Shown here: piece after piece, positions 1 to 64,000 of the stretch
Position numbering within the stretch: the first letter of the stretch is position 1
Layout: the number at the start of each line of letters is the position of its first letter
Source of the DNA: Acutalibacteraceae bacterium
GTDB taxonomy: Bacteria > Bacillota > Clostridia > Oscillospirales > Acutalibacteraceae
Length of the DNA stretch: 64,000 nucleotides
Direction of reading: 5' to 3'
NCBI GenBank assembly: GCA_045652065.1
Contig: JAZRTO010000047.1
Coordinates: 2,352-66,351, forward strand
Position numbers and translations under genes: made by a program
Notes under the pieces: generated by a model
Database searches by the model: none
What the model saw: the letters and a program-made list of their open reading frames with translations, nothing else
Told to the model about the DNA's origin: nothing

Positions 1-15
1 TTATTTTTTTGTAAC

Positions 16-44
16 TTGAAAATAGCTTGAGAGAGTGCTAAAAT
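16..44 (+). promoter_or_regulatory. Sigma-A type promoter for 80..1066
   Basis: TTGAAA at 16-21, a 17-nt spacer ending in TGc, and TAAAAT at 39-44. Confidence 0.5.
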
Positions 45-79
45 CATAAATAACAAAACAAAGAAAAAGGAGAATAATA

Positions 80-1066
80 ATGAAAAACACAAAGAAAATT
101 ATAATTACGGTTTTAGCGTTAATTCTCGCACTTGCGCTTCTCGGTACGGGTATCTACTTTTTTCTTACAAGATATTCAAAAGATAAGAATGATACCGAGG
201 AATTTTACAGACAGAATGTTGAAGCTGTAGGATATGAGAATACAATAGAAACAGCATATCCTCAGACAGACCTTTATAAAATCATAAAAGAGCATTTTAC
301 ATCCGAGCTTCCTGAAGGAAAAACAGAGAAAAAGGCTGTTATCATCGGCTATGACGGTGGACGAGCTGATATTCTTGCAGAAAGAAAGGACGAGGGTGCC
401 GTTTCTTATCTTCTCAAAAACGGTGCTTCAATGAATCTTCTGTATTGCGGCGGTGTAAATTATCCTGCAGAAAATACTCAGGCTACATCCACTGCTCCCG
501 GCTGGTGTTCAATTGTTACCGGTGTGTGGGCAGATATTAACGGTATAACAGGTAATGGGATTACAAAGGAAGTTGAACCCAAAACACTTATGACAAGCCT
601 TGTTGAAAACGGAACAATTGACAGCTCTTCTTTCATTACAAAATGGAAGGGACATTTTACAGATGATAACTCAACATATAAGGCAGAAAAGGCATATTGT
701 GAGGAAAACAATATAAACGTTAAGTTCGAGCTTCGCAAGAACAAGAGTGATATCCACAAAGGAGCAATGGCAGAAATCACAAGTGCCGGTTGTGCAGATT
801 TCGTTTTTATCGTTTATGAGAATACCGATTCTGCAGGACACGATTTCGGATTCACTTTCAATAATCCTATCTATAAAAAGGCTTTCAATACAGAGGATGC
901 TTACGGTTACGAGGTAATCAAAGCTATTGAAGGCAGAGAAAGCTATGAAACAGAAGACTGGCTTATTATTGTAACTTCCGATCACGGCGGTATCGGTACC
1001 GGCCACGGCGGTCCCTCCATTCAGGAAAGAATGACCTATGCTGTAATGAACAGAGCTTGGAATTGA
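80..1066 (+). CDS. Membrane-anchored alkaline phosphatase superfamily enzyme (nucleotide pyrophosphatase/phosphodiesterase-like)
   Basis: N-terminal TM helix. Metal and nucleophile motifs GYDGGRAD, TSTAPGW, DSAGHDFG and TSDHGG. AAGGAG SD upstream of the ATG. Confidence 0.7.
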   Translation: MKNTKKIIITVLALILALALLGTGIYFFLTRYSKDKNDTEEFYRQNVEAVGYENTIETAYPQTDLYKIIKEHFTSELPEGKTEKKAVIIGYDGGRADILAERKDEGAVSYLLKNGASMNLLYCGGVNYPAENTQATSTAPGWCSIVTGVWADINGITGNGITKEVEPKTLMTSLVENGTIDSSSFITKWKGHFTDDNSTYKAEKAYCEENNINVKFELRKNKSDIHKGAMAEITSAGCADFVFIVYENTDSAGHDFGFTFNNPIYKKAFNTEDAYGYEVIKAIEGRESYETEDWLIIVTSDHGGIGTGHGGPSIQERMTYAVMNRAWN

Positions 1067-1287
1067 ACAGCCAAACAATCCGTCAGAATGTGATCAGTAA
1101 AAGCTTAGGGCTTATAAAAACTGCAGTCGGTAAGGCTTTTACAAAAAATGGTATATTTATTGATTTTTTTACATTCGGCAATAAATTTTCCTGCAGCTGG
1201 ACAGATGTTAATATTCATTGCTTGATGCAATGAAGGATTGTAAATACAATTATCACCGAAATGTTATTTACAAGGAGGTCACCGCTT

Positions 1288-1830
1288 ATGTTAAGTGACA
1301 ATATTAAAAATCTTCGTAAAGCAAAAGGTTTATCACAGGATGAACTTGCAGCAAAGCTAAATGTGGTAAGACAAACAGTATCTAAATGGGAAAACGGATT
1401 ATCGGTTCCCGATTCTGAAATGCTGATCAGTATTTCAGATGCTCTTGATACTTCTGTCAGTGTTCTTCTTGATGAGACGATAAAGCCTGATGATGATTCG
1501 GAGCTTAAAATTCTGTCCGCAAAACTGGAAATTATCAATAAGCAGATTGCAGAACAGAATGAAGTCCGCAGAAAAACACGGATAACAGTTTTTACTACAG
1601 TTTTTGTTGTGTCAATATGCATTTTTATCAGTGGGCTTATCAGATATTTGCATTTTTTGTATTCAATTCACGATGTAAACTCAAGCATTTCAATAATAGG
1701 TGGTGCTGACGGTCCGACTGCTATTTTTGTTTCGGATAAAATATTGAATTTACCTCTTCTTTTTGTAATGCTTATAATTGCTGTTTTTGCTGTTTTGGGA
1801 ATGTACAAAAACAGAAAGAACAATAATTAA
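1288..1830 (+). CDS. XRE-family HTH regulator with C-terminal transmembrane segments
   Basis: LSQDELAAKLNVVRQTVSKWENG HTH motif and two hydrophobic helices at the C-terminus. The internal ATG at 1288 follows AGGAGG at 1273-1278, and the track start at 1261 has no SD. Confidence 0.75.
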   Translation: MLSDNIKNLRKAKGLSQDELAAKLNVVRQTVSKWENGLSVPDSEMLISISDALDTSVSVLLDETIKPDDDSELKILSAKLEIINKQIAEQNEVRRKTRITVFTTVFVVSICIFISGLIRYLHFLYSIHDVNSSISIIGGADGPTAIFVSDKILNLPLLFVMLIIAVFAVLGMYKNRKNNN

Positions 1831-1845
1831 GATTAACCCATATTT

Positions 1846-1874
1846 ACTGCCCTCACAGTTGTAGGGCAGTTTTA
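1846..1874 (+). terminator. Rho-independent terminator
   Basis: 8-bp stem ACTGCCCT/AGGGCAGT followed by TTT. Confidence 0.55.
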
Positions 1875-1978
1875 AATATACGCAAATCCGATTACCGAAA
1901 ATATTGATTTATTTCCGAATGTGTTGTATTATTGAATCATCGAATTCGATAATAAATCTTAATTCGGAGGTTTTTCTC

Positions 1979-2755
1979 ATGTTCATGGAAGAACGACATC
2001 AGGAAATATCAGATATAATCAAAACAAACGGTAAAATTACAATTGCTGAAATAACTGCCAAATACAGAATCTCGGATGAATCTGCAAGACGTGATTTGCG
2101 ACTGCTTGAACAAAAGGGCATCTGCAAAAGAACTCACGGCGGTGCAATTCTTTTGGGGCAGGTAAGCGTCATACCGCCCCTAAACCGTCAGTATGATACT
2201 ATGCCCATATTCCCCAATTACAAAGCAATAGCTCAAATTGCTGTAAGCAATATTAAGGAAAATGATATCGTTTACATAACAAGCGGTTCTTTCGGGCACA
2301 TTGTTATATCCCTTTTGCCGAAAAACATTCATTTCACCGCAGTTGTAAATTCTGTTGACTTTGCAAAGGAGCTGCGTACCTTTGAAAACATTGATGTTTA
2401 TATTGCTGGCGGCAAAATGCGTAAAAGCGGCTCTCTTGTTGACACTTTTGCAATAGAATTTGTCAGTAAACTGCATTTTGATGTTTGCTTTATTACGGGC
2501 TCGGGATTGACAGCGAATTTCGGACTTTCCAACGGCTCGGATGAAACTGCAACATTTCAGCGAACAGTTCTTAAAAACAGTAGAAGAAAATATCTCTTAC
2601 TGACAAGCTCCAAAATCGGCGTAAATTCTTTTGTTAAGGTTTGTAATGCTGAAGAATTTGATACTATTATTACCGATTGGGACTGTGCTGAAGAGCAGAT
2701 TATTGCTCTTGAAGAATGTGGTGTCAATGTAATTGTTGCAGAGGAATCAAAATGA
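1979..2755 (+). CDS. DeoR-family transcriptional regulator
   Basis: N-terminal DeoR HTH (ITIAEITAKYRISDESARRDLRLLEQKG) with a C-terminal sugar-phosphate-binding-type domain. GGAGG lies 8 nt before the ATG at 1979. Confidence 0.8.
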   Translation: MFMEERHQEISDIIKTNGKITIAEITAKYRISDESARRDLRLLEQKGICKRTHGGAILLGQVSVIPPLNRQYDTMPIFPNYKAIAQIAVSNIKENDIVYITSGSFGHIVISLLPKNIHFTAVVNSVDFAKELRTFENIDVYIAGGKMRKSGSLVDTFAIEFVSKLHFDVCFITGSGLTANFGLSNGSDETATFQRTVLKNSRRKYLLLTSSKIGVNSFVKVCNAEEFDTIITDWDCAEEQIIALEECGVNVIVAEESK

Positions 2756-2949
2756 GCCGGGAACAAAAGCTTCGGAATCTGATTTTAGACAGATACCCGA
2801 GTCTCAGACAATTCGCAATTGAAAGTGATATTCCGTACAGCACATTAATGACATTACTATCCCGTGATGTGGGCACAGCATCATTTGACGTAATTATAAA
2901 AATTTGCAAATGCCTTAATGTTGACCCAATGGAATTCTATAATGAATAA
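2752..2949 (+). CDS. Small XRE-like HTH protein (65 aa)
   Basis: The start overlaps the DeoR stop (ATGA). The LRQFAIESDIPYSTLMTLLS helix-turn-helix pattern is present. Confidence 0.55.
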   Translation: MSREQKLRNLILDRYPSLRQFAIESDIPYSTLMTLLSRDVGTASFDVIIKICKCLNVDPMEFYNE

Positions 2950-2961
2950 CAAGCAAAAGCA

Positions 2962-2999
2962 AAGGATAACTTCTGAGAAGATGTTATCCTTATGTTTTA
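2962..2999 (+). terminator. Rho-independent terminator (weak U-run)
   Basis: 9-bp stem AAGGATAAC/GTTATCCTT followed by ATGTTTTAT. Confidence 0.45.
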
Positions 3000-3080
3000 T
3001 CTGTGAAAAAATTTATGTTTATTTATTGTTCTGACAGTGTTATAATTATTTCGGAAAAATCTTACAGGAGAGAGGTTATT

Positions 3081-5033
3081 ATGAAAAATCTTGTTATCAT
3101 GGAAAATGAAATACGGTTGATGCGGTACACGGAGCTTATAAGAATTACTGCCTGCGGAAATAATGCCATCCGTTTTCAGTCATTTCCCGATTGTCAGGTG
3201 ATTGACGAGGATTATACTCTTATGCCTCGTGTTACAAGTGCCGAAATTGAAGAATATGACAATTACGTTACATTTAAGACCGGCTCACTGAAGGTTAAGC
3301 TTGAGCCCAACGGGAAATTGACCTTTTATAAAAATGACAAGATAATTCTTGAAGAAAAGCCCGAGCTTACTTTTCACAGCAATTTCCGTCATTTTGATAA
3401 TAAGGGAAGCGGACTTTGGTCTGCAAGAGTTATGTTTGAACCAAATGCCAACGAGCATTTTTACGGTCTCGGTCATAGCTGGGATAACGAATTTGACCTT
3501 AAAGGCTCTTCAATTGATATAAGAAATGTTAATGCAAAATGTACCATTCCTTATGTTTATTCATCTCTCGGTTACGGTTTTTTATGGAATAATCCCTCAA
3601 CTGGACTTTGTGAGCTGTCAAATAACCGCACCCGTTGGAGCTGTGACTGCTGCAGATTTATGGATTTTGTTGTCATTGCAGGTACTCCGAAGGAGGTATG
3701 CACAACGCTTTCGGATTTGACGGGCTATGCTCCCGAAATGCCCGAATGGGCAACAGGCTTCTGGCAGTGCCGCCTTCGTTATGAAACACAGGAGGAGCTG
3801 CTTTCAGTTGCAAGAAAATATAAGGAGCTTGGTATTCCTATTTCTGTAATTATTGCCGACTATTTCCATTGGACCGAACAGGGAGATTATAAATTTGACC
3901 CTTGTTACTGGCCCGATGTGAAGGCAATGACGGACGAGCTTCACAGTATGAACACAAGGCTTGTTGTTTCAATGTGGCCCACAATAAATAACAACAGTGA
4001 AAACTATTGGCATATGAGAGAAAATAATATGCTGATGCGTACCGCACGCGGTCCCGACAGAGTTTTTGACTTCTACGGCTGGCAGAATGAAATTGATGTT
4101 ACTAACCCTGCCACGCGGGAATATGTATGGAGAAAGCTTAAGGAAAATTACATAGATAACGGTGTTGATGCGCTGTGGTTCGACGAGGCAGAGCCTGAAA
4201 TTCATCCCGAACATTTTGACAATCTCATATGGCATAAGGGCAGAGCTGATATGGTAGCACTTCTGTACCCCTATTATTATTCAAAAATGGCATATGACGG
4301 TTTTAAGTCCATAGGTCGTGAAGATATCATAACTCTTACTCGTTGTGCATATCTCGGAAGTCAGAAATTCGGCTCTCTTGTGTGGTCGGGTGATATTGAA
4401 TCCACCTTCGAAAGCCTCGCCTGCCAGGTAAAAGCAGGACTTAATATCTCTATGTGCGGTATTCCCTGGTGGAATACGGATATCGGCGGCTTTTACGGTG
4501 CGGATATCAGAAGTGACTATTTTAAGGAGCTTATTGTCCGCTGGTTCCAGTTCGGGCTTTTCAGTCCCGTAATGCGCCTTCACGGCTCAAGAATACGTCA
4601 TTTTGAGCCGACACCGGGACTTATTGAGCCAAGCGGTGACCCAAATGAAATATGGAGCTTCGGTGAAGAAAATTTTGAGATTCTTAAAAATCTCATTTTT
4701 ATCCGTGAGAAGTTAAGACCTTATATAAAATCACAGATGGATATTGCTTCCGAAAAGGGCTATCCCGTAATGCGTCCTATGTTCTTTGATTTTCCCGATG
4801 ATGAAATCTGTTATACACTCGACAGTCAGTATATGTTCGGAAGTGATATTATCTTTGCTCCCATTGTGGAAAAGGGACAGACTGTAAAAACCGTATATAT
4901 TCCCGACGGAGAGTGGATTCTTACCAAGGACAAAAAGGTTTATTCCAAGGGCACTTACGAAATTGCCGCAGAAATTGACGAATTTATAGCACTTGTAAAA
5001 TCAGGCTCAGACGTAATAAAGTGTTTTGAATAA
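3081..5033 (+). CDS. Glycoside hydrolase family 31 (alpha-glucosidase/alpha-xylosidase type)
   Basis: GH31-like layout with LWFDEAEPE, WSGDI and GGF motifs. The ATG at 3081 follows GGAGAGAGG. No signal peptide. Confidence 0.8.
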   Translation: MKNLVIMENEIRLMRYTELIRITACGNNAIRFQSFPDCQVIDEDYTLMPRVTSAEIEEYDNYVTFKTGSLKVKLEPNGKLTFYKNDKIILEEKPELTFHSNFRHFDNKGSGLWSARVMFEPNANEHFYGLGHSWDNEFDLKGSSIDIRNVNAKCTIPYVYSSLGYGFLWNNPSTGLCELSNNRTRWSCDCCRFMDFVVIAGTPKEVCTTLSDLTGYAPEMPEWATGFWQCRLRYETQEELLSVARKYKELGIPISVIIADYFHWTEQGDYKFDPCYWPDVKAMTDELHSMNTRLVVSMWPTINNNSENYWHMRENNMLMRTARGPDRVFDFYGWQNEIDVTNPATREYVWRKLKENYIDNGVDALWFDEAEPEIHPEHFDNLIWHKGRADMVALLYPYYYSKMAYDGFKSIGREDIITLTRCAYLGSQKFGSLVWSGDIESTFESLACQVKAGLNISMCGIPWWNTDIGGFYGADIRSDYFKELIVRWFQFGLFSPVMRLHGSRIRHFEPTPGLIEPSGDPNEIWSFGEENFEILKNLIFIREKLRPYIKSQMDIASEKGYPVMRPMFFDFPDDEICYTLDSQYMFGSDIIFAPIVEKGQTVKTVYIPDGEWILTKDKKVYSKGTYEIAAEIDEFIALVKSGSDVIKCFE

Positions 5034-5036
5034 ATA

Positions 5037-5065
5037 TTGAATTTTCGGAAATTGTGTGGTATAAT
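5037..5065 (+). promoter_or_regulatory. Sigma-A type promoter
   Basis: TTGAAT at 5037-5042, a 17-nt spacer ending in TGG, and TATAAT at 5060-5065. Confidence 0.55.
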
Positions 5066-5089
5066 TTTTTCGACAAAAGAATAGACGCA

Positions 5090-5357
5090 GATCATCGGGT
5101 GCATTCGCATCGGTTGTCGGGTATATTTTTATATCCGGGGATAAGGAAATTGCGGTGAAAATCCGCAGCAACAGCCATTACCGTAACTCCGTTTTTCGGT
5201 CAAGTCGGAATGCTTATCGGTCTGTGACACGTAAAAGTCTCTTGGGCAAAGAAGGGGATATGTGTGAAAATAAGTCAGGCGGCAGTCTGACTGTTCCGGT
5301 ATGGCAGGATACCGCAGTTTTTTCATAAGTTCCCTTTCTGAAGGGAACTTTTATTTT
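5090..5357 (+). promoter_or_regulatory. Candidate cobalamin riboswitch with two terminator hairpins
   Basis: GAUAAGGAAAUUGCGGUGAAAAUCCGCAGCAACAGCCAUUACCGUAA resembles the conserved cobalamin aptamer core (AGGGAA..GGUGAAAAUCC..ACUGUAA). B12-box-like AAGUCAGG and GGCAGGAUACCGC elements are present. Terminator hairpins lie at 5297-5323 and 5327-5357 (10-bp stem). The downstream genes are typical of B12 regulons. Confidence 0.6.
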
Positions 5358-5396
5358 GTCCTTTTGTATAAAAATTTATAAAAAGGATTGAAAAAA

Positions 5397-5882
5397 ATGA
5401 AAAATATCAAATCATTTATCGCATTAATTATTGCAATTTTCTGTGTTTTGAGTCTTGCAGCCTGCGGCAACACGGAAGAAACCAACACCGAAGCTCCTGC
5501 AGCTGATATTACCGCAGTAACAGAAAATGACACAACTGAAGAGGCTGGTCTTTGGGCAGAAGCCACCTATACCGAAAATACCGAATTCGGCAAGGGTGCA
5601 AAAACCGTTATTTGCGAAGTAAAGGCGGAAGACAAGACCGTTACTTTTACGGTAAAGACTGATAAGGAAACTGTAGGCGAAGCCCTTCTTGAATACGGAC
5701 TTATTGAGGGCGAAGAGGGTCCTTACGGGCTTTACATAAAGAAGGTAAACGGTATTCTTGCTGATTACGACGTAAATCAGCGTTACTGGGCTTTTTATGT
5801 TGACGGCGAAATGGCAAACACCGGTGTTGACGGCACAGAAATTACGGAAGGTGTAGCATATCAGCTTGTTTACTCAAAGTAA
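5397..5882 (+). CDS. DUF4430 (transcobalamin-like) lipoprotein
   Basis: Lipobox LSLAAC, a T/E-rich linker, and C-terminal YWAFYVDGEMANTGVDGTEITEGVAYQLVY typical of DUF4430. Confidence 0.7.
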   Translation: MKNIKSFIALIIAIFCVLSLAACGNTEETNTEAPAADITAVTENDTTEEAGLWAEATYTENTEFGKGAKTVICEVKAEDKTVTFTVKTDKETVGEALLEYGLIEGEEGPYGLYIKKVNGILADYDVNQRYWAFYVDGEMANTGVDGTEITEGVAYQLVYSK

Positions 5883-6426
5883 AAACAATACGGATAAAAA
5901 GAAAAAATCTCTGAGTGTTCAGGAGATTGTGGTGTTCTCAATGTTGGGAACTCTTATGTTCTGCTCGAAGATTTTAATGGAAGTCTTACCCAACATTCAC
6001 CTGCTCGGAATGCTGACAATGGCATATACCCTTGTGCTTCGGAAAAAGGCGCTGATTCCTGTGTACATTTATGTGTTGCTCAACGGCTTGTTTGGTGGCT
6101 TTTCCATGTGGTGGGTACCGTATCTCTATATATGGACAATTCTTTGGGGAATTACTATGATGCTTCCTGAGAATATGCCGAAAAAGGTTTCTTGTGTGGT
6201 GTATCCCGTTATCTGCGGTTTGCACGGCTTTGCATTCGGAACTCTTTATGCTCCGGCGCAGGCAGTAATGTTCGGTCTGGACTTCGAACAGATGATAGCC
6301 TGGATTGTGGCAGGCTTGCCCTTTGATGTTGTACACGGTGCAGGAAATTTTGTAGCAGGACTTCTCATTGTTCCCATTGCAGAATTTCTAAGAAAACTGT
6401 TTGCTAAAACCCGTATGTATATGTAA
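5866..6426 (+). CDS. ECF-transporter S-component-like membrane protein (cobalamin-family candidate)
   Basis: Small polytopic membrane protein of about six helices that overlaps the end of the lipoprotein gene. The start is uncertain: TTG 5866, GTG 5932 or ATG 5941. Confidence 0.55.
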   Translation: MFTQSKNNTDKKKKSLSVQEIVVFSMLGTLMFCSKILMEVLPNIHLLGMLTMAYTLVLRKKALIPVYIYVLLNGLFGGFSMWWVPYLYIWTILWGITMMLPENMPKKVSCVVYPVICGLHGFAFGTLYAPAQAVMFGLDFEQMIAWIVAGLPFDVVHGAGNFVAGLLIVPIAEFLRKLFAKTRMYM

Positions 6427-6436
6427 AACATTTAAG

Positions 6437-6466
6437 ACTGCTCTTTGATAAGGGCAGTTTTTTTTG
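6437..6466 (+). terminator. Rho-independent terminator
   Basis: Stem ACTGCTC/GGGCAGT with one G-U pair, followed by T8. Confidence 0.6.
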
Positions 6467-6509
6467 TAATTTGTCTTGTTTTTTTGGTAAATTGTGATAT
6501 AATATTTTT

Positions 6510-6646
6510 GTTGTTCAGAAGAGTAACGGCGGGACAGAAGTTCCTTTTTTTGTTTTTTATTACACGTGAAAGATACTACGAAGGTATCATTATCTCAGAA
6601 GGGATAGTGATACCCTTTTTGTGTTTTGAGAAAGGAACTTGAAACA
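6510..6646 (+). promoter_or_regulatory. Structured 5' leader (unclassified riboswitch/attenuator candidate)
   Basis: The promoter is TGaTATAAT at 6495-6503. A small hairpin GGGAC-AGAA-GUUCC with a U7 run lies at 6531-6551. A 12-bp terminator hairpin lies at 6583-6614 with a U-run. A 10-nt anti-SD AAGUUCCUUU (6538-6547) is perfectly complementary to the SD region AAAGGAACUU (6631-6640). Confidence 0.4.
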
Positions 6647-7183
6647 ATGAAAAATAACAGACTTATAAAAACGGTACTTTCGGCATTTTTTCTGGCTCTT
6701 GCATACGTGATGCCTTTTCTGACGGGACAGATTCCGGAAATCGGTTCTATGCTTTGCCCTATGCACATTCCCGTGCTTCTTTGCGGATTTATCTGCGGAT
6801 GGTCCGATGGGCTTGCGGTAGGCTTCATTGCTCCTCTTTTGCGTTCTTTAACCCTTGGTATGCCTCCGCTTTTCCCTGTTGCAGTCTGTATGTCATTCGA
6901 GCTTGCCGCTTACGGTCTTGTTTCGGGACTTATGCACAAATATCTTCCCCGTAAGAAGCCTTTTACTTATGTTTCGCTTCTTTTCGCTATGCTTGCAGGC
7001 AGACTTGTATGGGGAGCTGCTATGTTCGTGAGTCTCAGTATAAGCGGCGGTGCTTTTACCTTTGCGGCATTCCTTGCAGGGGCAGTTACGAATGCCGTAC
7101 CGGGTATACTTGTACAGATTGTAATAATTCCTGTTGTTGTAATGCTTCTTGATAATCCTAAAATATTGAATCTGAGAGATTAA
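6647..7183 (+). CDS. ECF transporter S component (substrate unknown)
   Basis: LTGQIPEIGSMLCPMHIPVLLCGFICG motif typical of ECF S components, in a polytopic protein of about 178 aa. Confidence 0.7.
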   Translation: MKNNRLIKTVLSAFFLALAYVMPFLTGQIPEIGSMLCPMHIPVLLCGFICGWSDGLAVGFIAPLLRSLTLGMPPLFPVAVCMSFELAAYGLVSGLMHKYLPRKKPFTYVSLLFAMLAGRLVWGAAMFVSLSISGGAFTFAAFLAGAVTNAVPGILVQIVIIPVVVMLLDNPKILNLRD

Positions 7184-7184
7184 T

Positions 7185-8273
7185 ATGACTGAAAACATAA
7201 AGTGTTGCGGTGATATCCGCCTGAATCTTATAAATCATTATGATCGTTTCCCCTTGCTGCAGGCAGAGGATATTTTTAAGTACATTTTTCAAAGCTCATT
7301 CGGTTGTGAGCATCTTGTGTCGGATGAAAACAGCGCATTGGAATATATAAAAAGTGAATATTCGAAAATATCAAAGGATGATACACCTTTCAAGGAATCA
7401 CTTGACGGAGAATACAGCCGTGTTTACCTTTCGTGGCTGAATTCGGGACTTTCTCCGGAAACTCTTACAAAATTATTCTGCCTTTCGGCTAAAAATGAAT
7501 CCGACGGAAAAGTCTTGTTGCAAGAAAAAATTCAGGCTGCAAGAAAGCTTATTTCAAGTGGTGAAATACCTATTGACTATGAAGATTTTGAAAGAAAGCT
7601 TAAAGAATGGCAGGGGAGAGGCTGTCCTCCTGTACATCACTCCGATATTTTCAGAAATGCCTATAAGCCTGCATATAGAGTAATTTCCGACAGATATGCA
7701 GACTTTATTCAGGTGTTTTCCGAAATTGACAGATGTATGAAAGAAGGCTCTGTAATCATTGCAATTGAGGGCGGAAGCGCGAGCGGAAAATCTACTCTTT
7801 CGGAAGCCTTGAATGCAGTATATGACTGTAATGTGTTTCATACGGATGATTTCTTTCTCCGTCCCGAGCAGCGCACTCCCGAGCGTTTCAGTGAAATCGG
7901 GGGAAACCTTGACAGAGAACGTTTTGCAGATGAAGTGCTTCGTTCATTAAAGAATAATGAGCCTGTGCAATACCGACCTTTTGATTGTTCAATACAGGCT
8001 TTAGGTAACCCCAGAACTGTTATGCCGAAAAAGCTGACGGTTGTTGAAGGAGTATACTCAATGCACCCTGCATTCGGAAAATATTATAATTTATCCGTAT
8101 TTCTTGATATTGATGCTGTTTATCAGAAGAAAAGAATAACGGTGCGAAATTCTCCCACTCTTGCAAAGCGCTTTTTTGATGAGTGGATACCGCTTGAAAA
8201 TACTTACTTTGCTAAAACTGATATAAAAAAACGAGTAGACCGTATAATCTCAATAAATGACAAAAACCGATGA
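7185..8273 (+). CDS. Two-domain protein: unknown N-terminal domain fused to a uridine kinase/phosphoribulokinase-family P-loop kinase
   Basis: Walker A IAIEGGSASGKST and FHTDDFF in the C-terminal half. The N-terminal 185 aa or so is unrecognised. The gene starts 1 nt after the S-component stop. Confidence 0.6.
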   Translation: MTENIKCCGDIRLNLINHYDRFPLLQAEDIFKYIFQSSFGCEHLVSDENSALEYIKSEYSKISKDDTPFKESLDGEYSRVYLSWLNSGLSPETLTKLFCLSAKNESDGKVLLQEKIQAARKLISSGEIPIDYEDFERKLKEWQGRGCPPVHHSDIFRNAYKPAYRVISDRYADFIQVFSEIDRCMKEGSVIIAIEGGSASGKSTLSEALNAVYDCNVFHTDDFFLRPEQRTPERFSEIGGNLDRERFADEVLRSLKNNEPVQYRPFDCSIQALGNPRTVMPKKLTVVEGVYSMHPAFGKYYNLSVFLDIDAVYQKKRITVRNSPTLAKRFFDEWIPLENTYFAKTDIKKRVDRIISINDKNR

Positions 8274-8297
8274 GGATAGCCTTCATCGGTTTTTTTT
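8265..8297 (+). terminator. Rho-independent terminator
   Basis: Stem AACCGATGA/TCATCGGTT followed by T8. It overlaps the stop codon. Confidence 0.65.
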
Positions 8298-8368
8298 CAG
8301 ATTGCTGCATTATTCTGAGGGAATGGTTCATAATTCTGATATTGACAAAATATAAACAAACTTATTGC

Positions 8369-8397
8369 TTGACAATAACTTATGCTTGACTTATTAT
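8369..8397 (+). promoter_or_regulatory. Candidate rnf promoter
   Basis: TTGACA at 8369-8374, a 17-nt spacer, and TATTAT at 8392-8397. Confidence 0.4.
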
Positions 8398-8468
8398 TAA
8401 TATGTATATCTATGTGTCAGCATATGCGATAATTTTATAAGACAAATATCGAAGAAAGGTTTTTTGTT

Positions 8469-9788
8469 ATGGGTTCTTATCTTCTCGGAATACACACTCC
8501 CCACAGAAAAGGCACAAAAGACAATCCGGTTGTCCGTATTGACAATCCGCAGATTGTCACCATCCCGATGGCAATGCATATCGGAAAACCTGCAATTCCT
8601 GTTGTAAAAGCAGGAGATGTAGTTAAAATCGGTACAAAAATCGGTGAAGCTGACGGTAAGGTTTCATCTGATATCTATTCAAGTATATCCGGTAAGGTGG
8701 TAAAGCTTGTTGAACATCTTCTGTATACAGGTAAAACCACCACAGCGGTTGTTATTGAAGCTGACGGAGAAAATACAGTTGACGAAGCTGTTAAGCCTCC
8801 CGTTATCAATAACCGTGAAGAATTTATTGAAGCTGTGAAGCTGAGCGGTATTGTAGGCCTCGGCGGAGCAGGCTTTCCCACACATGTAAAAATTGATGTT
8901 CCCTCTGAAAAGATTGAATATCTTATTATAAACGGTGCTGAATGTGAGCCTTATGTTACAAGCGATACGGTAAATATGCTTACCCGTGCAGATGATATGG
9001 CTGAAGCGCTTAATGCTCTTAACCGTTATCTCGGTGTAAAGAAGGTTATTATCGGTGTTGAAAGGAACAATAAAAAAGCAGTTACCGCAATGACTGAGCT
9101 GGCATCATCCATTAAAGACTTTGATGTGAAGGTCAATGTTCTTCCCGATAAGTATCCCCAGGGCGGCGAAAAGGTTCTTGTGTACCATACAACAGGACGC
9201 AAAATTTCCGCAAATAAGTTACCCATTGATGTTGGCTGTATAGTTCTTAACAGCACAACAGTTGCAGAAATCGGAGCTTACCTTCGTACCGGTATGCCTC
9301 TGGTGCAGAAGTGTGTAACCGTGGAAGGCGGTGCAGTAGCAAAGCCTCAGAATGTAATTGCTCCTATCGGTACACCTCTTAGTGTTATATTTGATTTCTG
9401 CGGCGGGCTTAAGGAAGATCCTGCAAAAATCATTTACGGCGGTCCTATGATGGGAATTACCGTTCCTAATGCAGATGTCCCCGTTCTTAAGAACACCAAT
9501 GCAGTTCTTGCTCTTACAAAAAAAGAAGCAAAGCTGCCTAAAACAACTGCTTGTATCCGTTGCGGTGCTTGTGTAAACACTTGCCCCTTCAGTCTTTCTC
9601 CCGTAAGTATTGCAGAAGCTTATTCGAAGGAAGATACCGATACATTGAAAGAGCTTTCAGTTCAGTCCTGTATGGAGTGCGGCTGCTGTAGCTTTGTCTG
9701 TCCGGCAAACCGTCCTCTTGTACAGATGAACAAGTTATCAAAAAAATTATTAGCTGAAAAAGCTGAAAAGGAGGGAAGCAAATCATGA
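8469..9788 (+). CDS. rnfC: Rnf complex subunit C
   Basis: GLGGAGFPT motif and two 4Fe-4S motifs (CIRCGACVNTCP and CMECGCCSFVCP). It is the first gene of an rnfCDGEAB array. Confidence 0.9.
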   Translation: MGSYLLGIHTPHRKGTKDNPVVRIDNPQIVTIPMAMHIGKPAIPVVKAGDVVKIGTKIGEADGKVSSDIYSSISGKVVKLVEHLLYTGKTTTAVVIEADGENTVDEAVKPPVINNREEFIEAVKLSGIVGLGGAGFPTHVKIDVPSEKIEYLIINGAECEPYVTSDTVNMLTRADDMAEALNALNRYLGVKKVIIGVERNNKKAVTAMTELASSIKDFDVKVNVLPDKYPQGGEKVLVYHTTGRKISANKLPIDVGCIVLNSTTVAEIGAYLRTGMPLVQKCVTVEGGAVAKPQNVIAPIGTPLSVIFDFCGGLKEDPAKIIYGGPMMGITVPNADVPVLKNTNAVLALTKKEAKLPKTTACIRCGACVNTCPFSLSPVSIAEAYSKEDTDTLKELSVQSCMECGCCSFVCPANRPLVQMNKLSKKLLAEKAEKEGSKS

Positions 9789-10702
9789 ATTCTTTAACAA
9801 AGGTAATGATTTCTCCTCACATACACAGCGGGAAATCCACCTCAGGCATAATGAGAGATGTATTGATTTCTTTGTTGCCCGCAGCTGTTGCAGGAACTGT
9901 TATCTTCGGCTTACGTGCATTGTTGGTAATTGCCGTATGTGTTATCTGTTCTGTAGGCTTTGAAGCAATTTTTAATATTATTGTGAAAAAAGACCAGACT
10001 GTCGGTGATTTATCTGCAGCTGTTACGGGCTTGCTGCTGGCTCTTAATCTCCCTGTTGACATTCCGTTATGGCAGTGCGGTGTCGGCTCATTATTTGCAA
10101 TAATTATAGTTAAGTGTCTCTTCGGCGGTATAGGCTTAAATCTTGTAAACCCCGCAATTACGGCACGTGTGTTTATGATTGTTGCCTTCGGTTCAATGGC
10201 AGTACCTTCGTTCCCCGTTGATTCCGTTTCAAGTGCAACTCCTCTTTCTGCCGAAGCAATGCCCTCTTTACTCGATCTGTTCCTCGGTAACCACGGTGGT
10301 GCTATCGGTGAAACCTGTGTTGCTGCTTTACTTCTCGGCGGTATTTATCTTCTTGTTCGCCGTGTTATTTCCTGGCAGATTCCCGTGGTGTTTATTGCTA
10401 CAGTATTTGTATTCTCTCTCTTTATGGAAGGCTTTGATGCTGTCAGCGCATTGTCTCTTCTTATGTCCGGCGGTGTATTTATCGGTGCGATATTTATGGC
10501 AACCGATTATACCACGTCCCCTTACACACCTTGGGGCAAGGTTATTTTCGGTCTCGGTGCCGGTCTTCTTACCTGCCTTATAAGATATTTCGGAACATAT
10601 CCCGAGGGTGTGTCCTTTGCAATTCTGTTTATGAACATTCTTAATCCTTATATCTGCAAGTGGACAAGACGTAAGGTATTTACGGCAGGAGGAGAGAAAT
10701 AA
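9785..10702 (+). CDS. rnfD: Rnf complex subunit D
   Basis: Polytopic membrane protein with flavinylation-type motif DSVSSATPL. Start ATGA overlaps the rnfC stop. Confidence 0.9.
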   Translation: MNSLTKVMISPHIHSGKSTSGIMRDVLISLLPAAVAGTVIFGLRALLVIAVCVICSVGFEAIFNIIVKKDQTVGDLSAAVTGLLLALNLPVDIPLWQCGVGSLFAIIIVKCLFGGIGLNLVNPAITARVFMIVAFGSMAVPSFPVDSVSSATPLSAEAMPSLLDLFLGNHGGAIGETCVAALLLGGIYLLVRRVISWQIPVVFIATVFVFSLFMEGFDAVSALSLLMSGGVFIGAIFMATDYTTSPYTPWGKVIFGLGAGLLTCLIRYFGTYPEGVSFAILFMNILNPYICKWTRRKVFTAGGEK

Positions 10703-11877
10703 TGAAAAAGAACATAAAAAATCTTGCTGTATTTGTATGTATCTGTACGGTTATAACCTTACTGCTTGCAATTACAAACTCTGTTACTGCTCCCGTTATT
10801 GATAAAAATCAGAATGCTGCTGCTAATGCTGCACTTCTTGAGGTTATGCCCGAGGGTAAAGGCTTTGAGGTTGCAGATATTGCTGAGCTTACTTTACCCG
10901 GTACGGTAACTGAGGTTCACAAGGAAACATCAGGGCTCGGCTATGTTGTAAAGCTTATAACTGCAGGTTACGGCACTGACTTTGTTATTATGTGCGGTGT
11001 AACTTCTGACGGTGTTGTAAGTGGTGCTGTTTGCCTTTCATCAAATGAAACTCTCAGCAAAGAAAAAACTTATGGTGAAAACTTCAAGGATAAGGATGCG
11101 GCAGGTGTTGATGCTGTTGACATTATCGCAGGGGCAACAAAGACTACCGAAGCATATAAAAATGCTGTTAAGGACGCTCTTAATACAGCTGTAATACTCG
11201 GTGGCGGCTCTGTTGATATCCGTACAGAAGAAGAAATTCTCAATGATAATCTTAATGCAGCGTTCCCCGACGGTGAAAATGCTTTCGAAAAGCTGTTTAT
11301 GGTTGAACTGGTTGAAGGTGCCGATGCTGTTTATGAGGCTGTAAATAAGAAGGGCTATGTTTTTGTTTCAGGTGAACAGTTTATCGGTGTCAATGCAGAC
11401 GGAACTGTTGTTACAGAAGGTGTTGAAGACGCTGGACTTTATACCGATGCTGTTGCTGCTATCAAGGCAAGCACAGTTGAGGATATTGATATCAGTGCAT
11501 ACACGGATCTTGAAAAGACAGTTGTTTCCGCAAAGAAGACTGCAAGCGGCAACTTTATTCTTGAAACAAAGGGCGCAGGCTACGGCATCAAGGGCGGAGA
11601 CGAATATCATCCCGCTTCTAATGAATATATCATTGTACGCGTTGCCATTACACCCGATTTCAGAATAATTGACTGTCTTACTGTTTCCGAGGCTGAAACC
11701 GACGGCTTGGGTGATGCATGTGCAGACGAAAGCTTCTACGGACAATTTGTCGGTAAGACAGAAGAAAACTATAAAGAAATTGATGCCATAAGCGGAGCAA
11801 CATTAACCACAAACGGTTATACTCAGGCTATAGAGCGCGCATTCAATGCAGTAAAAACAATGAACGGAGGTGCCTGA
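10702..11877 (+). CDS. rnfG: Rnf complex subunit G, double-length with two FMN_bind domains
   Basis: N-terminal TM anchor and two FMN_bind-like modules ending in VDIIAGATKTT and IDAISGATLTT. The length is 391 aa. Confidence 0.85.
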   Translation: MKKNIKNLAVFVCICTVITLLLAITNSVTAPVIDKNQNAAANAALLEVMPEGKGFEVADIAELTLPGTVTEVHKETSGLGYVVKLITAGYGTDFVIMCGVTSDGVVSGAVCLSSNETLSKEKTYGENFKDKDAAGVDAVDIIAGATKTTEAYKNAVKDALNTAVILGGGSVDIRTEEEILNDNLNAAFPDGENAFEKLFMVELVEGADAVYEAVNKKGYVFVSGEQFIGVNADGTVVTEGVEDAGLYTDAVAAIKASTVEDIDISAYTDLEKTVVSAKKTASGNFILETKGAGYGIKGGDEYHPASNEYIIVRVAITPDFRIIDCLTVSEAETDGLGDACADESFYGQFVGKTEENYKEIDAISGATLTTNGYTQAIERAFNAVKTMNGGA

Positions 11878-11879
11878 TA

Positions 11880-12569
11880 ATGAAAGAAAAATCTTCAGCT
11901 TCAGTTTTGCTTAACGGTATACTGAAGGAAAATCCTGTTCTGGTGCTGATACTGGGCACCTGTCCCACTCTTGCAACCACAACAACAGTCAAGGGTGCAT
12001 TCGGTATGGGTCTTGCTGCAATGGCTGTTCTTATCTGCTCCAATGTGTTTATATCAGTGTTACGCAGGAAAATTCCCGAATCAATGAGAATTCCCTGTTA
12101 TATCGTTATCATTGCTGGCTTTGTTACCATTGTTAAGATGATTGTTCAGGCATATCTTCCGGAATTATATGAAACTCTCGGCGTTTATCTTGACCTTATT
12201 ACGGTTAACTGTATAATTCTCGGCCGTGCTGAAATGTTTGCAAACAAGAATCCCGTTGTAGCTTCTGCTCTTGACGGAATCGGAATGGGTCTCGGATTTA
12301 CACTTGCTCTCACATTGATGTCTGTAATCCGTGAGGTTTTCGGAGCTGCTTCATTTGCAGGAATTGAGATTCCTTTCCTTCAGAATTATAAAATTGAGTT
12401 CTTCACAAAGGCTCCCGGCGGACTTCTTGTTTACGGTCTGCTTATTGCTCTGATTTATTTCGTTACTCACGGAAAAGCACCTCTTAAAAAGTCTTTCTCC
12501 TGTGAGGGCTGTCCCAATGCAGACTCATGCCACAGCGAAAACTGTTCAAAGAAAGGAGATGAGAACTGA
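11880..12569 (+). CDS. rnfE: Rnf complex subunit E
   Basis: NPVLVLILGTCPTLATTT motif in a polytopic membrane protein, in conserved operon position. Confidence 0.9.
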   Translation: MKEKSSASVLLNGILKENPVLVLILGTCPTLATTTTVKGAFGMGLAAMAVLICSNVFISVLRRKIPESMRIPCYIVIIAGFVTIVKMIVQAYLPELYETLGVYLDLITVNCIILGRAEMFANKNPVVASALDGIGMGLGFTLALTLMSVIREVFGAASFAGIEIPFLQNYKIEFFTKAPGGLLVYGLLIALIYFVTHGKAPLKKSFSCEGCPNADSCHSENCSKKGDEN

Positions 12570-13168
12570 TGGAAAGCTTCAAGATTTTAATCGTAATACT
12601 TCTTTCGTCCGTTTTTGTGGATAACTATGTTCTCAGCAGATTCTTAGGTATCTGTCCTTTCCTCGGTGTTTCCAAGAAGATTGATCAGGCAGTAGGAATG
12701 GGTGTTGCCGTAACCGTGGTTATGCTTCTTGCAACAGCTGCAACCTGGCCCATTCAGTATTATGTGCTTAACACGCTGAATCTCGGCTATCTGCAGAATA
12801 TTGCATTTATTCTTATAATTGCAACTCTTGTTCAGATACTTGAACTGCTGCTTAAAAAGTTTTCTCCTTCTCTTTATAAGGGCCTTGGTGTTTACCTGCC
12901 ACTTATAACGACAAACTGTGCTGTTCTTGGAGTTACAATTAACAACATAATTGACGGATACAGCTTTATTGAATCAATGGTAAGCTCCCTCGGCTGCGGT
13001 CTCGGCTTCCTTCTTGCAATGGTTCTCTTCTCGGGACTCCGTTCAAAAATTGACGATACAAAGGTGCCTGCCCCCTTCAGAGGACTTGCTGTAACTCTCA
13101 TTGCCGCTTCGTTTATTTCCCTTGCATTTATGGGCTTCGGCGGCATTGTAGAAAGTATTTTTGCTTGA
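12569..13168 (+). CDS. rnfA: Rnf complex subunit A
   Basis: FLGICPFLGVS motif in a six-helix membrane protein. Start ATG overlaps the rnfE stop codon by one base (TGATG). Confidence 0.9.
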   Translation: MESFKILIVILLSSVFVDNYVLSRFLGICPFLGVSKKIDQAVGMGVAVTVVMLLATAATWPIQYYVLNTLNLGYLQNIAFILIIATLVQILELLLKKFSPSLYKGLGVYLPLITTNCAVLGVTINNIIDGYSFIESMVSSLGCGLGFLLAMVLFSGLRSKIDDTKVPAPFRGLAVTLIAASFISLAFMGFGGIVESIFA

Positions 13169-13184
13169 TGAGAGGTGCCTGACT

Positions 13185-14018
13185 ATGGATATATTAATTG
13201 CGTTTCTTGTTATGACAGGGGTTGCCCTTACGGCAGGTATTCTCATTACTGTTTTTTCTCACTTTTTCTCTGTTCCGGAAAATCCGTTGAAGGCTGAAAT
13301 CCGCGAATGTCTTCCGGGTATTAACTGCGGTGCTTGCGGATATAAGGGCTGTGATGATTATGCTGAGGCTCTTGCAGAGGGTGGAGTTGCTCCTAACCTC
13401 TGTATTCCCGGTGCACAGAGTGTTGCTGATACAATCGGAGGTATTCTCGGTATTGAAGCAGAGCCCTTCAAGGATGTTGTTGCATTTGTTTCATGTAACG
13501 GAAATTGTGATGCAACCTTCAATACTGCTGAATACGACGGTGTAAAGACTTGCTATGCAGCTTCTATGATATACGGAGGTACAAATTCCTGCCGATTCGG
13601 CTGTCTCGGCTTTGGCGACTGCGCGAATGCGTGTCCTGCTGATGCTATCTGTATTGCAGACGGCATTGCACATATTAATACTTCACGTTGCCTCGGTTGC
13701 GGACTTTGTGCAAATACATGTCCCAAGAAGATAATCAATATGATTTCTCAGGAAACTAAAACAGTTGTGATGTGTAGCAATAAGCAGAAGGGTGCCGATG
13801 CTAAAAAGGCTTGCGAAAATGCCTGTATCAGCTGCAAAAAGTGTGAAAAGACCTGTCCTCACGGTGCAATAACCGTAAAGGAAAACCTTGCCGGTATTGA
13901 TTATGACAAATGTACAAACTGTGGTGCCTGTGTGAAGGTATGTCCTACCGGTTGTCTCAAATCGGTATTTTTACCCGATATTCCCGATGATGTAAGTGCA
14001 GAAGATCTGCTTGACTGA
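13185..14018 (+). CDS. rnfB: Rnf complex subunit B (polyferredoxin)
   Basis: N-terminal TM helix, the CGACGYKGC motif, and several CxxCxxCxxxCP clusters. The ATG at 13185 follows GAGAGG. Confidence 0.9.
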   Translation: MDILIAFLVMTGVALTAGILITVFSHFFSVPENPLKAEIRECLPGINCGACGYKGCDDYAEALAEGGVAPNLCIPGAQSVADTIGGILGIEAEPFKDVVAFVSCNGNCDATFNTAEYDGVKTCYAASMIYGGTNSCRFGCLGFGDCANACPADAICIADGIAHINTSRCLGCGLCANTCPKKIINMISQETKTVVMCSNKQKGADAKKACENACISCKKCEKTCPHGAITVKENLAGIDYDKCTNCGACVKVCPTGCLKSVFLPDIPDDVSAEDLLD

Positions 14019-14019
14019 T

Positions 14020-14418
14020 ATGGACAATAATGAAAATACAAAAAAGCACAGTATCAGAAATGATGTGATACTGATAGGTTGTATTCTGCTTGCAGCGGCG
14101 GTGGGAATTATTTATCTGAATTTCTTCCGCAGTCCCGGTGATATGGTGACTGTTACTGTTGACGGAGAGAATTACGGCAGCTTCTCCTTGGCTGAGAATA
14201 TTTGTGAGGATATTTATTCCGTCGAAAACGAAGAGAAGCATAACCGTTTTATAATCAGCGACGGAAAAGCATATATGGAAAAAGCCTCATGTCCGGACGG
14301 AATCTGTGTTGATCACAAGCCTGTTTTCCGTGACGGTGAGAGTATTGTTTGCCTTCCGAACCGTGTAGTCATAACGGTTGTTGACGGTAGCACAGACAGT
14401 CCTGATATCATAATATAG
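14020..14418 (+). CDS. NusG domain II-containing membrane-anchored protein
   Basis: Single TM helix followed by CPDGICVDHKP...IVCLPNRVVI, typical of the NusG_II (formerly DUF1312) family. It starts 1 nt after the rnfB stop. Confidence 0.7.
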   Translation: MDNNENTKKHSIRNDVILIGCILLAAAVGIIYLNFFRSPGDMVTVTVDGENYGSFSLAENICEDIYSVENEEKHNRFIISDGKAYMEKASCPDGICVDHKPVFRDGESIVCLPNRVVITVVDGSTDSPDIII

Positions 14419-14428
14419 GAGGTTTGCC

Positions 14429-14929
14429 TTGAAAACCAAATCTAAAACAGTGGCTTTTGCAGGTATATGTGTTGCTCTGGCTCTCATATTTGCCTATATA
14501 GAGGTATTGATCCCTCCCTTGTTTACGGCGCTTCCCGGAATAAAAATGGGCCTTCCGAATATTATCATAGTTTTTCTTCTTTACAGAAAGGGTCCCGTGT
14601 TTGCAGGAATTGTTTCTCTTGTGAGAATACTTCTTGTAAGTATGCTGTTCGGAAATATGATGGCACTTATGTACAGTCTTGCAGGCGGTGTGCTCAGCCT
14701 TCTTGTTATGATAATTCTTCGCAAGCTGAATATTTTATCTCCCGTGGGAGTCAGTGTTGCAGGCGGTGTTACCCATAATGTGGGACAAATTGTTATGGCG
14801 GCGCTTCTTCTTGATACAGCAGAGCTCGGGTACTATCTTGTAGTTCTGGCTGTTACGGGAACAATTGCCGGTGTATTCATCGGTCTTTGCGGATCGTTCC
14901 TTATAAAACGAATTCCGAATAAAATATGA
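14429..14929 (+). CDS. Gx transporter family protein (Hpre_diP_synt_I family)
   Basis: Small five- or six-helix membrane protein. The TTG start lies 6 nt after GGAGG. It commonly pairs with NusG_II proteins. Confidence 0.7.
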   Translation: MKTKSKTVAFAGICVALALIFAYIEVLIPPLFTALPGIKMGLPNIIIVFLLYRKGPVFAGIVSLVRILLVSMLFGNMMALMYSLAGGVLSLLVMIILRKLNILSPVGVSVAGGVTHNVGQIVMAALLLDTAELGYYLVVLAVTGTIAGVFIGLCGSFLIKRIPNKI

Positions 14930-14945
14930 ATTTTTTTAATATGTG

Positions 14946-14974
14946 TTGACAAAAATATTAATATATTGTAATAT
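14946..14974 (+). promoter_or_regulatory. Sigma-A type promoter for the lipoprotein gene
   Basis: TTGACA at 14946-14951, a 17-nt spacer ending in TG, and TAATAT at 14969-14974. Confidence 0.5.
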
Positions 14975-15011
14975 ATCCGGGATTACTAATAAAAAACGGA
15001 GGAAATTTTCA

Positions 15012-16064
15012 ATGAAAAAGGCTTTAGTAATTGCGTTATGTCTCATTATGGCTGTTTCCGTAATTTTTGTTGGTTGCGGTAACACAACAGGTACAGAAAC
15101 AACAACTCCCGATGCAACAGCTGAAACAACAGCTGAAGCAACAAGCGAAAAGACAGAAGCTGGTGCAGCACTTAAGTTCGGCTCAGGTGTATATGTTACA
15201 GCTCCCGCTACAACAGATGCTACTGAAGACAAGGACGGCACAGGTAAGGTTGACATTACTTTTGCAGCTGTTACAGTTGATGCAGACGGCAAAATAGTTG
15301 CATGTGCTCTTGACACAGCAAGCAACACTGTTAATTTCACTGCTGACGGTAAGGCAGTTGCAGTTGAAGAGTTCAAGACAAAGTACGAATTAGGTAATGA
15401 CTACAATATGGTAGCTTACGGCGGTGCAGTAAAGGAATGGTTTGAGCAGGCTGATGCTTTCGAAGCACTCGTTGCCGGCAAGACTCTTGACGAAGTTAAG
15501 GCTTTAGTTGCTGAAGGCGACAAGGGTACTGACGAAGTTATCGAGGCAGGCTGCACAATTATGATTGCTGAATTTGTAGGCGCTATTGAAAAGGCTTACA
15601 ATGCTGCTGCAGAATCCGACGTTACAGCTGCTGATACATTAAAGGTAACAGCTGCTACTGAACAGACATGTACAGATGCAACTGAAGACAAGGATGGCTC
15701 AAACAAGGTTTCAACTACTGTTTTCGCTGCTGCTGTTAATGCAGAAGGCAAGGTAGTAGCATGTGCAAGTGATTGTGTAGAAGTTACCTTCACATTCACA
15801 ACTGCAGGTGCATCCACTCTTGATACAACAAAGGAAGTTATTTCAAAGAAGGAACAGGGCAGTGACTACGGCATGGTAGCTTACGGCGGCGCTGAAAAGG
15901 AATGGTTCGAGCAGGCTGCTGCATTTGATGCTGCTTGTATCGGCAAGACTGCAAAGGAAATTGCAGGCTTCGTTGCTGAAGACGGTAAGGCTGTTGCTGA
16001 TATCCAGGCTGCAGGCTGCACAATCTTTGTAACAGGCTTTGTTAAGGCTGCTTCCAAAATCTGA
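15012..16064 (+). CDS. Lipoprotein with two tandem divergent FMN_bind-like repeats
   Basis: Lipobox VIFVGC. There are two repeats of about 150 aa that share DATEDKDG..K..., MVAYGGAxKEWFEQAxAF and AGCTI motifs. The pattern parallels FMN_bind (G-Y...vtv.dGKI...vD.vSGATxT...A..kA). Cellular function not established. Confidence 0.6.
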   Translation: MKKALVIALCLIMAVSVIFVGCGNTTGTETTTPDATAETTAEATSEKTEAGAALKFGSGVYVTAPATTDATEDKDGTGKVDITFAAVTVDADGKIVACALDTASNTVNFTADGKAVAVEEFKTKYELGNDYNMVAYGGAVKEWFEQADAFEALVAGKTLDEVKALVAEGDKGTDEVIEAGCTIMIAEFVGAIEKAYNAAAESDVTAADTLKVTAATEQTCTDATEDKDGSNKVSTTVFAAAVNAEGKVVACASDCVEVTFTFTTAGASTLDTTKEVISKKEQGSDYGMVAYGGAEKEWFEQAAAFDAACIGKTAKEIAGFVAEDGKAVADIQAAGCTIFVTGFVKAASKI

Positions 16065-16084
16065 GTAAAATCAACAAATTAAAA

Positions 16085-16116
16085 AAGAGAGAGAGTGTTC
16101 TCTCTCTTTTTGTTTT
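16085..16116 (+). terminator. Rho-independent terminator
   Basis: 9-bp stem AGAGAGAGA/TCTCTCTCT with loop GTGT, followed by TTTTTGTTTT. Confidence 0.6.
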
Positions 16117-16126
16117 ATGGAATATT

Positions 16127-17167
16127 ATGAAAAAAAGAATTCTTAGTATTGCACTTATTTTACTTATTCTTATAAGTGCGGCTTCCTGCTCCCGTACTCC
16201 CGAAAAAAGTAAATATTCAACCTATTCTATGGAGTATTTTGATACCGTTACTACGATAACGGGCTATGAATATACTCAGGAAGAATTCGATGATGTAGCG
16301 GAAGAAATACTGACTATGCTTGGTGAGTATCATCGACTGTATTCAATCTATCACCGTTTCGACGGACTGGAAAATCTCTGCACAATCAATGAGCTTGTTG
16401 GCGGAGAGCACCGTACGGTAACAGTTGACCGCCGTATTATTGATATGCTTCTTTATGCGAAGGAAATGTATTACAAAACTGACGGTATTATGAATATTGC
16501 AATGGGAAGTGTTTTGTCTTTATGGCATGATTACCGTAATGTAGGTAAAGATAATCCCGCGGAGGCTTCTTTACCGCCAATGGAAAAGCTCAGGGAAGCA
16601 GCAAGCCATTGCGATATTGAAAAAGTGGTTATAGATGAAATCAATAACACTGTTACATTGACAGATCCCCTAATGAAGCTTGATGTTGGTGCTATTGCTA
16701 AAGGATATGCTGTTGAATGTGCAGCACGTGTCCTTCAGGAAAAGGGAGTTACCGGATATGTGCTGAACGTAGGCGGAAATGTCCGTACTGTAGGCTCCAG
16801 AGGTGATGGTACCCCGTGGTCGGTTGGTATTGAAAATCCCGAGAGCAATGATTATTTTGCTTATCTTGACCTTAACGGACAGTCGGTTGTTACAAGCGGC
16901 TCATATCAGCGGTATTATTATGTTGACGGAAAACCCTATCATCATATAATTCATCCTGATACACTTATGCCTGCAGAGGGATTTTTATCTGTTTCTGTAG
17001 TGTGTAATGATTCAGGCCTTGCCGATGCGCTTTCTACCGCTCTTTTCTGTTTGTCTCAGGAGGAAGGCTCTGTGCTTATTGAATCCTTTGACGATGCCGA
17101 GGCGATGTGGGTTACCCAAGACGGAAATAAAACATTTTCATCGGGCTGGAATAAATATGCAAAGTAA
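16127..17167 (+). CDS. apbE: FAD:protein FMN transferase (ApbE family) lipoprotein
   Basis: Lipobox ISAASC and ApbE-type motifs (DVGAIAKGYA, NVGGNV, VVTSGSYQRY, HHIIHP). Confidence 0.85.
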   Translation: MKKRILSIALILLILISAASCSRTPEKSKYSTYSMEYFDTVTTITGYEYTQEEFDDVAEEILTMLGEYHRLYSIYHRFDGLENLCTINELVGGEHRTVTVDRRIIDMLLYAKEMYYKTDGIMNIAMGSVLSLWHDYRNVGKDNPAEASLPPMEKLREAASHCDIEKVVIDEINNTVTLTDPLMKLDVGAIAKGYAVECAARVLQEKGVTGYVLNVGGNVRTVGSRGDGTPWSVGIENPESNDYFAYLDLNGQSVVTSGSYQRYYYVDGKPYHHIIHPDTLMPAEGFLSVSVVCNDSGLADALSTALFCLSQEEGSVLIESFDDAEAMWVTQDGNKTFSSGWNKYAK

Positions 17168-17182
17168 GGACGGTGCAGAAGT

Positions 17183-17560
17183 ATGTTGGAAAATTTTGTA
17201 ACACAATATAAAGAGTTTTTGTTTCCCTTTGCGGAAATTACTGCAAGTACTCTGGAGCTTATCGGAATTGTCATTATTTTCATAGGTTCTTGCCGTGCTC
17301 TTGTCCGGCTGGTGCAGTGTTTTGCGAAAAAACAGCCTTTTCATGTTGTGGTGGATCTGGGAAAAGCATTGTCCCTTGCCCTGGAATTCAAAATGGGTGC
17401 CGAGATAATCAAAACCGTTGTCATTCATAACCTTGAAGAGCTTGCAATATTAGGTGTTGTAATTATAATCCGTGCATTGCTTGCAGTTATTATTCATTGG
17501 GAAATCCGTGTTGAGGAAAAAAGCAGCTCCTTGAAAAAAGATGCAGATGAGAATAAATAA
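17183..17560 (+). CDS. DUF1622 membrane protein
   Basis: LSLALEFKMGAEIIKT motif and three hydrophobic helices. Confidence 0.6.
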   Translation: MLENFVTQYKEFLFPFAEITASTLELIGIVIIFIGSCRALVRLVQCFAKKQPFHVVVDLGKALSLALEFKMGAEIIKTVVIHNLEELAILGVVIIIRALLAVIIHWEIRVEEKSSSLKKDADENK

Positions 17561-17567
17561 TAAAAAA

Positions 17568-17614
17568 GAATGCTCCGAATTACGCAAAATACAGCGTAAA
17601 CGGAGCATTTTTTA
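17568..17614 (+). terminator. Rho-independent terminator
   Basis: Long interrupted stem GAATGCTCCG...CGGAGCATT followed by T6. Confidence 0.7.
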
Positions 17615-17738
17615 TCATTTTCAGATATTAAACAATATCATTACAAAGCAAAGGGAGCGGATATTCTTTGGCTGTAATCGGTAGCAGTCCGAATAAACGA
17701 AATTTTACGGCAGCTCATTCAATGAAGGAATTGTCTTG

Positions 17739-17767
17739 TTGATTTGTTTTATATGTGATGGTATAAT
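17739..17767 (+). promoter_or_regulatory. Sigma-A type promoter
   Basis: TTGATT at 17739-17744, a 17-nt spacer ending in TGG, and TATAAT at 17762-17767. Confidence 0.5.
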
Positions 17768-17802
17768 TGTTTTGCTGAAAATGATTTTCGGAGGGTGGTA
17801 TT

Positions 17803-18132
17803 TTGGCTAAGCACGAATTCGGTATTATGAAAACAGCACCCGCAAAGGGTAAGCGATATGACAAATACGAGCCTCAGAAATATAACTGTATTTCTGTTGA
17901 TGATATTCATTTAGAGGATATTGTTGAGAAATTCTGCATTATAGACACATATTGGCACACAACCGATATAAAAGGGAAGGGCATTGAATACTGCGGAATA
18001 ACACTTATTCCTCCTGAATCTCTTGATGCATTTTTAGATGTTATCAGAAATAATGCAGACTTGTCAGAGCTTTATAATCTGGCGGAAACAGCAAAAAAAG
18101 AAAACAAATGGATAATTCACTTTGGCTTGTAA
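17803..18132 (+). CDS. Hypothetical protein (109 aa)
   Basis: The TTG start lies 6 nt after GGAGGG. It has its own promoter and terminator. No family recognised. Confidence 0.5.
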   Translation: MAKHEFGIMKTAPAKGKRYDKYEPQKYNCISVDDIHLEDIVEKFCIIDTYWHTTDIKGKGIEYCGITLIPPESLDAFLDVIRNNADLSELYNLAETAKKENKWIIHFGL

Positions 18133-18140
18133 CTGTTTTG

Positions 18141-18180
18141 CCTGACAGAAAATGCTCTGTCAGGTTGTTTTATTTGTTTT
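18141..18180 (+). terminator. Rho-independent terminator
   Basis: 8-bp stem CCTGACAG/CTGTCAGG followed by a T-rich tail. Confidence 0.6.
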
Positions 18181-18214
18181 GTTATGTTAAAATTATTTCA
18201 AAGGCGGTGTTTTT

Positions 18215-20659
18215 ATGAAAAAAATAAAAAGCAAACAGATAATTGAGCTTGCTGTAACTTTTGTACTTTTTGGACTGATGATTTATTCAGCATATTCTTT
18301 GTGGTACATCTTTTACGGTACAAACAGTGTAGCCGATGTGCATCTTTATACAGGTATGACGGGAATAGCTATCGGCTGGTTTATGCTTCTTTTTGTACAA
18401 GGCGTATTTCCGAAATCAGGTAAAATCGGGAAAATAATTGGATTTTTTGCAGGAAATGCACTGGTTCACGGTTGCATATGGGGAATAAATGCAAAGATTA
18501 ACGAGGCAGGAAACGACAGTGAGGATGTTGTTATAAAGACATTTACTCTTGTGTTTCTTTTGTCTGCCGTGCTGCTTTTGCTTGCATTTATATCAAGAGC
18601 TAAAAAGAATCAAAAGCTTCTTAATATAGTTTTTGCTTTTATTTATTTTGCCGTATCAGCAGGCGGTATTGTTGTGCTTAATGAAGAGAATATCAAGGCA
18701 CTGGAATATAAACAGAATCTGCAGTTTGATACAATTATCGCCGATGAAATAAATATTACGGATACAGAAAAGAAAATTGGCAATGACTGGGCAGAAAATA
18801 ATCTTCTTGATGCAGAAAAATTTCCCTTTACATTTTCTGTTGACGGCGAGAGATTCAATCCCGATGAATGGGAAAAGACCGTAAAAAAGGCTTCTGCTGA
18901 GGTTTACCGCGGAGGAAAAACAACATATATCACCTTTAAGAAAAATAGTCTTGAGGTAACAGTCGAAATTTCGGTATTTGAGAAAAATGCCTCCTGCCAA
19001 TGGACAGTTTATATTAAGAATACGGGCGACACAAATTCAGGTGTGATAGGTGATTTTTATGCCCTTGATTCATCATTCTCTACGGGAAAAGCCGATATTT
19101 ATTATTCAATCGGCAGCGATACACAGGCAGGAGATTTCTCTCTTGTAAAGAAGAGCCTTTCTTCTTCTGTCAGAACATTCTCTGCAAATGACGGCAAGCC
19201 CACAGAAAAATATATGCCTTATTTCAATGTAAACGGAAAGGATGCGGGAATTGTATTCGGTATCGGTTGGACAGGGCAGTGGGAAGCTGAATTTTCCTGT
19301 TCCGACGGAAATACTGCAGTAACGGTTAAGCAGCAGAATTTCAATGCATATCTTCTTCCCGGTGAAGAGGTTCGTTCTCCTCTTGTCTCTCTTACATTCT
19401 ATGATAATGATAATGCGCTTAAGGGCTTCAATCAGTTCAGAAATTGGATTACTGATTGTGTTTATCCCGAAAATGTCACAAAGGGACACTATACCGTAAT
19501 GGAAGTGGCAGGACCCTTGTCAACGAAGACATCTGATGAGATTATTACTGTTCTCGATGAGATAAGCGATGAAGTATATTCACAGACAGATGCATTCTGG
19601 ATGGATGCCGGTTGGTACAGCTACAATGAAGGCTGGCACGACGGGGTCGGCAACTGGACTGTTGATACATCAAGATATCCTGACGGTATATCAGAGCTTT
19701 CATCTTATGCTGCAAAAAAGGGGCTGGGACATGTTCTGTGGTATGAGCCCGAAAGAGTATGTCGTGATACTCTCTTTTATAAAACAGGCTCTGCTCACGA
19801 GCAATGGCTCATTGATATAGGCGAGGATAACATTATGTGGAATCTTGCCGATGAGGATGCATTTAAGTATTATTGTGAATATCTTACCGCTTCTATGAAG
19901 GAAAACGGAGTTACCGTTTATAGGCAGGACTTCAATTTTGCTCCTCTCGAGTACTGGCAAAAGGCAGACAATGATTACTACGGAGGAAGAACAGGAATCT
20001 GTGAAAACCGTTATGTCACAAACCTTTACAGATTCCTTGATTATCTTACAGAGAGCATAGACGGTCTCATTATTGATAACTGCGCATCGGGCGGAAAGAG
20101 ACTTGACCTTGAAATGACTTACCGCAGTATTCCTTTCTGGAGAAGCGACTACAACTGTGCAGTTCATTCTGACCTTTTTGAGGCAACTCAGTCGCAGACC
20201 TACGGTATTTCCTTCTGGCTTCCCATTTCGGGCACCGCACTTAATATGACAAGCGAATATTCCGCAAGATCAGCGGTTATGCCTCTTATGCTTATGGATT
20301 TCTATGCAAATTATTCCGAGTTTTTCAATCTTTTCCATAGTCAGCGTGAGCTTATGACGGGAAATTTCTATCCCCTTGATTTCGGTAGCTACGATAAAAA
20401 TAAAATGCATTCTATGGAGTATATGTCGAATGACGGTCTTACCGGTGTTGTTTTTATTTACAAAAGACCCGAGGTTAATAAATCGCAGTACACTGTTATG
20501 CTCAACGGTCTTATTCCCGATGCCGTTTATGAAATTTCAGATGTTGACGGTGTTATTGCGACTAAGGAATATACGGGTAATGAGCTGATGACAGAGGGTA
20601 TTACAATTCCCTTGCCTCAGGGGGAAAAGGCAATAATTCTTGATATAAAAGGGAAATAA
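18215..20659 (+). CDS. Polytopic membrane-anchored GH36-like glycosidase (alpha-galactosidase clan)
   Basis: About five N-terminal TM helices over roughly 165 aa, then FWMDAGWY, YRQDFN, DNCASGGKRLDLE and FWRSDY motifs resembling GH36. Confidence 0.6.
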   Translation: MKKIKSKQIIELAVTFVLFGLMIYSAYSLWYIFYGTNSVADVHLYTGMTGIAIGWFMLLFVQGVFPKSGKIGKIIGFFAGNALVHGCIWGINAKINEAGNDSEDVVIKTFTLVFLLSAVLLLLAFISRAKKNQKLLNIVFAFIYFAVSAGGIVVLNEENIKALEYKQNLQFDTIIADEINITDTEKKIGNDWAENNLLDAEKFPFTFSVDGERFNPDEWEKTVKKASAEVYRGGKTTYITFKKNSLEVTVEISVFEKNASCQWTVYIKNTGDTNSGVIGDFYALDSSFSTGKADIYYSIGSDTQAGDFSLVKKSLSSSVRTFSANDGKPTEKYMPYFNVNGKDAGIVFGIGWTGQWEAEFSCSDGNTAVTVKQQNFNAYLLPGEEVRSPLVSLTFYDNDNALKGFNQFRNWITDCVYPENVTKGHYTVMEVAGPLSTKTSDEIITVLDEISDEVYSQTDAFWMDAGWYSYNEGWHDGVGNWTVDTSRYPDGISELSSYAAKKGLGHVLWYEPERVCRDTLFYKTGSAHEQWLIDIGEDNIMWNLADEDAFKYYCEYLTASMKENGVTVYRQDFNFAPLEYWQKADNDYYGGRTGICENRYVTNLYRFLDYLTESIDGLIIDNCASGGKRLDLEMTYRSIPFWRSDYNCAVHSDLFEATQSQTYGISFWLPISGTALNMTSEYSARSAVMPLMLMDFYANYSEFFNLFHSQRELMTGNFYPLDFGSYDKNKMHSMEYMSNDGLTGVVFIYKRPEVNKSQYTVMLNGLIPDAVYEISDVDGVIATKEYTGNELMTEGITIPLPQGEKAIILDIKGK

Positions 20660-20716
20660 TCAGCCTTTATAAAAGCAGATGAATGCAATAAAATCAGAGC
20701 CGCAAAGGTGAAGTGA

Positions 20717-21226
20717 ATGATTATTTTAATTACGGGCGCATCCCATACAGGCAAAACTGCTTTTGCGCAAAAGCTTCTTGAAAAGTATAAATATCCGTAT
20801 CTTTCAATTGATCACCTGAAAATGGGACTGATAAGAAGCGGAAACACGGAGCTTTCTCCATTAAGCGATGACGGGGAGCTGACAGCTTATCTTTGGCCCA
20901 TAGTCCGGGAAATTATAAAAACAGCAATAGAAAACAAGCAGAATTTAATTATTGAAGGCTGTTATATCCCATTTGACTGGAAGAATGATTTTCCGGCTGA
21001 TTACCTTGAAAATATCCGTTACTGCTGTCTTATTATGAGTGAAAAATATATAATAAATCATTTTGATGATATAAAAAAGTATGCATGTGTTATTGAGAGA
21101 CGGCTTGATGACAGTGATTGTACGATTGAAAGTGTCCTTAACGATAACAGGCAAATACTGTTGCTTTCAAAAAAGTACAAAGTAAATCACATTATCATTG
21201 ATGAAAAATATGAAATTGATTTATGA
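20717..21226 (+). CDS. P-loop NTPase/kinase-like protein
   Basis: Walker A ITGASHTGKT at the N-terminus. Small, at 169 aa. Confidence 0.55.
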   Translation: MIILITGASHTGKTAFAQKLLEKYKYPYLSIDHLKMGLIRSGNTELSPLSDDGELTAYLWPIVREIIKTAIENKQNLIIEGCYIPFDWKNDFPADYLENIRYCCLIMSEKYIINHFDDIKKYACVIERRLDDSDCTIESVLNDNRQILLLSKKYKVNHIIIDEKYEIDL

Positions 21227-21242
21227 AACGGGAGGAAATATT

Positions 21243-21425
21243 ATGTCAGCAAATGAAAGATTTGAAAAGGTGTTTTCACAAGGATTTTTGACAGTAACTG
21301 AAATATGGGTGGATAAAGAAACGGGTGTTAACTATATTTTCCACCAGGACGGAAATGCAGGGGGCTTGACGCCCTTGTTGGACAGAGAAGGAAAGCCCGT
21401 GATTTCAACTACACTCAACCGATAA
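21243..21425 (+). CDS. DUF6440-like small protein
   Basis: VDKETGVNYIFHQDGNAGGLTPLLDREGKPV motif. The ATG at 21243 follows GGGAGG. Confidence 0.55.
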   Translation: MSANERFEKVFSQGFLTVTEIWVDKETGVNYIFHQDGNAGGLTPLLDREGKPVISTTLNR

Positions 21426-21439
21426 ATGCAGGTATTTTT

Positions 21440-21877
21440 ATGTACAGAGAATTACTTGAAAAATATATAAAAGATAATAATTGGGCTAAATTGCAGCCGC
21501 CTTGCCCCGAAAAGGAAATTAATGAAGCTGAAAAATATGTAGGCTTTACTTTTCCCGAGGATCTTAAAAATCTTCTTCGTGAAACAAATGGTGACCGGTG
21601 GCTTTTGCTTTCGGCAAAAGAAATTACGGATAATGTAAAAACTAACCGTGAGATTTTTCTTGAATATCTTGATTCGGAAGAATTTGAAGAAAAAGTCAAC
21701 CGTTTTATATTTTTTGCAACGAACGGGTGCGGTGACTATTACTGCTACCGGATACTTTCTAATGGGGATACGGATATAACTGCCATATACATCTGGGAGC
21801 ACGAGCTTTTTGAAGTAAGAAAAGCAGCCGACAATATAATTGATCTGATAAAAAAGTATTACAGTAATGAAGTTTAA
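21440..21877 (+). CDS. SMI1/KNR4 (SUKH-1) family protein
   Basis: EINEAEKYVGFTFPEDLKNLLRETNG and FATNGCGDYYC motifs typical of SUKH immunity-type proteins. Confidence 0.7.
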   Translation: MYRELLEKYIKDNNWAKLQPPCPEKEINEAEKYVGFTFPEDLKNLLRETNGDRWLLLSAKEITDNVKTNREIFLEYLDSEEFEEKVNRFIFFATNGCGDYYCYRILSNGDTDITAIYIWEHELFEVRKAADNIIDLIKKYYSNEV

Positions 21878-21933
21878 CTGCAAAAAAGCAGCATTTTTCA
21901 GAAAGAAAATTGTGCAAAAGAAAAGGAAAATTG

Positions 21934-22833
21934 ATGAACGATAAAAGCATTGAATATTTACTTGGAATTGACGGTGGAGGAACCAAAACAGAATTCCTGC
22001 TGACGGATGTCCGCGGACGGGAAATAAAGCGAATTTTTCTCGGCGGCTCCAATCCGGTTAATGTCGGCATTAAAAATACCTGTGACATATTAAATGAAGG
22101 TATAAATGAAATCTGCAGAGGTCTCCATAGGGAAAAAATTTCTGTTTTTGCAGGCATTGCAGGGGCAAAAACCGGGGATAACGAAAGGCAGATAAATGAT
22201 TTTCTTTCTTCTTTCGGCTTCTCCTCATATGCTTGCGGAAGCGATATTGACCTTGCGCTTGAGCTGACTTTGTCAGGTGCAAACGGAACAGCCGTAATTA
22301 TGGGTACCGGTGTTGTTGCGTTCTCAAGAAACGGTGAAAAATTTTACCGCACGGGCGGAAGAGGATATATGATTGATAAGGGCGGAAGCGGATTCCACTT
22401 CGGTTCTGCGGTACTTCACGAAGCCTTCTGTGCAATTGACGGAAGAGGCGGCAGTAAAACCATTCTCGGACTTGTTGAAGAAAAACTCGGCTGCACTCTC
22501 GAAAAGGGTGCCGGAGAGATATATAAGGGTGGCCCCTCATTTATTGCTTCCTTTGCTCCTGTTATATTCCGTGCATATAATCTCGGCGATGAAAAAGCCG
22601 CTGAAATAATTGAATTTAATGCAAAAGAAGTTGCAGCGGTTATAAGCGGAGCCTTGAAAATTTCTGAAAATACCGATAAAAGGGTAGTTATCTGCGGAGG
22701 TCTTGCAAAACAGAAAGAAATTATTTGCCCGTTTATAAAAAAGTATCTTGAAAATGATGTGTCACTTTCATTCAACTGTGAGCCTATGGTAAATGCGGCA
22801 GTAACAATAGCAAAAAAGCTTTCGGGGGAATAA
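21934..22833 (+). CDS. BadF/BadG/BcrA/BcrD-type ATPase (GlcNAc/MurNAc kinase-like)
   Basis: LGIDGGGTKTEF phosphate-1 motif. It lies adjacent to murQ. Confidence 0.75.
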   Translation: MNDKSIEYLLGIDGGGTKTEFLLTDVRGREIKRIFLGGSNPVNVGIKNTCDILNEGINEICRGLHREKISVFAGIAGAKTGDNERQINDFLSSFGFSSYACGSDIDLALELTLSGANGTAVIMGTGVVAFSRNGEKFYRTGGRGYMIDKGGSGFHFGSAVLHEAFCAIDGRGGSKTILGLVEEKLGCTLEKGAGEIYKGGPSFIASFAPVIFRAYNLGDEKAAEIIEFNAKEVAAVISGALKISENTDKRVVICGGLAKQKEIICPFIKKYLENDVSLSFNCEPMVNAAVTIAKKLSGE

Positions 22834-22835
22834 AT

Positions 22836-23639
22836 ATGTTAAATACAGAAATGCGAAATCCTGAGACCTGCGGGATTGATAAAATGAGTACAGCAGAAAT
22901 GCTGCGTATTATAAATAGCGAAAATGCGAAGGTGACTTTTGCAGTAGAAAAGGCGCTTCCCGAGATAACAATTGTCTGCGATGCTGCAGCAGACGCAATA
23001 AACGCAGGGGGCAGAATTTTCTATATCGGAAGCGGCACCTCCGGCAGACTTGCTGTGTGCGATGCTGCAGAATGTCCCCCAACATTCGGTGTGCCTTATG
23101 ACTTATTCAACGGCATTATTGCCGGCGGAGAAAAGTGTATGTTCAAAGCAGCTGAAAATGCAGAAGACAATGAAGAAAACGGTATCAATGACCTGAAAAG
23201 CCATGATTTCAGCAGTAAGGACATCCTTATAGGAATTTCCGCTTCAGGCTCGGCAGCTTATGTTATTTCAGCAGTAAACTATGCCAAAAGCATAGGTGCA
23301 AAGGCATTTTCAATTACTAATAATCCTGATACTCAGTTGGGTAAGGTTTCGGATGTTGACATCTGTGCCGATACGGGGCCCGAAGTTATAACGGGTTCTA
23401 CGAGAATGAAGGCAGGCACGGCACAGAAGATTATTCTTAATATGATTTCAACCGCGGCCATGGTAAAATGCGGCTGTGTCTATGAAAATCTTATGATAAA
23501 TCTTAAGCCCACTAATAAAAAGCTTAAAAGAAGAATGGTGGGAATTGTATCGGAAATTCTTTCCTGCACCCCCGAAAAAGCAGAGGTGCTTCTTGAAAAC
23601 AACAACTGGAGTATCCGCCTTGCTGTAGGAGAAAAATAA
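22836..23639 (+). CDS. murQ: N-acetylmuramic acid 6-phosphate etherase
   Basis: SIS-domain motifs GSGTSGRL and ITGSTRMKAGTAQK, with an NPET N-terminus. Confidence 0.85.
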   Translation: MLNTEMRNPETCGIDKMSTAEMLRIINSENAKVTFAVEKALPEITIVCDAAADAINAGGRIFYIGSGTSGRLAVCDAAECPPTFGVPYDLFNGIIAGGEKCMFKAAENAEDNEENGINDLKSHDFSSKDILIGISASGSAAYVISAVNYAKSIGAKAFSITNNPDTQLGKVSDVDICADTGPEVITGSTRMKAGTAQKIILNMISTAAMVKCGCVYENLMINLKPTNKKLKRRMVGIVSEILSCTPEKAEVLLENNNWSIRLAVGEK

Positions 23640-23659
23640 CAGAAAATAAATTAAAACAG

Positions 23660-23708
23660 ATAAAAAATGAAGGCTTCGCACTATGCTTGCGGAGCCTTCG
23701 GTTTTTGA
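23660..23708. terminator. Bidirectional terminator
   Basis: Stem GAAGGCTTCGC/GCGGAGCCTTC flanked by an A-run and a T-run, between convergent genes. Confidence 0.5.
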
Positions 23709-23718
23709 TGCTATTTTT

Positions 23719-24708
23719 TTATTTGTCCTGAGGATAAACGACCCCCGTAATTTTTCTTATGTCATCCATTTGCTTTGTAATATAAAGAGTCTGTTCGGGT
23801 GTTACGACGGGACTTTCCTTAAGACCTTTTGAAACACATTCACAGAAGTGTGCGATCTGTTCCTCAAATCCGTTACCTGCATAGGGCGCAGATATTGTCT
23901 GAGTTTCACCGTTGTTGAAATAAAGCTCAATTTCCTGAGGTGCATAGAAGCGCTTAAGCCTTGCATAACCCTTTGTGCCGTAAACAAAGCCTTCGTTGGG
24001 CTTTCTGAGAAGTATTGCGCTTGAAATATCCGCAATTGCACCGCTTTCGTATTTCATAAGCACACAGGTGTGACTGTCAACTCCGTTATAAAAATCGGAT
24101 TGCGCATTTATTTCCGTAATATCTTTTCCGAGATACCACTGAGCAAAATTAAGACCGTAAACGCCCACATCAAGAAGTGAGCCGCCGCCGTTTTCAGATT
24201 TGAAAACGTGATGTCCCATTTCATCTTCATCCATGGTGTAGCAGAATTTACCCTCAACACCGAGGATATCACCGAGAACTCCCTGTTCAACCAATTCCAG
24301 CATTTTAAGAGTGCCGGGTACAAGTCTTGCCCACATAGCTTCCATAAGAAGCACATTGTTTTCTTTTGCACATAAAAACATTTCTTCTGCTTCTTTTAAG
24401 TTTACAGCCATAGGCTTTTCACAGAGAACGTGCTTTCCGTTTTTCATCATAAGCACAGAGCAGCCAATGTGTCCCGAATGGGGTACTGCAATATATGCCG
24501 CATCAATCACGTCTGATTGCGCCATTTTTTCATAGCTGTCAAAACGGACGGGTATACCAAATTCATCACCGAATTTTTCGGCATTTTCTTTTGTGCGCGA
24601 AGCTACTGCAACAAGTTCAGCTCCGGGCACATTTTTTATGGCTTCGGCAAAGCGATGTGCAATTGTTCCGGTACCGACTATTCCGAATTTTATTATTTTC
24701 TCTTTCAT
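23719..24708 (-). CDS. Gfo/Idh/MocA family oxidoreductase
   Basis: N-terminal Rossmann motif FGIVGTGTIAHRF and an EKP motif (LCEKPMA). Confidence 0.85.
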   Translation of the reverse strand: MKEKIIKFGIVGTGTIAHRFAEAIKNVPGAELVAVASRTKENAEKFGDEFGIPVRFDSYEKMAQSDVIDAAYIAVPHSGHIGCSVLMMKNGKHVLCEKPMAVNLKEAEEMFLCAKENNVLLMEAMWARLVPGTLKMLELVEQGVLGDILGVEGKFCYTMDEDEMGHHVFKSENGGGSLLDVGVYGLNFAQWYLGKDITEINAQSDFYNGVDSHTCVLMKYESGAIADISSAILLRKPNEGFVYGTKGYARLKRFYAPQEIELYFNNGETQTISAPYAGNGFEEQIAHFCECVSKGLKESPVVTPEQTLYITKQMDDIRKITGVVYPQDK

Positions 24709-24839
24709 CTCTGTTCTTCCTTTTTTGCATAAATAATTGTTTAATGATATATTACCACATATAACGAACCGCTACAACTGTAATATTGTTTTTTTCTGTC
24801 TGATATGCTATACTGAAAAATATGGGAGGAGGAAATCTT

Positions 24840-26963
24840 ATGATAATTTTATATATTTTCTTTATACTTCTCGGATTGGTTGTATGCATTAGTGTTGCAG
24901 AAATCATTTTTTATATTTCATTAAAGCCTTGTCAGGAATTGCCGGATAAAAATGAACTGGAATATTACTCAGTTTTATCAGGCGGAAAGAAATTTGAAGA
25001 TCTGTACCTTTATCTGTCGGGGGAAAAAACAGATCCTTCTTTTTCGGAAACTGAGATTTATGATATGCTGTGCATTCAGTCGGAGTATATGGGCAGACGT
25101 TTTGACTGCTCGGATTTCAGAGCACAGCTGCTTTTCAAGATTTATAAGGATTGTTCTGATAAACTGAATAACAAATGTAAAGAGCTGATAAAAAATACTT
25201 TTCTGAATTTCAAATATTTTATGGATGAGCCCGGTGATGACAGTATGTGCTATTGGTCGGAAAACCATCAGATACTGTTTGCGGTTGCGGAATATCTTGC
25301 AGGTCAGGAGTGGCAGGATGAGATTTTCAGTAATAACGGAATGACCGGCAAGGAGCATATGGAAAAAGCCAAAATCCGAATTGACGCCTGGATGAAGCAG
25401 CGTTTTGACTACGGATTCTCGGAATATCTCAGCAATAACTATATTGCAGAGGATATTGCACCCATGGCAAATTATATTGCTTACTCTGAAGATGAAAAAT
25501 CTGTAATCCGTATGAAAATAATAATGGATATTCTATGGCTTGATGTTGCGCTGAATTCCGTCAATAACCGTTTTGTGGCAACAAGTCCCCGAATGTACGG
25601 AAATAACAAAGCCGGAAATTTCTACGGTAACAGCATTGCCGCGGCAATGAATATTCTTTGGGGAAAAGAAGTGGCAGAGGTAATGGGCAGAAATTCTTCT
25701 GTTACAGAAAAAGAGAACTCTCTTATAAGTGATTCGCTAAAAAAAGAGCCTAATCACATTGTTATTTGCTTTACCGATATTGTTAAAAAGGGAATTTATG
25801 TTTTGCCTGCCGCAATAAAGGATATCGCACTTTCACAAGAGCGCTTTGTTTCTAAAATGAGCTGCGGACTTTCTCCCTCCGATATGGAAAATGAAGAGCT
25901 CATCGGTCAGCAGCCCGCGCAGATTATGGCGCAATGGGGTGCGGAAACATTTACGAATTCTGAGGTAATAGAAAACACACTTGAATATATCAGAAAGAAT
26001 AAGATGTACCGTAATTCATTTATCGGTTATTTTAAGTTTCTTAATATTTCGGTGCTGAAATTTGTAAATTGGAGAAAATTTTCAGAAAAATTCAATATTA
26101 TGCCTCACGGAATTGCAACGGGAAGAGGTAATGTATACACCTATCGAACACCTTGCTATGTTTTGTCAACCTCTGTGTGCAAGGATGTTGATATGTGCGG
26201 TGCCCAGGAGCACATATGGAGTGCAGATATCAGTGAAAATCTTACGTTGTTTACAACTCATCCAGCCGGAAACGGCAACGGAAGATACGGCTCATCTCCC
26301 GGATACTGGATAGGAAACGGCAGACTGCCTATGAGTGTGCAGAATGAAAATGTGAATATCACAATTTATAAATTACCTCAAAAAAAGCGTCTTGGTGAAA
26401 CAGGTATTTCAGATATGACACATGCATATATGCCCAAGGCATTTTATGATGAATTTGAACTTTGCGGAAATACAGTGTTAGCAAGAAAAAACGGAGTTTT
26501 TGTTGCCTTGATTTCGAATGGGGCGCTGAAATTCAGACCATTCGATACCGATAGTGCAAAGGGACTGATGAAAAACAGAAGCTTCCCCGAGCATCTGACA
26601 CTCAGCGGTGAATTTGATTTGTGTCGTGTGGGAGGGGACTATCACATTTATGTTACAGAGCTTTCCGACAAAACACGCGAATCCTTTGATGAATTCAAAA
26701 GGCGCATAAATCACAATTCCGTAAAATTCTTTGATAAGGGCAATGTTGAATATATTACGGATTCAGGCAAAATATCAGCTTGTTATGACGGAGGATGGTT
26801 CATCGACGGTGTTTCTGCAGAAACAGAATTTAATCGCTATGACAGTAAATTCTGCAAAGCAGCAAGAAAGCCTGATTGCGTAACCGTTGACAGCAAAGGA
26901 AATTCACTTTTTCTTGATTACAATAATGCACAGAGAAAACAAAAAAACGATACCAGATTGTAA
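24840..26963 (+). CDS. Membrane-anchored protein of unknown function (707 aa; possible polysaccharide-lyase-like fold)
   Basis: The ATG at 24840 follows GGGAGGAGG. There is a single N-terminal TM helix. CYWSENHQILF and EHIWSADIS motifs are faintly reminiscent of heparinase II/III-type enzymes. The family is not recognised with confidence. Confidence 0.45.
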   Translation: MIILYIFFILLGLVVCISVAEIIFYISLKPCQELPDKNELEYYSVLSGGKKFEDLYLYLSGEKTDPSFSETEIYDMLCIQSEYMGRRFDCSDFRAQLLFKIYKDCSDKLNNKCKELIKNTFLNFKYFMDEPGDDSMCYWSENHQILFAVAEYLAGQEWQDEIFSNNGMTGKEHMEKAKIRIDAWMKQRFDYGFSEYLSNNYIAEDIAPMANYIAYSEDEKSVIRMKIIMDILWLDVALNSVNNRFVATSPRMYGNNKAGNFYGNSIAAAMNILWGKEVAEVMGRNSSVTEKENSLISDSLKKEPNHIVICFTDIVKKGIYVLPAAIKDIALSQERFVSKMSCGLSPSDMENEELIGQQPAQIMAQWGAETFTNSEVIENTLEYIRKNKMYRNSFIGYFKFLNISVLKFVNWRKFSEKFNIMPHGIATGRGNVYTYRTPCYVLSTSVCKDVDMCGAQEHIWSADISENLTLFTTHPAGNGNGRYGSSPGYWIGNGRLPMSVQNENVNITIYKLPQKKRLGETGISDMTHAYMPKAFYDEFELCGNTVLARKNGVFVALISNGALKFRPFDTDSAKGLMKNRSFPEHLTLSGEFDLCRVGGDYHIYVTELSDKTRESFDEFKRRINHNSVKFFDKGNVEYITDSGKISACYDGGWFIDGVSAETEFNRYDSKFCKAARKPDCVTVDSKGNSLFLDYNNAQRKQKNDTRL

Positions 26964-27000
26964 AATAATTGTAAAACATTTAGATTTTTCGGAATATTTA

Positions 27001-27028
27001 TTGAAATTATAAAAATAAATGGTATAAT
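27001..27028 (+). promoter_or_regulatory. Sigma-A type promoter for the surface-protein gene
   Basis: TTGAAA at 27001-27006, a 16-nt spacer ending in TGG, and TATAAT at 27023-27028. Confidence 0.5.
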
Positions 27029-27064
27029 TTTACCGGAAAAATTTTTGGGAAAGGAAGCAGTAAT

Positions 27065-30000
27065 ATGAAAAACAAAGTTAAACAAATTATATCACTCATG
27101 CTTTCATTATTTATAATAATCGGTATGATCCCTGTAGGGGTGTATGTTGCAGATGCTGCAACACCTACCGTTAAAATTGTAAGCTTTATGCGAGGAGAGC
27201 AGACTGATCTGCGCTCCAGTGAGCTTTTAGAGGCACGAGTTGAAGGCTACAACGGTAATGTCCGTGAGCTTACATACAAGTGGTCTACCACGCTCGGAAC
27301 ATATCTTTATGTTTACAACTCACACAATATGTACCACATCAGAAACACTCCTGGTGAAGTAGAGGTTTACAACAGTAAGCTTTTGTTGCCTACTCCTGAC
27401 ATGGTCGGAAGATATTATGCTAATGAATTTTCCGGTACTGGTTATGTTTGGGCGGCAGTTCACAGCAACAGCCTTTATGACAAGAGTCAGCTTGTAGGTG
27501 CTGTTACCGTTAATGTTTATGATAAAGATGGAAATCTTCTTTGCTCCGATAGTCACGAGGGTAAGCTTGTTGACGGCAAAAATACAGGTTTTCTCAATTA
27601 CGATATCGAACAGGATCTTGATAATGTTGTCATCGGCTTGTTTGAGGGTGACAAAAGAAATGTTAAAGATCTTCTCGGTGAAAGTGCTATAGTTCATATT
27701 GTTTGTATCGCAAGTACTGTTATGGCAGGCAAAATTACAAGCGGTGCTGAATATATCGAGCTTACAAAAGAAAATGGTGACTACTATATCACCGGTACAA
27801 CAGCAGGAACAGGCACCGGTTCAACAGGTGATGCCCTTGTTGACCTTACTATTCAGAAGACCAACTGTAAATTCCATAAAAACAGTTACGGTAATGCAGA
27901 AACGACTGTTTTTGTGTTCAAAAAGCCGACAACATCCACAACAACTACAACTCTTACTCTCAGCAATTTAGATGATCGTTGCGATTACTTTATCGATGGT
28001 GTGCAGGGTACAAAGGAAGGCGATACTGTTGTTTTTACAGGTCTTACACCTAACACCAGCTATGCAGTAGAGGTTCGCGGCAAATACGAAGACAACAGCG
28101 GTGCCGAAAAGTATGCTTATGCTTTTGTTTACGATACAACAAAGCCTGCTTATAAAGCAACTATTAAAACATATCTTGACGGTGCTCTTACAGATATTTC
28201 CGCTATTCACGGTGAAGATGTAAATCTTTATCTTCATGAAGATAAAACAGGTGCAGCCTATATCCAGCTTACCAAGACTGATATCGGCACATATACTGCT
28301 GCCGTAGAAAACGGTATATATTTCCCCTGGCATATTGAAGCAGGTGACCACTATCATCAGGCAAGAGAGTATAAGCTCATTATTGAAAATGCCAATGCTG
28401 AATTAAGTCTTCATCACTACAGTGTAAAATATGATACCAACGGAGGCACTTTTAAGGCAGACGAAGGTGTTACAACAGAAATATATTCAAGCATGTCTGC
28501 TGTTAACTCGACAAATAATATGCCTGTGCGCGACGGCTTCATTTTTGCCGGTTGGGAATATAACGGACAGACCTATGCTTCCGGTGCAGAGGTTACATCA
28601 GCCATTTCTTCTCCTATTACATTGAAAGCAAAATGGGAAAAGGCTGTCAATGTTACAATCAATGTTACAATCGATCATAAGTATGATGATGGCGACAACA
28701 GGGGTTACGATCATAACGAAACAAAGGACGAGCTTGTTGTTGATTTTCTTGAAATGGCTGTAGATTCACCCGCTTTCATTGAAACAGGTGACAGACTCCA
28801 TTTCTCTAAAGAGGGTGTTACTGATGAAAACGGTAATGCCAAGGCTTATGAATATTTTCCTACCGTTCAGGGCGATGCGGTTCTTGAAACAAAGTACACT
28901 GCAACAGATTATACATACAGCGGGCTTCTCGAAAGCTCAGCATTCGGTGTAGCAGTAAGCAAGTCAGGCTACGATGTCGGTGAAATCAAAAAGTATCAGG
29001 ATAAGAGTGGAAATTGGATTATCGATATCCCTCTTACATATAACCCTGACGACTTTGACCTGGAGTTCAGTGTCAAAATGGACGAAAGCGTACCCGTTGA
29101 GCTTTATCCCGAAGCAGTAATTGTAAAGATTGCTTGCTGGGATGAAAATACAAATCAGTGGCTTATTATTTCACAGCAGAGAACAACTGAAAGCACACAA
29201 AGACCCGGTGTCCGTGTTGAAATCGACAAGAATACAGGTGAAGGCTATGGCTCATATCCCGTATGGAAGCACGATGCCAATAACAATCCCTACGGCTACC
29301 GTGCAGTAGTAGCAGGCTTTATCTATGAGGGATCTACAGTTGTTGTTCCCACAGAAAAAGACCATATCAAAGACGAAAATACTGTTATCATCACTTATAC
29401 AGACGGCAACTACACCGCTACAATGGGTAATATTGATGACGGTAAAAAATACAGCACATCACTCAACGGTGCTTACTTTAATGATAGTGAAAATAAGCAG
29501 CAGGGCACTCTTGACGGTGTAATCACAGTAGAAAGATATAATGTAACCTTTGATGCTCAGGGTGGTAAAGTAAATAGTAAGGATGTTGATATTGCTGAAA
29601 ATCAGTATTATGTACCTGATTTTGACGCTTATGCTCCTACTATGGAAAACCACAGCTTCCTTGGCTGGTATCTTGATGCTGAATGCACAATTCCCGCAAC
29701 AGAAGGTGAGCTTCTCACAGAGGACATAACCCTTTATGCAAAATGGGATCGTGTGCTTACCGGTACTCTTATTGTTGACGGATATTTTGACAGCACACAC
29801 ATTGTAAATCAGCAGGACCGTGCAACTCATGCCCTGGTTGAGCTTGAAGAAATAACAAATGACGGTACATATAATATTGCAGGGCAGATTGTAGAAATTA
29901 ACTGGATCCCGGACAAGCATTTCAGCGAACCCGTTGATTACAGATTTGAGGGGCTCGATCCCGATAAGTCCTACCGTATTGATGTTTATCTTGTGAACTA

Positions 30001-32215
30001 TGAGGCTGCATATCAGAATGCCGCTACCGTAATAAACGGCAATGATGATATTCACGATGACTATAACGAAAACGATTATAGGGCAGTTTATAACGACATC
30101 TATAAATATGAAACTTTTGTCAATACATTCCTGCATTTTGAGCCTGAGCTTTATTTCCAGGATGTAGAGGTTGATGCTACAGGAATTGGTGAAGGCTTCA
30201 GACCTCAGAATGTACTTGTTGAGTATTTAGGAAAAGAAGCAGGTACAGATGGCGAATACAGTGTCATTGTTCAGCACGAGTCTGAACCCTTCGGTGTTGA
30301 GGTCGGTATGGGGGCAGACGGTAAAAATGACGGTATTTACGGTTGTGATATCTGGAAGGAAATGTTTAACGGTAATCTTTACGATTATCAGGCAAACCTT
30401 ACAAAGATAGACGGACAAGATATTGATTCCTATGAAAATCCTGTCATTGTGGTTTACGGAGATGCGGTTCGCTGGAGCCCATATAATCAGACTCCTACGG
30501 ACAGTCTTAAGGTAACAATAATACCTATGTGGTATGATGTTGTTTACGATTGGAATGACGGTTCGGGCTATTCCGAAACAGTTTCCGGCGGACATGTATG
30601 GAGCCATGAAAGCAGAATTGACGACTCAATTATTCCTGAGAGAAAGGGTTACACTTTCCTGGGTTGGTTTGCGGATGCAGACGGAAGCGGCACTGAAGTG
30701 ACAACAATCGGTGCCGATGTAAAAACAAAAACCACCGTGTATGCAAAATGGGAAAAGACTCCCTTTAATTACACTGTAAATTATCTTGAAGAAGGCACTG
30801 ATAAGGTTCTGGCTGATGCCAAGACAGCAGAAGCATTATATCTGGATACTATTACAGAGGATGCAATTACAATTGACGGATACACAGTTTCAGGTGAAGC
30901 TGTAAAGTCTATTGTAATTGATACTGAAAACAATGTTATTAATTTCTACTATCTGGCAGATACAGTCGGTGGCGGCATTGCCGGAGATGAAAGTGACAGT
31001 ATTCCCGATAAGTTCCAGAAGAAGGTTATTTTTAAGGTTGTAAACGGTACATGGGAAGACGGAACAACTGCAGATAAGGCTACATTCCTTGAGCTTAAGA
31101 CTGACGGAAATTGGTCAGCCGACGGCACTGCTGAACTTACAGCTCCTACAGGAATGATAGCAAATGAAGGCTTCACAAAGGGTCAGTGGGATGTTGTACC
31201 TCCCTCAACTGTCAGCGGAACTGATACAGAGATTTATACATACACATTTGTAAGAGCTGCAACACCTGTTGAGCCTATTGACAGAGTAAGCTATATTATT
31301 GAGCATTACATTCAGAATGCAGACGGTACTTATCCTTCCGATGCTTCTGAAACAGAAATTCTTTCCGGAAATATTGGCGAAACTGTTACAGCGGTTCAGA
31401 AGCATTACGATGGATATATCTTTAATGACAGCTTATCAACAGTAAGCGGTGAGCTTGTTGCTGTAACGGAAGAATCAGATATTCTTGTTCTGAAGCTTTA
31501 TTATGATGTTGAGCCGGAAGAAGTGCCTGAGGAAACCACAGCACCCGATGAGTCTGAAGAGACAACAACCGTTCCCGGTGAATCCGAAGAAACTACTGCT
31601 CCCGGAGAGTCTGAGGAGACTACAACCGCTCCCGGTGAATCCGAAGAAACTACTGCTCCCGGAGAGTCTGAGGAGACTACAACCGTCCCTGGTGAATCTG
31701 AAGAAACTACTGTTCCCGGAGAGTCTGATGAAACAACAACTGTGCCCGGTACTCCTGATGTTCCCGGCACTCCCGATGTTCCCGGTACTCCCGATGTTCC
31801 CGGTGGAGATGCTGGCGGTATAGGTGGCGGAAATGCAGGCGGTAACGATGAATTCAAGCTGCATGTTGTTTTTGGTAAAACAGACGGAATCGGTTGGTAC
31901 TATGTTTCAACTGACGGCGGTGAAACATATCAGATAGTTTTCGGTAACTCTACCTTAGAGGTTGCTCCCGGTACACAGCTTATTATAAGTGTCGGTGATA
32001 TTATGGGTGACAGCTTTGTGTTCTATGTTAACGGCAATAAGGTGCATCCCGATGATGACGGAAAAATCACTGTTACTGTTGACTATTATATGCTTATAGG
32101 TGCACTCAGCACCGAGTTCGAGGCACCCGATGTTGAGGAATCTCTTAACTTCTTCCAGAAGATTATTAATGCAATCAAGGCATTTTTTGATATGATTGCC
32201 TCCTGGTTCAAATAA
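27065..32215 (+). CDS. Giant secreted/cell-surface repeat protein (1716 aa)
   Basis: Signal peptide. Three Listeria-Bacteroides (Flg_new) repeats ending in AKWEK or AKWD. Two MucBP-like modules (NYLEEGTDKVL and IEHYIQNADGTY). An E/T/P-rich tandem linker. No LPXTG motif or C-terminal TM helix. Confidence 0.8.
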   Translation: MKNKVKQIISLMLSLFIIIGMIPVGVYVADAATPTVKIVSFMRGEQTDLRSSELLEARVEGYNGNVRELTYKWSTTLGTYLYVYNSHNMYHIRNTPGEVEVYNSKLLLPTPDMVGRYYANEFSGTGYVWAAVHSNSLYDKSQLVGAVTVNVYDKDGNLLCSDSHEGKLVDGKNTGFLNYDIEQDLDNVVIGLFEGDKRNVKDLLGESAIVHIVCIASTVMAGKITSGAEYIELTKENGDYYITGTTAGTGTGSTGDALVDLTIQKTNCKFHKNSYGNAETTVFVFKKPTTSTTTTTLTLSNLDDRCDYFIDGVQGTKEGDTVVFTGLTPNTSYAVEVRGKYEDNSGAEKYAYAFVYDTTKPAYKATIKTYLDGALTDISAIHGEDVNLYLHEDKTGAAYIQLTKTDIGTYTAAVENGIYFPWHIEAGDHYHQAREYKLIIENANAELSLHHYSVKYDTNGGTFKADEGVTTEIYSSMSAVNSTNNMPVRDGFIFAGWEYNGQTYASGAEVTSAISSPITLKAKWEKAVNVTINVTIDHKYDDGDNRGYDHNETKDELVVDFLEMAVDSPAFIETGDRLHFSKEGVTDENGNAKAYEYFPTVQGDAVLETKYTATDYTYSGLLESSAFGVAVSKSGYDVGEIKKYQDKSGNWIIDIPLTYNPDDFDLEFSVKMDESVPVELYPEAVIVKIACWDENTNQWLIISQQRTTESTQRPGVRVEIDKNTGEGYGSYPVWKHDANNNPYGYRAVVAGFIYEGSTVVVPTEKDHIKDENTVIITYTDGNYTATMGNIDDGKKYSTSLNGAYFNDSENKQQGTLDGVITVERYNVTFDAQGGKVNSKDVDIAENQYYVPDFDAYAPTMENHSFLGWYLDAECTIPATEGELLTEDITLYAKWDRVLTGTLIVDGYFDSTHIVNQQDRATHALVELEEITNDGTYNIAGQIVEINWIPDKHFSEPVDYRFEGLDPDKSYRIDVYLVNYEAAYQNAATVINGNDDIHDDYNENDYRAVYNDIYKYETFVNTFLHFEPELYFQDVEVDATGIGEGFRPQNVLVEYLGKEAGTDGEYSVIVQHESEPFGVEVGMGADGKNDGIYGCDIWKEMFNGNLYDYQANLTKIDGQDIDSYENPVIVVYGDAVRWSPYNQTPTDSLKVTIIPMWYDVVYDWNDGSGYSETVSGGHVWSHESRIDDSIIPERKGYTFLGWFADADGSGTEVTTIGADVKTKTTVYAKWEKTPFNYTVNYLEEGTDKVLADAKTAEALYLDTITEDAITIDGYTVSGEAVKSIVIDTENNVINFYYLADTVGGGIAGDESDSIPDKFQKKVIFKVVNGTWEDGTTADKATFLELKTDGNWSADGTAELTAPTGMIANEGFTKGQWDVVPPSTVSGTDTEIYTYTFVRAATPVEPIDRVSYIIEHYIQNADGTYPSDASETEILSGNIGETVTAVQKHYDGYIFNDSLSTVSGELVAVTEESDILVLKLYYDVEPEEVPEETTAPDESEETTTVPGESEETTAPGESEETTTAPGESEETTAPGESEETTTVPGESEETTVPGESDETTTVPGTPDVPGTPDVPGTPDVPGGDAGGIGGGNAGGNDEFKLHVVFGKTDGIGWYYVSTDGGETYQIVFGNSTLEVAPGTQLIISVGDIMGDSFVFYVNGNKVHPDDDGKITVTVDYYMLIGALSTEFEAPDVEESLNFFQKIINAIKAFFDMIASWFK
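31550..31750 (+). repeat. In-frame tandem repeat, 57-nt period (30+27 nt), about 3.5 copies
   Basis: Alternating units ESEETTTVPG and ESEETTAPG. The units are near-identical at the nucleotide level. Confidence 0.9.
31751..31804 (+). repeat. In-frame tandem repeat, 18 nt, 3 copies (TPDVPG)
   Basis: ACTCC(T/C)GATGTTCCCGG(C/T) repeated three times. Confidence 0.9.
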
Positions 32216-32242
32216 GCGAAGCGAATTTATATGCATAATAAA

Positions 32243-32279
32243 AAATCTCCTTGCAGATTATTCTGCAGGGAGATTTTTA
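32243..32279 (+). terminator. Rho-independent terminator
   Basis: 13-bp stem AATCTCCTTGCAG/CTGCAGGGAGATT with one G-U pair, followed by TTTTT. Confidence 0.7.
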
Positions 32280-32356
32280 CTGTCTACGGGTAGTAGGTTG
32301 AAAGTTTTTTTGATCGGATATAAAATATATTCAGAATTATACAAGGAGAGATAATT

Positions 32357-32941
32357 ATGAACACTTATATAACCGGAACAACCATAAAAAGGCTGCGGGA
32401 GGAAAAGGGACTTACTCAACAGCAGCTGGCAGAAATGGTAGGTGTCAGCAGCAAGGCGGTATCAAAGTGGGAAACTGCCAAAGGTCTTCCCGATATTACA
32501 CTTATTGAGCCGATTTCCGTGGCTCTCGGTGTGTCTGTAATGGAGCTGATGTCAGGGGATACTGTAATAAATAAAAATGTATCTTCAAATATGCTCCACT
32601 CAAAATTTTATGTTTGTCCTATGTGCGGAAATGTTATAAGAGCAACGGGTGATGCACTTATAAGCTGTTGCGGAATAACACTTCCTGCTCTTGAAGCCGA
32701 GGAAACGGATACTACTCATCAAATTACTGTTGAAAGGGTAGAGGATGAGTATTTTGTTACGGTAAATCACGATATGACAAAAACTCATTTTATTTCGTTT
32801 ATAGCTCATATAACAACCGACAGAATTCATTTTCAGAAGCTTTATCCCGAGGGAAATGCCGAAACAAGATTCAGTCTTCGCGGCAGAGGATATCTTTATA
32901 TTTATTGCAACAGACACGGACTTATGAAAAAGAAGATATAA
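32357..32941 (+). CDS. XRE HTH domain fused to a desulfoferrodoxin (Dx + SOR-like) module
   Basis: N-terminal LTQQQLAEMVGVSSKAVSKWETAKG. A desulforedoxin-like CPMCGN...CCG motif. SOR centre II ligand pattern: H121, HDMTKTH (H138 and H144) and CNRHG (C184 and H187). Confidence 0.75.
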   Translation: MNTYITGTTIKRLREEKGLTQQQLAEMVGVSSKAVSKWETAKGLPDITLIEPISVALGVSVMELMSGDTVINKNVSSNMLHSKFYVCPMCGNVIRATGDALISCCGITLPALEAEETDTTHQITVERVEDEYFVTVNHDMTKTHFISFIAHITTDRIHFQKLYPEGNAETRFSLRGRGYLYIYCNRHGLMKKKI

Positions 32942-32976
32942 TTGAAAAAACGCTATGGCAGAAAACGATAATTTTC

Positions 32977-33756
32977 TTATGCAAAAAGCTTTATGAGATA
33001 GAGAATAAGCATATGTACGGGGTAAAATGCGTAGAAGCCGTATTGCAGTATTTTGTTTGAACGTCCCTTTCTTCCTCCGTAAATCCAAATAGGGATAAGT
33101 GAAAATACGGCAAAGCCCTGTGTCGGTATTTCAAAGGAGTGTCCGAATATTTCAACGGGAATAACAAGTCCCTCAAAGAACACGATATTGATAAGCACCA
33201 TAGCAACCAGCTGACACAGCCATGCAAAGGGGAAGTTTCTTAAAAGATAAAACATTACAACAGTAATCATCCCGAGGAAGCCGTAATCAACAAAACCGAT
33301 TACGGATGCTATTGAGATAAGCGCAAGCCACAGGGCAGACAGACCGATGCTTTTGGGAGTGTGATTTTTCTTCAGATTGTCAATAACGCGTATTGCAAGA
33401 AGTCCCAGAAGCAGTGTAAACAATACATTCTGATGATAGGGATTAAACCAGCGGCTGCTGTAAAAAAGATTGAAGGGTATTTCTGTTGCAACGGCGAATG
33501 CCAGTAATCTTAATGTATATTTTTTGAAATTTGAAGTATGTACAAAGCCTTCAGCAATAAGAAAAGCGAAGATGGGGAATGCCATTCTTCCGATGTATGT
33601 CATCCAGTTGCCAAAGCTCATTGCAGTAGCCCATATGTGGTCGCTGAGCATAAGAAGCACAGCAATTGCTTTAAGTGTGTTTGCCGTAATTCCGCCGAAG
33701 GGAATTTTAATCAACGGGCTGTTTTTTGGTAATCTGCTTTTGATTTCTTGAGTCAT
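32977..33756 (-). CDS. TraX family membrane protein
   Basis: NTLKAIAVLLMLSDHIW motif in a polytopic protein. The ATG at 33756 follows AAAGGAG, so the upstream TTG at 33783 is less likely. Confidence 0.75.
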   Translation of the reverse strand: MTQEIKSRLPKNSPLIKIPFGGITANTLKAIAVLLMLSDHIWATAMSFGNWMTYIGRMAFPIFAFLIAEGFVHTSNFKKYTLRLLAFAVATEIPFNLFYSSRWFNPYHQNVLFTLLLGLLAIRVIDNLKKNHTPKSIGLSALWLALISIASVIGFVDYGFLGMITVVMFYLLRNFPFAWLCQLVAMVLINIVFFEGLVIPVEIFGHSFEIPTQGFAVFSLIPIWIYGGRKGRSNKILQYGFYAFYPVHMLILYLIKLFA

Positions 33757-33916
33757 TTGAATTGCTCCTTTTTGTTTTGTCAAAGGTATTTTATCATATT
33801 AAGCTGAATATAACAACACCAATTGTAAATTCTGAATATCAATAATGTTAAAAATGCTTGTTGTATGTATTTTACTGTGATATACTTAAAATAAAGTAAA
33901 ATACGGAGGGAACATT

Positions 33917-35044
33917 ATGAGTAAATACGATATAGCAGCATTTATATGGCCTTCATATACGGGTGATGAGCCGCGTACACGTATTTTCTGGCCTGAAGGC
34001 TATGGTGAATGGCAGACAGTCAAGGCAATGACCGATAAAGGCTATAAGGGCTGCCGTTGGCCGAGAATTCCCACCTGGGGATATGTGAATGAGGCAGACT
34101 GCCGTGTTATGGAAATGCAGATAGACTGTGCAGTCTCTCACGGAGTAAACATGTTTATTTATGACTGGTACTGGTATGATAACCGTCCGTTTCTTGAAAA
34201 CTGCCTGAATGACGGATTTCTTAAAGCAAGAAACAACAAGGATATGAAGTTCTATCTTATGTGGGCAAACCATCACGCTACTCATCTCTGGGATAAAAGA
34301 AATTCCGATAGAGATCTTTCAACGGTTATATGGAGCGGTGTTGTAACCCCGAAAATTTTTGAGGAAATCTGTGACAGAACAATCAAAAAATATTTCAAAA
34401 AGGATAACTATTATAAAATTGACGGTTGTCCCGTTTATATGATTTTTGATCTTGATAATTTTATCCGTTCCTTCGGCACAACTCAGAACTGTAAGGAAGG
34501 ACTTGAGCTGTTCAGAAAAAAGACCGTTGAAGCCGGCTTCAGCGGACTGCATTTTCAGGTTGTTCATTGGAGCGGGCATACATACAATTGGCTCTCAGAC
34601 GATGACTTGAATAAAGGGGTATCGCTTTTTGATATTTATGACTATCTGGGGGTTGATTCCGTAACAAATTATAACTGGGGCGGATGTGCAAATTTTGACG
34701 GTGACTATACTGATATTACCGATGAATACTGCAACAACATTGTAAGTGAAGCCGAAAAAATGCATATTCCGTTTTATCCTAACATTTCCGTAGGCTGGGA
34801 TAATAATGTAAGATTCAATAAGTTTATGCCGGGTGTGGTTGAAAACAATACTCCCGAAAATTTCAAGGCTGCCTGCGAAAGAATCAAGACCTTTGCTGAT
34901 GATTCAATGGGAAAACGCATCATGAAGGCACCTCTCATTACGGTAAACAGCTGGAACGAGTGGACAGAAACCAGCTATCTTCAGCCTGATGACCTTTACG
35001 GCTACGGATATCTTGAAGCAATAAAAGATGTTTTTACTGACTGA
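33917..35044 (+). CDS. GH99-like / WbsX family protein
   Basis: AAFIWPSY...FWPEGYGEWQTV and HGVNMFIYDWYWY parallel the WbsX family signature. No signal peptide. Confidence 0.6.
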   Translation: MSKYDIAAFIWPSYTGDEPRTRIFWPEGYGEWQTVKAMTDKGYKGCRWPRIPTWGYVNEADCRVMEMQIDCAVSHGVNMFIYDWYWYDNRPFLENCLNDGFLKARNNKDMKFYLMWANHHATHLWDKRNSDRDLSTVIWSGVVTPKIFEEICDRTIKKYFKKDNYYKIDGCPVYMIFDLDNFIRSFGTTQNCKEGLELFRKKTVEAGFSGLHFQVVHWSGHTYNWLSDDDLNKGVSLFDIYDYLGVDSVTNYNWGGCANFDGDYTDITDEYCNNIVSEAEKMHIPFYPNISVGWDNNVRFNKFMPGVVENNTPENFKAACERIKTFADDSMGKRIMKAPLITVNSWNEWTETSYLQPDDLYGYGYLEAIKDVFTD

Positions 35045-35068
35045 TTGGTGTGTGAAAGGGTGACAGAT

Positions 35069-36415
35069 ATGAAAAAACTTATAACAACTGTTATTAAAAT
35101 TATCTGCGGTATTCTCGGGACTGTTATCGGAATTGCCGCACTGTGCTGTGTTGTGACTCTCGGCTGGTCTTTTGTTCAGATGTCAAGAGGTGAAGTGACG
35201 GAAGCTTTGCCCGTTACCCCCGATGACTTTATTCCCGAGGTCAGAATTATTACATTTACAGATACGCATAATGAAAATGAAAACGTTAAGAAAGCAATAA
35301 ATACCGCCTATGAGCTTTTTGATAAAGACAAGACCTATAAGGGAATTGATGCCTTCTTCGGACTTGGAGATTTCAGTTCAATAGGTACAGAAAATGATTT
35401 CATTGAATACAAAAAGGCACTTGACGAGTGTGTAAGAGAGGACACCGTTATTATAAATGTCCTCGGAAATCATGAAATGAAGCACGAAGCTTCGCCCGAC
35501 TATTTCAAAAAGCATTTCGGTCACGACGTAAACACCGTAACGGAGATAAACGGCTTTACCTGTATTGCTTTTTCGGGTGAACGCTGGCTTACCGAGTGGA
35601 CGGTTTCTGCTGACAGTCTTAAATGGCTTGATAAAGAGATAGAAAAGGCAGAAGAAACAGCAGGGGATAAGCCTGTTTTTGTTTTTCAGCATCCCCATCC
35701 CTTCGGTACTGTTTACGGTAGCACTATCTGGTGTAATCCTCAGCTGAATCCTGTTTTTTCTGGCCATAATAAAGTAATTAATTTTTCAGGACATTCACAT
35801 TTCCCTATGAATGACCCGAGAAGTATAAATCAAACAACATACACATCTGTTGGTGTGGGAGCTATGGCAAGGTTTGAGCTTGATAAGAATTATATAATTG
35901 GTCAGCATCCCGAAGGATATGAGGATGCATTACAGTTTGCCGTTATTGAAGCAGACAGTCAGGGGCGTGTCAGAATAAGAGGCTTCGATGTGCTTTCAGA
36001 AACATTTTTCTGTGATTATTTTATTGAAAATGTAAATGACCGTGATACCTTCGCTTATACATATAAAAATCTTAAGGCACACGATGAAGCCCCTGTTTTT
36101 TCAGATGAAATCAAGGTGTCTGTCTCAATGAATGAAGACAGCGGATACCGAGTATCCTTTACGGAAGCTGTTGCGAAAGATGGCTTTATCATTCATAATT
36201 ATACTGTAAAAATAAGTGATATGAAGGGCAAAGAGATATATAAGGAACAGTTTATTGCCGATTATTATATCATTGACGAAGATAAAACATCAGAATTCAA
36301 TGTGCCCTCGGGAATTCTTGAAAAAGGCGGACAATATACACTTGAGATAACAGCAGAAAGTGCATATCATAAAAAGCAGGCTTCATCGGCAATTATTTTT
36401 GACGTTGTCGGGTGA
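35069..36415 (+). CDS. Membrane-anchored metallophosphoesterase
   Basis: TM helix followed by calcineurin-like motifs FTDTH, GDFSS, GNHE, QHPHP and GHSHF, with a C-terminal beta-rich domain. Confidence 0.75.
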   Translation: MKKLITTVIKIICGILGTVIGIAALCCVVTLGWSFVQMSRGEVTEALPVTPDDFIPEVRIITFTDTHNENENVKKAINTAYELFDKDKTYKGIDAFFGLGDFSSIGTENDFIEYKKALDECVREDTVIINVLGNHEMKHEASPDYFKKHFGHDVNTVTEINGFTCIAFSGERWLTEWTVSADSLKWLDKEIEKAEETAGDKPVFVFQHPHPFGTVYGSTIWCNPQLNPVFSGHNKVINFSGHSHFPMNDPRSINQTTYTSVGVGAMARFELDKNYIIGQHPEGYEDALQFAVIEADSQGRVRIRGFDVLSETFFCDYFIENVNDRDTFAYTYKNLKAHDEAPVFSDEIKVSVSMNEDSGYRVSFTEAVAKDGFIIHNYTVKISDMKGKEIYKEQFIADYYIIDEDKTSEFNVPSGILEKGGQYTLEITAESAYHKKQASSAIIFDVVG

Positions 36416-36518
36416 GTACATTCCATTACAGATTTTAAGGCAGGATTAGTCTTAATGAAGGTTGATGCCATATAAGAAATGGTAGGTTACAGCGGTGTTG
36501 ATGTTGATTCAGGTGAGC

Positions 36519-36541
36519 ATTTATGTAAACTTTACATAAAT
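36519..36541. promoter_or_regulatory. Perfect 23-nt palindrome (candidate operator)
   Basis: ATTTATGTAAA-C-TTTACATAAAT, ending 14 nt upstream of the -35 box of the next promoter. Confidence 0.4.
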
Positions 36542-36555
36542 ATTTGTCTCTTTGC

Positions 36556-36584
36556 TTGACACCCAAAGGCTGTCATTGTATTAT
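36556..36584 (+). promoter_or_regulatory. Sigma-A type promoter
   Basis: TTGACA at 36556-36561, a 17-nt spacer, and TATTAT at 36579-36584. Confidence 0.45.
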
Positions 36585-36608
36585 TGAAAAAAAGAAGGAG
36601 AAGATATT

Positions 36609-37682
36609 ATGAAAAAAGGAAAAAAAATTCTTGTTGCCGTTTTAGCGGTTTTTCTGGTTATTATACTGAGCGCTCTTGCAGTTTTTCAGGGTGAAGCAAG
36701 GTCATTGCTTTCCGTAAAGGAAAACGGGGAAACGGGTATTTATGAAATCAATTATGCTGCAGATTACAAGCTTCAGGAGCTTCTCGACGAAGGCGGTGCT
36801 GCAACGGAAGAACAGCTTGTGCAGTATATTCTTAAAACTATGCTCAAAGGTCTTCCCATTGAGGTGCCTTATGAGATTCCGAACCTTGCCTGCTCTACGT
36901 TCTATGCTGAAACGCCCGAAAAAGGCTATATTTTCGGCAGAAACCTTGACAATCAGACAACAGACCTTGCTGTGGTAAAAACCTCTCCTAAGGACGGATA
37001 CAGCTCTGTTTCGGTTGTTAACTTAAGCTTCCTCGGATATAATACGGAATATACTCCCGATAAACTTACAGACAGAATAAATATGCTGGCAACTGCTTAT
37101 TTCCCGCTTGACGGTATTAACGAAAAGGGGCTTGCAGTCGGTGTTTTACAGCTTCAGGCACCTGCTACTGCTCAGGATAACGGAAAGCCCGATGTGGGAA
37201 CAACCCTTGCAATAAGAGCAATGCTTGATAAATGCGCCACAACGGATGAAGCAATTGAGCTGCTTCGCGGATTTGATATGTTTGCCGCAGCTAAGGGCTG
37301 CTATCATTTCCAGATTGCTGATGCAGAAGGTAAGAGTGTGGTTGTATCTTATGTTGAAAATGAAATGGTTATAACCGAAAAGAAAAACGGCTTTATTGCC
37401 GCAACAAATTTTTATCTTCACGATGTTCCATTTAAATATGAGAAGCAGGGACTTGACCGTTACGAAATTCTTGAAAAAACTCTGAAGAAAAAGAAATCCG
37501 TTCTGACTGCGGAAGAGGGAATGGATCTTCTTGAGGCGGTAAGAATCAAGGGTACAGATCCTGATGAAAAGGGCAGAGTATATTCAACTCAGTGGTCGGC
37601 TCTTTATGATCTTACCAATAAAACACTTAATCTTTGCGCTGATATGAATTACGATGATGTTTATACCTACAGTGTAAAATAA
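36609..37682 (+). CDS. Secreted/anchored Ntn-hydrolase (choloylglycine hydrolase / C45 acyltransferase-type)
   Basis: N-terminal signal-anchor. A candidate autoprocessing nucleophile in NLACSTF, followed by GYIFGRNLD. Confidence 0.65.
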   Translation: MKKGKKILVAVLAVFLVIILSALAVFQGEARSLLSVKENGETGIYEINYAADYKLQELLDEGGAATEEQLVQYILKTMLKGLPIEVPYEIPNLACSTFYAETPEKGYIFGRNLDNQTTDLAVVKTSPKDGYSSVSVVNLSFLGYNTEYTPDKLTDRINMLATAYFPLDGINEKGLAVGVLQLQAPATAQDNGKPDVGTTLAIRAMLDKCATTDEAIELLRGFDMFAAAKGCYHFQIADAEGKSVVVSYVENEMVITEKKNGFIAATNFYLHDVPFKYEKQGLDRYEILEKTLKKKKSVLTAEEGMDLLEAVRIKGTDPDEKGRVYSTQWSALYDLTNKTLNLCADMNYDDVYTYSVK

Positions 37683-37743
37683 AGAAGCTTTGCCGTCGGG
37701 AAAATGTCTCCCGACAGGCGACCGTTTTAACTGATAAAAAATA

Positions 37744-37792
37744 AATAATGTGATTACAAGGTAAGAAAAACCTGTAATCACATTATTTTTTT
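37744..37792 (+). terminator. Rho-independent terminator
   Basis: Stem of about 17 bp, AATAATGTGATTACAAGG/CCTGTAATCACATTATT, followed by T7. Confidence 0.7.
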
Positions 37793-37807
37793 CAGTAGGA
37801 AAACACG

Positions 37808-38448
37808 ATGAACGAAAAGAGACACAATATCACGGAGCTTGTATTTATTCTTGACATAAGCGGTTCAATGGCAGGTCTTGAAAAAGATACAATAGGCGGA
37901 TTCAATGTTATGCTCGAAAAACAGAAGAAGGAAGAGGGAAGATGTTATATTTCAACAGTACTTTTTGATAATGAGTCGGAGGTTCTTCACGACAGATTAA
38001 ATTTCGATGAAATAAAACCTATGACGGATAATGATTACACCATAAGGGGTTGTACGGCATTGCTGGATGCCATTGGCGGTGCAATTCATCACATCGGGAA
38101 TGTTTATAAATATGCACGGCCCGAGGATGTCCCTGACAGCACTATGTTTGTTATCACAACAGACGGAATGGAGAATGCCAGAAAGTGAAGAAGATGATAG
38201 AAAGCCAGAAGGAAAAATACGGTTGGGAAATTCTCTTTATCGGTGCTAATATTGATGCTGTTGAAACTGCGACACGATACGGAATATCAAAAGACCGTGC
38301 AGTTAATTATATGGCAGATAAGGAGGGAACAGAAATCCTTTACGAGTCAGTTTCCGATGCCGTGGAGGTTGTCTGTTCAAAAAGAAAGCTTGACAGCAGC
38401 TGGAGCAGTCGTATAAATGAAAATTACAGAAGCAGAGATAAGAAGTAA
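37808..38448 (+). pseudogene. vWA-domain protein gene split by a frameshift
   Basis: ORF 37808..38188 carries MIDAS LDISGSM and ends at ...TDGMENARK*. ORF 38185..38448 (VKKMIESQKEKYGWEILFIGANID...) continues the same fold in the -1 frame. The two overlap at GTGA. Confidence 0.55.
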
Positions 38449-38460
38449 ATTTAAAAACAA

Positions 38461-38490
38461 GAAGTCCCTCCGTGCAGGAGGGATTCTTTA
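38461..38490. terminator. Bidirectional terminator between convergent genes
   Basis: Stem TCCCTCC/GGAGGGA flanked by an A-rich and a T-rich run. Confidence 0.45.
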
Positions 38491-38492
38491 AT

Positions 38493-40421
38493 TTAATTTG
38501 TATAAGGCATGGGATGGAAGAAATTGTATGTTTTTTCAAGAAGCTCGTAAGCCATAATTGCATAAGGATTGATAGCATCCCATATAGGCTCATCATAGAG
38601 GGTAATCCATGTGTAAATTCTTCTTGTAAGATGTCTTAAATCATTGCTCGAAATGTCGTGTCCTACGCGCTCACCCATACGGGTAACACCCATTGCAACC
38701 AGATCGTTATAAAGATCCTTGTTTGCCTTCATCCAGAGATACGGATGCTGAAGTCTTGAAAATTCAGAGCGCATTGTTGAGCACTTCCAATATCTCCAGC
38801 TAAGCTCGGAACGGAGAATCTGCTGCATTTGATTATCATTTTCTGTGGTTGCTTTTGCCATTTCCCAGAGTTCATCACAGCGGTTGACATCGCATATTGT
38901 CATTCCGAGAAGAGAAAAACGAGAGTCCTGTTCAAGATAAAGGTGTGTGACCTTTGTAACTGCATGCTTTGTGATGATATCTATGAATTCCTTAAGATAT
39001 ATACCGCCGGGACCGTAAACACCGATAAGATAACCTGTCATTTCCTTATCATAATCAAGGTAAGGATTCTGCATAAGCTTTGAAAGAAGATATGTCTTCA
39101 TTTCGGCAAATTCCGCATCGCATTCGTCAATATAGAAAATGCCCTGCTGATAGATTCCTTTTACGTTGTGCTCATAGAAAATCTGTGTGTTTCTCTGAAG
39201 TGTTCCGAAATTAGCATAAATATTTACGCTTTCATCGCAGTTAAGATTGTAGTTCCAGATATAAAGTCTGTCGCATATTTTGCTCCATGTCTCAAGGTCA
39301 GCCATAAATTTTACATTTTCCTTGCAATCGGGATCATCAAGTGTATGACCGAAGCAGCATTCAATGGAGCAGAGTCTTATAATAACATCCTCACGGGGGA
39401 GAACATTCGTGGGAGCCTTTCTTGTGTACTGATATGCAAATGTATCAATCGCAAGATTTTCATACTTGCCCGTTGCCTTGATTCTTCTTGCAATTTCATT
39501 TGCAAATGTAAGCATTGTGCCTGACTGAGAGCCGTTGGCGTCATCAAGAGCCTTGCAATTTTTACAGGTACAGTAATTGACATTATCTGCCTGTGTAACG
39601 GAAAGAATCTGCAGTGGAGCATCAGGATTGTATTCCTGCTCAAGAAGAGCCAGTGCCTCTTCTGTAACAATATCTGTTACTTCATTATTGGTAAGACAAA
39701 GCTGATCGGGAACACGCGTTCCGTTTACAAGTGCATAATATTCAGGATGCTCTTCAAAATAAACGGATGGCTTGCAGAAGCGGTTTACAAGAGTATGGCT
39801 TGAAGCACCGATGTAATCCACAGTATATCCCTGCTCGGGAGCCAGCTTTTTGTATATACCGCCCGTAACCCCGTTTGCTAATGCAAATTCAGCATCACGG
39901 GAGCTTTTTGTGTCTGTTTCCGAGTATTCGAAATATGGGGTATAGCTGACATTGATGTCAGCGGGAACCGAAAGCTCTGCATTCTCGGGGACTATTATTA
40001 CCTCTGCTTCGTACCAGTGGCAATCGCAGTAGGTTTCAAGGAAATTATAAACACCGTTGATAGTTCCCTTTGAGCCTGCACCGTCAATTATTACTCTCTT
40101 GCTGTCAGAGGTGATTTTGTAGCTGCCGTCAGAAGCATCAGTAAAATCAAAGGAAGAACGGTTTGTTGCGCCGACTGAGATTTCGTATTCTTCACTTTCG
40201 TTGTCTGTTATTACAGCAATGTCGCCGCCTGTAATTTCATCGAGATAGTGCTTGAGTCTTTCTGCAGCATAATTGTCGGTGATGCTTGCATTTGCTGCTT
40301 TTACGATAGCAGCCTTAGTCACATCAAAGCTGTTTTCGGCAGAAAAGCCTTCAAACACGAATAAAGAAAGGGACATGCAGAACACTAAAATGATACTGAT
40401 GAATTTTTTTGTGTTTTTCAC
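38493..40421 (-). CDS. Secreted DUF4838-like (GH20-related) protein
   Basis: Signal peptide. The N-terminal ...AAERLKHYLDEITGGDIAVI pattern and overall size resemble DUF4838 proteins. Family assignment is from memory only. Confidence 0.5.
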   Translation of the reverse strand: MKNTKKFISIILVFCMSLSLFVFEGFSAENSFDVTKAAIVKAANASITDNYAAERLKHYLDEITGGDIAVITDNESEEYEISVGATNRSSFDFTDASDGSYKITSDSKRVIIDGAGSKGTINGVYNFLETYCDCHWYEAEVIIVPENAELSVPADINVSYTPYFEYSETDTKSSRDAEFALANGVTGGIYKKLAPEQGYTVDYIGASSHTLVNRFCKPSVYFEEHPEYYALVNGTRVPDQLCLTNNEVTDIVTEEALALLEQEYNPDAPLQILSVTQADNVNYCTCKNCKALDDANGSQSGTMLTFANEIARRIKATGKYENLAIDTFAYQYTRKAPTNVLPREDVIIRLCSIECCFGHTLDDPDCKENVKFMADLETWSKICDRLYIWNYNLNCDESVNIYANFGTLQRNTQIFYEHNVKGIYQQGIFYIDECDAEFAEMKTYLLSKLMQNPYLDYDKEMTGYLIGVYGPGGIYLKEFIDIITKHAVTKVTHLYLEQDSRFSLLGMTICDVNRCDELWEMAKATTENDNQMQQILRSELSWRYWKCSTMRSEFSRLQHPYLWMKANKDLYNDLVAMGVTRMGERVGHDISSNDLRHLTRRIYTWITLYDEPIWDAINPYAIMAYELLEKTYNFFHPMPYTN

Positions 40422-40456
40422 AGTAATCTCTCCTCAAAAAAATAATGTTGCAGGTA

Positions 40457-41617
40457 CTATATTGACCACATACTGTCAAGGAATCGGGTTATTCTGTGTG
40501 GAAATGCTCTGAAAAATCCGTCGACATTGTTTTTCAGTTCAACACCGTCTACATAAATTGCTGTATCCTTAGTAAGCCCCTCGCCTGCAAGAAGCAATCT
40601 TGCGGCAGCAGGAGGTGTCAGCGAAATATCATAGTCACCGTCGGTTTTATAGGTTATTTTTGCTTTTTTGTGCTGATATTCAACCTCGAAAACTCCGTTG
40701 TTGTGCTCTATTGTGTCAATGCTTTTAAGTCGGAAGATGCCGTATTCCTCGGGATACTCATTGTTTTCGAGAATTGTTCTGATATTATAGATTCTTCCGG
40801 CAGCACCGCCTCCGTGCTCATATACAGCACCTGTGATCCTGTCGGCAATCACAGCGAAGGGGGAGCCCTGATACTGATTCTTTACTAATATATGCTTTAC
40901 AAGGCCGTCATAATTTCTGAGAAAGCCTATAAGACCGTATAAAGCCTCGGGGGAGAGTACATACAATTCTTCAACCGTAAGAACATCAGGTCTTTTTATT
41001 GTGAAGCGAACGTATCCGTCAGCAGCTCCGTTTTTGTCGCGGCGGAAATATGTGTAATCGGATTTCTCAAGAGGAGTGTCGCAGAAATGCTTTTTGTCCT
41101 CGCGGAGTGTCAGAAGATTTTCTCTTAATGCACATTTGTTGTGAAGCTCACTTAATTCATTGAACTGCTCTCCTGTGTAAAGGACAGTATCCGTATTACG
41201 GGGAATATTCTTAAGTGCTTCAAAGGGAAGCTTTATTGCAAACATACGGTTGAGATTTGCATAGCCGAACTTTTCATAATATTCGATTGAAAAGGGAGAC
41301 AAAAAGCCCAGAGCCCAGTTATTCTGAAGTGCAGTTCTTTCAATTTCACGGAAAATCTCTCTGATGCCGCCCATCCGTCTGTATTCAGGCTGGGCACATA
41401 CTCCGCTGACAACAACCGAGTCGAGAATATTGCCGCAATAATTGCATCTGAAATCAAAAATTTCAGCTCCCGCAATCAGCTTTCCGTCATGAAATGCACC
41501 GAGCACGGGTATTTCCACGTGGGTATCCTCTTCCTTATTGAAATTCCAGATAAAGGAAGCCGACGAAACCTTAAGGTAATCAACGCCCTCGTTATTGGTT
41601 ATATATCTTACTTCCAT
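40457..41617 (-). CDS. Eis-like GNAT N-acetyltransferase (GNAT + SCP2-like C-terminus)
   Basis: AQPEYRRMGGIREIF acetyl-CoA motif. The 386-aa length is typical of Eis-type proteins. Confidence 0.65.
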   Translation of the reverse strand: MEVRYITNNEGVDYLKVSSASFIWNFNKEEDTHVEIPVLGAFHDGKLIAGAEIFDFRCNYCGNILDSVVVSGVCAQPEYRRMGGIREIFREIERTALQNNWALGFLSPFSIEYYEKFGYANLNRMFAIKLPFEALKNIPRNTDTVLYTGEQFNELSELHNKCALRENLLTLREDKKHFCDTPLEKSDYTYFRRDKNGAADGYVRFTIKRPDVLTVEELYVLSPEALYGLIGFLRNYDGLVKHILVKNQYQGSPFAVIADRITGAVYEHGGGAAGRIYNIRTILENNEYPEEYGIFRLKSIDTIEHNNGVFEVEYQHKKAKITYKTDGDYDISLTPPAAARLLLAGEGLTKDTAIYVDGVELKNNVDGFFRAFPHRITRFLDSMWSI

Positions 41618-41638
41618 AGCATTCTCCGTTTTACGGTA

Positions 41639-43240
41639 TTATTTTTTTGAATCAACAGTAATCTGTTCATTTGCCATCGCTTCAAGCATATCCTTGTTAT
41701 CGCTTTCAACAACCTTTGTCATCATTACACGACGTGCAAGAAGCTCCTTATACATAGCTTCCTTCTTTTCGTTGTTAAGATCATAGAAAAGCATAGGGAT
41801 AATACCGAGGGAGCCCGTAACTGCAGGGATAATTGTGAACATTGCAAACAGATAGAACTTGACCTTATCGGTCTGCTCCGTTCCCTGTCTGAAAGCATTG
41901 ACCTCGTAGCCGATAAGCTTTTTAATTGCGGTAGTAACGACGTTACTTGTATTTGAAGAAATTTTTGCTGCAATATCCTTTGTAACTGAAGCCATAGCCT
42001 CTGTACGGTAGCCGTTTTTCCATTCGCAGTAGTCCATTGCTTCGTTGTACATTTCCGTTCCGATAACGGATTTAAGACCGAAGAATAATGTCCAGATGAT
42101 TTCCCAGAGAGCCATTGCAATTCCCATGGGCACAATTTTCTGATACATACCGCCCGAGAAATCCTTTTTCATACCAAGGCAGCCGAAGAAGAAGACGGGG
42201 ATGTAGAGAATGTTACCGATTTCTTTTGCAAGAATATAAAGCAGGCGGCTTGAGAAATGTCTTCTCATCCATGGAACCCATGCATAGCTGGCAGGGCTTA
42301 TGGGAGCAGCGGGAATGCCTGCAACAAGAGTCATTGAAGAGAAGTGCAGAACATCGGTATAATAGTCATCCTGACTGCCCTTGATTGCAAATCCGCTTAA
42401 GAAATCGGAAAGGGTAATAAGAAGCAGAGGTTTATTGTTTATAACCGATTTAACTGACATAAGGACACTGGGGGATTTGATTGACTGCATAACTCTTTCT
42501 TTTGACATTCTGAAGAACCAGAAGGAAGCAGCACTTGAGCAAAGGGTTGTGAAAATACCCATACCTGAAAACAGTCCGGTATATGCCTTTGAAAGCTGTT
42601 CGGAGTTATCAAGATATTTGCTTCTTAAAACGTCAATGAGAATTGTTACAGCTTGCTCAGGCAGCTTTTCTCCGAAGAAGCCTGAGGCAAAGTTTGCCAT
42701 TGTAATAAGCCTTGTTCGGTCATTCGGGTGCGGTGTAATGGTTGACATAAGACCCGTTCTGGAAATTGTCTGGAATGTTGTTACACCTTCACGAATAACA
42801 GTCAGAAAGAGATAAAATGCGAATTTTATCATATTTGTCTGCGTTGTGCCTGCAAAGAAGTAGGGCATAAGCCAGTACATAGATGTAAGAATACATCCCG
42901 GAACGGCAAGAAACAGAAGATAAGGTCTGAACTTACCCCAACGGGTACGTGTCTTATCTACAATTGCGCCGAAGAAAATATCGTTTACTATGTCCCATAC
43001 ACTGTTTAATGAGTTAACAAGAGTCTGAAGCCCCAAATCAACCCCCAATATGCTGGTAATAAAGCGTGTGGAATAAATGTTGATATTGAAGCTTTGTGCG
43101 GCATCCCAGATAACAAAACCGAGTGTTTCCTTTGAACCTACATATCTGCGGTCCTGAGTTTCACCTACAAAATTCTGTTCATCTCTGAGGCGCAGTTGTT
43201 CAAATGATTTTGCATTTGAATCTGAAGTATTATTTTCCAT
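41639..43240 (-). CDS. MFS/GPH-family glycoside:cation symporter
   Basis: About 12 TM helices, with GAIVDKTRTRWGKFRPY typical of GPH transporters. Confidence 0.75.
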   Translation of the reverse strand: MENNTSDSNAKSFEQLRLRDEQNFVGETQDRRYVGSKETLGFVIWDAAQSFNINIYSTRFITSILGVDLGLQTLVNSLNSVWDIVNDIFFGAIVDKTRTRWGKFRPYLLFLAVPGCILTSMYWLMPYFFAGTTQTNMIKFAFYLFLTVIREGVTTFQTISRTGLMSTITPHPNDRTRLITMANFASGFFGEKLPEQAVTILIDVLRSKYLDNSEQLSKAYTGLFSGMGIFTTLCSSAASFWFFRMSKERVMQSIKSPSVLMSVKSVINNKPLLLITLSDFLSGFAIKGSQDDYYTDVLHFSSMTLVAGIPAAPISPASYAWVPWMRRHFSSRLLYILAKEIGNILYIPVFFFGCLGMKKDFSGGMYQKIVPMGIAMALWEIIWTLFFGLKSVIGTEMYNEAMDYCEWKNGYRTEAMASVTKDIAAKISSNTSNVVTTAIKKLIGYEVNAFRQGTEQTDKVKFYLFAMFTIIPAVTGSLGIIPMLFYDLNNEKKEAMYKELLARRVMMTKVVESDNKDMLEAMANEQITVDSKK

Positions 43241-43323
43241 AAAATATCACCCCGAAGAATTTATTAGCTTTATGTTAGCAGATAATGCTAAGCATTACAA
43301 TATTAATTATAGATTTTACCCGT

Positions 43324-46300
43324 TTATTTACGGCTGTCGGTCAGTTTTTTTACATCCTTTTTATATTTTCGTCTGTTGTTAAGGCTACGTAATATGTAAT
43401 ACCCCTCGTCCATTGCATACTTATTGTGGAAGTCTCCAAGCTTTACATTTATTGAGAAGGTTCTGTCAATGAAGCGGTCAAGGAAGCATTCAAGCTTGTT
43501 GGGATACATCAGCCTTTTCGCATAATCGGAAAACTCATAGTCAAATTTGCGTTTTTCCAGCTTATCAAAATGTTCATTTCCCTTAATGAAAGGCGTTTTT
43601 CCTTTTGTTGCTGTTGCTGCGAAAATTACTATATCCTCATCCTTTGGAAGTACAATTTCACCGCATCCTTCAAGAGGAATTTCAGCATGGAAAAGATAAA
43701 ACTGTTTTGCAATCATATTGCCGTCTTTATTGTGAGAGTGGGTAAATGTGTGAGCCTGAGGAACCGGATTTATATAACCCGTAAGTCCCTGCTGCATAAG
43801 GTCCCAGTGTCCCAGAGCCTTGAAGCAATCGGGAATCGTAACCTCGGTTACCTTATCACCACAGGTGAATTTCACCTTTTTTTCTCCCGAAAGAGAGGTA
43901 AGCAGAATATGTATATTGTCTGCATCGGCGTTTATTGTACTGCCGTCACATACAAGACAGTTAAGCTTATCCTTTGAAAATTCATAATTGACTCCTGAAT
44001 ATAAAAGAGATTCGGGAGTAATTTCAAGCGGTACCGAAATGCCGTTTTTGAGAGTTGAAGCCTGACAGTTTTTGTCAGAGGTAATTCCCGTGCTGTTGAA
44101 TTTAAGTGTCAGGGGAGTGCCGCAGTCTGCAGATTTTTCTTCCTTCTCAAAGATAAGAGCAAAGCTTCTTATTGAATTCCCGTTAATATCAAAGCTGAGT
44201 TTTCCGTCCTTTACAGGGTAAGAACCCAGTTCAACCTCATCTCCACGTATTTCAAAGGCTTCTTTAACGGGTAAGGAGAATACAGCTTCCACATTTTCAG
44301 CCTTTGCACCTGAACACTCGGTAACACGTAAAATAACTCTGTCTGAGTCCTGAGCTTTTTTGAGCGCGGTTATTCTTACTTTATCGTTATTTAATTTTGC
44401 AGCGGAAAATTCTCTGCCGCCGATTCCCTCGTGTACATCCGTAATGAATGTGTGCATAGGCTGACAGAAGCAATCTGCAAAACTCTGTATACTGTCAGGT
44501 GAGCCTTCGTGGCCCATTATTGCGAAAGAATAGCGGTTAAGTCCCATATCCATTATGTGCTGAGAGCACTCCCAACGGTAATTTGCCATAGGTGTGTGAA
44601 CTATGGTCAGGCGAAGTGTGGAAGCATCGGGCTTGTCCCATCCGGTTCTTGAATCGCTGAAAACTGTAACACCGAAGTTTTCTGTTTCATCTGTTATATC
44701 TGCCCACTTCTGTGCGGGGACTTCATACAGCTTTTCTGTGTTAGTAGGACGCTTTATATAACCTGTACCTATATCGTAATTTGCATTGATATTCTGTGCC
44801 GTGAAATTAAATTCAGCCTTGAGAAGGGATGCTTCCTCTCTCCAGTCAGTTTCATTGTAAACAGAAACATATCTGCTGTCGGGGTCAAGAGAGATAATCT
44901 GTGTAAAACTTGATTTTCCGGAAGTTTTTGTAATTTCAAGGGAAACAAGAGCAGGACCGCAGTCATTTATTCTGATTATCGGAGCTGCTGCATACATGTA
45001 AGGCTTTTCTTTGCAGTCCTCGTATTTTATTTCCCATGCGGGCCAATCAAAGCTGTGGGTATTGTTAAGCACGGAAAGTCTTACGGGATTTTTCAGAAGC
45101 TCTTTTCCGAGAGCTTTATCGAAAATACTTTCTATATCTCCGTTTTTATCAATTTTTACGGTTAAATTTTTGTTTTCAATACAGCTTTCTGAAACGGAAA
45201 GCTCAGTATCAATACTGCAGGTGTTTGCTGCTTCTCTTACATCAAATACTGAAAGACCGCAGGAGGGAACAGCTGCAAAAAATGTAATTATTCTTTCTTT
45301 TTTCGAGATGATTTTTGTCTGCGAGGGAAGCTCTTTACCGTTTTTATCAAAGACTGAGAAGAAGTTTCTGTCAGAATTAATAGTGACACTTACTGCTCCC
45401 GTTCTGTCATTTATTCCTTGTACGGGATTTGATACAACAACGGGAATACCTTTACAGAAGGATGTATCAAGCTGTCCTGACAGAGTTTTACAGGCGGCTG
45501 TATATTCTTCAGAAAATGTATTTAATGACTGTACATAGTCGTTGTGATTTCTGTTGTAGCACTTTTCAAAGGAGGTGCCTGTGATATCATCGTGGAAATG
45601 GTGGGCAATTACCCGTTTCCATGCTCTATCAAGTCCGTCTGAGGGATAGTCTGCCAGTCCTTTTATGTATGCGGCAGTTGAGAATCGTTCAGCGGCATCT
45701 GCAAGGAGTTCACATCTTCTGTTCCAGCGTTTTGTGACTGTTCTTGCAGTATAACTTCCTGCACCGTGTGCCGTAAGAAGAAATTCACCGTCATAAACGG
45801 GCATAATTGCTTTTTGAGCATCGCTCATATTTTCAAGCTTTTCGAAAAATTCCTTTGTTGTTGCAGAGTAAACCTCAGTTTCGGCGTGCTTATTATTTCT
45901 CTGTGCTTTTATTACGTTTTTAACGGAGGATATATGAGGTGAGCCGCCTCTGTCACCGATTCCGTGATAGGCGAAAGTGAAATCAGGCAGATTTTTCTGT
46001 CTGTTATCTTCTATTTTTTTAAGTATTCTTTCTGCTTTATGAAGGGGTCCGAAGGCTGTCGTATACGCAAAGGGCATAAGTGCCGCCCAAACACCGTTGC
46101 CGTCAGCACCCGTCCATTTTCCTGTATCAAAGGGTACGGGTACGGAGCTTCCCCAGAAAAGCTTACCTGTTGAAAATCCCGTAAGTCCAGAATGTGCTGC
46201 AACCGTCGGCAAGGATTTTCCGAAGCCGAAGCAGTCGGGCAGGAAAATGTCGTTTGATTCGGTACCGAATTCCTTCCTGAAATATCCGTTACCGTAAAGT

Positions 46301-46617
46301 ATATTTCGGGTAAGTGCTTCGGGAGAGGGAATATTTACGTCACCGTTTTCATAACAGGCACCGTTTGGGTTCCATCTGCCGTTTTTTATATATTTTTTCA
46401 GCTTTTCGTATTCATCAGGATAATACTCCTTGATGAATTCATATCGGATGCTGCCCTCGAAATTGAATTTATATTCGGGGTAAGTGTCAAGAAGTCTGAA
46501 ATTTTCCTTTAGAGTCTTCGGAATATATTCCGAAATAGTCTGTTCAAGTGTCCATAGCCAGGATGTGTCAAGATGAGCAGTAGCAATTGTGAAAATCTGA
46601 GGTTTTTTGTTTTTCAT
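43324..46617 (-). CDS. Glycoside hydrolase family 38 alpha-mannosidase
   Basis: IATAHLDTSWLW, GDRGGSP and HHFHDDITGTS motifs. 1097 aa, with no signal peptide. Confidence 0.9.
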   Translation of the reverse strand: MKNKKPQIFTIATAHLDTSWLWTLEQTISEYIPKTLKENFRLLDTYPEYKFNFEGSIRYEFIKEYYPDEYEKLKKYIKNGRWNPNGACYENGDVNIPSPEALTRNILYGNGYFRKEFGTESNDIFLPDCFGFGKSLPTVAAHSGLTGFSTGKLFWGSSVPVPFDTGKWTGADGNGVWAALMPFAYTTAFGPLHKAERILKKIEDNRQKNLPDFTFAYHGIGDRGGSPHISSVKNVIKAQRNNKHAETEVYSATTKEFFEKLENMSDAQKAIMPVYDGEFLLTAHGAGSYTARTVTKRWNRRCELLADAAERFSTAAYIKGLADYPSDGLDRAWKRVIAHHFHDDITGTSFEKCYNRNHNDYVQSLNTFSEEYTAACKTLSGQLDTSFCKGIPVVVSNPVQGINDRTGAVSVTINSDRNFFSVFDKNGKELPSQTKIISKKERIITFFAAVPSCGLSVFDVREAANTCSIDTELSVSESCIENKNLTVKIDKNGDIESIFDKALGKELLKNPVRLSVLNNTHSFDWPAWEIKYEDCKEKPYMYAAAPIIRINDCGPALVSLEITKTSGKSSFTQIISLDPDSRYVSVYNETDWREEASLLKAEFNFTAQNINANYDIGTGYIKRPTNTEKLYEVPAQKWADITDETENFGVTVFSDSRTGWDKPDASTLRLTIVHTPMANYRWECSQHIMDMGLNRYSFAIMGHEGSPDSIQSFADCFCQPMHTFITDVHEGIGGREFSAAKLNNDKVRITALKKAQDSDRVILRVTECSGAKAENVEAVFSLPVKEAFEIRGDEVELGSYPVKDGKLSFDINGNSIRSFALIFEKEEKSADCGTPLTLKFNSTGITSDKNCQASTLKNGISVPLEITPESLLYSGVNYEFSKDKLNCLVCDGSTINADADNIHILLTSLSGEKKVKFTCGDKVTEVTIPDCFKALGHWDLMQQGLTGYINPVPQAHTFTHSHNKDGNMIAKQFYLFHAEIPLEGCGEIVLPKDEDIVIFAATATKGKTPFIKGNEHFDKLEKRKFDYEFSDYAKRLMYPNKLECFLDRFIDRTFSINVKLGDFHNKYAMDEGYYILRSLNNRRKYKKDVKKLTDSRK

Positions 46618-46784
46618 AAATTTTTCTCCCCGTTAATATTTAACATTTTTACTTTAGCATAAATAATATACTTTGTCTATATATACAGCACATTTTCGGT
46701 TTTTACTTGTATTGTACGGGAAATAATAGTATAATTATATTTACAAAAATTTGTCTGACACTTCTGTCGGAGGGAGAAAAGAAA

Positions 46785-48260
46785 ATGACAGTAAATGAAT
46801 ACCTGAATAAAATTGATGAAGTTAATGAAAAAGGAAAGCATAAGCCTGACTGGAGCTCACTTTCTCACCATAAGGTACCTTCATGGTATATGAATGATAA
46901 GCTGGGTGTGTTTATTCATTGGGGTATTTATTCTGTACCCGCATACGGAAACGAATGGTATTCGAGAGGTATGTATTATAAGGAAGCTCCCGAATTTGAA
47001 CACCATATAAAAACATACGGACCGCAGAAGGATTTCGGCTATAAGGATTTTATTCCTATGTTCAAGGCCGAAAAATTTGATGCGGCTGAATGGGTAACAC
47101 TTTTCAAAAAAGCAGGAATAAAATATGTTATGCCCGTAGCCGAGCATCATGACGGTTTTGCTATGTATGACACCGAATTTAATCGTTGGAATTCCGTAAA
47201 TATGGGGCCTTGCCGAGATGTGGCGGGTGAACTGAAGGCAGAGTGTGAAAAAAACGGTCTTACCTTCTGTGCATCAACCCACAGAGCTGAGCACTACTTC
47301 TTTATGAATCCGGGACGAACAATAGACAGCGATGTTAACGATGAAGCTTACCGTGATTTTTACGGTCCCGCATTTTACTGTGATGAATTGGATGCAAGTG
47401 TTCTTGGTGAAACAACAGAGAATCCGTATACTATAGGTGCAAGTGAAGAATGGCTTCAGGACTGGCTTGTCCGTACCTGTGAGCTTGTTGACAGATATCA
47501 GCCGAGTGTACTTTATTTTGACTGGTGGATTCACAATCACTCCTTCAAGCCCTATCTCAAAAAGCTTGCGGCGTACTATTATAACCGAGCAGAGGAATGG
47601 GGTAAGGAGGTTACCATAAACTACAAGCATCAGGCGTTTCCCCCGACGGTTGCTGTGTTTGATGTGGAAAGAGGAGCGCTTACCGATATCTCTCCCTTAT
47701 ATTGGCAGACCGATACTGCAATCGGTAAGTGTTCATGGGGTTACAGAAAGGACAATATATACAAGAGTGCCCGTCAGGTAATCTGTGACCTGGTAGATAT
47801 TGTTTCCAAAAACGGAAATCTTCTTATTAACATCGGTCCCCGTGCAGACGGTACAATAACCGAAGAAGAAACAGAGGTTCTTCTTACAATGGGAAAGTGG
47901 CTTGAGATAAACGGCGAAGGAATTTACGGCACAACCTTCTGGAAGAAGTTCGGAGAGGGAAGTGTCAATGCTGAGGCAGGCTTTTTCAAGGATGGCGAAG
48001 AAAAGCAGTTCACAAGCGAGGATTTCAGATTTACATATAAAAACGGCAATCTCTATGTTTTCCAGATGCGTCCGTCAAAGAATATAAAAATAAAAACTCT
48101 CAGAAAACAGGGAATGCGAGACTTCTTTCTTGAAAGTGTTTCGCTGCTGGGAAGTGATGAGAAAATCGATTTTGTAAGAAATGAAGATTATCTTGAAATC
48201 AACTTAAAGGGTGAAATTGAAACCGATTTACCCATTTGCTTCAGAATGGAAATCGGCTGA
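46785..48260 (+). CDS. Glycoside hydrolase family 29 alpha-L-fucosidase
   Basis: FIHWGIYSVPA and AEHHDGFAMYDT motifs. The ATG at 46785 follows GGAGGGAG. Confidence 0.85.
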   Translation: MTVNEYLNKIDEVNEKGKHKPDWSSLSHHKVPSWYMNDKLGVFIHWGIYSVPAYGNEWYSRGMYYKEAPEFEHHIKTYGPQKDFGYKDFIPMFKAEKFDAAEWVTLFKKAGIKYVMPVAEHHDGFAMYDTEFNRWNSVNMGPCRDVAGELKAECEKNGLTFCASTHRAEHYFFMNPGRTIDSDVNDEAYRDFYGPAFYCDELDASVLGETTENPYTIGASEEWLQDWLVRTCELVDRYQPSVLYFDWWIHNHSFKPYLKKLAAYYYNRAEEWGKEVTINYKHQAFPPTVAVFDVERGALTDISPLYWQTDTAIGKCSWGYRKDNIYKSARQVICDLVDIVSKNGNLLINIGPRADGTITEEETEVLLTMGKWLEINGEGIYGTTFWKKFGEGSVNAEAGFFKDGEEKQFTSEDFRFTYKNGNLYVFQMRPSKNIKIKTLRKQGMRDFFLESVSLLGSDEKIDFVRNEDYLEINLKGEIETDLPICFRMEIG

Positions 48261-48290
48261 TAATATTAGAAGTTCAGAGGATGATTACGT

Positions 48291-49979
48291 GTGATTGATA
48301 TAAAGGGCTATATTCTTGCCGCATTCGGCGGAATGCTTGGTGTGTGCGAGCATATAAAGCTGAATATTTATTCCAGAAGAGGTCTGAAATTACAGGAGAA
48401 AACCGTAAAACGGCTTATGCGCTGGAATAAATCAACGGAATACGGAAAACTTCATAATTTCGGTAAGGTAAAATCCATTGAGGACTATCAGAAAATTGTG
48501 CCTCTTTCAACCTATGCCGATTATGATGAATATGTATGGCGAATGGCTGAAGGAGAGAGAGGGCTTATTACAAACCTTCCCGTAAGAAGATTTACCGAAA
48601 GCTCGGGCAGTACGGGAAAATCAAAGCTTGTTCCTTTGTCTTTCTGGGCAGAGTGGGTGGCTCAGTGCTTCGGTTTTTCGGCTCCTGTAGGATGTGCAGT
48701 AAAGTGGTTTCTTAAAAAAGGTAGACTTCTTCCTCCTCAGAAGGGGCTTTTAACGGCGGAAACCTCCTGCAGAAAGCTTAAAGGCGGTACAGTCAGTTGT
48801 CTGTCTTCCATTCCGCTTCTGAATCTCCGTCCCCTTGTGCCTTTCTTTGCAACATCCCCTAAGGAAGTTCTTTTCCCTGACGGATCGGATATGGATATGC
48901 ACTACTTAAAGCTGAGATTTGCACTTATCAATACAAAAACAAGCTATCTCGGCACAATATTTATCACAACCCTCGAGTCAATGTTCTTCTATATGGAAGA
49001 AAACTGGGAGATGCTTTGCGATGATATTGAAAAAGGTATCATTAATGAAAATGTGAATGTGCCTGACCATATAAGAAGAAAGCTCAATAAGAAACTGAAG
49101 CCTATGCCTGAAAGAGCAGAGGCTCTGCGCAAAGAGTTCAGAAAGGGTTTTGATGCCTCTCCCATAATTCCGAGAATTTTTCCCAATGTAGAGTGGCTTT
49201 ACGGAATGGGGACTGGTGCGCTGTCCCTTTATGCAAAGAAGCTTCGCAGATACATAGGAGAGGATATGCCCATACATTACCTCGGTTATACTGCAACGGA
49301 AGCTTTTATGGCGGTGCCTATAGAACTCAATTCTTTTGAGTATGTTATGCTTCCTCAGAACGGATTTTACGAGTTCCGTCCTATTGAACAGGAAGGGTAT
49401 GACAATTTACTTACTATAAAGGATCTTGAACCGGGTAAAGAGTATGAATTGATTCTTACAAATATGAGCGGTTTTTACCGTTACAGAATTGAAGATGTGG
49501 TAAAATGCACGGGATATTACCATCAGGTTCCGAAAATCACCTTCTGTTACCGTCTTAATCAGATAGCCAACATCAGCGGTGAAAAAATCAGTCAGATGGC
49601 ATTTGATGAGATTGTGGATAATCTTTCTGATGCTATGAATGACTTATACGTAGGCTACAGTATTTATCCCGATCGCACAACCTCTCCGGGACACTATGTG
49701 CTTCTTGTAGAAACCGCTTTTCCTGTGTCGGAAGAAAAGAGGTTCCGCTACAATGAGGCATTTGAAAAGATGCTCTGTAAGGGAAATGTTTCCGTGGAAC
49801 CTCTTATAAAAAGCGGTGCGCTGGGACATCCCGAGGTAAAATTCCTACGTCACGGTACTTATGACGATTACAGAGAGGTCTTGCGCCGCCGCGGTGCAAA
49901 CTTAAATCAGGTAAAGCCCATTAAAGTAATAGATAATGATGAGAAGAAGGATTTCTTTTTCTCGCATATTGAAGAATAA
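48291..49979 (+). CDS. GH3 (Gretchen Hagen 3) family acyl-acid amido synthetase-like adenylating enzyme
   Basis: ANL/GH3 motifs ESSGSTGKSKLVP, YTATEAF and YRYRIEDVV. It has a GTG start and lies 30 nt after the fucosidase gene with no terminator between them. Confidence 0.8.
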   Translation: MIDIKGYILAAFGGMLGVCEHIKLNIYSRRGLKLQEKTVKRLMRWNKSTEYGKLHNFGKVKSIEDYQKIVPLSTYADYDEYVWRMAEGERGLITNLPVRRFTESSGSTGKSKLVPLSFWAEWVAQCFGFSAPVGCAVKWFLKKGRLLPPQKGLLTAETSCRKLKGGTVSCLSSIPLLNLRPLVPFFATSPKEVLFPDGSDMDMHYLKLRFALINTKTSYLGTIFITTLESMFFYMEENWEMLCDDIEKGIINENVNVPDHIRRKLNKKLKPMPERAEALRKEFRKGFDASPIIPRIFPNVEWLYGMGTGALSLYAKKLRRYIGEDMPIHYLGYTATEAFMAVPIELNSFEYVMLPQNGFYEFRPIEQEGYDNLLTIKDLEPGKEYELILTNMSGFYRYRIEDVVKCTGYYHQVPKITFCYRLNQIANISGEKISQMAFDEIVDNLSDAMNDLYVGYSIYPDRTTSPGHYVLLVETAFPVSEEKRFRYNEAFEKMLCKGNVSVEPLIKSGALGHPEVKFLRHGTYDDYREVLRRRGANLNQVKPIKVIDNDEKKDFFFSHIEE

Positions 49980-49991
49980 CGGAGAAGCTAT

Positions 49992-51365
49992 ATGGATTTT
50001 AATTCACATCGTGAATACCTTTTATTAAAAGGATTTTCGGACGAAAAGGTAATATCTGATCTTATTGAATATAAAAATGCACATTCCGTAACAAGCAGTA
50101 AAAAACTGCCCACGGAGATGTATGATAAGGTTAATCTTATGTGCAGAAGCTATATGGACAGACTTGCCCGTTTTGAGATGGATTATGATTTTATTGTGGA
50201 TTCCGAAAAATTCAAGACAGTTGCGTTGTGCTGTCTTGAAACTGTGCTTATTCTTCGTTCACAGGTAATTAATCACCCTATTGCCCCTTACTGGAAGGTT
50301 GCGGATTATGATATCTCCGATTTTATAATTGAAAAAGAGGTTTACGATATTGAGGCAGCAAGGGAGGAATTCTTTTCCCGGGAAATCCCACTTAAAAGCA
50401 ATGTGCAGATGAATATAGGTCTTTATTACTGTAAAGGGAAAACTTATATTCTCTTTATCTGGAATCATATGTGCTTTGACGGCGGTGGATTTAAGATGTT
50501 CTGGAGTGATTTTTGCAGAAATTACACCGATTATGCTCTGCGCGGCATTTCTCCCGTAAATTTTTCTGTAGGCTCCCGTAAGTATACCGAGGTTTATAAG
50601 GATTTTGATAAGGAAAAAGCAAAGAAGGCAAAAGCTCAGTTTGCAAATGTTTCTCCTAAAGTTAAGTGTAGCTTTCCCTTTACCCCCGTAAACGGTGAGG
50701 AAAAGGTTATTATTGTTTCCCGTAAAATTGAAGCGGAATATTTTGACAAAGCAAAGGCTTATCTTAAAACCATAGGAGCTACGGTTACTGATTTACTTTT
50801 AGCTTCGTATATTGATGCGCTCGGTAAGATATCCGATTTGTCCCCCGCTGACAGAATAAGTGTCGCTTGTGCAACAGACTTAAGACGGCACATAAAAGAC
50901 CTGTCAACTGTCGGTTATACAAACCACGTTTCATTTATTCACTGCGCAATTGATAAAAAGGGGAGTGACCTTAAAGAGACACTCCTTCTTGTAAGAGATA
51001 AAACAAAAGAGCTGAAAAATGATGAGTTTATGGGACTTCACGGTCTTCCGCTTCTGAATATTGCCTATAAATCAATGGTGTATCTGCAAGCAGAGACTGT
51101 TGTAAAGCTTTTCTATAACAATCCCGTTTTGTCAGTCAGCAATGTAGGACTCATTAATCCCTTACAGTTCCCTCTCGGGGAATCAGGTCCATTTGATGCA
51201 TTTGTTGCGGGAGCTGCTAAAAATAAGCCCTGTGCTGTTATGACAGCTCTTTCAATCGGAGGAAATCTTTCAGCCTCAATGTGTCTTCGCGGTAATGAGC
51301 AAGACAGAGAAATTCTTGAGAAATTTTTCACTGAATTTGAAAGAAATATAAAATCATTCGTATGA
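49992..51365 (+). CDS. Standalone condensation-domain-like (HxxxDG) acyltransferase
   Basis: WNHMCFDGGG at residues 157-166 of 457 aa, matching the size and motif position of NRPS C domains and WS/DGAT/PapA enzymes. It starts 12 nt after the GH3 gene. Confidence 0.6.
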   Translation: MDFNSHREYLLLKGFSDEKVISDLIEYKNAHSVTSSKKLPTEMYDKVNLMCRSYMDRLARFEMDYDFIVDSEKFKTVALCCLETVLILRSQVINHPIAPYWKVADYDISDFIIEKEVYDIEAAREEFFSREIPLKSNVQMNIGLYYCKGKTYILFIWNHMCFDGGGFKMFWSDFCRNYTDYALRGISPVNFSVGSRKYTEVYKDFDKEKAKKAKAQFANVSPKVKCSFPFTPVNGEEKVIIVSRKIEAEYFDKAKAYLKTIGATVTDLLLASYIDALGKISDLSPADRISVACATDLRRHIKDLSTVGYTNHVSFIHCAIDKKGSDLKETLLLVRDKTKELKNDEFMGLHGLPLLNIAYKSMVYLQAETVVKLFYNNPVLSVSNVGLINPLQFPLGESGPFDAFVAGAAKNKPCAVMTALSIGGNLSASMCLRGNEQDREILEKFFTEFERNIKSFV

Positions 51366-51402
51366 AAAGACCGCCCTCAAAAAGTGGGGCGGTGATCTTT
51401 TA
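51366..51402. terminator. Bidirectional terminator
   Basis: Stem ACCGCCCT/GGGGCGGT flanked by an A-run and a T-run. Confidence 0.5.
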
Positions 51403-52233
51403 TATGTTCAGAAGTATAAGTGAGATGATTATCAGGCTTAATGCAAGCCATTGTTTTTTTGTCAATTTTTCTTTAAATACCATAACACCCACTAATGTTA
51501 CCAGGAGAATAGTTGCAACCGAGAATGTGGGATATGTAACAACTGCGGGGATTGTTGTGAGAGCTGAAATCAGGAATTTTGATGAGAAGAAGTTCGGTAT
51601 TCCTATTAATGCGCCGAACAGAATATCTTTTATTGCAGGCTTTTCTTTTTTTAGTATAACAAGAGTTAAGCAAATGATAAATGCAGTTGCAAAAGTGAAA
51701 AATAGAAACTGATTGGTAAGTGGTTCAGGTCCCAGGTATTCATAAACCTTAGACATCGCATCGGCGCTGCCGCCGAAAAGAAGTAAAAGAATGAGACTTA
51801 TGCCGAAATTTTTAATTGAGCTGCCTTTTTTCAGATTTATCAGAATGATTGCTATAACAGCTATAATAAATCCTGCTATCTGAATTGCAGAGGGGATTTC
51901 ATTGAAAAACAGAACGGAAAGCACGATAGGAACTAAAAGTCCTAATTTCATAAAAATTGAAGAAAGTACAATTCCGTGCTTTGCTGTATTTAACTGCAAA
52001 AGTAAAAAGCTTACAAGATAAAGCACACCGTTTATTACACCGAAGCCTGATACTTTCCCGATGTCGTTTGTAATCGGTATTATGTCAAAGCCGGTGTATA
52101 TTGCACCGCATAAGGAGCAAACAGCATAATTTGCTGCAAGCATGGAAAGCTTTCCTTTGACATTATCCGAGCTTATGCGCATTATTATTGAAATAAGGGA
52201 ACTGCAAAGTATTGCAAGAATTAAAAATATCAT
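51400..52233 (-). CDS. DMT/EamA-like membrane transporter
   Basis: About ten hydrophobic helices with a two-fold internal pattern. No soluble domain. Confidence 0.55.
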   Translation of the reverse strand: MIFLILAILCSSLISIIMRISSDNVKGKLSMLAANYAVCSLCGAIYTGFDIIPITNDIGKVSGFGVINGVLYLVSFLLLQLNTAKHGIVLSSIFMKLGLLVPIVLSVLFFNEIPSAIQIAGFIIAVIAIILINLKKGSSIKNFGISLILLLLFGGSADAMSKVYEYLGPEPLTNQFLFFTFATAFIICLTLVILKKEKPAIKDILFGALIGIPNFFSSKFLISALTTIPAVVTYPTFSVATILLVTLVGVMVFKEKLTKKQWLALSLIIISLILLNI

Positions 52234-52359
52234 ATGTTACTCCAAACAGCTCTTTTTTTCGATTATTATAACAGATCTTTGTATGTTTTTCTACTGTAAG
52301 TTTGATTTTTTATATTTACAGTATTTTTTGTTTGTGGTATATTTTTTGTAGCTTTAAGA

Positions 52360-53085
52360 ATGGACGATAAATGTATGTGTTGCAGAAAATCCGGTTTAAC
52401 AAATAATCAATTAAAGATAATTGCGGTAATAGCAATGCTTTGCGATCATGTGGGCAAAGAGCTTCTTGTGCAATTTGAATTTTTACAAATCATCGGAAGA
52501 ATAGCTTTGCCGATATTTGCTTATATGATTGCAGAGGGGTGCTTGTATACCCGCAACCGCAGGCAATATCTTATGAAAATTGCATTGTTGGCGCTGGGAT
52601 GTCAGCTTGTGTATTTTATTGCAGAAGGGTCGTTATATCAGAATATTCTTGTAACATTCTCCCTTTCTGTATTAACGGTATTTACAATTGATAATTTCCG
52701 AAAAAGAAAAGATATTTTGTCTGCTGTTCTGATGACCGCAGAAATGGCTATTGTAGTATTTTTATGTATAGGTTTACAGAAAATACCTGCTTTTGCCGGT
52801 TTTCGTATCGATTACGGTATATTCGGTGTTTTGCTGCCTGTTGCAGTGTATTTTGCTCCGAATAAACCATTAAAGATAATTTTTGCAGCTTTGACACTGA
52901 TCGCGCTTTCATTTGATATGGGCGGTGTGCAATGGTTTTCCTTAGCTGCTGTGCCGTTAATTATGTTGTATAACGAAAAACGAGGAAAACTTAATCTTAA
53001 GTATTTATTTTACATATTTTATCCCTCACATCTCGCCGTCATTTATTTAATAAAGCTTTTGCTGCAGAGCTTTAACATACTGTAA
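52360..53085 (+). CDS. TraX family membrane protein (second paralogue)
   Basis: NQLKIIAVIAMLCDHVG and IFYPSHL motifs in a polytopic protein. Confidence 0.75.
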   Translation: MDDKCMCCRKSGLTNNQLKIIAVIAMLCDHVGKELLVQFEFLQIIGRIALPIFAYMIAEGCLYTRNRRQYLMKIALLALGCQLVYFIAEGSLYQNILVTFSLSVLTVFTIDNFRKRKDILSAVLMTAEMAIVVFLCIGLQKIPAFAGFRIDYGIFGVLLPVAVYFAPNKPLKIIFAALTLIALSFDMGGVQWFSLAAVPLIMLYNEKRGKLNLKYLFYIFYPSHLAVIYLIKLLLQSFNIL

Positions 53086-53124
53086 AAATCAGCCGCTCCC
53101 GTTATTTTGGGAGCGGCTTGTTAA
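53086..53124. terminator. Bidirectional terminator
   Basis: 10-bp stem AGCCGCTCCC/GGGAGCGGCT between convergent genes. Confidence 0.65.
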
Positions 53125-54558
53125 TTATCCGATGATGAAAGTAGTTATGCTGTTGCCCTTAAGGCTTGCCGTAAATGAATTATCAATAACTGCAATTTCA
53201 GAAAGCTTTGTCCAATGCTCACCCTTTTCCATATCACCGCTTGTCCTGATTACATTTGCTGTTTTATTTTTGCTCAGGATATTCTTAAGTGTAAATGTAA
53301 CATTTTCGTCTGTTTGATGTGTATTAACAGCGACAATAACAGCTTTATCGGTGTTTTTATCGTATGCGGCAAGAGTGTGGCGGTCGTTTGTATGAATTAT
53401 TGTCATTCCGGGCTTTATATATCTTGAAAACTGACCGAAAGCAAAATACTTCTGTGTAAGATAAATTTCTTCGTTGTCAATATCGGCAAAAGCCGTGCCC
53501 CAGAAGCCTTTTGTAAGGTCAGGAATTCCGGGCATATCAAGACGGCCTTTTTCGTCGGGAATTTTTGAAATATATGCTGCTACAATCTGCCATATTACCC
53601 AGGCTGAAGGTGATAGGGTATTCATATCTTCAATGATTTTTTCCGCAAGCCACAATGCAGGTCCCATTTCTCCCGGATTTTCTCCGCTGACACCGCTCCA
53701 GTCGCTCTCATCCATCCACAGATTTTTGTTCAGTTCTCTTGCAAGCCTTCCTATATGGGGTATTGCCTTGCCGTATGTGTGGGTGCTGATTCGTCCTACC
53801 TCTGAGAGTGCCTGCTTGGAAAGGAGCTTTGTTGCAAAATACTGTGTTACGGTATTAGTTTCATCACTTGCCGTAACAACAATATCGTGAAGTCCTTTTT
53901 CTCTGAGAGCTTCTGCGGTTGCAATTATCACATTGCTTTGCATTTTACCCGGTGACACAAAACAACCTTCCTGCTTTTCAGAATATGCTTTCCAGAAGTT
54001 TGTGAAGGGTTCATTCATGGCAGCAAGACTTCTTACTCTGATGCCCAAATCTTTTTGAATGTAATCACATACATTTGCAAGATATTCTGCAAAGGGACGT
54101 ATATATATCTTTTTCAGATTATTGGTAACTGCATTTTTGCTTCCCGAGCTGCAGCCGCTTACTGTCATGTAATAAGGAGGGGAGTTTGAAAAAGCTTCAA
54201 CATAGGCATTCTTTCCGGCTTTTTTATAGCAGGCAGAAAGTACGGCAAGCTGATTTTTATCAGTATCAGTATTGAAAACAAAATTATTTTTTTCTTCGTC
54301 ATATTTCCACCATCCGGGCATTTCCGAATCTGTCCTTGTGATGTGATTGTGTGATGGGTCATCACCGCCGCCTATATTGTATCGCATAATATTCAGCGCA
54401 AGCCCGTCTTCTGAAAAGAAAAGATGAGCACTGTCTTCTGTGAGTTTTTTGCTGAAGCCTACTCTGTTTGCCCACCAACAAAGGCTTGTACCCCAGCCTT
54501 CAAAAAAGCCGTTGTTTGTTTTTGATGCATTCTCTAAAGAAACCGTGATTTTCTTCAT
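53125..54558 (-). CDS. Glycoside hydrolase family 30
   Basis: FEGWGTSLCWWANRVG, AMNEP (acid/base) and LWMDESD (nucleophile region) motifs. No signal peptide. Confidence 0.75.
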   Translation of the reverse strand: MKKITVSLENASKTNNGFFEGWGTSLCWWANRVGFSKKLTEDSAHLFFSEDGLALNIMRYNIGGGDDPSHNHITRTDSEMPGWWKYDEEKNNFVFNTDTDKNQLAVLSACYKKAGKNAYVEAFSNSPPYYMTVSGCSSGSKNAVTNNLKKIYIRPFAEYLANVCDYIQKDLGIRVRSLAAMNEPFTNFWKAYSEKQEGCFVSPGKMQSNVIIATAEALREKGLHDIVVTASDETNTVTQYFATKLLSKQALSEVGRISTHTYGKAIPHIGRLARELNKNLWMDESDWSGVSGENPGEMGPALWLAEKIIEDMNTLSPSAWVIWQIVAAYISKIPDEKGRLDMPGIPDLTKGFWGTAFADIDNEEIYLTQKYFAFGQFSRYIKPGMTIIHTNDRHTLAAYDKNTDKAVIVAVNTHQTDENVTFTLKNILSKNKTANVIRTSGDMEKGEHWTKLSEIAVIDNSFTASLKGNSITTFIIG

Positions 54559-54718
54559 AATATCACCTGCGCATATGTTTTTTGTTGATTATTACTGAAT
54601 TAATATTAGCATAATCATTAATTGCCGTCAATAAACTGATTTTTGCGAGTTTTGATTATTTACTTTATTCGTACTATATTGTATACTGTACATATATTTC
54701 GGGACGGAGAATGAATTT

Positions 54719-55246
54719 ATGAATAGTGTCAGTTTAAGATATGCATCTGCCGAGGACGCGGAAGCCTTACGGGGTATATATTCGCATTATGTAGCAAATA
54801 CGGCAATTTCTTACGAATATGATGTGCCGACTGTCAGCGAATTCAGAAACAGAATAATTACCACTCTGAAGAAGTATCCTTATATCGTTCTTGAGGAGGA
54901 CGGTGTTGTTGTGGGCTATGCGTATGCAGGTCCTTTTAAAACAAGAGAAGCATACAGATTTTCTGTTGAAACTACTATTTATCTTAAAAACGGTCTGCAG
55001 AAAAAGGGCTATGGAAGAATACTTCTTACGGCACTTGAAAAAGAGCTTGCCGAAAGAGGCTTTACGAATGCAAATGCCTGCATTGCCTATACGGAAACTG
55101 ATGACGAATATCTTAATAAAAACAGCATGGAATTCCATTCCGCTATGGGCTACAGGCTTGTGGGTACCTTTCATAAGTGCGCTTATAAATTCGGCAGATG
55201 GTATGATATGATCTGGATGGAGAAATTTGTCGGAGAGCATAAATAA
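54719..55246 (+). CDS. GNAT acetyltransferase (phosphinothricin/YncA-like)
   Basis: IRYASAEDAEALRGIYSHYV...TAISYE and LQKKGYGRILL motifs. Confidence 0.75.
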   Translation: MNSVSLRYASAEDAEALRGIYSHYVANTAISYEYDVPTVSEFRNRIITTLKKYPYIVLEEDGVVVGYAYAGPFKTREAYRFSVETTIYLKNGLQKKGYGRILLTALEKELAERGFTNANACIAYTETDDEYLNKNSMEFHSAMGYRLVGTFHKCAYKFGRWYDMIWMEKFVGEHK

Positions 55247-55295
55247 AATATAAAACGTTCAAATAAAAATATGTCGCAGCAGGCAAAATATATAA

Positions 55296-55324
55296 TTGCA
55301 ACAGCGTATATTTTGTGGTAATAT
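55296..55324 (+). promoter_or_regulatory. Sigma-A type promoter for the second GH3 gene
   Basis: TTGCAA at 55296-55301, a 17-nt spacer ending in TGG, and TAATAT at 55319-55324. Confidence 0.5.
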
Positions 55325-55354
55325 TATAGAGTAATTTACTACCGGGGTGATTAT

Positions 55355-57046
55355 ATGGCAGTTTCAAATATAGGTGTTTTTCTCGGTAATATAGTTTTTA
55401 AGGGATTCAATCATTTCACATCAATCCCCATGGAAACTCAGCAGAAGACACTTGAAGCAATAATGAAAAGAAACAAGGATTGTGAGCTTGGCAAAAAGTA
55501 CGGTTTTTCAGAAATACGCACCCTTAGGGATTTTCAGGATAATGTTCCCTTATCTACGTTTGAAGACTATCTTCCGCTCATAAACCGTATGATTGATAAT
55601 AATGAGGATAATATTATTACGGGCAGTAAGGTTATAAGATACTGTTCCTCTTCTGGAAGTGTCGGAATTCCGAAGCTTCAGCCAAAAACCGCAAGAGATC
55701 TTTTTAATATGCAGTCTATGGGCTTTGCTGCAACACCAGCATGTGCTGCACACTATTTTAAAGAGAAGGGAATATACAAGAAGCTTCCTGCTCAGATGGG
55801 GCCCTTGCTTCTTTCTCTTAACGGTCATCCGCTCAAAAACGGTATGCGCTGTAACGGTGCGGGGCAGATTCCTTTCACATATCTTTTACCGCTTATTCCG
55901 TTTTTCTCTACCACTCCTCTTGATATTCTTTTTCCTGAGGATGAAGAAAATACAGATATTTCATATTTTCAGTTAAGGTTTGCTCTTACTAACAGAAAGG
56001 TCACATATCTCGGCTCAATGGTAATTACCCTTATGCTTACGATGTTTGAATACCTTGAGGCAAACTGGGATATGATTTGTAATGATATAGAAAATGGAAC
56101 AATTGATCCTTCTGTCAGATGTCCCGAATCACTTCGTACAAAATACGAAAAATTAAAACCCGATCCCAAACGAGCTGCAGAGCTTCGCCGGGAATTTGAA
56201 AAAGGCTTTGATACCGGTGTTCCTATTGCAAAAAGAATATGGCCCGATGTATGCTGGGGTTACGGAATGATAAGCTCTACACTTTCAATTTATGTTGAAA
56301 AGCTGCACCGTTATATAGGTGATCTTCCTCTTCATAATATGGGATATGCGGCCTCTGAAGGTTATATGGCAATGCCAATAACTCTCGATGCAAACGACTA
56401 CGTGCTTCTTCCCAGAAGTATTATTTATGAATTCTTGCCTGTAGATGCTCCTGACGGTACAAGACCGCTTCTTATGGATGAGCTTGAAGTGGGAAAAGAA
56501 TATGAAATTATCGTTACCAATTTTTCGGGACTTTACAGATACCGTATTCTTGATATTGTCAGGGTAACGGGATTTCATAATAAAACGCCTAAAATTGAAT
56601 TTCTTTACCGTTCAAATATGGGACTTAATGTTGCAAATGAAAAGACAACTACGCAGATGCTTGATTTCGTTGCAAACAAGGTGCAGAAGGAGTTTGATGT
56701 TTCCTTTAACGGCTACAGCTTCTATGGTGATACGGATGAGGCAGGCGCACTTCCCAGATACGCATTTATGTGCGATACAGCTTCCGATATTCCTACTGTA
56801 AAGAATGATGAGCTTGTGAAGTTTATTGATGAAGCTTTCAGAGAATGCAACGAAAAGTATGATAAATACAGAAGATGGGGAATGCTTCGCGAGCCGATTG
56901 TTTATCAATTGGAAACAGGTGCATATGCGGCATACAAATCTTTTCTTGTTGCTCAGGGCAGAGTGCTTAATCAGATAAAGCCAGTAGTTGTTATAAATAC
57001 TCCTGAAAGAAAAGAATTCTTCTTCGGGAAAATTCGTAAAAAATAA
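55355..57046 (+). CDS. GH3 (Gretchen Hagen 3) family adenylating enzyme, second paralogue
   Basis: CSSSGSVGIPKLQP, YAASEGYM and YRYRILDIV motifs. It is collinear with 48291..49979 over its full length. Confidence 0.8.
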   Translation: MAVSNIGVFLGNIVFKGFNHFTSIPMETQQKTLEAIMKRNKDCELGKKYGFSEIRTLRDFQDNVPLSTFEDYLPLINRMIDNNEDNIITGSKVIRYCSSSGSVGIPKLQPKTARDLFNMQSMGFAATPACAAHYFKEKGIYKKLPAQMGPLLLSLNGHPLKNGMRCNGAGQIPFTYLLPLIPFFSTTPLDILFPEDEENTDISYFQLRFALTNRKVTYLGSMVITLMLTMFEYLEANWDMICNDIENGTIDPSVRCPESLRTKYEKLKPDPKRAAELRREFEKGFDTGVPIAKRIWPDVCWGYGMISSTLSIYVEKLHRYIGDLPLHNMGYAASEGYMAMPITLDANDYVLLPRSIIYEFLPVDAPDGTRPLLMDELEVGKEYEIIVTNFSGLYRYRILDIVRVTGFHNKTPKIEFLYRSNMGLNVANEKTTTQMLDFVANKVQKEFDVSFNGYSFYGDTDEAGALPRYAFMCDTASDIPTVKNDELVKFIDEAFRECNEKYDKYRRWGMLREPIVYQLETGAYAAYKSFLVAQGRVLNQIKPVVVINTPERKEFFFGKIRKK

Positions 57047-57074
57047 TTGGTATTATAGTTAACGGAGGAAAATT

Positions 57075-58445
57075 ATGGAAAAGAAACTTACCAAAAAGAC
57101 CTGGTTTAATATTATCCTTTTCAGCTTGACCGGTCAGCTTGCATGGAATGTTGAAAACATGTGCTTTAACGTGTTTATGTATAACTCGATTTATGCTGAT
57201 GCTACTCAAGAAGCTGCTTCAAAATTTGAAGCAATGTCGGCAGTTAATACAATGGTTGCCTGCTCTGCAATTATTGCCGTGCTTACCACCTTCATTATGG
57301 GTAATCTCAGTGATAAATTCAGAAACAGACGTCTGTTTATCTCAATAGGCTATATTGCCTGGGGTATTGTTACCGGTCTTTTCGGTTTTATTACAAAAGA
57401 TAATATCGCTTCTCTTACCGGACTCACGGATGAAGTAAGCCTTCTTCTTGCAAGTGTATGGGCAGTTATTATTATGGACTGCATAATGACCGCAATGGGT
57501 TCAACCAGTAATGACTCTGCCTTTAATGCATGGGTAACGGATATTACAACTCCCTCGGTAAGACCCAAGGTTGAAACACTTCTTGCTGTTCTTCCCCTTG
57601 TTGCCACTGTTGTTGTGCTCGGCTTCAATACTCTTGCTCAGTCCGGCACAATTTCCTATACCACATTCTTTATCGGTCTTGGTGTATTTGTTATTCTCTG
57701 CGGTGTCCTGGGCTTGTTTATTCTTGAAGAGCCTAAGTCCAAGAGTCCCGAAAATGAGAAGATTCCTTACTTTAAGAATCTTGTATATACCTTCCGTCCT
57801 TCTGTTATCAAGGAAAACAGCCGTCTTTATCTTGCACTTGCCGCTTTATGTTGTTTAAGCGTTGCTTTCCAGACCTTCTTCCCCTATTTCTTCATTTACA
57901 TTCAGCACGCACTTCTTCCCGGACTTGAAAACTTCAAGCTTACCGCACTTCCCATTATTGCGGTTGTTATCGGTATTGCTGTTTCCGTGGCAGTTGCAAT
58001 TGTGTTTATGAAAATGGCAGCAAAGGACAAAAAATCTATTTTCGTTCCCAGTATAGTATTTGTTTTTGCAGGTCTTATGGGTGCTACGTTTGCAGGAAAT
58101 AACATTTTCTACTTTATTGCATTTGCACTTCCCGCAGTTGTTGCATATTTCATTTTCTCAATTCAGCTGGGTGCTTTGGTAAGAGACTTCACCCCCGAAG
58201 GCAAAGCAGGACTTTTCCAGGGTGTCAGAATGATTTTCGTTGTACTTATTCCTATGGTCATCGGTCCCAAGCTTGGTGAAATTGCAAGTAAGGGTTCGCA
58301 GATTTATTATGAAAATGAGGTTCATGTACAGAAGCTTCTTCCCTCTGCAAGTATGTTCGCATATGCTGCAGTTGCTGCTGCAGTAGCACTTATTCCCCTT
58401 ATCATCCTTATGAAAAAGGGAATTGAAGTAAAAGCAGAAAAGTAA
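57075..58445 (+). CDS. MFS transporter
   Basis: About 12 TM helices. GGAGG SD. It starts 28 nt after the GH3 paralogue. Confidence 0.8.
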   Translation: MEKKLTKKTWFNIILFSLTGQLAWNVENMCFNVFMYNSIYADATQEAASKFEAMSAVNTMVACSAIIAVLTTFIMGNLSDKFRNRRLFISIGYIAWGIVTGLFGFITKDNIASLTGLTDEVSLLLASVWAVIIMDCIMTAMGSTSNDSAFNAWVTDITTPSVRPKVETLLAVLPLVATVVVLGFNTLAQSGTISYTTFFIGLGVFVILCGVLGLFILEEPKSKSPENEKIPYFKNLVYTFRPSVIKENSRLYLALAALCCLSVAFQTFFPYFFIYIQHALLPGLENFKLTALPIIAVVIGIAVSVAVAIVFMKMAAKDKKSIFVPSIVFVFAGLMGATFAGNNIFYFIAFALPAVVAYFIFSIQLGALVRDFTPEGKAGLFQGVRMIFVVLIPMVIGPKLGEIASKGSQIYYENEVHVQKLLPSASMFAYAAVAAAVALIPLIILMKKGIEVKAEK

Positions 58446-58453
58446 ATACTTTT

Positions 58454-58485
58454 TGCAGGATATCTTCGGATGTCCTGCATTTTTG
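58454..58485 (+). terminator. Rho-independent terminator
   Basis: 11-bp stem TGCAGGATATC/GATGTCCTGCA followed by TTTTT. Confidence 0.65.
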
Positions 58486-58525
58486 CATTTTATATGAACA
58501 CTTTTGAACTATGGAAAGGAAACTG

Positions 58526-58554
58526 TTGACAAAAATATATATAAGTCTTAGAAT
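58526..58554 (+). promoter_or_regulatory. Sigma-A type promoter
   Basis: TTGACA at 58526-58531, a 17-nt spacer, and TAGAAT at 58549-58554. Confidence 0.5.
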
Positions 58555-58560
58555 AATAAA

Positions 58561-58723
58561 AAGATACAAGGAAAGGCAGGCGGACAAAATGTCAATGATG
58601 GTCGTGGTTACAAGTCGGAGAGTGTTTTTGTCTGTTTGCGATTAAGTTTGTTATATTTTACGCGAACACAAAGGCATCTCCGTATTTTGGAGGTGCCGAT
58701 TTTGTTTTTTAGGAGAAATTGTT
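58561..58723 (+). promoter_or_regulatory. Structured leader with an 18-codon sORF and an intrinsic terminator (attenuator/riboswitch candidate)
   Basis: sORF at 58589..58645 (MSMMVVVTSRRVFLSVCD). Internal hairpin UGUUUGCG/CGCGAACA. Terminator GGCATCTCC/GGAGGTGCC at 58673-58697 with a U-run to 58710. The AGGAG SD of the GNAT gene starts at 58711. Confidence 0.4.
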
Positions 58724-59275
58724 ATGATATTTGAAGAAAAGAAAGTTGTATTGAAAAATGGAGTGGAGGCTATATTAAAAACTCCTGAAATTTCTGATGC
58801 AGCAGAGCTTATTGATTTAATGGCTGCTGTAAGTGGTGAAACTGAGTTTCTTGTAAGATATAAAGAAGAGTGGGAAATCGTTACCGTAGAGGGCGAAGAA
58901 AGTTGGGTTAGAGGTGTCCGTGAATCGAAAAACTCATTTGTGTTGATTTGTCGGATAAATGATGAAATTGCAGGTATATGCGATGTCACATTCAAAACAG
59001 GTATGAAAACCTGCCATAGAGCATCGGTAGGAATTGCACTTCGCCAGAAATACTGGAATTTAGGGTTAGGCTCTGCTATGTTCCTTGAACTGATAAATAC
59101 CGCAACTGAGCGTGGAGGAATAGATTTTATTGAGCTGGAATTTACCAAAGGTAACGAAAGAGCAAAAGCACTCTATGAAAAATTTGGTTTTGAAATTGTG
59201 TCCGAAAAGCCAAACGTATATAAGCTTAAAGACGGTACATATCAGAGTATCATTTATATGCAGAAAATTTTATAA
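58724..59275 (+). CDS. GNAT family N-acetyltransferase
   Basis: RQKYWNLGLGSAMF acetyl-CoA motif and ALYEKFGFE. Confidence 0.8.
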   Translation: MIFEEKKVVLKNGVEAILKTPEISDAAELIDLMAAVSGETEFLVRYKEEWEIVTVEGEESWVRGVRESKNSFVLICRINDEIAGICDVTFKTGMKTCHRASVGIALRQKYWNLGLGSAMFLELINTATERGGIDFIELEFTKGNERAKALYEKFGFEIVSEKPNVYKLKDGTYQSIIYMQKIL

Positions 59276-59288
59276 AGTGAGAAAAAAT

Positions 59289-60029
59289 ATGAGCACGCAG
59301 AATATTTTTGACAATCAAATATTTTTTGACGGCTATAAAGCCTTGAGAGACGGGGACTGCAACGCAAATGATTTAATAGAACAGCCTGCAATGCGAAAGC
59401 TTCTCCCTGATTTATCAGGCAAATCGGTTCTTGATTTGGGCTGCGGTTACGGGCATAACTGTATTGATTTTTTAACCCGCGGAGCCGAGAGGGTTGTTGG
59501 CATCGATATTTCGGAAAAGATGCTTTCGGTAGCAAAAAGAGAATCAGTACACGAAAAAATCCGATATATAAATATGAGTATGACCGATATCGGGAAGCTG
59601 AACGAAAAATTTGATTTTATGTACAGCTCACTTGCTTTTCATTATGTAAAAGATTTTGAAAATTTTTCAAAAGAAATGTATTCCGCATTAAATCTCGGCG
59701 GAAGATTACTGTTTTCTCAGGAGCACCCTATTATCACCGCAACCGTTGACGGAAAAGGACATTTTAATAAGGATGAAAACGGCAACCGCATATCTTATAC
59801 CTTTTCGGACTACAATCGCTCAGGTGAAAGAAGGGTACATTGGTACGTTGATGGTGTGATAAAGTATCACAGAACTTTCAGTGATATTATAACTGCCCTT
59901 GCCAAAGCAGGATTTGTAGTTGAAGAAATCTGTGAGCCAACGCCGGAGGAGTGGGCAATTGAAAAGCTCCCTACAATGGCAAAGGAATATATAAAACCTA
60001 ACTTTTTAATAGTAAAAGCGAGAAAGTAA
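59289..60029 (+). CDS. Class I SAM-dependent methyltransferase
   Basis: VLDLGCGYG motif I. The ATG at 59289 is preferred because the long track extension from 59130 overlaps the GNAT gene. Confidence 0.8.
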   Translation: MSTQNIFDNQIFFDGYKALRDGDCNANDLIEQPAMRKLLPDLSGKSVLDLGCGYGHNCIDFLTRGAERVVGIDISEKMLSVAKRESVHEKIRYINMSMTDIGKLNEKFDFMYSSLAFHYVKDFENFSKEMYSALNLGGRLLFSQEHPIITATVDGKGHFNKDENGNRISYTFSDYNRSGERRVHWYVDGVIKYHRTFSDIITALAKAGFVVEEICEPTPEEWAIEKLPTMAKEYIKPNFLIVKARK

Positions 60030-60054
60030 AGAGGTGTTTTTTTTGCAAAAAGAA

Positions 60055-60543
60055 ATGAAACAAATCAGTTTTAAGAAAATAAATAAAGAAGAATTCCGTG
60101 TATATTCAAAGTGGTCGGTAAAGGTTTATGCAGAGCATTTGGTTAAAGCAGGTGATGAAAAATTCAGATTTAAAGCCCGCAAAGCTGCAAAAAGCGAATT
60201 TAATGATATTTTCCCCGACGGAGCCGATTCCGCTGACAATTATCTTTATGTTGTAATAAATGAAAAAGGTGAAAAAATCGGTGTCATAGGTTATAATAAA
60301 AGTCCCTTTGAAGAAAATGCAGCATTTGTTACTGAGAATGTTATAAAAGAGGAGTATCGTGGAAAAGGCTATGGTAAAAGTACTTTTGTAAAGCTTCAGG
60401 AGGATGCCAAAGAAAAAGGCTTTGAGAAAATGGTTTTGAATTGTTTCAAGCATACTCCCGTATCTTTTGCGATGTACGAGAAAAACGGATTTAACGTAAT
60501 AGAAGATTACGGCGGAAGCGTAATAATGGAGAAGTTTTTATAG
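60055..60543 (+). CDS. GNAT family N-acetyltransferase
   Basis: YRGKGYGKSTF acetyl-CoA motif and MYEKNGF. The start is uncertain (60034 or 60055). Confidence 0.7.
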   Translation: MKQISFKKINKEEFRVYSKWSVKVYAEHLVKAGDEKFRFKARKAAKSEFNDIFPDGADSADNYLYVVINEKGEKIGVIGYNKSPFEENAAFVTENVIKEEYRGKGYGKSTFVKLQEDAKEKGFEKMVLNCFKHTPVSFAMYEKNGFNVIEDYGGSVIMEKFL

Positions 60544-60553
60544 GTTTGTAAAT

Positions 60554-61051
60554 ATGAAAAAAGTTATTGTAATAGGTTGTCCCGGAAGTGGTAAAAGCAC
60601 ATTTTCAAGGCAGCTAAGTGAACTGACCGGGCTTCCTTTGTATCACCTTGATTTGTTATATTGGAACAGCGACAGAACAACTGTGAGTAAAGAGGTTTTC
60701 CGTGAAAGATTGCAGAAGGTGCTTTCTCGCGAAAAATGGATAATTGACGGAAATTACGGCTCTACAATGGAAATGAGAATGGCAGAATGCGATACGGTTT
60801 TCTTTCTTGATTTTCCTCTTGAAGTCTGCATTGAGGGCATTCGGCAGCGGCAAGGAAAACCGCGTCCCGATATGCCTTGGATAGAAACAGAAGACGACGA
60901 AGAATTTCTTGAATTTATTAAAAATTTTGAAAAAGAAAGTAAGCCGAAAATACTCCGATTGTTGCAAAAGTACAAAGAAAAGGATATTATTATATTAAAA
61001 AGCCGTGAAGAGGCTGATAAGCTTATAAGCAGTTTAAGTAAATGTTATTGA
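60554..61051 (+). CDS. P-loop kinase (adenylate kinase/topology-modulation FlaR-like)
   Basis: VIGCPGSGKSTFSRQL Walker A and WIIDGNY. Confidence 0.7.
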   Translation: MKKVIVIGCPGSGKSTFSRQLSELTGLPLYHLDLLYWNSDRTTVSKEVFRERLQKVLSREKWIIDGNYGSTMEMRMAECDTVFFLDFPLEVCIEGIRQRQGKPRPDMPWIETEDDEEFLEFIKNFEKESKPKILRLLQKYKEKDIIILKSREEADKLISSLSKCY

Positions 61052-61063
61052 AGGAGAAACAGT

Positions 61064-61648
61064 ATGCTTGTTTTCACTATGACTTTTTGTGTAATTATTT
61101 TAATGATTTACATACTTGATAATTTTATAATAATTCCGAAAGCAGAAAACATAACACTTAAAGAAAAGCTGTGGGCAGGACACAACAAAGGCTACATAAA
61201 TCACGCTCTGCATCTGTCCGAAAAGAAAATCAAAAAAGGACAGTTATGGCGTCTTGTTTCATCTTCGCTTCTTCACGTCGGTACAGTGCATATTGTTTTT
61301 AATATAACAGCAATCCTCATTTTAGGATGGGCAGTTGAATCACAGCTCGGTGCAGTAAAAACCGCACTTTGCTTTGTTGGCTCTGCGGTTGTTTCCGGAC
61401 TTTTTATGGCATTTATTTATAAGCTTCAGGAGGGTGAAGGTGCTTCTCCGGGAATTTACGGTCTTGTTGCTGTATTTGTTATTCTCGCTGTCAAAAACGG
61501 TACTGTTTTCTTTTCACCAGTACCGTGGGCAGCATTGATAGCTTTAGCATTTTATACAATCAGCGGAATGTTTATGGGAAAGACAACCGCTTTTGAACAT
61601 ATATCCGGATTTATCGGCGGCCTTCTGATGGGGTTTATTTTGATATAA
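61064..61648 (+). CDS. Rhomboid family intramembrane serine protease
   Basis: WRLVSSSLLH, GASPGIYG (catalytic Ser region) and EHISGFIGG (catalytic His region). Confidence 0.75.
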   Translation: MLVFTMTFCVIILMIYILDNFIIIPKAENITLKEKLWAGHNKGYINHALHLSEKKIKKGQLWRLVSSSLLHVGTVHIVFNITAILILGWAVESQLGAVKTALCFVGSAVVSGLFMAFIYKLQEGEGASPGIYGLVAVFVILAVKNGTVFFSPVPWAALIALAFYTISGMFMGKTTAFEHISGFIGGLLMGFILI

Positions 61649-61683
61649 TCTGATATTGTGAGAATAAGATAAGGAGAAGTTGT

Positions 61684-63456
61684 ATGCTCAGAAGCCATAT
61701 TGAATACAGTAACGGAAAGCCGTTTGTGTCCATAAATAATGAATTGTATTATCCTCTTGCATACACCTCATACTTTGAAGAATGCGGGGAGTTTTCCGAT
61801 TTCATAAAAAGCGGATACAGAATGTTTTTTATAAATGTTTCGTTTTCAGCTTTGCCCATTAATAACGGTACAGGATTCAGCCCGTTTCTTACGGGTGTGT
61901 TTGAGAATGAAGCTCCCGATTACAGCGAATTTGACAGCCGTGTCAATGAAATACTCCGTGAGTGTCCCGATGCATTTATTTTCCCCCGTATAAATATTGC
62001 AATGCCACGAAAGTGGATACGGGAAAACAAAGAAGAATGTGTAGAAACTCCTTCGGGAATGAGAGAATCTCTTTACTCCGATAAATTCTTAAGAGACGGT
62101 GCAGAAATGCTTCGTACTCTCGTTTCACATATAAGAGCGACAGATTACTCTGACAGAATCGCAGGATATCAGCTTTGCGGCGGTACAACACAGGAATGGT
62201 TTCATCATGACCTTTCAGGGTCATTTTCAGAAAAGGGACTTAATAAATTCCGCATTTGGATAAAAGACAGATATAATATAACAGATGTTCCCGTATTTAC
62301 TAAGGATGATTTGGGCAAAGAAAGCTTAAGTGAACCGGTAAGGTATTTCAGTGAATTCTCAAGTGAAATGGCAGCGAAAACCGCGGAGCATTTTGCAAGA
62401 GTTCTAAAGGAATATATTCGCGGTGAGCAGATTGTCGGAGTATTCTATGGCTATAATGTTTTTCTCAATGACAGCCTGTGGGGACATCACGGTTTGAGGT
62501 TTATTGTTGATTCACCCTATATAGATTTCTTTTCTTCCCCGTGCGGATATGATGACGGCAGACGGCTTGGTATTGACTGGAGTGATATGCTCCCTACGGC
62601 TTCTCTCAAAAACCATAATAAGCTTTATTTTGTTGAGTGCGATATAAGAACTCATCTAACCCGAAGGATGCAGGATGCACGTCCCGGGAAATATCCCGAA
62701 GATATATATCAGCAGATTGACAGCGGCGGCAATAAAACCGTATGGTCGGGTCCTGAAACAAAGGAGCTGTCACTTTCGGCTATAAGAAAAGCCTTTGCTC
62801 ATCAGCTGACAAAGGGCTCGGGAATATGGTGGTTTGATATGTGGGGCGGATGGTATCACGATGATGATATTATGAATGAGCTCAGTGAAATGAAGGATAT
62901 TGCCGAGGCTTCACGGAATAAAAAAACGGATATATTCCCCAAAGCCGAAACGGTTATTTTTATAGATGAAAAGGCATATTTTGGCAGTACCCGTTGCCAT
63001 TCTGTCAATATTATCCGAAGCAATATGGGGAATACGGGAATCCCATTCGATTTCTGTATGGTTGAAGATGCCGAAAAAGTTATAGGTAAATATAAAACGG
63101 CAATATTTACAGCACCCGTTTCGTCAAAAACAGGGGAGAATGCAAAAAAACTCTGTGAAGCACTTAATATGCCATATATAGGAACAAGTCCCGTAAAGCC
63201 GTATTTTACCAGAGAAGAGCTTGTTGAATTTCTTATTACTTCAGGCGTTCATTGTTATAACAGTGATGGAAATGTTATTTACAGCGGAAACGGATATCTT
63301 GGTATTCATACTGCAAAAGACGGAAATGTAAAAATCACTTTACCCCGTAAATATAAAATAAAACCGCTTCTCGGAGTAGATTTTACATCGGAAGAAGCTG
63401 ACAGCTTTGAAATATATCTGAATAAACACGATACAGCTGTTTTTGAATTGATTTGA
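61684..63456 (+). CDS. Cytoplasmic protein of unknown function (possible TIM-barrel glycosidase-like)
   Basis: 590 aa with no signal peptide. It has only a loose resemblance to GH42-like N-terminal barrels. The family is not recognised. Confidence 0.4.
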   Translation: MLRSHIEYSNGKPFVSINNELYYPLAYTSYFEECGEFSDFIKSGYRMFFINVSFSALPINNGTGFSPFLTGVFENEAPDYSEFDSRVNEILRECPDAFIFPRINIAMPRKWIRENKEECVETPSGMRESLYSDKFLRDGAEMLRTLVSHIRATDYSDRIAGYQLCGGTTQEWFHHDLSGSFSEKGLNKFRIWIKDRYNITDVPVFTKDDLGKESLSEPVRYFSEFSSEMAAKTAEHFARVLKEYIRGEQIVGVFYGYNVFLNDSLWGHHGLRFIVDSPYIDFFSSPCGYDDGRRLGIDWSDMLPTASLKNHNKLYFVECDIRTHLTRRMQDARPGKYPEDIYQQIDSGGNKTVWSGPETKELSLSAIRKAFAHQLTKGSGIWWFDMWGGWYHDDDIMNELSEMKDIAEASRNKKTDIFPKAETVIFIDEKAYFGSTRCHSVNIIRSNMGNTGIPFDFCMVEDAEKVIGKYKTAIFTAPVSSKTGENAKKLCEALNMPYIGTSPVKPYFTREELVEFLITSGVHCYNSDGNVIYSGNGYLGIHTAKDGNVKITLPRKYKIKPLLGVDFTSEEADSFEIYLNKHDTAVFELI

Positions 63457-63460
63457 TGAA

Positions 63461-63495
63461 AAATTCCCCTCCCGGTTTTTTCGGGAGGGGAAATG
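63461..63495. terminator. Bidirectional terminator
   Basis: 11-bp stem TTCCCCTCCCG/CGGGAGGGGAA with a T-rich loop, between convergent genes. Confidence 0.7.
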
Positions 63496-63506
63496 TTGTA
63501 TTCAGA

Positions 63507-64000
63507 TTACTTTACTTCTGCAATAAGTGCTTCAAAAGCCTTTGTAACTGCAGAACCTGACTTTGTTGAAGAAGCATTGATTTCTTCATTTTCTGTGAAC
63601 ATTGAGTGAATGTCGTTGTCAGGAAGAATGTAGCCTATCTGGTCGTTGCTGAGACCGAAGCAGAGAAGCTTATCGATCTTTGCTGTGTCCTTCATTGAGT
63701 CATAATCCCAGGTATCGTGTGTCCAGCTCTTGTCAGCGCCAACAACACCGCCCCAGAGAATTTCGGGAGAAATTTCACCGGGAATCAGAGCGATACCGAC
63801 CTTATTACCAAGCTCAATGTAGCCGACTTCGGAGATGATATTGTAACCGAGACCGTCCTTTGTAATAACGCTGTTAATGAGACCTTCTCTTACAACAAGG
63901 GTAAGAATCTGGTTGTCGGTTTCAATTGTAACTTCTTTTACTGCAACATTAAGAACGGGGTCAAGTTCAATTTCGTTTTCAATAGCAATAGCTTTCTTTG
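63507..64000 (-). CDS. Hypothetical protein, C-terminal fragment (gene continues beyond the window)
   Basis: The minus-strand frame is open from 64000 to the stop at 63507 (...ALIPGEISPEILWGG...LSNDQIGYILPDND...AEVK*). The ATG at 63695 in the track is internal. Confidence 0.6.
   Translation of the reverse strand, partial: KKAIAIENEIELDPVLNVAVKEVTIETDNQILTLVVREGLINSVITKDGLGYNIISEVGYIELGNKVGIALIPGEISPEILWGGVVGADKSWTHDTWDYDSMKDTAKIDKLLCFGLSNDQIGYILPDNDIHSMFTENEEINASSTKSGSAVTKAFEALIAEVK

Follow-up and report, generated by a model that had tools for sequence, protein, structure and literature searches.

Organization of the locus

The window analysed in this report is a stretch of 64,000 nucleotides on contig JAZRTO010000047.1 of an Acutalibacteraceae bacterium, and it carries, between an rnf operon and a gene for an ApbE-type transferase, a real gene for a lipoprotein that contains two related repeats, each with an A-G-C-T tetrapeptide (Table 1). 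A first-pass annotation of the same DNA had proposed this gene together with its lipobox and its neighbours (rnf, the 'Gx' protein and apbE), and all of these proposals were borne out. No second apbE and no second copy of the lipoprotein gene was found within the window. The PF07456 protein encoded upstream of the lipoprotein probably serves an FAD exporter as its substrate-binding subunit; EetB belongs to PF07456 and has a role in FAD export (PMC9973259).

Table 1. Features of the rnf-lipoprotein-apbE region, with coordinates in the window
Feature	Coordinates	Strand	Basis
rnfCDGEAB operon	8469..14018	+	ORFs, domain scan
RnfD site D-S-V-S-S-A-T	10220..10240	+	Sequence
RnfG (391 aa) sites D-I-I-A-G-A-T and D-A-I-S-G-A-T	11119..11139; 11782..11802	+	Sequence
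NusG_II-domain membrane protein	13996..14418	+	PF07009, 7.6e-27
PF07456 ('Gx' / EetB-family) membrane protein	14429..14929	+	PF07456, 9.8e-36
Sigma-70-like promoter match (TTGACA, 17 nt, TAATAT)	14946..14974	+	Consensus scan, 10/12; pattern match only
Lipoprotein gene, two FMN_bind-related repeats, 350 aa	15012..16064	+	ORF, translation
Lipoprotein signal peptide, lipobox VFVGC, lipidated Cys22 (nt 15075-15077)	15012..15077	+	Read from sequence
Thr/Glu/Ala-rich flexible tether, aa 23-52	15078..15167	+	Low complexity; predicted pLDDT 52-63
Repeat 1, aa 53-198, three long beta strands plus helices	15168..15605	+	Internal repeat; AF2 secondary structure, pLDDT >95
Conserved Y-x-M...E-W-x-x-Q segment, repeat 1 (Y131, M133, E142, W143, Q146)	15402..15461	+	>=90% conserved, 114 homologues
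A-G-C-T site 1, aa 179-182; predicted FMN acceptor Thr182 (nt 15555-15557)	15546..15557	+	Aligns with S-G-A-T of 2KZX
Repeat 2, aa 199-350	15606..16061	+	Internal repeat; AF2 model
Conserved Y-x-M...E-W-x-x-Q segment, repeat 2 (Y286, M288, E297, W298, Q301)	15867..15926	+	>=90% conserved, 114 homologues
A-G-C-T site 2, aa 334-337; predicted FMN acceptor Thr337 (nt 16020-16022)	16011..16022	+	Aligns with S-G-A-T of 2KZX
13-bp hairpin then T-run, terminator- or attenuator-like, between lipoprotein gene and apbE	16082..16111	+	Sequence
ApbE FAD:protein FMN transferase, lipoprotein, signal ...ISAASC	16127..17167	+	PF02424, 1.7e-70
DUF1622 membrane protein	17183..17560	+	PF07784, 3.1e-16

The longest open reading frame for the lipoprotein gene runs from GTG 14943; because homologues open with MKK, ATG 15012 is the likely start, and it is preceded by a GGAGG ribosome-binding site at a distance of 8 nt, with the stop codon ending at 16064. 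The sigma-70-like match lies 38 nt before this start codon. Hardly any homologue in the alignment departs from M1, K2 or C22, and the family as a whole keeps the lipoprotein signal. The two repeats share 50% identity in a 134-residue alignment, far more than chance would give (E=1e-37), and both contain the insert MVAYGGAxKEWFEQAxAF (aa 133-150 and aa 288-305), as had been noticed in the first pass. The AF2 model of the whole protein has low pLDDT in the tether only; both repeats exceed a pLDDT of 95 throughout, and the pTM of 0.84 for the two-repeat model suggests that the predicted domains are held in a fixed mutual arrangement. A single-repeat model (repeat 2) reached pLDDT 96.2 and pTM 0.88.

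A remote relationship to FMN_bind

Curated profiles and structure comparison, both of which had been proposed as checks on FMN_bind membership, came out negative. A Pfam and NCBIfam scan of the protein returned chance-level matches only (SPRY, SPASM and lipoprotein signal models); PF04205 (FMN_bind) gave no match at E<=1 and its gathering cut-off of 22 bits was not reached, and among the 114 homologues four matched this profile, all below threshold, with a best E of 0.0021 (homologue P0249 scored 15.5 bits). Foldseek searches of the PDB with two confident models (pLDDT 93 and 96) found nothing significant and no FMN_bind structure in the top 50, so that similarity to the solved members of the fold was not recovered in this way. 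The best entries were NTF2/SnoaL-like proteins and LptE for the single-repeat model and IscU and MHC-like entries, with poor TM-scores, for the whole model, none of them significant. An IscU-like Fe-S scaffold was considered and rejected: the TM-scores were 0.16 and 0.37 with an rmsd of 8.8 A, the match was absent with the single-repeat model, and such a scaffold needs three Cys ligands where each repeat here has one semi-conserved Cys.

A significant relationship to an accepted member of PF04205 was found through PDB entry 2KZX (PMC4348036), which was matched by the single protein at E=3e-5, by a two-repeat profile at 1.2e-8 and by a single-repeat profile at 1.6e-9. All three alignments place A-G-C-T on S-G-A-T, with the Thr of one over the Thr of the other, and the repeats and 2KZX share a Y-x-M...E-W-x-E-Q segment, which in 2KZX reads YKMVEYGGAQAEWHEQ. 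The match spans the C-terminal ~70 residues of the repeat only, and the matched 2KZX fragment itself scores 25.8 bits on the Pfam FMN_bind model against the cut-off of 22. The relationship to FMN_bind that the first-pass annotation had proposed stands by way of 2KZX but not by Pfam or Foldseek; of the FMN_bind pattern that it described in each repeat, the 'G-Y' element cannot be recognised in the second.

Several further observations point in the same direction. A weaker match, to the FMN domain of a multi-flavinylated protein (8P2B), was obtained at E=0.59 in a register identical to that of 2KZX. Once self-matches were set aside, the top 20 matches of the repeat HMM in the fetched loci (4340 ORFs) were without exception RnfG, at its two flavinylation sites, and RnfG makes up only 1.6% of those ORFs. 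In some family members a canonical Pfam FMN_bind domain precedes the two repeats, as in WP_249298697.1 of Feifania hominis. An hhalign comparison with a small RnfG-type FMN_bind alignment gave a 28-column local match that is in register and has a probability of 7%, which is no evidence alone. A homologue search with the 2KZX fragment returned one 48-aa protein, useless for building a bridging profile.

Conservation of the A-G-C-T sites

The motif windows reported in the first pass (15537-15560 and 16002-16025) are correct in their coordinates, and its reading of the residues needs amendment: the second site is D-I-Q-A-A-G-C-T-I rather than DIQAGCTI, and the Asp said to be kept at -6 in repeat 2 alone lies at -7 there and at -8 in repeat 1. 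The repeats read T-D-E-V-I-E-A-G-C-T and D-I-Q-A-A-G-C-T, so that neither has the Asp(-6) of the canonical ApbE motif D-x-x-[S/T]-G-A-[S/T] and neither conforms to that motif as a whole.

Among 114 proteins, T182 and T337 each show conservation of 90% or more, and a survey of 322 repeat copies taken from distant homologues supports the proposal that the acceptor Thr is kept. Position 0 is Thr in 93% and Ser in 6% of these copies (99% together), so that a conserved hydroxyl residue closes the motif as in ApbE substrates. Position -1 is Cys in 79%, Val in 15% and Ala in 4%, with Ile or Thr as well; position -2 is Gly in 67% and Ser in 21%; position -3 is Ala in 80% and Ser in 13%; and position -6 is Asp in 39%. 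Among the copies that lack Asp(-6), this protein included, 190 of 196 have Cys at -1. Canonical SGAT, SSAT and AGAT copies also occur inside the family, and the family-wide pattern can be written as (D)-x-x-[A/S/T]-[G/S]-[C/V/A]-[T/S]. Because Val and Ala also occur at -1, Cys is preferred there and not essential; this alternation and the canonical copies weaken the earlier suggestion that the Cys has a role of its own.

As far as the mutagenesis is summarised in PMC12052999, flavinylation stays at ~50% when Ala at -1 is changed to Val or Gly at -2 to Ala, is little affected by Asp-to-Ala and is lost altogether with Thr-to-Ala. The same genome offers natural precedents in the A-G-A-T of RnfG and the S-S-A-T of RnfD, and A-G-V-T stands at the RnfG motif position in two distant loci. 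The departures from the canonical motif are therefore precedented or tolerated in mutagenesis, all except Cys at -1, and we know of no trial of Cys at this position in an ApbE substrate.

Linkage to apbE and distribution of the family

Gene order was compared in 80 close loci, which were found with 30 closer sequences. In 79 of them apbE follows the lipoprotein gene directly, and the contig of the 80th ends earlier (79/79 of those long enough); the pair stays joined even when it is relocated to the other side of rnf. A stable hairpin with a T-run occupies the same intergenic region in all 79 related loci (medians: 68 nt in length, -18.9 kcal/mol in energy). The NusG_II gene, the usual partner of the EetB-family gene, is upstream in 67/80 close loci and in several distant ones, and a DUF1622 gene is often kept 3' of apbE (58/80). 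In all eight distant loci, among which are forms with one, four or six repeats and one locus from a Sphaerochaetaceae MAG, apbE adjoins the gene, so that the adjacency extends across 30-90% identity, varied repeat numbers, and Firmicutes as well as the Sphaerochaetaceae MAG. The pair is usually accompanied by an EetB-type FAD exporter gene and by rnf; in two of the eight distant loci no rnf genes were found in the fetched flanks. Because both proteins carry lipoprotein signals, the lipoprotein and ApbE share a compartment, which together with the co-localised gene is what is expected of an ApbE substrate.

The family is large: a search at E<=1e-3 returned 2858 homologues, clustering at 50% identity gave no fewer than 1320 clusters, and relatives were located at 586 places in a species-representative genome collection. 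Most carriers are Clostridia of the gut and rumen, and the Sphaerochaetaceae MAG is a further one. Two repeats per protein are the rule (249 proteins), with four in 11, six in two, one in seven, and three and five in one protein each; a search with the single-repeat profile returned mostly gene fragments, yet complete single-repeat lipoproteins were found among its matches. Our search of the literature found no report on the AGCT family, on a site reading A-G-C-T or on a flavinylated lipoprotein linked to Rnf.

Discussion

The sequences show directly how the repeats are built, that they are homologous to 2KZX, that Thr/Ser is conserved and that the gene is linked to its neighbours; on this basis we infer that the protein is likely a two-FMN surface electron carrier, flavinylated by ApbE, tied to Rnf and similar to PplA. 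According to this model, the protein would be held by its lipid anchor on the outside of the cytoplasmic membrane, where the flexible tether would bear two ~150-aa domains that are remote relatives of PF04205. FAD would be exported by the EetB-family protein encoded 5', and the ApbE encoded 3' would move the FMN part of FAD onto the hydroxyls of Thr182 and Thr337. The product would be a two-flavin unit that moves electrons outside the cytoplasm, analogous to Listeria PplA, and its electron exchange would most likely be with the outward-facing Rnf flavins (RnfG/RnfD). A-G-C-T would then be a tolerated natural variant of [S/T]-G-A-[S/T], with the Cys filling the small-residue position.

The company that the gene keeps would also suit a flavin-handling accessory, that is, a non-covalent FAD/FMN carrier from exporter to ApbE or a store for RnfG/RnfD maturation, in a maturation cassette with no electron path of its own. 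The NusG_II, EetB-like, lipoprotein and ApbE genes travel together even without a nearby rnf (loci L085-L087), the domain is akin to a flavin-binding fold, and the conserved Tyr, Trp, Glu, Gln and Lys residues suggest a ligand pocket. We consider such an accessory unlikely, because a carrier needs no hydroxyl kept in nearly every copy at the exact ApbE acceptor position, the drift of the motif stays within variants that ApbE tolerates, many rnf/EET systems with ApbE and EetB manage without such a protein (PMC9973259), and the four-to-six-repeat forms and the fusions to canonical FMN_bind resemble electron relays. A non-flavinylated derivative of the FMN-binding fold, in which the Cys would do the work, either in thiol redox or persulfide transport or by coordinating a metal or an Fe-S cluster, is very unlikely. 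It would account for the prevalence of Cys at -1, above all in copies without Asp(-6), and the best whole-model Foldseek matches were IscU scaffolds, although non-significant (E=0.018); however, ~21% of copies replace the Cys by Val, Ala, Ile or Thr and keep Thr/Ser at position 0, one conserved Cys per repeat provides no ligand set, the IscU matches have TM-scores of 0.16/0.37 and an rmsd near 9 A and are gone with the single-repeat model, and the strict adjacency of apbE is left unexplained. An unrelated lipoprotein of the cell surface, solute-binding or wall-associated, with a functionally meaningless likeness of motif and position beside apbE, would agree with the lack of any curated family match or structural neighbour in our searches. 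We regard this as highly improbable, given the persistence of the apbE adjacency over such divergent members and the significant, in-register match to 2KZX.

A bolder form of the electron-carrier model is rather unlikely in our estimation: the thiol beside the FMN-bearing Thr would do real chemistry, and the family would be a distinct Rnf-dedicated class of covalent flavoproteins serving an Rnf-fed extracellular electron route. The thiol could form a flavin-thiol redox pair (to disulfides, thiol shuttles or oxygen) or a second covalent contact to the cofactor, and the route may serve gut Clostridia that are free of quinones and cytochromes. To judge from the sequences, the near-fixation of Cys in the subfamily without Asp(-6) could reflect such a gained function and could equally reflect plain phylogenetic inertia.

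ApbE flavinylation has been surveyed by way of Pfam FMN_bind matches and the [S/T]-G-A-[S/T] pattern (PMC8238504, PMC11334425), and the AGCT family escapes both. If A-G-C-T and A-S-V-T sites are flavinylated, three positions of the accepted motif have to be loosened, a substrate is gained for some 'orphan' apbE genes, an additional surface flavoprotein is encoded in many Rnf operons, and there is a hint of an electron branch from Rnf to the outside in organisms without quinones and cytochromes. The family is also a source of new natural sequences for ApbE-based flavin tagging.

Comparison with known systems

The AGCT repeats resemble PF04205 domains (RnfG, NqrC, PplA; structures 2KZX, 3O6U, 3DCZ and 3LWX) in having a beta-sheet followed by helices, a small Thr-ending motif directly before the last helix, an extracytoplasmic location and an association with apbE. 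They differ in being longer (~150 aa, with strands of 13-15 residues) and missed by the Pfam model, in the motif ([A/S]-[G/S]-[C/V]-T versus [S/T]-G-A-[S/T]), in the absence of the E-T-x-G-x-G of RnfG-type domains and, in this protein, in the missing Asp(-6) and the lack of a Foldseek link. Other ApbE substrates (DUF2271, DUF3570, Flavodoxin_4, FMN_red; PMC8238504, PMC11334425) were likewise recognised by apbE adjacency and a Ser/Thr-ending motif; in contrast to the AGCT family, they have unrelated folds and [S/T]-G-A-[S/T]-like motifs, and they were confirmed by co-expression, whereas the AGCT proteins are candidate substrates.

The lipoprotein is an analogue, and no orthologue, of PplA of Listeria monocytogenes, which acts with FmnB (ApbE), EetA/EetB and FmnA. 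Both are surface lipoproteins with two flavin domains (predicted ones here), and their genes lie next to that of an ApbE-type transferase and close to an FAD-export gene of the EetB family; however, PplA has canonical PF04205 domains with S-G-A-T-type sites and serves a quinone/Ndh2 route, whereas the gene described here has rnf neighbours and no adjacent ndh2 or dmk. The two PF04205 domains and the ndh2/dmk/eet cluster of PplA-type EET are thus not found, the protein having no PF04205 match and an rnf setting.

A close counterpart is FMN-bind2, a subtype of ~160 aa that occurs in twos and fours, has no InterPro match and was sketched in 2024 (Huang, Meheust, Barquera, Light, mSystems; PMC11334425). 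Its beta-sheets were predicted to pair into a two-site, pseudo-symmetric unit, and the paper gives neither a motif nor an experiment for this subtype, its reference proteins being NTW96865.1 and WP_312031774.1 (PMC11334425). Cluster look-ups for these two proteins returned neither. The repeats described here are ~146-152 aa long and occur predominantly in even numbers (two, four, six), the lack of a Pfam match parallels the lack of an InterPro entry for the reference protein, both groups are found in Firmicutes and relatives, and a pair is confidently modelled here. Compared by description only, the AGCT family is probably FMN-bind2 or its sister, and the 'undescribed class' of the first-pass annotation is probably too strong a term in view of this sketch. 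If the two are the same family, what is new here is the non-canonical motif, the size of the family and its tie to rnf.

Anatomy of the lipoprotein and its neighbourhood

The open reading frame encodes a 350-aa product, and the ORF list, the translation and the alignment of the repeats bore out, with small corrections, the lipobox and the tandem repeats with one A-G-C-T each that the first-pass annotation had described. The two repeats are 50% identical over 134 residues (E=1e-37). The annotation had also placed the canonical Asp at position -6 of repeat 2, counting back from the acceptor Thr/Ser at 0; this was wrong, for the second site reads D-I-Q-A-A-G-C-T, with Asp at -7, the first has Asp at -8, and Asp(-6) is absent from both repeats. 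The neighbours that it had named (rnf, a Gx transporter and ApbE) were recovered by a family scan of the window ORFs.

Features of the lipoprotein locus (window positions; aa, residues of the lipoprotein)
Feature	Position	Strand	Basis
rnfCDGEAB	8469-14018	+	family scan
RnfG	10702-11877		
RnfG site D-I-I-A-G-A-T	11119-11139	+	translation
RnfG site D-A-I-S-G-A-T	11782-11802	+	translation
NusG_II protein	13996-14418	+	family scan
PF07456 protein	14429-14929	+	family scan
Promoter-like site	14946-14974	+	sequence pattern
Ribosome-binding site GGAGG	8 nt 5' of ATG 15012	+	sequence
Lipoprotein ORF (ATG to stop)	15012-16064	+	ORF list, translation
Lipoprotein signal, …VIFVGC	aa 1-22	+	translation
Thr/Glu/Ala-rich tether	aa 23-52	+	translation
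Repeat 1	about aa 53-198	+	self-alignment of protein
A-G-C-T site 1 (repeat 1)	aa 179-182, 15546-15557	+	translation
Repeat 2	about aa 199-350	+	self-alignment of protein
A-G-C-T site 2 (repeat 2)	aa 334-337, 16011-16022	+	translation
13-bp hairpin then T-run, between lipoprotein gene and apbE	16082-16111	+	sequence
ApbE	16127-17167	+	PF02424, 1.7e-70
DUF1622, small membrane protein after apbE	17183-17560	+	family scan

In 79/79 related loci, the lipoprotein-apbE spacer (median 68 nt) contains a stable hairpin with a T-run (median energy -18.9 kcal/mol); combined with the promoter-like site, this hairpin suggests an abundant lipoprotein transcript and limited read-through into apbE. PF07456 corresponds to the EetB family, whose Listeria member EetB serves as substrate-binding subunit of an FAD exporter feeding the ApbE-type enzyme FmnB; 572 Clostridia genomes have EetB co-localised with Rnf genes (PMC9973259). 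The RnfG of the window (391 aa) is double the usual length and has two FMN_bind stretches; use of both its sites would give it two flavins. Just 5' of rnf, four genes at 5388-8273 may form a vitamin-uptake cluster; they encode a DUF4430 lipoprotein, a membrane protein without family match, the S-component of an ECF transporter (its matches include a riboflavin-type S-component) and a protein of 362 aa whose C-terminal P-loop domain resembles uridine kinase.

Relationship to FMN_bind

Both checks that the first-pass annotation had suggested for an FMN_bind-like protein, by Pfam and by structure, were negative. The lipoprotein gave no match to Pfam FMN_bind (PF04205) by hmmscan at E<=1, an NCBIfam scan of it found nothing, and only 4 of 114 diverse homologues scanned singly touched FMN_bind, all sub-threshold (best E=0.0021). 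AlphaFold2 models were very confident for the whole lipoprotein (pLDDT 93.2, pTM 0.84) and for repeat 2 alone (pLDDT 96.2, pTM 0.88), each repeat being built of three strands of 13-15 residues, one further short strand and five helices, with A-G-C-T immediately ahead of the last helix. In Foldseek searches of the PDB with the two models, no entry reached E<=0.001, and FMN_bind structures were absent from the top 50 of both.

Sequence comparison, in contrast, does link the family to FMN_bind. In a search of solved-structure sequences, the lipoprotein matched 2KZX, the structure of a PF04205 member, at E=3e-5, and profiles matched it at 1.2e-8 (two-repeat) and 1.6e-9 (single-repeat). The alignment spans the C-terminal ~70 residues of one repeat, pairs Y-x-M-x-x-Y-G-G…E-W-x-E-Q with the equivalent segment and places A-G-C-T on S-G-A-T; the aligned 2KZX fragment scores 25.8 bits on Pfam FMN_bind against a cut-off of 22. 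Nearly invariant in each repeat are D101, K124, Y131, M133, E142, W143, Q146, G156 and K157, several of them common to 2KZX, which suggests a shared ligand pocket. The single-repeat profile matched 8P2B, the FMN domain of a multi-flavinylated protein, more weakly but in identical register (E=0.59), and hhalign against RnfG-type domains gave a weak 28-column local match, again in the same register. When the repeat HMM was used to rank all 4340 ORFs read in six frames from the fetched loci, RnfG, only 1.6% of these ORFs, supplied the top 20/20 non-self matches and 36 of the top 40, every one aligned at the RnfG flavinylation sites; this ranking is supportive and not a statistic, because RnfG orthologues are not mutually independent. 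The earlier interpretation was thus supported in part: by sequence and gene context, kinship with FMN_bind and the link to ApbE both held, but they did not by Pfam or Foldseek.

The family and its A-G-C-T site

A word-indexed search found 2858 homologues at E<=1e-3 and an exhaustive search 1320 clusters at 50% identity, with no Pfam domain or informative name among the members found. Most have two repeats and some four or six. Complete single-repeat lipoproteins also exist, of 176 aa with site S-S-C-T (distant locus L091, 2176-2706) and of 204 aa with A-S-V-T (L092, 690-1304); both adjoin apbE, and pairing of the repeats is therefore not obligatory. A canonical Pfam FMN_bind domain is fused ahead of two repeats in Feifania hominis (L084, 7001-8392; WP_249298697.1), a named, cultured species with a RefSeq protein record and a candidate experimental organism, and in family members P0226 and P0259. 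The fusion members read D-G-V-S-G-A-T in the FMN_bind domain and S-S-V-T in the repeats, giving three putative flavin sites per lipoprotein.

Residue frequencies at the site were counted over 322 repeat copies, drawn from the query and the 150 best cluster representatives. Position 0 is Thr in 93% and Ser in 6%, so that, in the homologue survey proposed earlier, the acceptor is kept in 99% of copies; position -1 is Cys (79%), Val (15%) or Ala (4%), -2 is Gly (67%), Ser (21%) or Thr (6%), -3 is Ala (80%), Ser (13%) or Thr (4%), and -6 is Asp in 39%. The family also includes copies whose site is canonical or nearly so (SGAT, SSAT, AGAT, TTAT). Together, these frequencies and copies indicate that constraint acts on the acceptor hydroxyl and that Cys is preferred yet replaceable. 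Copies without Asp(-6), query included, read A-G-C-T in 190/196 cases, and those with it have Cys (64), Val (45) or Ala (13) at -1; this association could be co-variation or simply phylogeny.

The flavinylation motif is given in a review as D-x-x-[S/T]-G-A-[S/T]; in the mutagenesis summarised there, Thr-to-Ala abolished flavinylation, Asp-to-Ala had minor effects, and about 50% was left with Gly-to-Ala or with Ala-to-Val at -1 (PMC12052999). The window RnfG site D-I-I-A-G-A-T and RnfD site D-S-V-S-S-A-T imply that the local ApbE must already tolerate Ala at -3 as well as Ser at -2. By these sequences, Cys at -1, in size between Ala and Val, is the only departure of A-G-C-T without precedent. 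Expanded RnfG proteins of a Sphaerochaetaceae MAG (L088, 12419-14368; 649 aa) and a human-gut contig (L089, 10609-11865; 418 aa) read A-G-V-T at the motif position, showing that non-canonical sites occur within RnfG itself.

Gene context across genomes

A one-genome-per-species scan found 586 places encoding a relative. All of the top 80 come from MAGs of Acutalibacteraceae, Oscillospiraceae or 'Eubacteriales', and the names of many refer to gut samples of ruminants (goat, cattle, sheep, yak). The usual order in these 80 loci is rnfCDGEAB, NusG_II, PF07456, lipoprotein, apbE, DUF1622. apbE lies 3' of the lipoprotein gene in 79 of them, the 80th contig stopping before that point; in five, the lipoprotein-apbE-DUF1622 block is instead 5' of rnf, and the pair therefore moves as a unit. 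The DUF1622 gene is found 3' of apbE in 58/80 related loci and adjoins the rnf operon in F. hominis. Among distant members with enough flanking DNA, apbE adjoins the lipoprotein gene in 8/8: one four-repeat protein, two six-repeat proteins (one from a Sphaerochaetaceae MAG), the FMN_bind fusion of F. hominis, a stand-alone NusG_II, PF07456, lipoprotein, apbE cassette, a human-gut two-repeat form and two single-repeat lipoproteins. rnf genes fall inside the fetched flanks of 6/8. In distant loci L082 (10032-12824) and L092 (2388-5202), apbE precedes a set of rnfC, rnfD and a short rnfG; rnfE, rnfA and rnfB are not directly 3' in L082, and the L092 contig ends soon after rnfG. These sets may be reduced Rnf-like complexes.

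Discussion

The most economical reading of these comparisons is a lipoprotein that would be flavinylated by ApbE, carry two FMN and be tethered at the outer face of the membrane, analogous to PplA, the Listeria two-flavin surface lipoprotein, and tied functionally to Rnf. We consider flavinylation itself fairly likely; an electron-carrier role would follow by analogy with the covalent FMN domains of Rnf, Nqr and PplA, and it is gene linkage that points to Rnf as the partner.

Other explanations are less satisfactory. Were the protein a non-covalent flavin chaperone for ApbE, it would need no Thr/Ser of such conservation, and linkage that spans phyla and architectures contradicts a coincidental adjacency to apbE. 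A Cys-centred redox or metal protein is likewise at odds with the Cys/Val/Ala exchange and with a single conserved Cys per repeat; on the same grounds, the role of its own that the first-pass annotation had allowed for the Cys is unlikely family-wide, and one limited to the A-G-C-T subfamily is conceivable.

ApbE sites have been defined as [S/T]-G-A-[S/T]-like (PMC11334425; 2021 survey, PMC8238504), and our literature search found neither A-G-C-T sites nor an Rnf-linked flavinylated lipoprotein in any paper. The closest description is the 'FMN-bind2' subtype, found by BLAST, with domains of about 160 aa in twos, fours or sixes that pair through beta-sheets and a reference protein without InterPro entry (Huang et al. 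2024, PMC11334425); no motif is given there for the subtype, nor any experiment on it. Compared by description only, its size, copy number and invisibility to Pfam match the lipoprotein family. We class this family as a large branch of the FMN-binding superfamily that Pfam does not cover and whose motif is non-canonical; its members probably form a new set of substrates for ApbE.

Follow-up and report, generated by a model that had tools for sequence, protein, structure and literature searches.

The window, as we call the whole 64-kb stretch of DNA analyzed here, comes from an uncultured herbivore-gut bacterium and carries three genes on the same strand, encoding a fucosidase, a GH3-family enzyme (GH3a) and a free-standing HxxxDG protein, hereafter the condensation-like protein (Table 1). 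The genes described in an earlier sequence-only reading, the motifs it quoted, the gaps of 30 and 12 nt and the closing terminator were all found in the window. The fucosidase matches Pfam Alpha_L_fucos with 337.9 bits against a gathering score of 25.2, and its start is the ATG at 46785, the TTG at 46707 in the ORF list being a mechanical extension.

Table 1 Features of the window around the GH3a gene and in the second GH3 cassette
Feature	Coordinates	Strand	Remarks
Promoter-like site	46640..46669	+	Upstream of the fucosidase gene; 10/12 consensus positions; candidate for read-through into GH3a
GH29 alpha-L-fucosidase	46785..48260	+	Pfam Alpha_L_fucos (PF01120), 1.1e-100; ATG behind a GGAGGG ribosome-binding site
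Fucosidase/GH3 gap	48261-48290	+	30 nt, terminator-free
GH3a, GH3-family acyl-acid amido synthetase	48291..49979	+	562 aa; GTG start, GAGGA ribosome-binding site; first gene of the conserved pair
GH3/condensation-like junction	49980..49991	+	12 nt, translational-coupling distance
Free-standing condensation-superfamily protein	49992..51365	+	457 aa; motif W-N-H159-M-C-F-D163-G164; second gene of the conserved pair
Intrinsic-terminator-like hairpin with T tail	51370..51393	+	Closes the unit; shared with the convergent EamA gene
EamA/DMT-family transporter	51400..52233	-	Pfam EamA, 2e-15; convergent with the pair
TraX-family membrane protein (putative acyltransferase)	52360..53085	+	Pfam TraX, 1.8e-32
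Paralogous GH3 cassette (GNAT + GH3b + MFS)	54719..58445	+	Absent from the sequence-only reading
GNAT, ArsN1/phosphinothricin-acetyltransferase-like	54719..55246	+	Part of the paralogous cassette
GH3b	55355..57046	+	39 % identical to GH3a; 5.4 kb downstream of the pair
MFS transporter	57075..58445	+	Part of the paralogous cassette

A scan of the intergenic stretches between the fucosidase, GH3a and condensation-like genes gave no convincing terminator, and the fucosidase gene may be co-transcribed with the other two in this strain. The terminator-like hairpin behind the condensation-like gene sits just before the end (51400) of the convergent EamA gene, a neighbor kept only in three close relatives (L008, L013 and L032), and the TraX gene is a recurrent neighbor, being the next gene behind the condensation-like gene, in the same orientation, at 6 of 80 related loci. 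The number of promoter-like sites in the region, including the one upstream of the fucosidase gene, was not above shuffle expectation, and a further candidate at 48030-48059, inside the fucosidase gene at its 3' end, matched only 9/12 positions and did not exceed background. No Rfam match to a riboswitch or T-box, looked for as a ligand clue, was obtained in the window.

The assignment of GH3a to the GH3 family was borne out by Pfam, which placed the N, M and C domains (PF03321, PF23571 and PF23572) at 7e-69, 4e-24 and 2.5e-14, with scores of 232.8, 85.0 and 54.4 bits against a gathering cut-off of 23.6 for each. The nucleotide-binding motifs SSGSTGKSK (residue 104), YTATE (residue 333) and YRYRIED (residue 396, with YRIED at 398) fit the family patterns P-loop SSGT/SxGxxK, YxxxE and YRxxD and are kept in 77-79 orthologues, and GH3a aligns with the solved plant structures VvGH3-1 (3e-47, residues 29-545) and JAR1 (1e-50, residues 187-543). 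From its family membership, GH3a is a predicted ATP-dependent acid–amine ligase, which would adenylate an acid and then form an amide with an amino acid or amine. Against the equivalog model of the bacterial GH3-like enzyme OlsH (NCBIfam NF052613, cut-off 620 bits), GH3a and its paralogue GH3b scored only 62.9 and 52.4 bits, respectively, and on this score the reading of GH3a as an OlsH orthologue was rejected.

In the condensation-like protein the sequence HMCFDGGG starts at residue 159, and N158 replaces the first His of the HHxxxDG motif. Its AF2 model (pLDDT 89.6, pTM 0.90) gave 272 Foldseek matches in the PDB at E <=0.001, with NRPS E and C domains at probability 1.0 and E of about 1e-19; the best 50 of the 272 comprise C, E and Cy domains, SgcC5, TRI3, COSY and AzeD, all at probability 1.0, and BAHD structures also occur among the matches. 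The top TM-score among the matches listed was 0.70 (TMq), for AzeD (PDB 8S6L). A profile of the family searched against the PDB matched C/E domains (1.5e-18), PapA5 (1e-7), VibH (7e-6) and WS/DGAT (1e-4), with E domains as the best matches, while phmmer with the window protein alone found no match at all among PDB sequences. The comparison with Pfam Condensation (PF00668) came out divided, since the window protein matched the model at 20.2 bits (E 2.7e-4) but stayed under the gathering score of 30.6; the model is matched by 44 of 49 relatives (best E 1.9e-18), and the orthologues at L104, L105 and L106 score 31.8-35.2 bits. Nineteen of the 49 family members matched Pfam PapA_C and 12 matched WS_DGAT_C, neither of which was matched by the window protein itself. 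The family consensus stretches GATVND..LAA and SN.G may resemble the motifs NDVVLA and SNVPGP of WS/DGAT enzymes.

Five residues (H159, D163, R298, W101 and G386) do not vary across 49 diverse relatives, among which conservation of G164 reaches at least 90 %; WNHMxxDG can be read in all 80 orthologues, and the catalytic residues are intact in every copy. The predicted fold, the Foldseek matches and the family profile thus agree with the original proposal that the 457-aa protein belongs to the condensation/CAT superfamily and has an intact catalytic His-x3-Asp-Gly. An epimerase function was rejected, as the catalytic Glu of E domains is missing: in the alignment to the E domain of bacitracin synthetase, EGHGRE lies over m-v-D-L-R-r, with R298 matching the Arg and R299 at the Glu position. 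The window protein may belong to the C_standalone clade of AzeD: it is a discrete protein, its first His is variant and it lies nearest to the E and Cy clades, with a profile match to 8S6L of only 31.5 bits.

A survey of related loci established that the two genes are coupled far above chance, as the sequence-only reading had suspected. The GH3 gene lies directly upstream of the condensation-like gene in all 80 related genome loci, which were found with alignment A1, are hence biased to relatives of at least 60 % identity, and come from MAGs of Acutalibacteraceae, Oscillospiraceae or unclassified Clostridia. Searching from the GH3 side, we found the condensation-like gene in 8/8 metagenome loci with enough downstream DNA. 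Two outcomes that would have refuted the sequence-only reading, a 457-aa protein unlike the CAT/condensation fold and GH3 homologues that do not accompany it in other genomes, thus did not occur. The gap between the two genes has a median of 4 nt (-4 to 31 nt at 75 measurable loci). Even where the condensation-like protein is only 41-45 % identical, the two genes stay together, as seen in unrelated metagenomes whose sources include kangaroo and camel; relatives of that protein at <=39 % identity have no adjacent GH3 gene, and GH3b and the GH3 of L108 have no condensation-like partner. Because such lone relatives of either enzyme exist, the GH3 and the condensation-like protein are each probably able to work catalytically alone. 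The pair is kept through at least six differing upstream contexts while its surroundings vary, and at 13 or more loci it must have its own promoter because the upstream neighbors there are divergently oriented. Since a single bacterial family supplies every close locus, part of the conserved adjacency reflects shared ancestry.

The fucosidase is a local neighbor only and not a member of the conserved unit: it lies upstream of the GH3 gene in 5 of the 80 loci, all of them close relatives, and also at L001. A pathway acting on products of fucose or host-glycan metabolism, which had been suggested, therefore finds no comparative support. Other genes upstream of the GH3 gene encode an aldehyde dehydrogenase, a ferredoxin reductase or a DHDPS-family protein, or are divergently transcribed. 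The aldehyde dehydrogenase gene occupies this position in 24 loci, with gaps of 19-46 nt in 23 and 233 nt in one; its product, whose best match is the class-3 ALDH MdlD, a benzaldehyde dehydrogenase (410 bits), would provide a carboxylic acid. In 53 of the 80 loci a gene for an M20 peptidase lies downstream in convergent orientation, and in 42 it is the immediate neighbor of the pair. We considered it as a partner by comparison with plant ILR1 amidohydrolases and rejected it; the gene is missing from the window, travels with PolC in either order and resembles local synteny.

The window holds a second GH3 cassette downstream of the pair (Table 1). The GNAT-GH3b adjacency recurs at L021 and L022, and L008 and L024 show only the GNAT gene at the edge of the locus. 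More generally, GH3 paralogues of the same genomes form other small cassettes, either together with a GNAT and an MFS exporter or alongside an amino-acid decarboxylase.

The lack of a nearby carrier protein, thioesterase or CoA ligase noted previously was upheld. Neither tblastn, run with two AcpP probes as well as the L105 carrier, nor a motif scan detected a carrier protein in the 64-kb window, no AMP-binding, thioesterase or PPTase domain was present among the flanking ORFs scanned, and neither a carrier protein nor a CoA ligase is encoded in cis in the window or in the 80 Acutalibacteraceae loci. The carrier-independent mechanism that had been suggested is weakened nevertheless, because divergent cassettes hold carrier or fatty-acid-CoA-ligase-like genes. 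At L105 and L107, 2 of about 100 loci, a PP-binding carrier protein is encoded immediately upstream of the GH3, giving the order carrier-GH3-condensation-like; at L105 the carrier stop overlaps the GH3 start by 8 nt, an AMP-binding enzyme with fatty-acid-CoA ligases as best match is encoded two genes upstream of the pair, and a second stand-alone C protein and a lipase-like gene lie upstream and downstream, respectively. At L106, the gene right behind the condensation-like gene resembles those for long-chain-fatty-acid-CoA ligases. Taken together, the two-gene coupling, the condensation fold and the GH3 identity stand, the fucose link is not supported, the claim that bacterial GH3 enzymes are essentially uncharacterized no longer holds, and carrier independence is weakened.

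The claim about bacterial GH3 enzymes is outdated because in 2025 the GH3-like OlsH was reported to make ornithine lipid together with OlsI in Singulisphaera acidiphila (PMC12493201). In that pathway, as proposed for our locus, a bacterial GH3-like enzyme and a second acyl-transferring enzyme are encoded in one operon and act one after the other, with a GH3 reaction that needs a free fatty acid and ATP but neither CoA nor ACP. OlsI, however, is an alpha/beta-hydrolase whereas the partner here has a condensation fold, and the host of the window is a Gram-positive gut Clostridium, whereas the orders published as having OlsH homologues include no Clostridial ones. In Arabidopsis, PBS3 (GH3.12) is followed by the BAHD-family protein EPS1, which is reported to turn the free GH3 product into salicylic acid (PMC8584137). 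Those plant genes are unlinked and EPS1 has an unusually changed active-site residue, whereas the catalytic His is invariant in the family studied here, and the window protein resembles BAHD enzymes less in sequence than it does NRPS C/E domains and PapA5.

Free-standing relatives of the second enzyme offer further comparisons. OaaC, a stand-alone C enzyme of gut Clostridia in a fatty-acid-amide pathway, uses acyl-ACP and free amines (PMC13310621); it shares with the window protein its free-standing nature, a gut Firmicutes host, a separate adenylating enzyme and, as proposed for the window protein, a freely diffusing amine acceptor, and the L105 relative likewise has carrier, AMP-binding and C genes. 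OaaC differs in that it requires an NRPS-like pathway as well as a dedicated ACP, and in its motif (D/H)HxxxD(S/A), as compared with NHxxxDG, GH3 adenylation and no ACP in the window cassette; given this motif and the lack of an ACP, the window protein was not placed in the FAA-type clade of OaaC. AzeD, from an NRPS gene cluster of Pseudomonas, dehydrates a bicyclic carbamate and acts on a free small molecule (PDB 8S6L; bioRxiv 10.64898/2026.07.17.738954). It resembles the window protein in being stand-alone, in the replaced first His, in its position near the E/Cy clades and in its fold, but no GH3 is involved and the similarity in sequence is weak. PapA5 and the WS/DGAT O-acyltransferases are free-standing HHxxxDG enzymes as well and pass an acyl group from acyl-CoA or acyl-ACP to free acceptors, although their identity to the window protein is very low. 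Searches of the literature on GH3 enzymes with condensation partners and on COG4908 yielded nothing on this pair.

Our best explanation, to which we give somewhat less than even odds as a whole, is that the two translationally coupled genes at 48291..51365 form a self-contained conjugation module, one that has shifted from one genomic setting to another among Acutalibacteraceae and related gut Clostridia and in which the GH3 makes an amide and its condensation-fold partner adds a second acyl group from a thioester, the fucosidase being incidental. The unit probably builds an acylated amino-acid or amine conjugate. To the observed gene identities, fold, motif conservation and obligate adjacency, this explanation adds substrates, an order of steps and an acyl donor that we infer. 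From GH3 family membership, GH3a would adenylate a free carboxylic acid with ATP, most likely a fatty or aromatic one, and would itself pass the acyl group to an amino acid or biogenic amine to give the amide. Judging from the fold, the motif and the make-up of the divergent cassettes, the condensation-type enzyme would then move a second acyl group, via His159, from a thioester donor to a hydroxyl or amine of the free conjugate or its precursor. Because neither a carrier nor a CoA ligase is encoded in cis in the window and the 80 loci, the donor is assumed to act in trans; it would be a housekeeping acyl-ACP or acyl-CoA in the clade of the window and the dedicated carrier at L105 and L107. 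A doubly acylated lipo-amino-acid or a compound of the fatty-acid-amide type would result, and the substrates proposed are suggested only by the variable neighbor genes. By analogy, the two-step scheme would parallel the logic of OlsH/OlsI, with a condensation-fold second enzyme replacing the alpha/beta-hydrolase; OaaC, with its acyl-ACP donor and free amines, is a further precedent. Against this explanation, the closest neighbor of the model by TM-score, AzeD, is a dehydratase and not an acyltransferase, the window protein scores below the Pfam gathering threshold, and the carrier-linked variant is confined to 2 of about 100 loci, where the carrier could equally well serve the GH3.

In a rival reading that we consider rather unlikely, GH3a makes the amide and the partner, needing no acyl donor, tailors the free conjugate as a lyase, dehydratase or cyclase in which His159 serves as the general base. 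Such a role would account directly for a window without carrier or CoA ligase and is consistent with AzeD, a stand-alone C-family dehydratase of an untethered small molecule, as top TM-score neighbor, with E domains as the best profile matches of the family, and with the clade of AzeD, which lies near E and Cy domains and often has a variable first His, where the window protein has Asn. The succession of PBS3 and EPS1 in Arabidopsis (PMC8584137) and the BAHD structures among the Foldseek matches point the same way. Yet most characterized free-standing members of the superfamily are acyltransferases, a donor-free enzyme would have no need of the carrier and fatty-acid-CoA-ligase-like genes of the divergent cassettes, and the profile match to AzeD is weak. 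A further alternative, also unlikely in our judgment, is an NRPS-like A-(T)-C arrangement, which includes the version of the sequence-only reading and in which GH3a only activates the acid and the condensation-like enzyme forms the bond from a GH3-loaded carrier or GH3-bound acyl-AMP. The carrier options here are the dedicated proteins of L105 and L107 and a housekeeping ACP in the clade of the window. The gene order with its 8-nt overlap at L105, and the similar order at L107, resemble a dissociated T-A-C module; the obligate adjacency and near-zero gaps suggest a complex, and the carrier-less window fits a carrier-free variant. Against this, no condensation-superfamily member is known to use an acyl-adenylate donor, and the flanking AMP-binding enzymes of L105 are equally good candidates for loading the carrier. 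Moreover, GH3b and the L108 GH3 lack such a partner, condensation-like relatives occur without GH3, and all characterized GH3 enzymes, those of plants and OlsH, finish amide formation alone (PMC12493201). We give still less credence to the narrower proposal of a minimal non-ribosomal ligase composed of GH3a and the condensation-fold protein and lacking a dedicated carrier, in which the acyl donor comes straight from the GH3 acyl-adenylate or the GH3 stands in for an A domain and loads a carrier in trans. If true, it would be the first case of a GH3 adenylating enzyme feeding a condensation-superfamily enzyme, and the L105/L107 arrangement would be its carrier-dependent relative.

It is very improbable that functional coupling is absent altogether and that the two genes are neighbors by descent in one family, serving unrelated pathways or, in a variant, a three-gene fucosidase operon acting on fucose products. 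The origin of all 80 genome loci in Acutalibacteraceae, Oscillospiraceae or unclassified Clostridia MAGs and the existence of lone relatives of either gene would agree with this, but the pair stays intact while its surroundings change and persists to 41-45 % identity in unrelated metagenomes, its gaps fit translational coupling, and the fucosidase rarely adjoins it. Most likely, the pair is an uncharacterized variant of a known logic, in which the GH3 amide comes first and the partner acylates it from a thioester or tailors it.

Bacterial GH3 enzymes received a first function only in 2025 (OlsH), and our analysis identifies a distinct GH3 lineage of Gram-positive herbivore-gut bacteria whose gene is firmly tied to that of a free-standing condensation-fold enzyme. 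Should the products be N-acyl amino acids, fatty-acid amides or acyloxyacyl lipids, the pair would represent a new ATP-driven, largely carrier-free route to a class of compounds among which are GPCR and TLR ligands active in the host, and it would also yield simple two-enzyme parts for amide and ester biocatalysis. The compared loci, which range from the order carrier-GH3-condensation-like via GH3-condensation-like-CoA ligase to the pair on its own, provide a natural experiment on the gain or loss of carrier dependence.

Every element named in the sequence-only reading was found in the ORF table and the sequence (see table), and the motifs SSGSTGKSK, YTATE, YRYRIED and HMCFDGGG, the last with its His at residue 159, lie where that reading had placed them. 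No carrier protein was found in the whole window, no thioesterase, CoA ligase or PPTase in the flanking ORFs scanned, and no Rfam match to a regulatory RNA in the window. A second GH3 paralogue absent from that reading, GH3b, is preceded by a GNAT gene whose product resembles arsinothricin/phosphinothricin N-acetyltransferases, at 163 bits (cut-off 210). The combination of a GH3 enzyme and an acyltransferase suggests a recurring design in these bacteria. In two related loci, L021 and L022, GNAT and GH3b again stand together, 4-5 kb 3' of the GH3a pair; in L008 and L024 only the GNAT is visible, at the locus edge. The window also encodes an Ntn-hydrolase of the choloylglycine hydrolase/acyl-CoA:6-APA acyltransferase family, whose members form or cleave linear amides such as bile-acid conjugates, and two membrane proteins of the TraX family; six of the 80 related loci have a TraX gene directly 3' of the condensation-like gene and in the same orientation.

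Features of the window and of the related loci
Feature	Position	Strand	Remarks
1716-aa ORF	27065..32215	+	
TraX-family membrane protein	32977..33783	-	
Ntn-hydrolase	36609..37682	+	~10 kb upstream
Glycan-degrading genes	38493..46617 and 53125..54558	-	abundant; DUF4838/GH20-like, GNAT, MFS_2 sugar transporter, GH38 alpha-mannosidase, GH30-like
GH29 fucosidase	46785..48260		Pfam 1.1e-100
GH3a	48291..49979	+	starts 30 nt after fucosidase
457-aa condensation-like protein	49992..51365	+	starts 12 nt after GH3a
GC-rich hairpin with T tail	51370-51393		faces convergent EamA transporter gene
TraX-family membrane protein	52360..53085	+	
Second GH3 cassette	54719..58445	+	GNAT, then GH3b, then MFS transporter
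GH3b	55355..57046	+	39 % identical to GH3a
590-aa ORF	61684..63456	+	no Pfam match
L001, region downstream of pair	11428..20097		
L020, genes 5' of GH3	844..3254		
L105, larger NRPS-like cluster around pair	558..8730		
L107, segment	115..2023		
L108, GH3 locus	2278..7197		

The 457-aa protein itself scored 20.2 bits against Pfam Condensation, under the cut-off of 30.6, and matched no PDB sequence as a sequence query. It belongs to a large family of free-standing proteins, 420-475 aa in length (568 clusters when grouped at 90 % identity; 573 representatives at 50 %, E <= 1e-3), and among 49 diverse members Pfam recognized Condensation in 44 (best E 1.9e-18), PapA_C in 19 and WS_DGAT_C in 12. 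The family profile matched solved structures of NRPS E/C domains (1.5e-18), PapA5 (1e-7), VibH (7e-6) and WS/DGAT (1e-4). Furthermore, a confident AlphaFold2 model (pLDDT 89.6, pTM 0.90) retrieved condensation, epimerisation and cyclisation domains at a Foldseek probability of 1.0, with the top TM-score, 0.70, for the stand-alone C-family protein AzeD (8S6L). The motif is N-H-x3-D-G, which retains the catalytic second His, Asp and Gly, and W101, H159, D163, R298 and G386 are invariant in the 49 diverse relatives. From these Pfam, profile, Foldseek and motif results, the HxxxDG protein has the CAT/condensation fold, as had been proposed from the motif. It is not an epimerase, since the defining Glu of epimerisation domains aligns with Arg299.

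When one genome per species was scanned, all 80 loci recovered had GH3 directly 5' of the condensation-like gene and in the same orientation, an obligate adjacency (three of these loci are cut by a contig end, the GH3 C-terminus reaching the edge). A median of 4 nt (range -4 to 31 nt in 75 measurable loci) separates the GH3 stop from the condensation-like start, and the catalytic motifs were retained in all copies. The loci all come from MAGs of uncultured Acutalibacteraceae, Oscillospiraceae or Clostridia, many of whose names refer to gut samples of ruminants or other herbivores (goat, deer, yak, cattle). An independent start from GH3a in metagenomes gave the condensation-like gene in 8/8 loci with enough downstream DNA; by both approaches, GH3 homologues and the HxxxDG protein co-occur in other genomes. 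The pairing is kept where condensation-like representatives are only 41-45 % identical to that of the window; GH3 in those loci is still 53-69 % identical to GH3a, and the partner therefore evolves faster than GH3. Condensation-like relatives at <=39 % identity occur in unrelated contexts without GH3. Likewise, L108 lacks the partner: its GH3 gene, 61 % identical to GH3a, is followed by one for a DUF819 membrane protein and one for a PLP-dependent amino-acid decarboxylase, a hint that such GH3 enzymes may use a biogenic amine as their amine substrate. The coupling is real but confined to a single subclade, and either enzyme family can apparently also operate on its own.

The gene 5' of GH3 varies among the 80 loci. 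An aldehyde dehydrogenase (top NCBIfam match benzaldehyde dehydrogenase MdlD, 410 bits) takes this place in 24 loci, at a distance of 19-46 nt in 23 of them and of 233 nt in one. Eleven loci have a DHDPS-family gene there, eight a BenC/PaaE-like ferredoxin reductase that itself follows a CrtI-family flavoprotein, and at least 13 a gene transcribed divergently. In L020 and ~24-30 other loci, genes for a DHDPS-family protein and an aldehyde dehydrogenase both lie 5' of GH3 in the same orientation, separated by short gaps. This DHDPS/aldehyde dehydrogenase pair could be an aldehyde-to-acid supply for GH3. A fucosidase occupies the position in five loci, all close relatives, and the proposed link of the pair to fucose or host-glycan metabolism thus has no comparative support. 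The fucosidase is not part of the conserved GH3/condensation-like unit; given the glycan genes that surround it, it belongs to a glycan-degradation region. Since the 30-nt gap contains no terminator, co-transcription of the window pair from the fucosidase promoter is possible. The commonest downstream neighbour, not present in the window, is a convergent M20 peptidase adjoining PolC, which looks like local synteny. Downstream of the pair in L001, radical-SAM, ScmC-like and PqqD-like genes and a 1995-aa protein without domain match look like a RiPP-type cluster, which is absent from the window.

Three divergent cassettes bear on the acyl donor. In L105 (66 % identity to the window for GH3, 45 % for the condensation-like protein), an AMP-binding enzyme similar to fatty-acid-CoA ligases and MenE comes first, then a canonical stand-alone condensation protein (133 bits). 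Beyond a terminator-like hairpin, recognized by eye from the sequence, lies a 74-aa PP-binding carrier (41.8 bits), and the end of its gene and the beginning of GH3 overlap by 8 nt. After GH3 come the condensation-like gene, which at 31.8 bits exceeds the Pfam cut-off, and a triacylglycerol-lipase-like gene. The whole array lies on one strand, and a further AMP-binding gene flanks it convergently. The same carrier lies 5' of GH3 in L107, and a long-chain-fatty-acid-CoA-ligase-like gene directly 3' of the condensation-like gene in L106; the L105 carrier has no homologue in the window or the 80 close loci. We know of no earlier description of a GH3 enzyme beside a carrier protein. Such variants link the pair to enzymes that form thioesters or handle lipids, an argument for the partner being a thioester-dependent acyltransferase, at least ancestrally or in some lineages. 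The observations of the sequence-only reading are confirmed, and its interpretation holds in part: fold and co-occurrence bear it out, but the comparative data lend no support to its fucose link or to carrier independence, the latter in view of the carrier in L105 and L107 and the CoA-ligase-like gene in L106.

We tentatively prefer a sequential model, for which we infer the substrates, acyl donor and order of steps. GH3a alone would join a free fatty or aromatic acid to an amino acid or amine as an amide, and the condensation-fold enzyme would then add a second acyl group via His159, from acyl-ACP or acyl-CoA supplied in trans. In Singulisphaera, OlsH needs neither CoA nor ACP to make lyso-ornithine lipid from ornithine and a free fatty acid with ATP, and its operon partner OlsI adds the second acyl chain (PMC12493201); the view that bacterial GH3 homologues are essentially uncharacterised is thus outdated. 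The proposed module would share this two-step logic with a different second enzyme, a condensation-fold protein where OlsI is an alpha/beta-hydrolase. GH3a does not pass the OlsH equivalog model (63 bits, cut-off 620), and Clostridial orders are missing from published lists of orders with OlsH homologues. OaaC, a free-standing condensation enzyme of gut Clostridia, joins ACP-bound fatty acids to free amines (PMC13310621).

Donor-free tailoring by the partner has parallels in AzeD, which dehydrates a free small molecule (bioRxiv 10.64898/2026.07.17.738954), and in plants, where the BAHD-family EPS1 acts on the product of the GH3 enzyme PBS3 (GH3.12) (PMC8584137); beside the thioester-forming genes of the divergent cassettes, it seems somewhat unlikely. 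In an A-(T)-C arrangement, GH3 would do no more than activate the acid and would leave bond formation to the partner, with a carrier or, as originally envisaged, without one. This could draw on the carrier of L105 and L107, but OlsH completes its amide alone; we consider this arrangement unlikely. Two genes without a functional link, conceivable for families that also occur apart, would be very improbable beside the adjacency in 80/80 loci.

The two genes form a genuine module, conserved and as yet uncharacterised, in which a known scheme, GH3 followed by a second acyl-handling enzyme, takes a new form without being categorically new. Its significance would be sharply higher if the GH3 adenylate were to feed the condensation-type enzyme directly.
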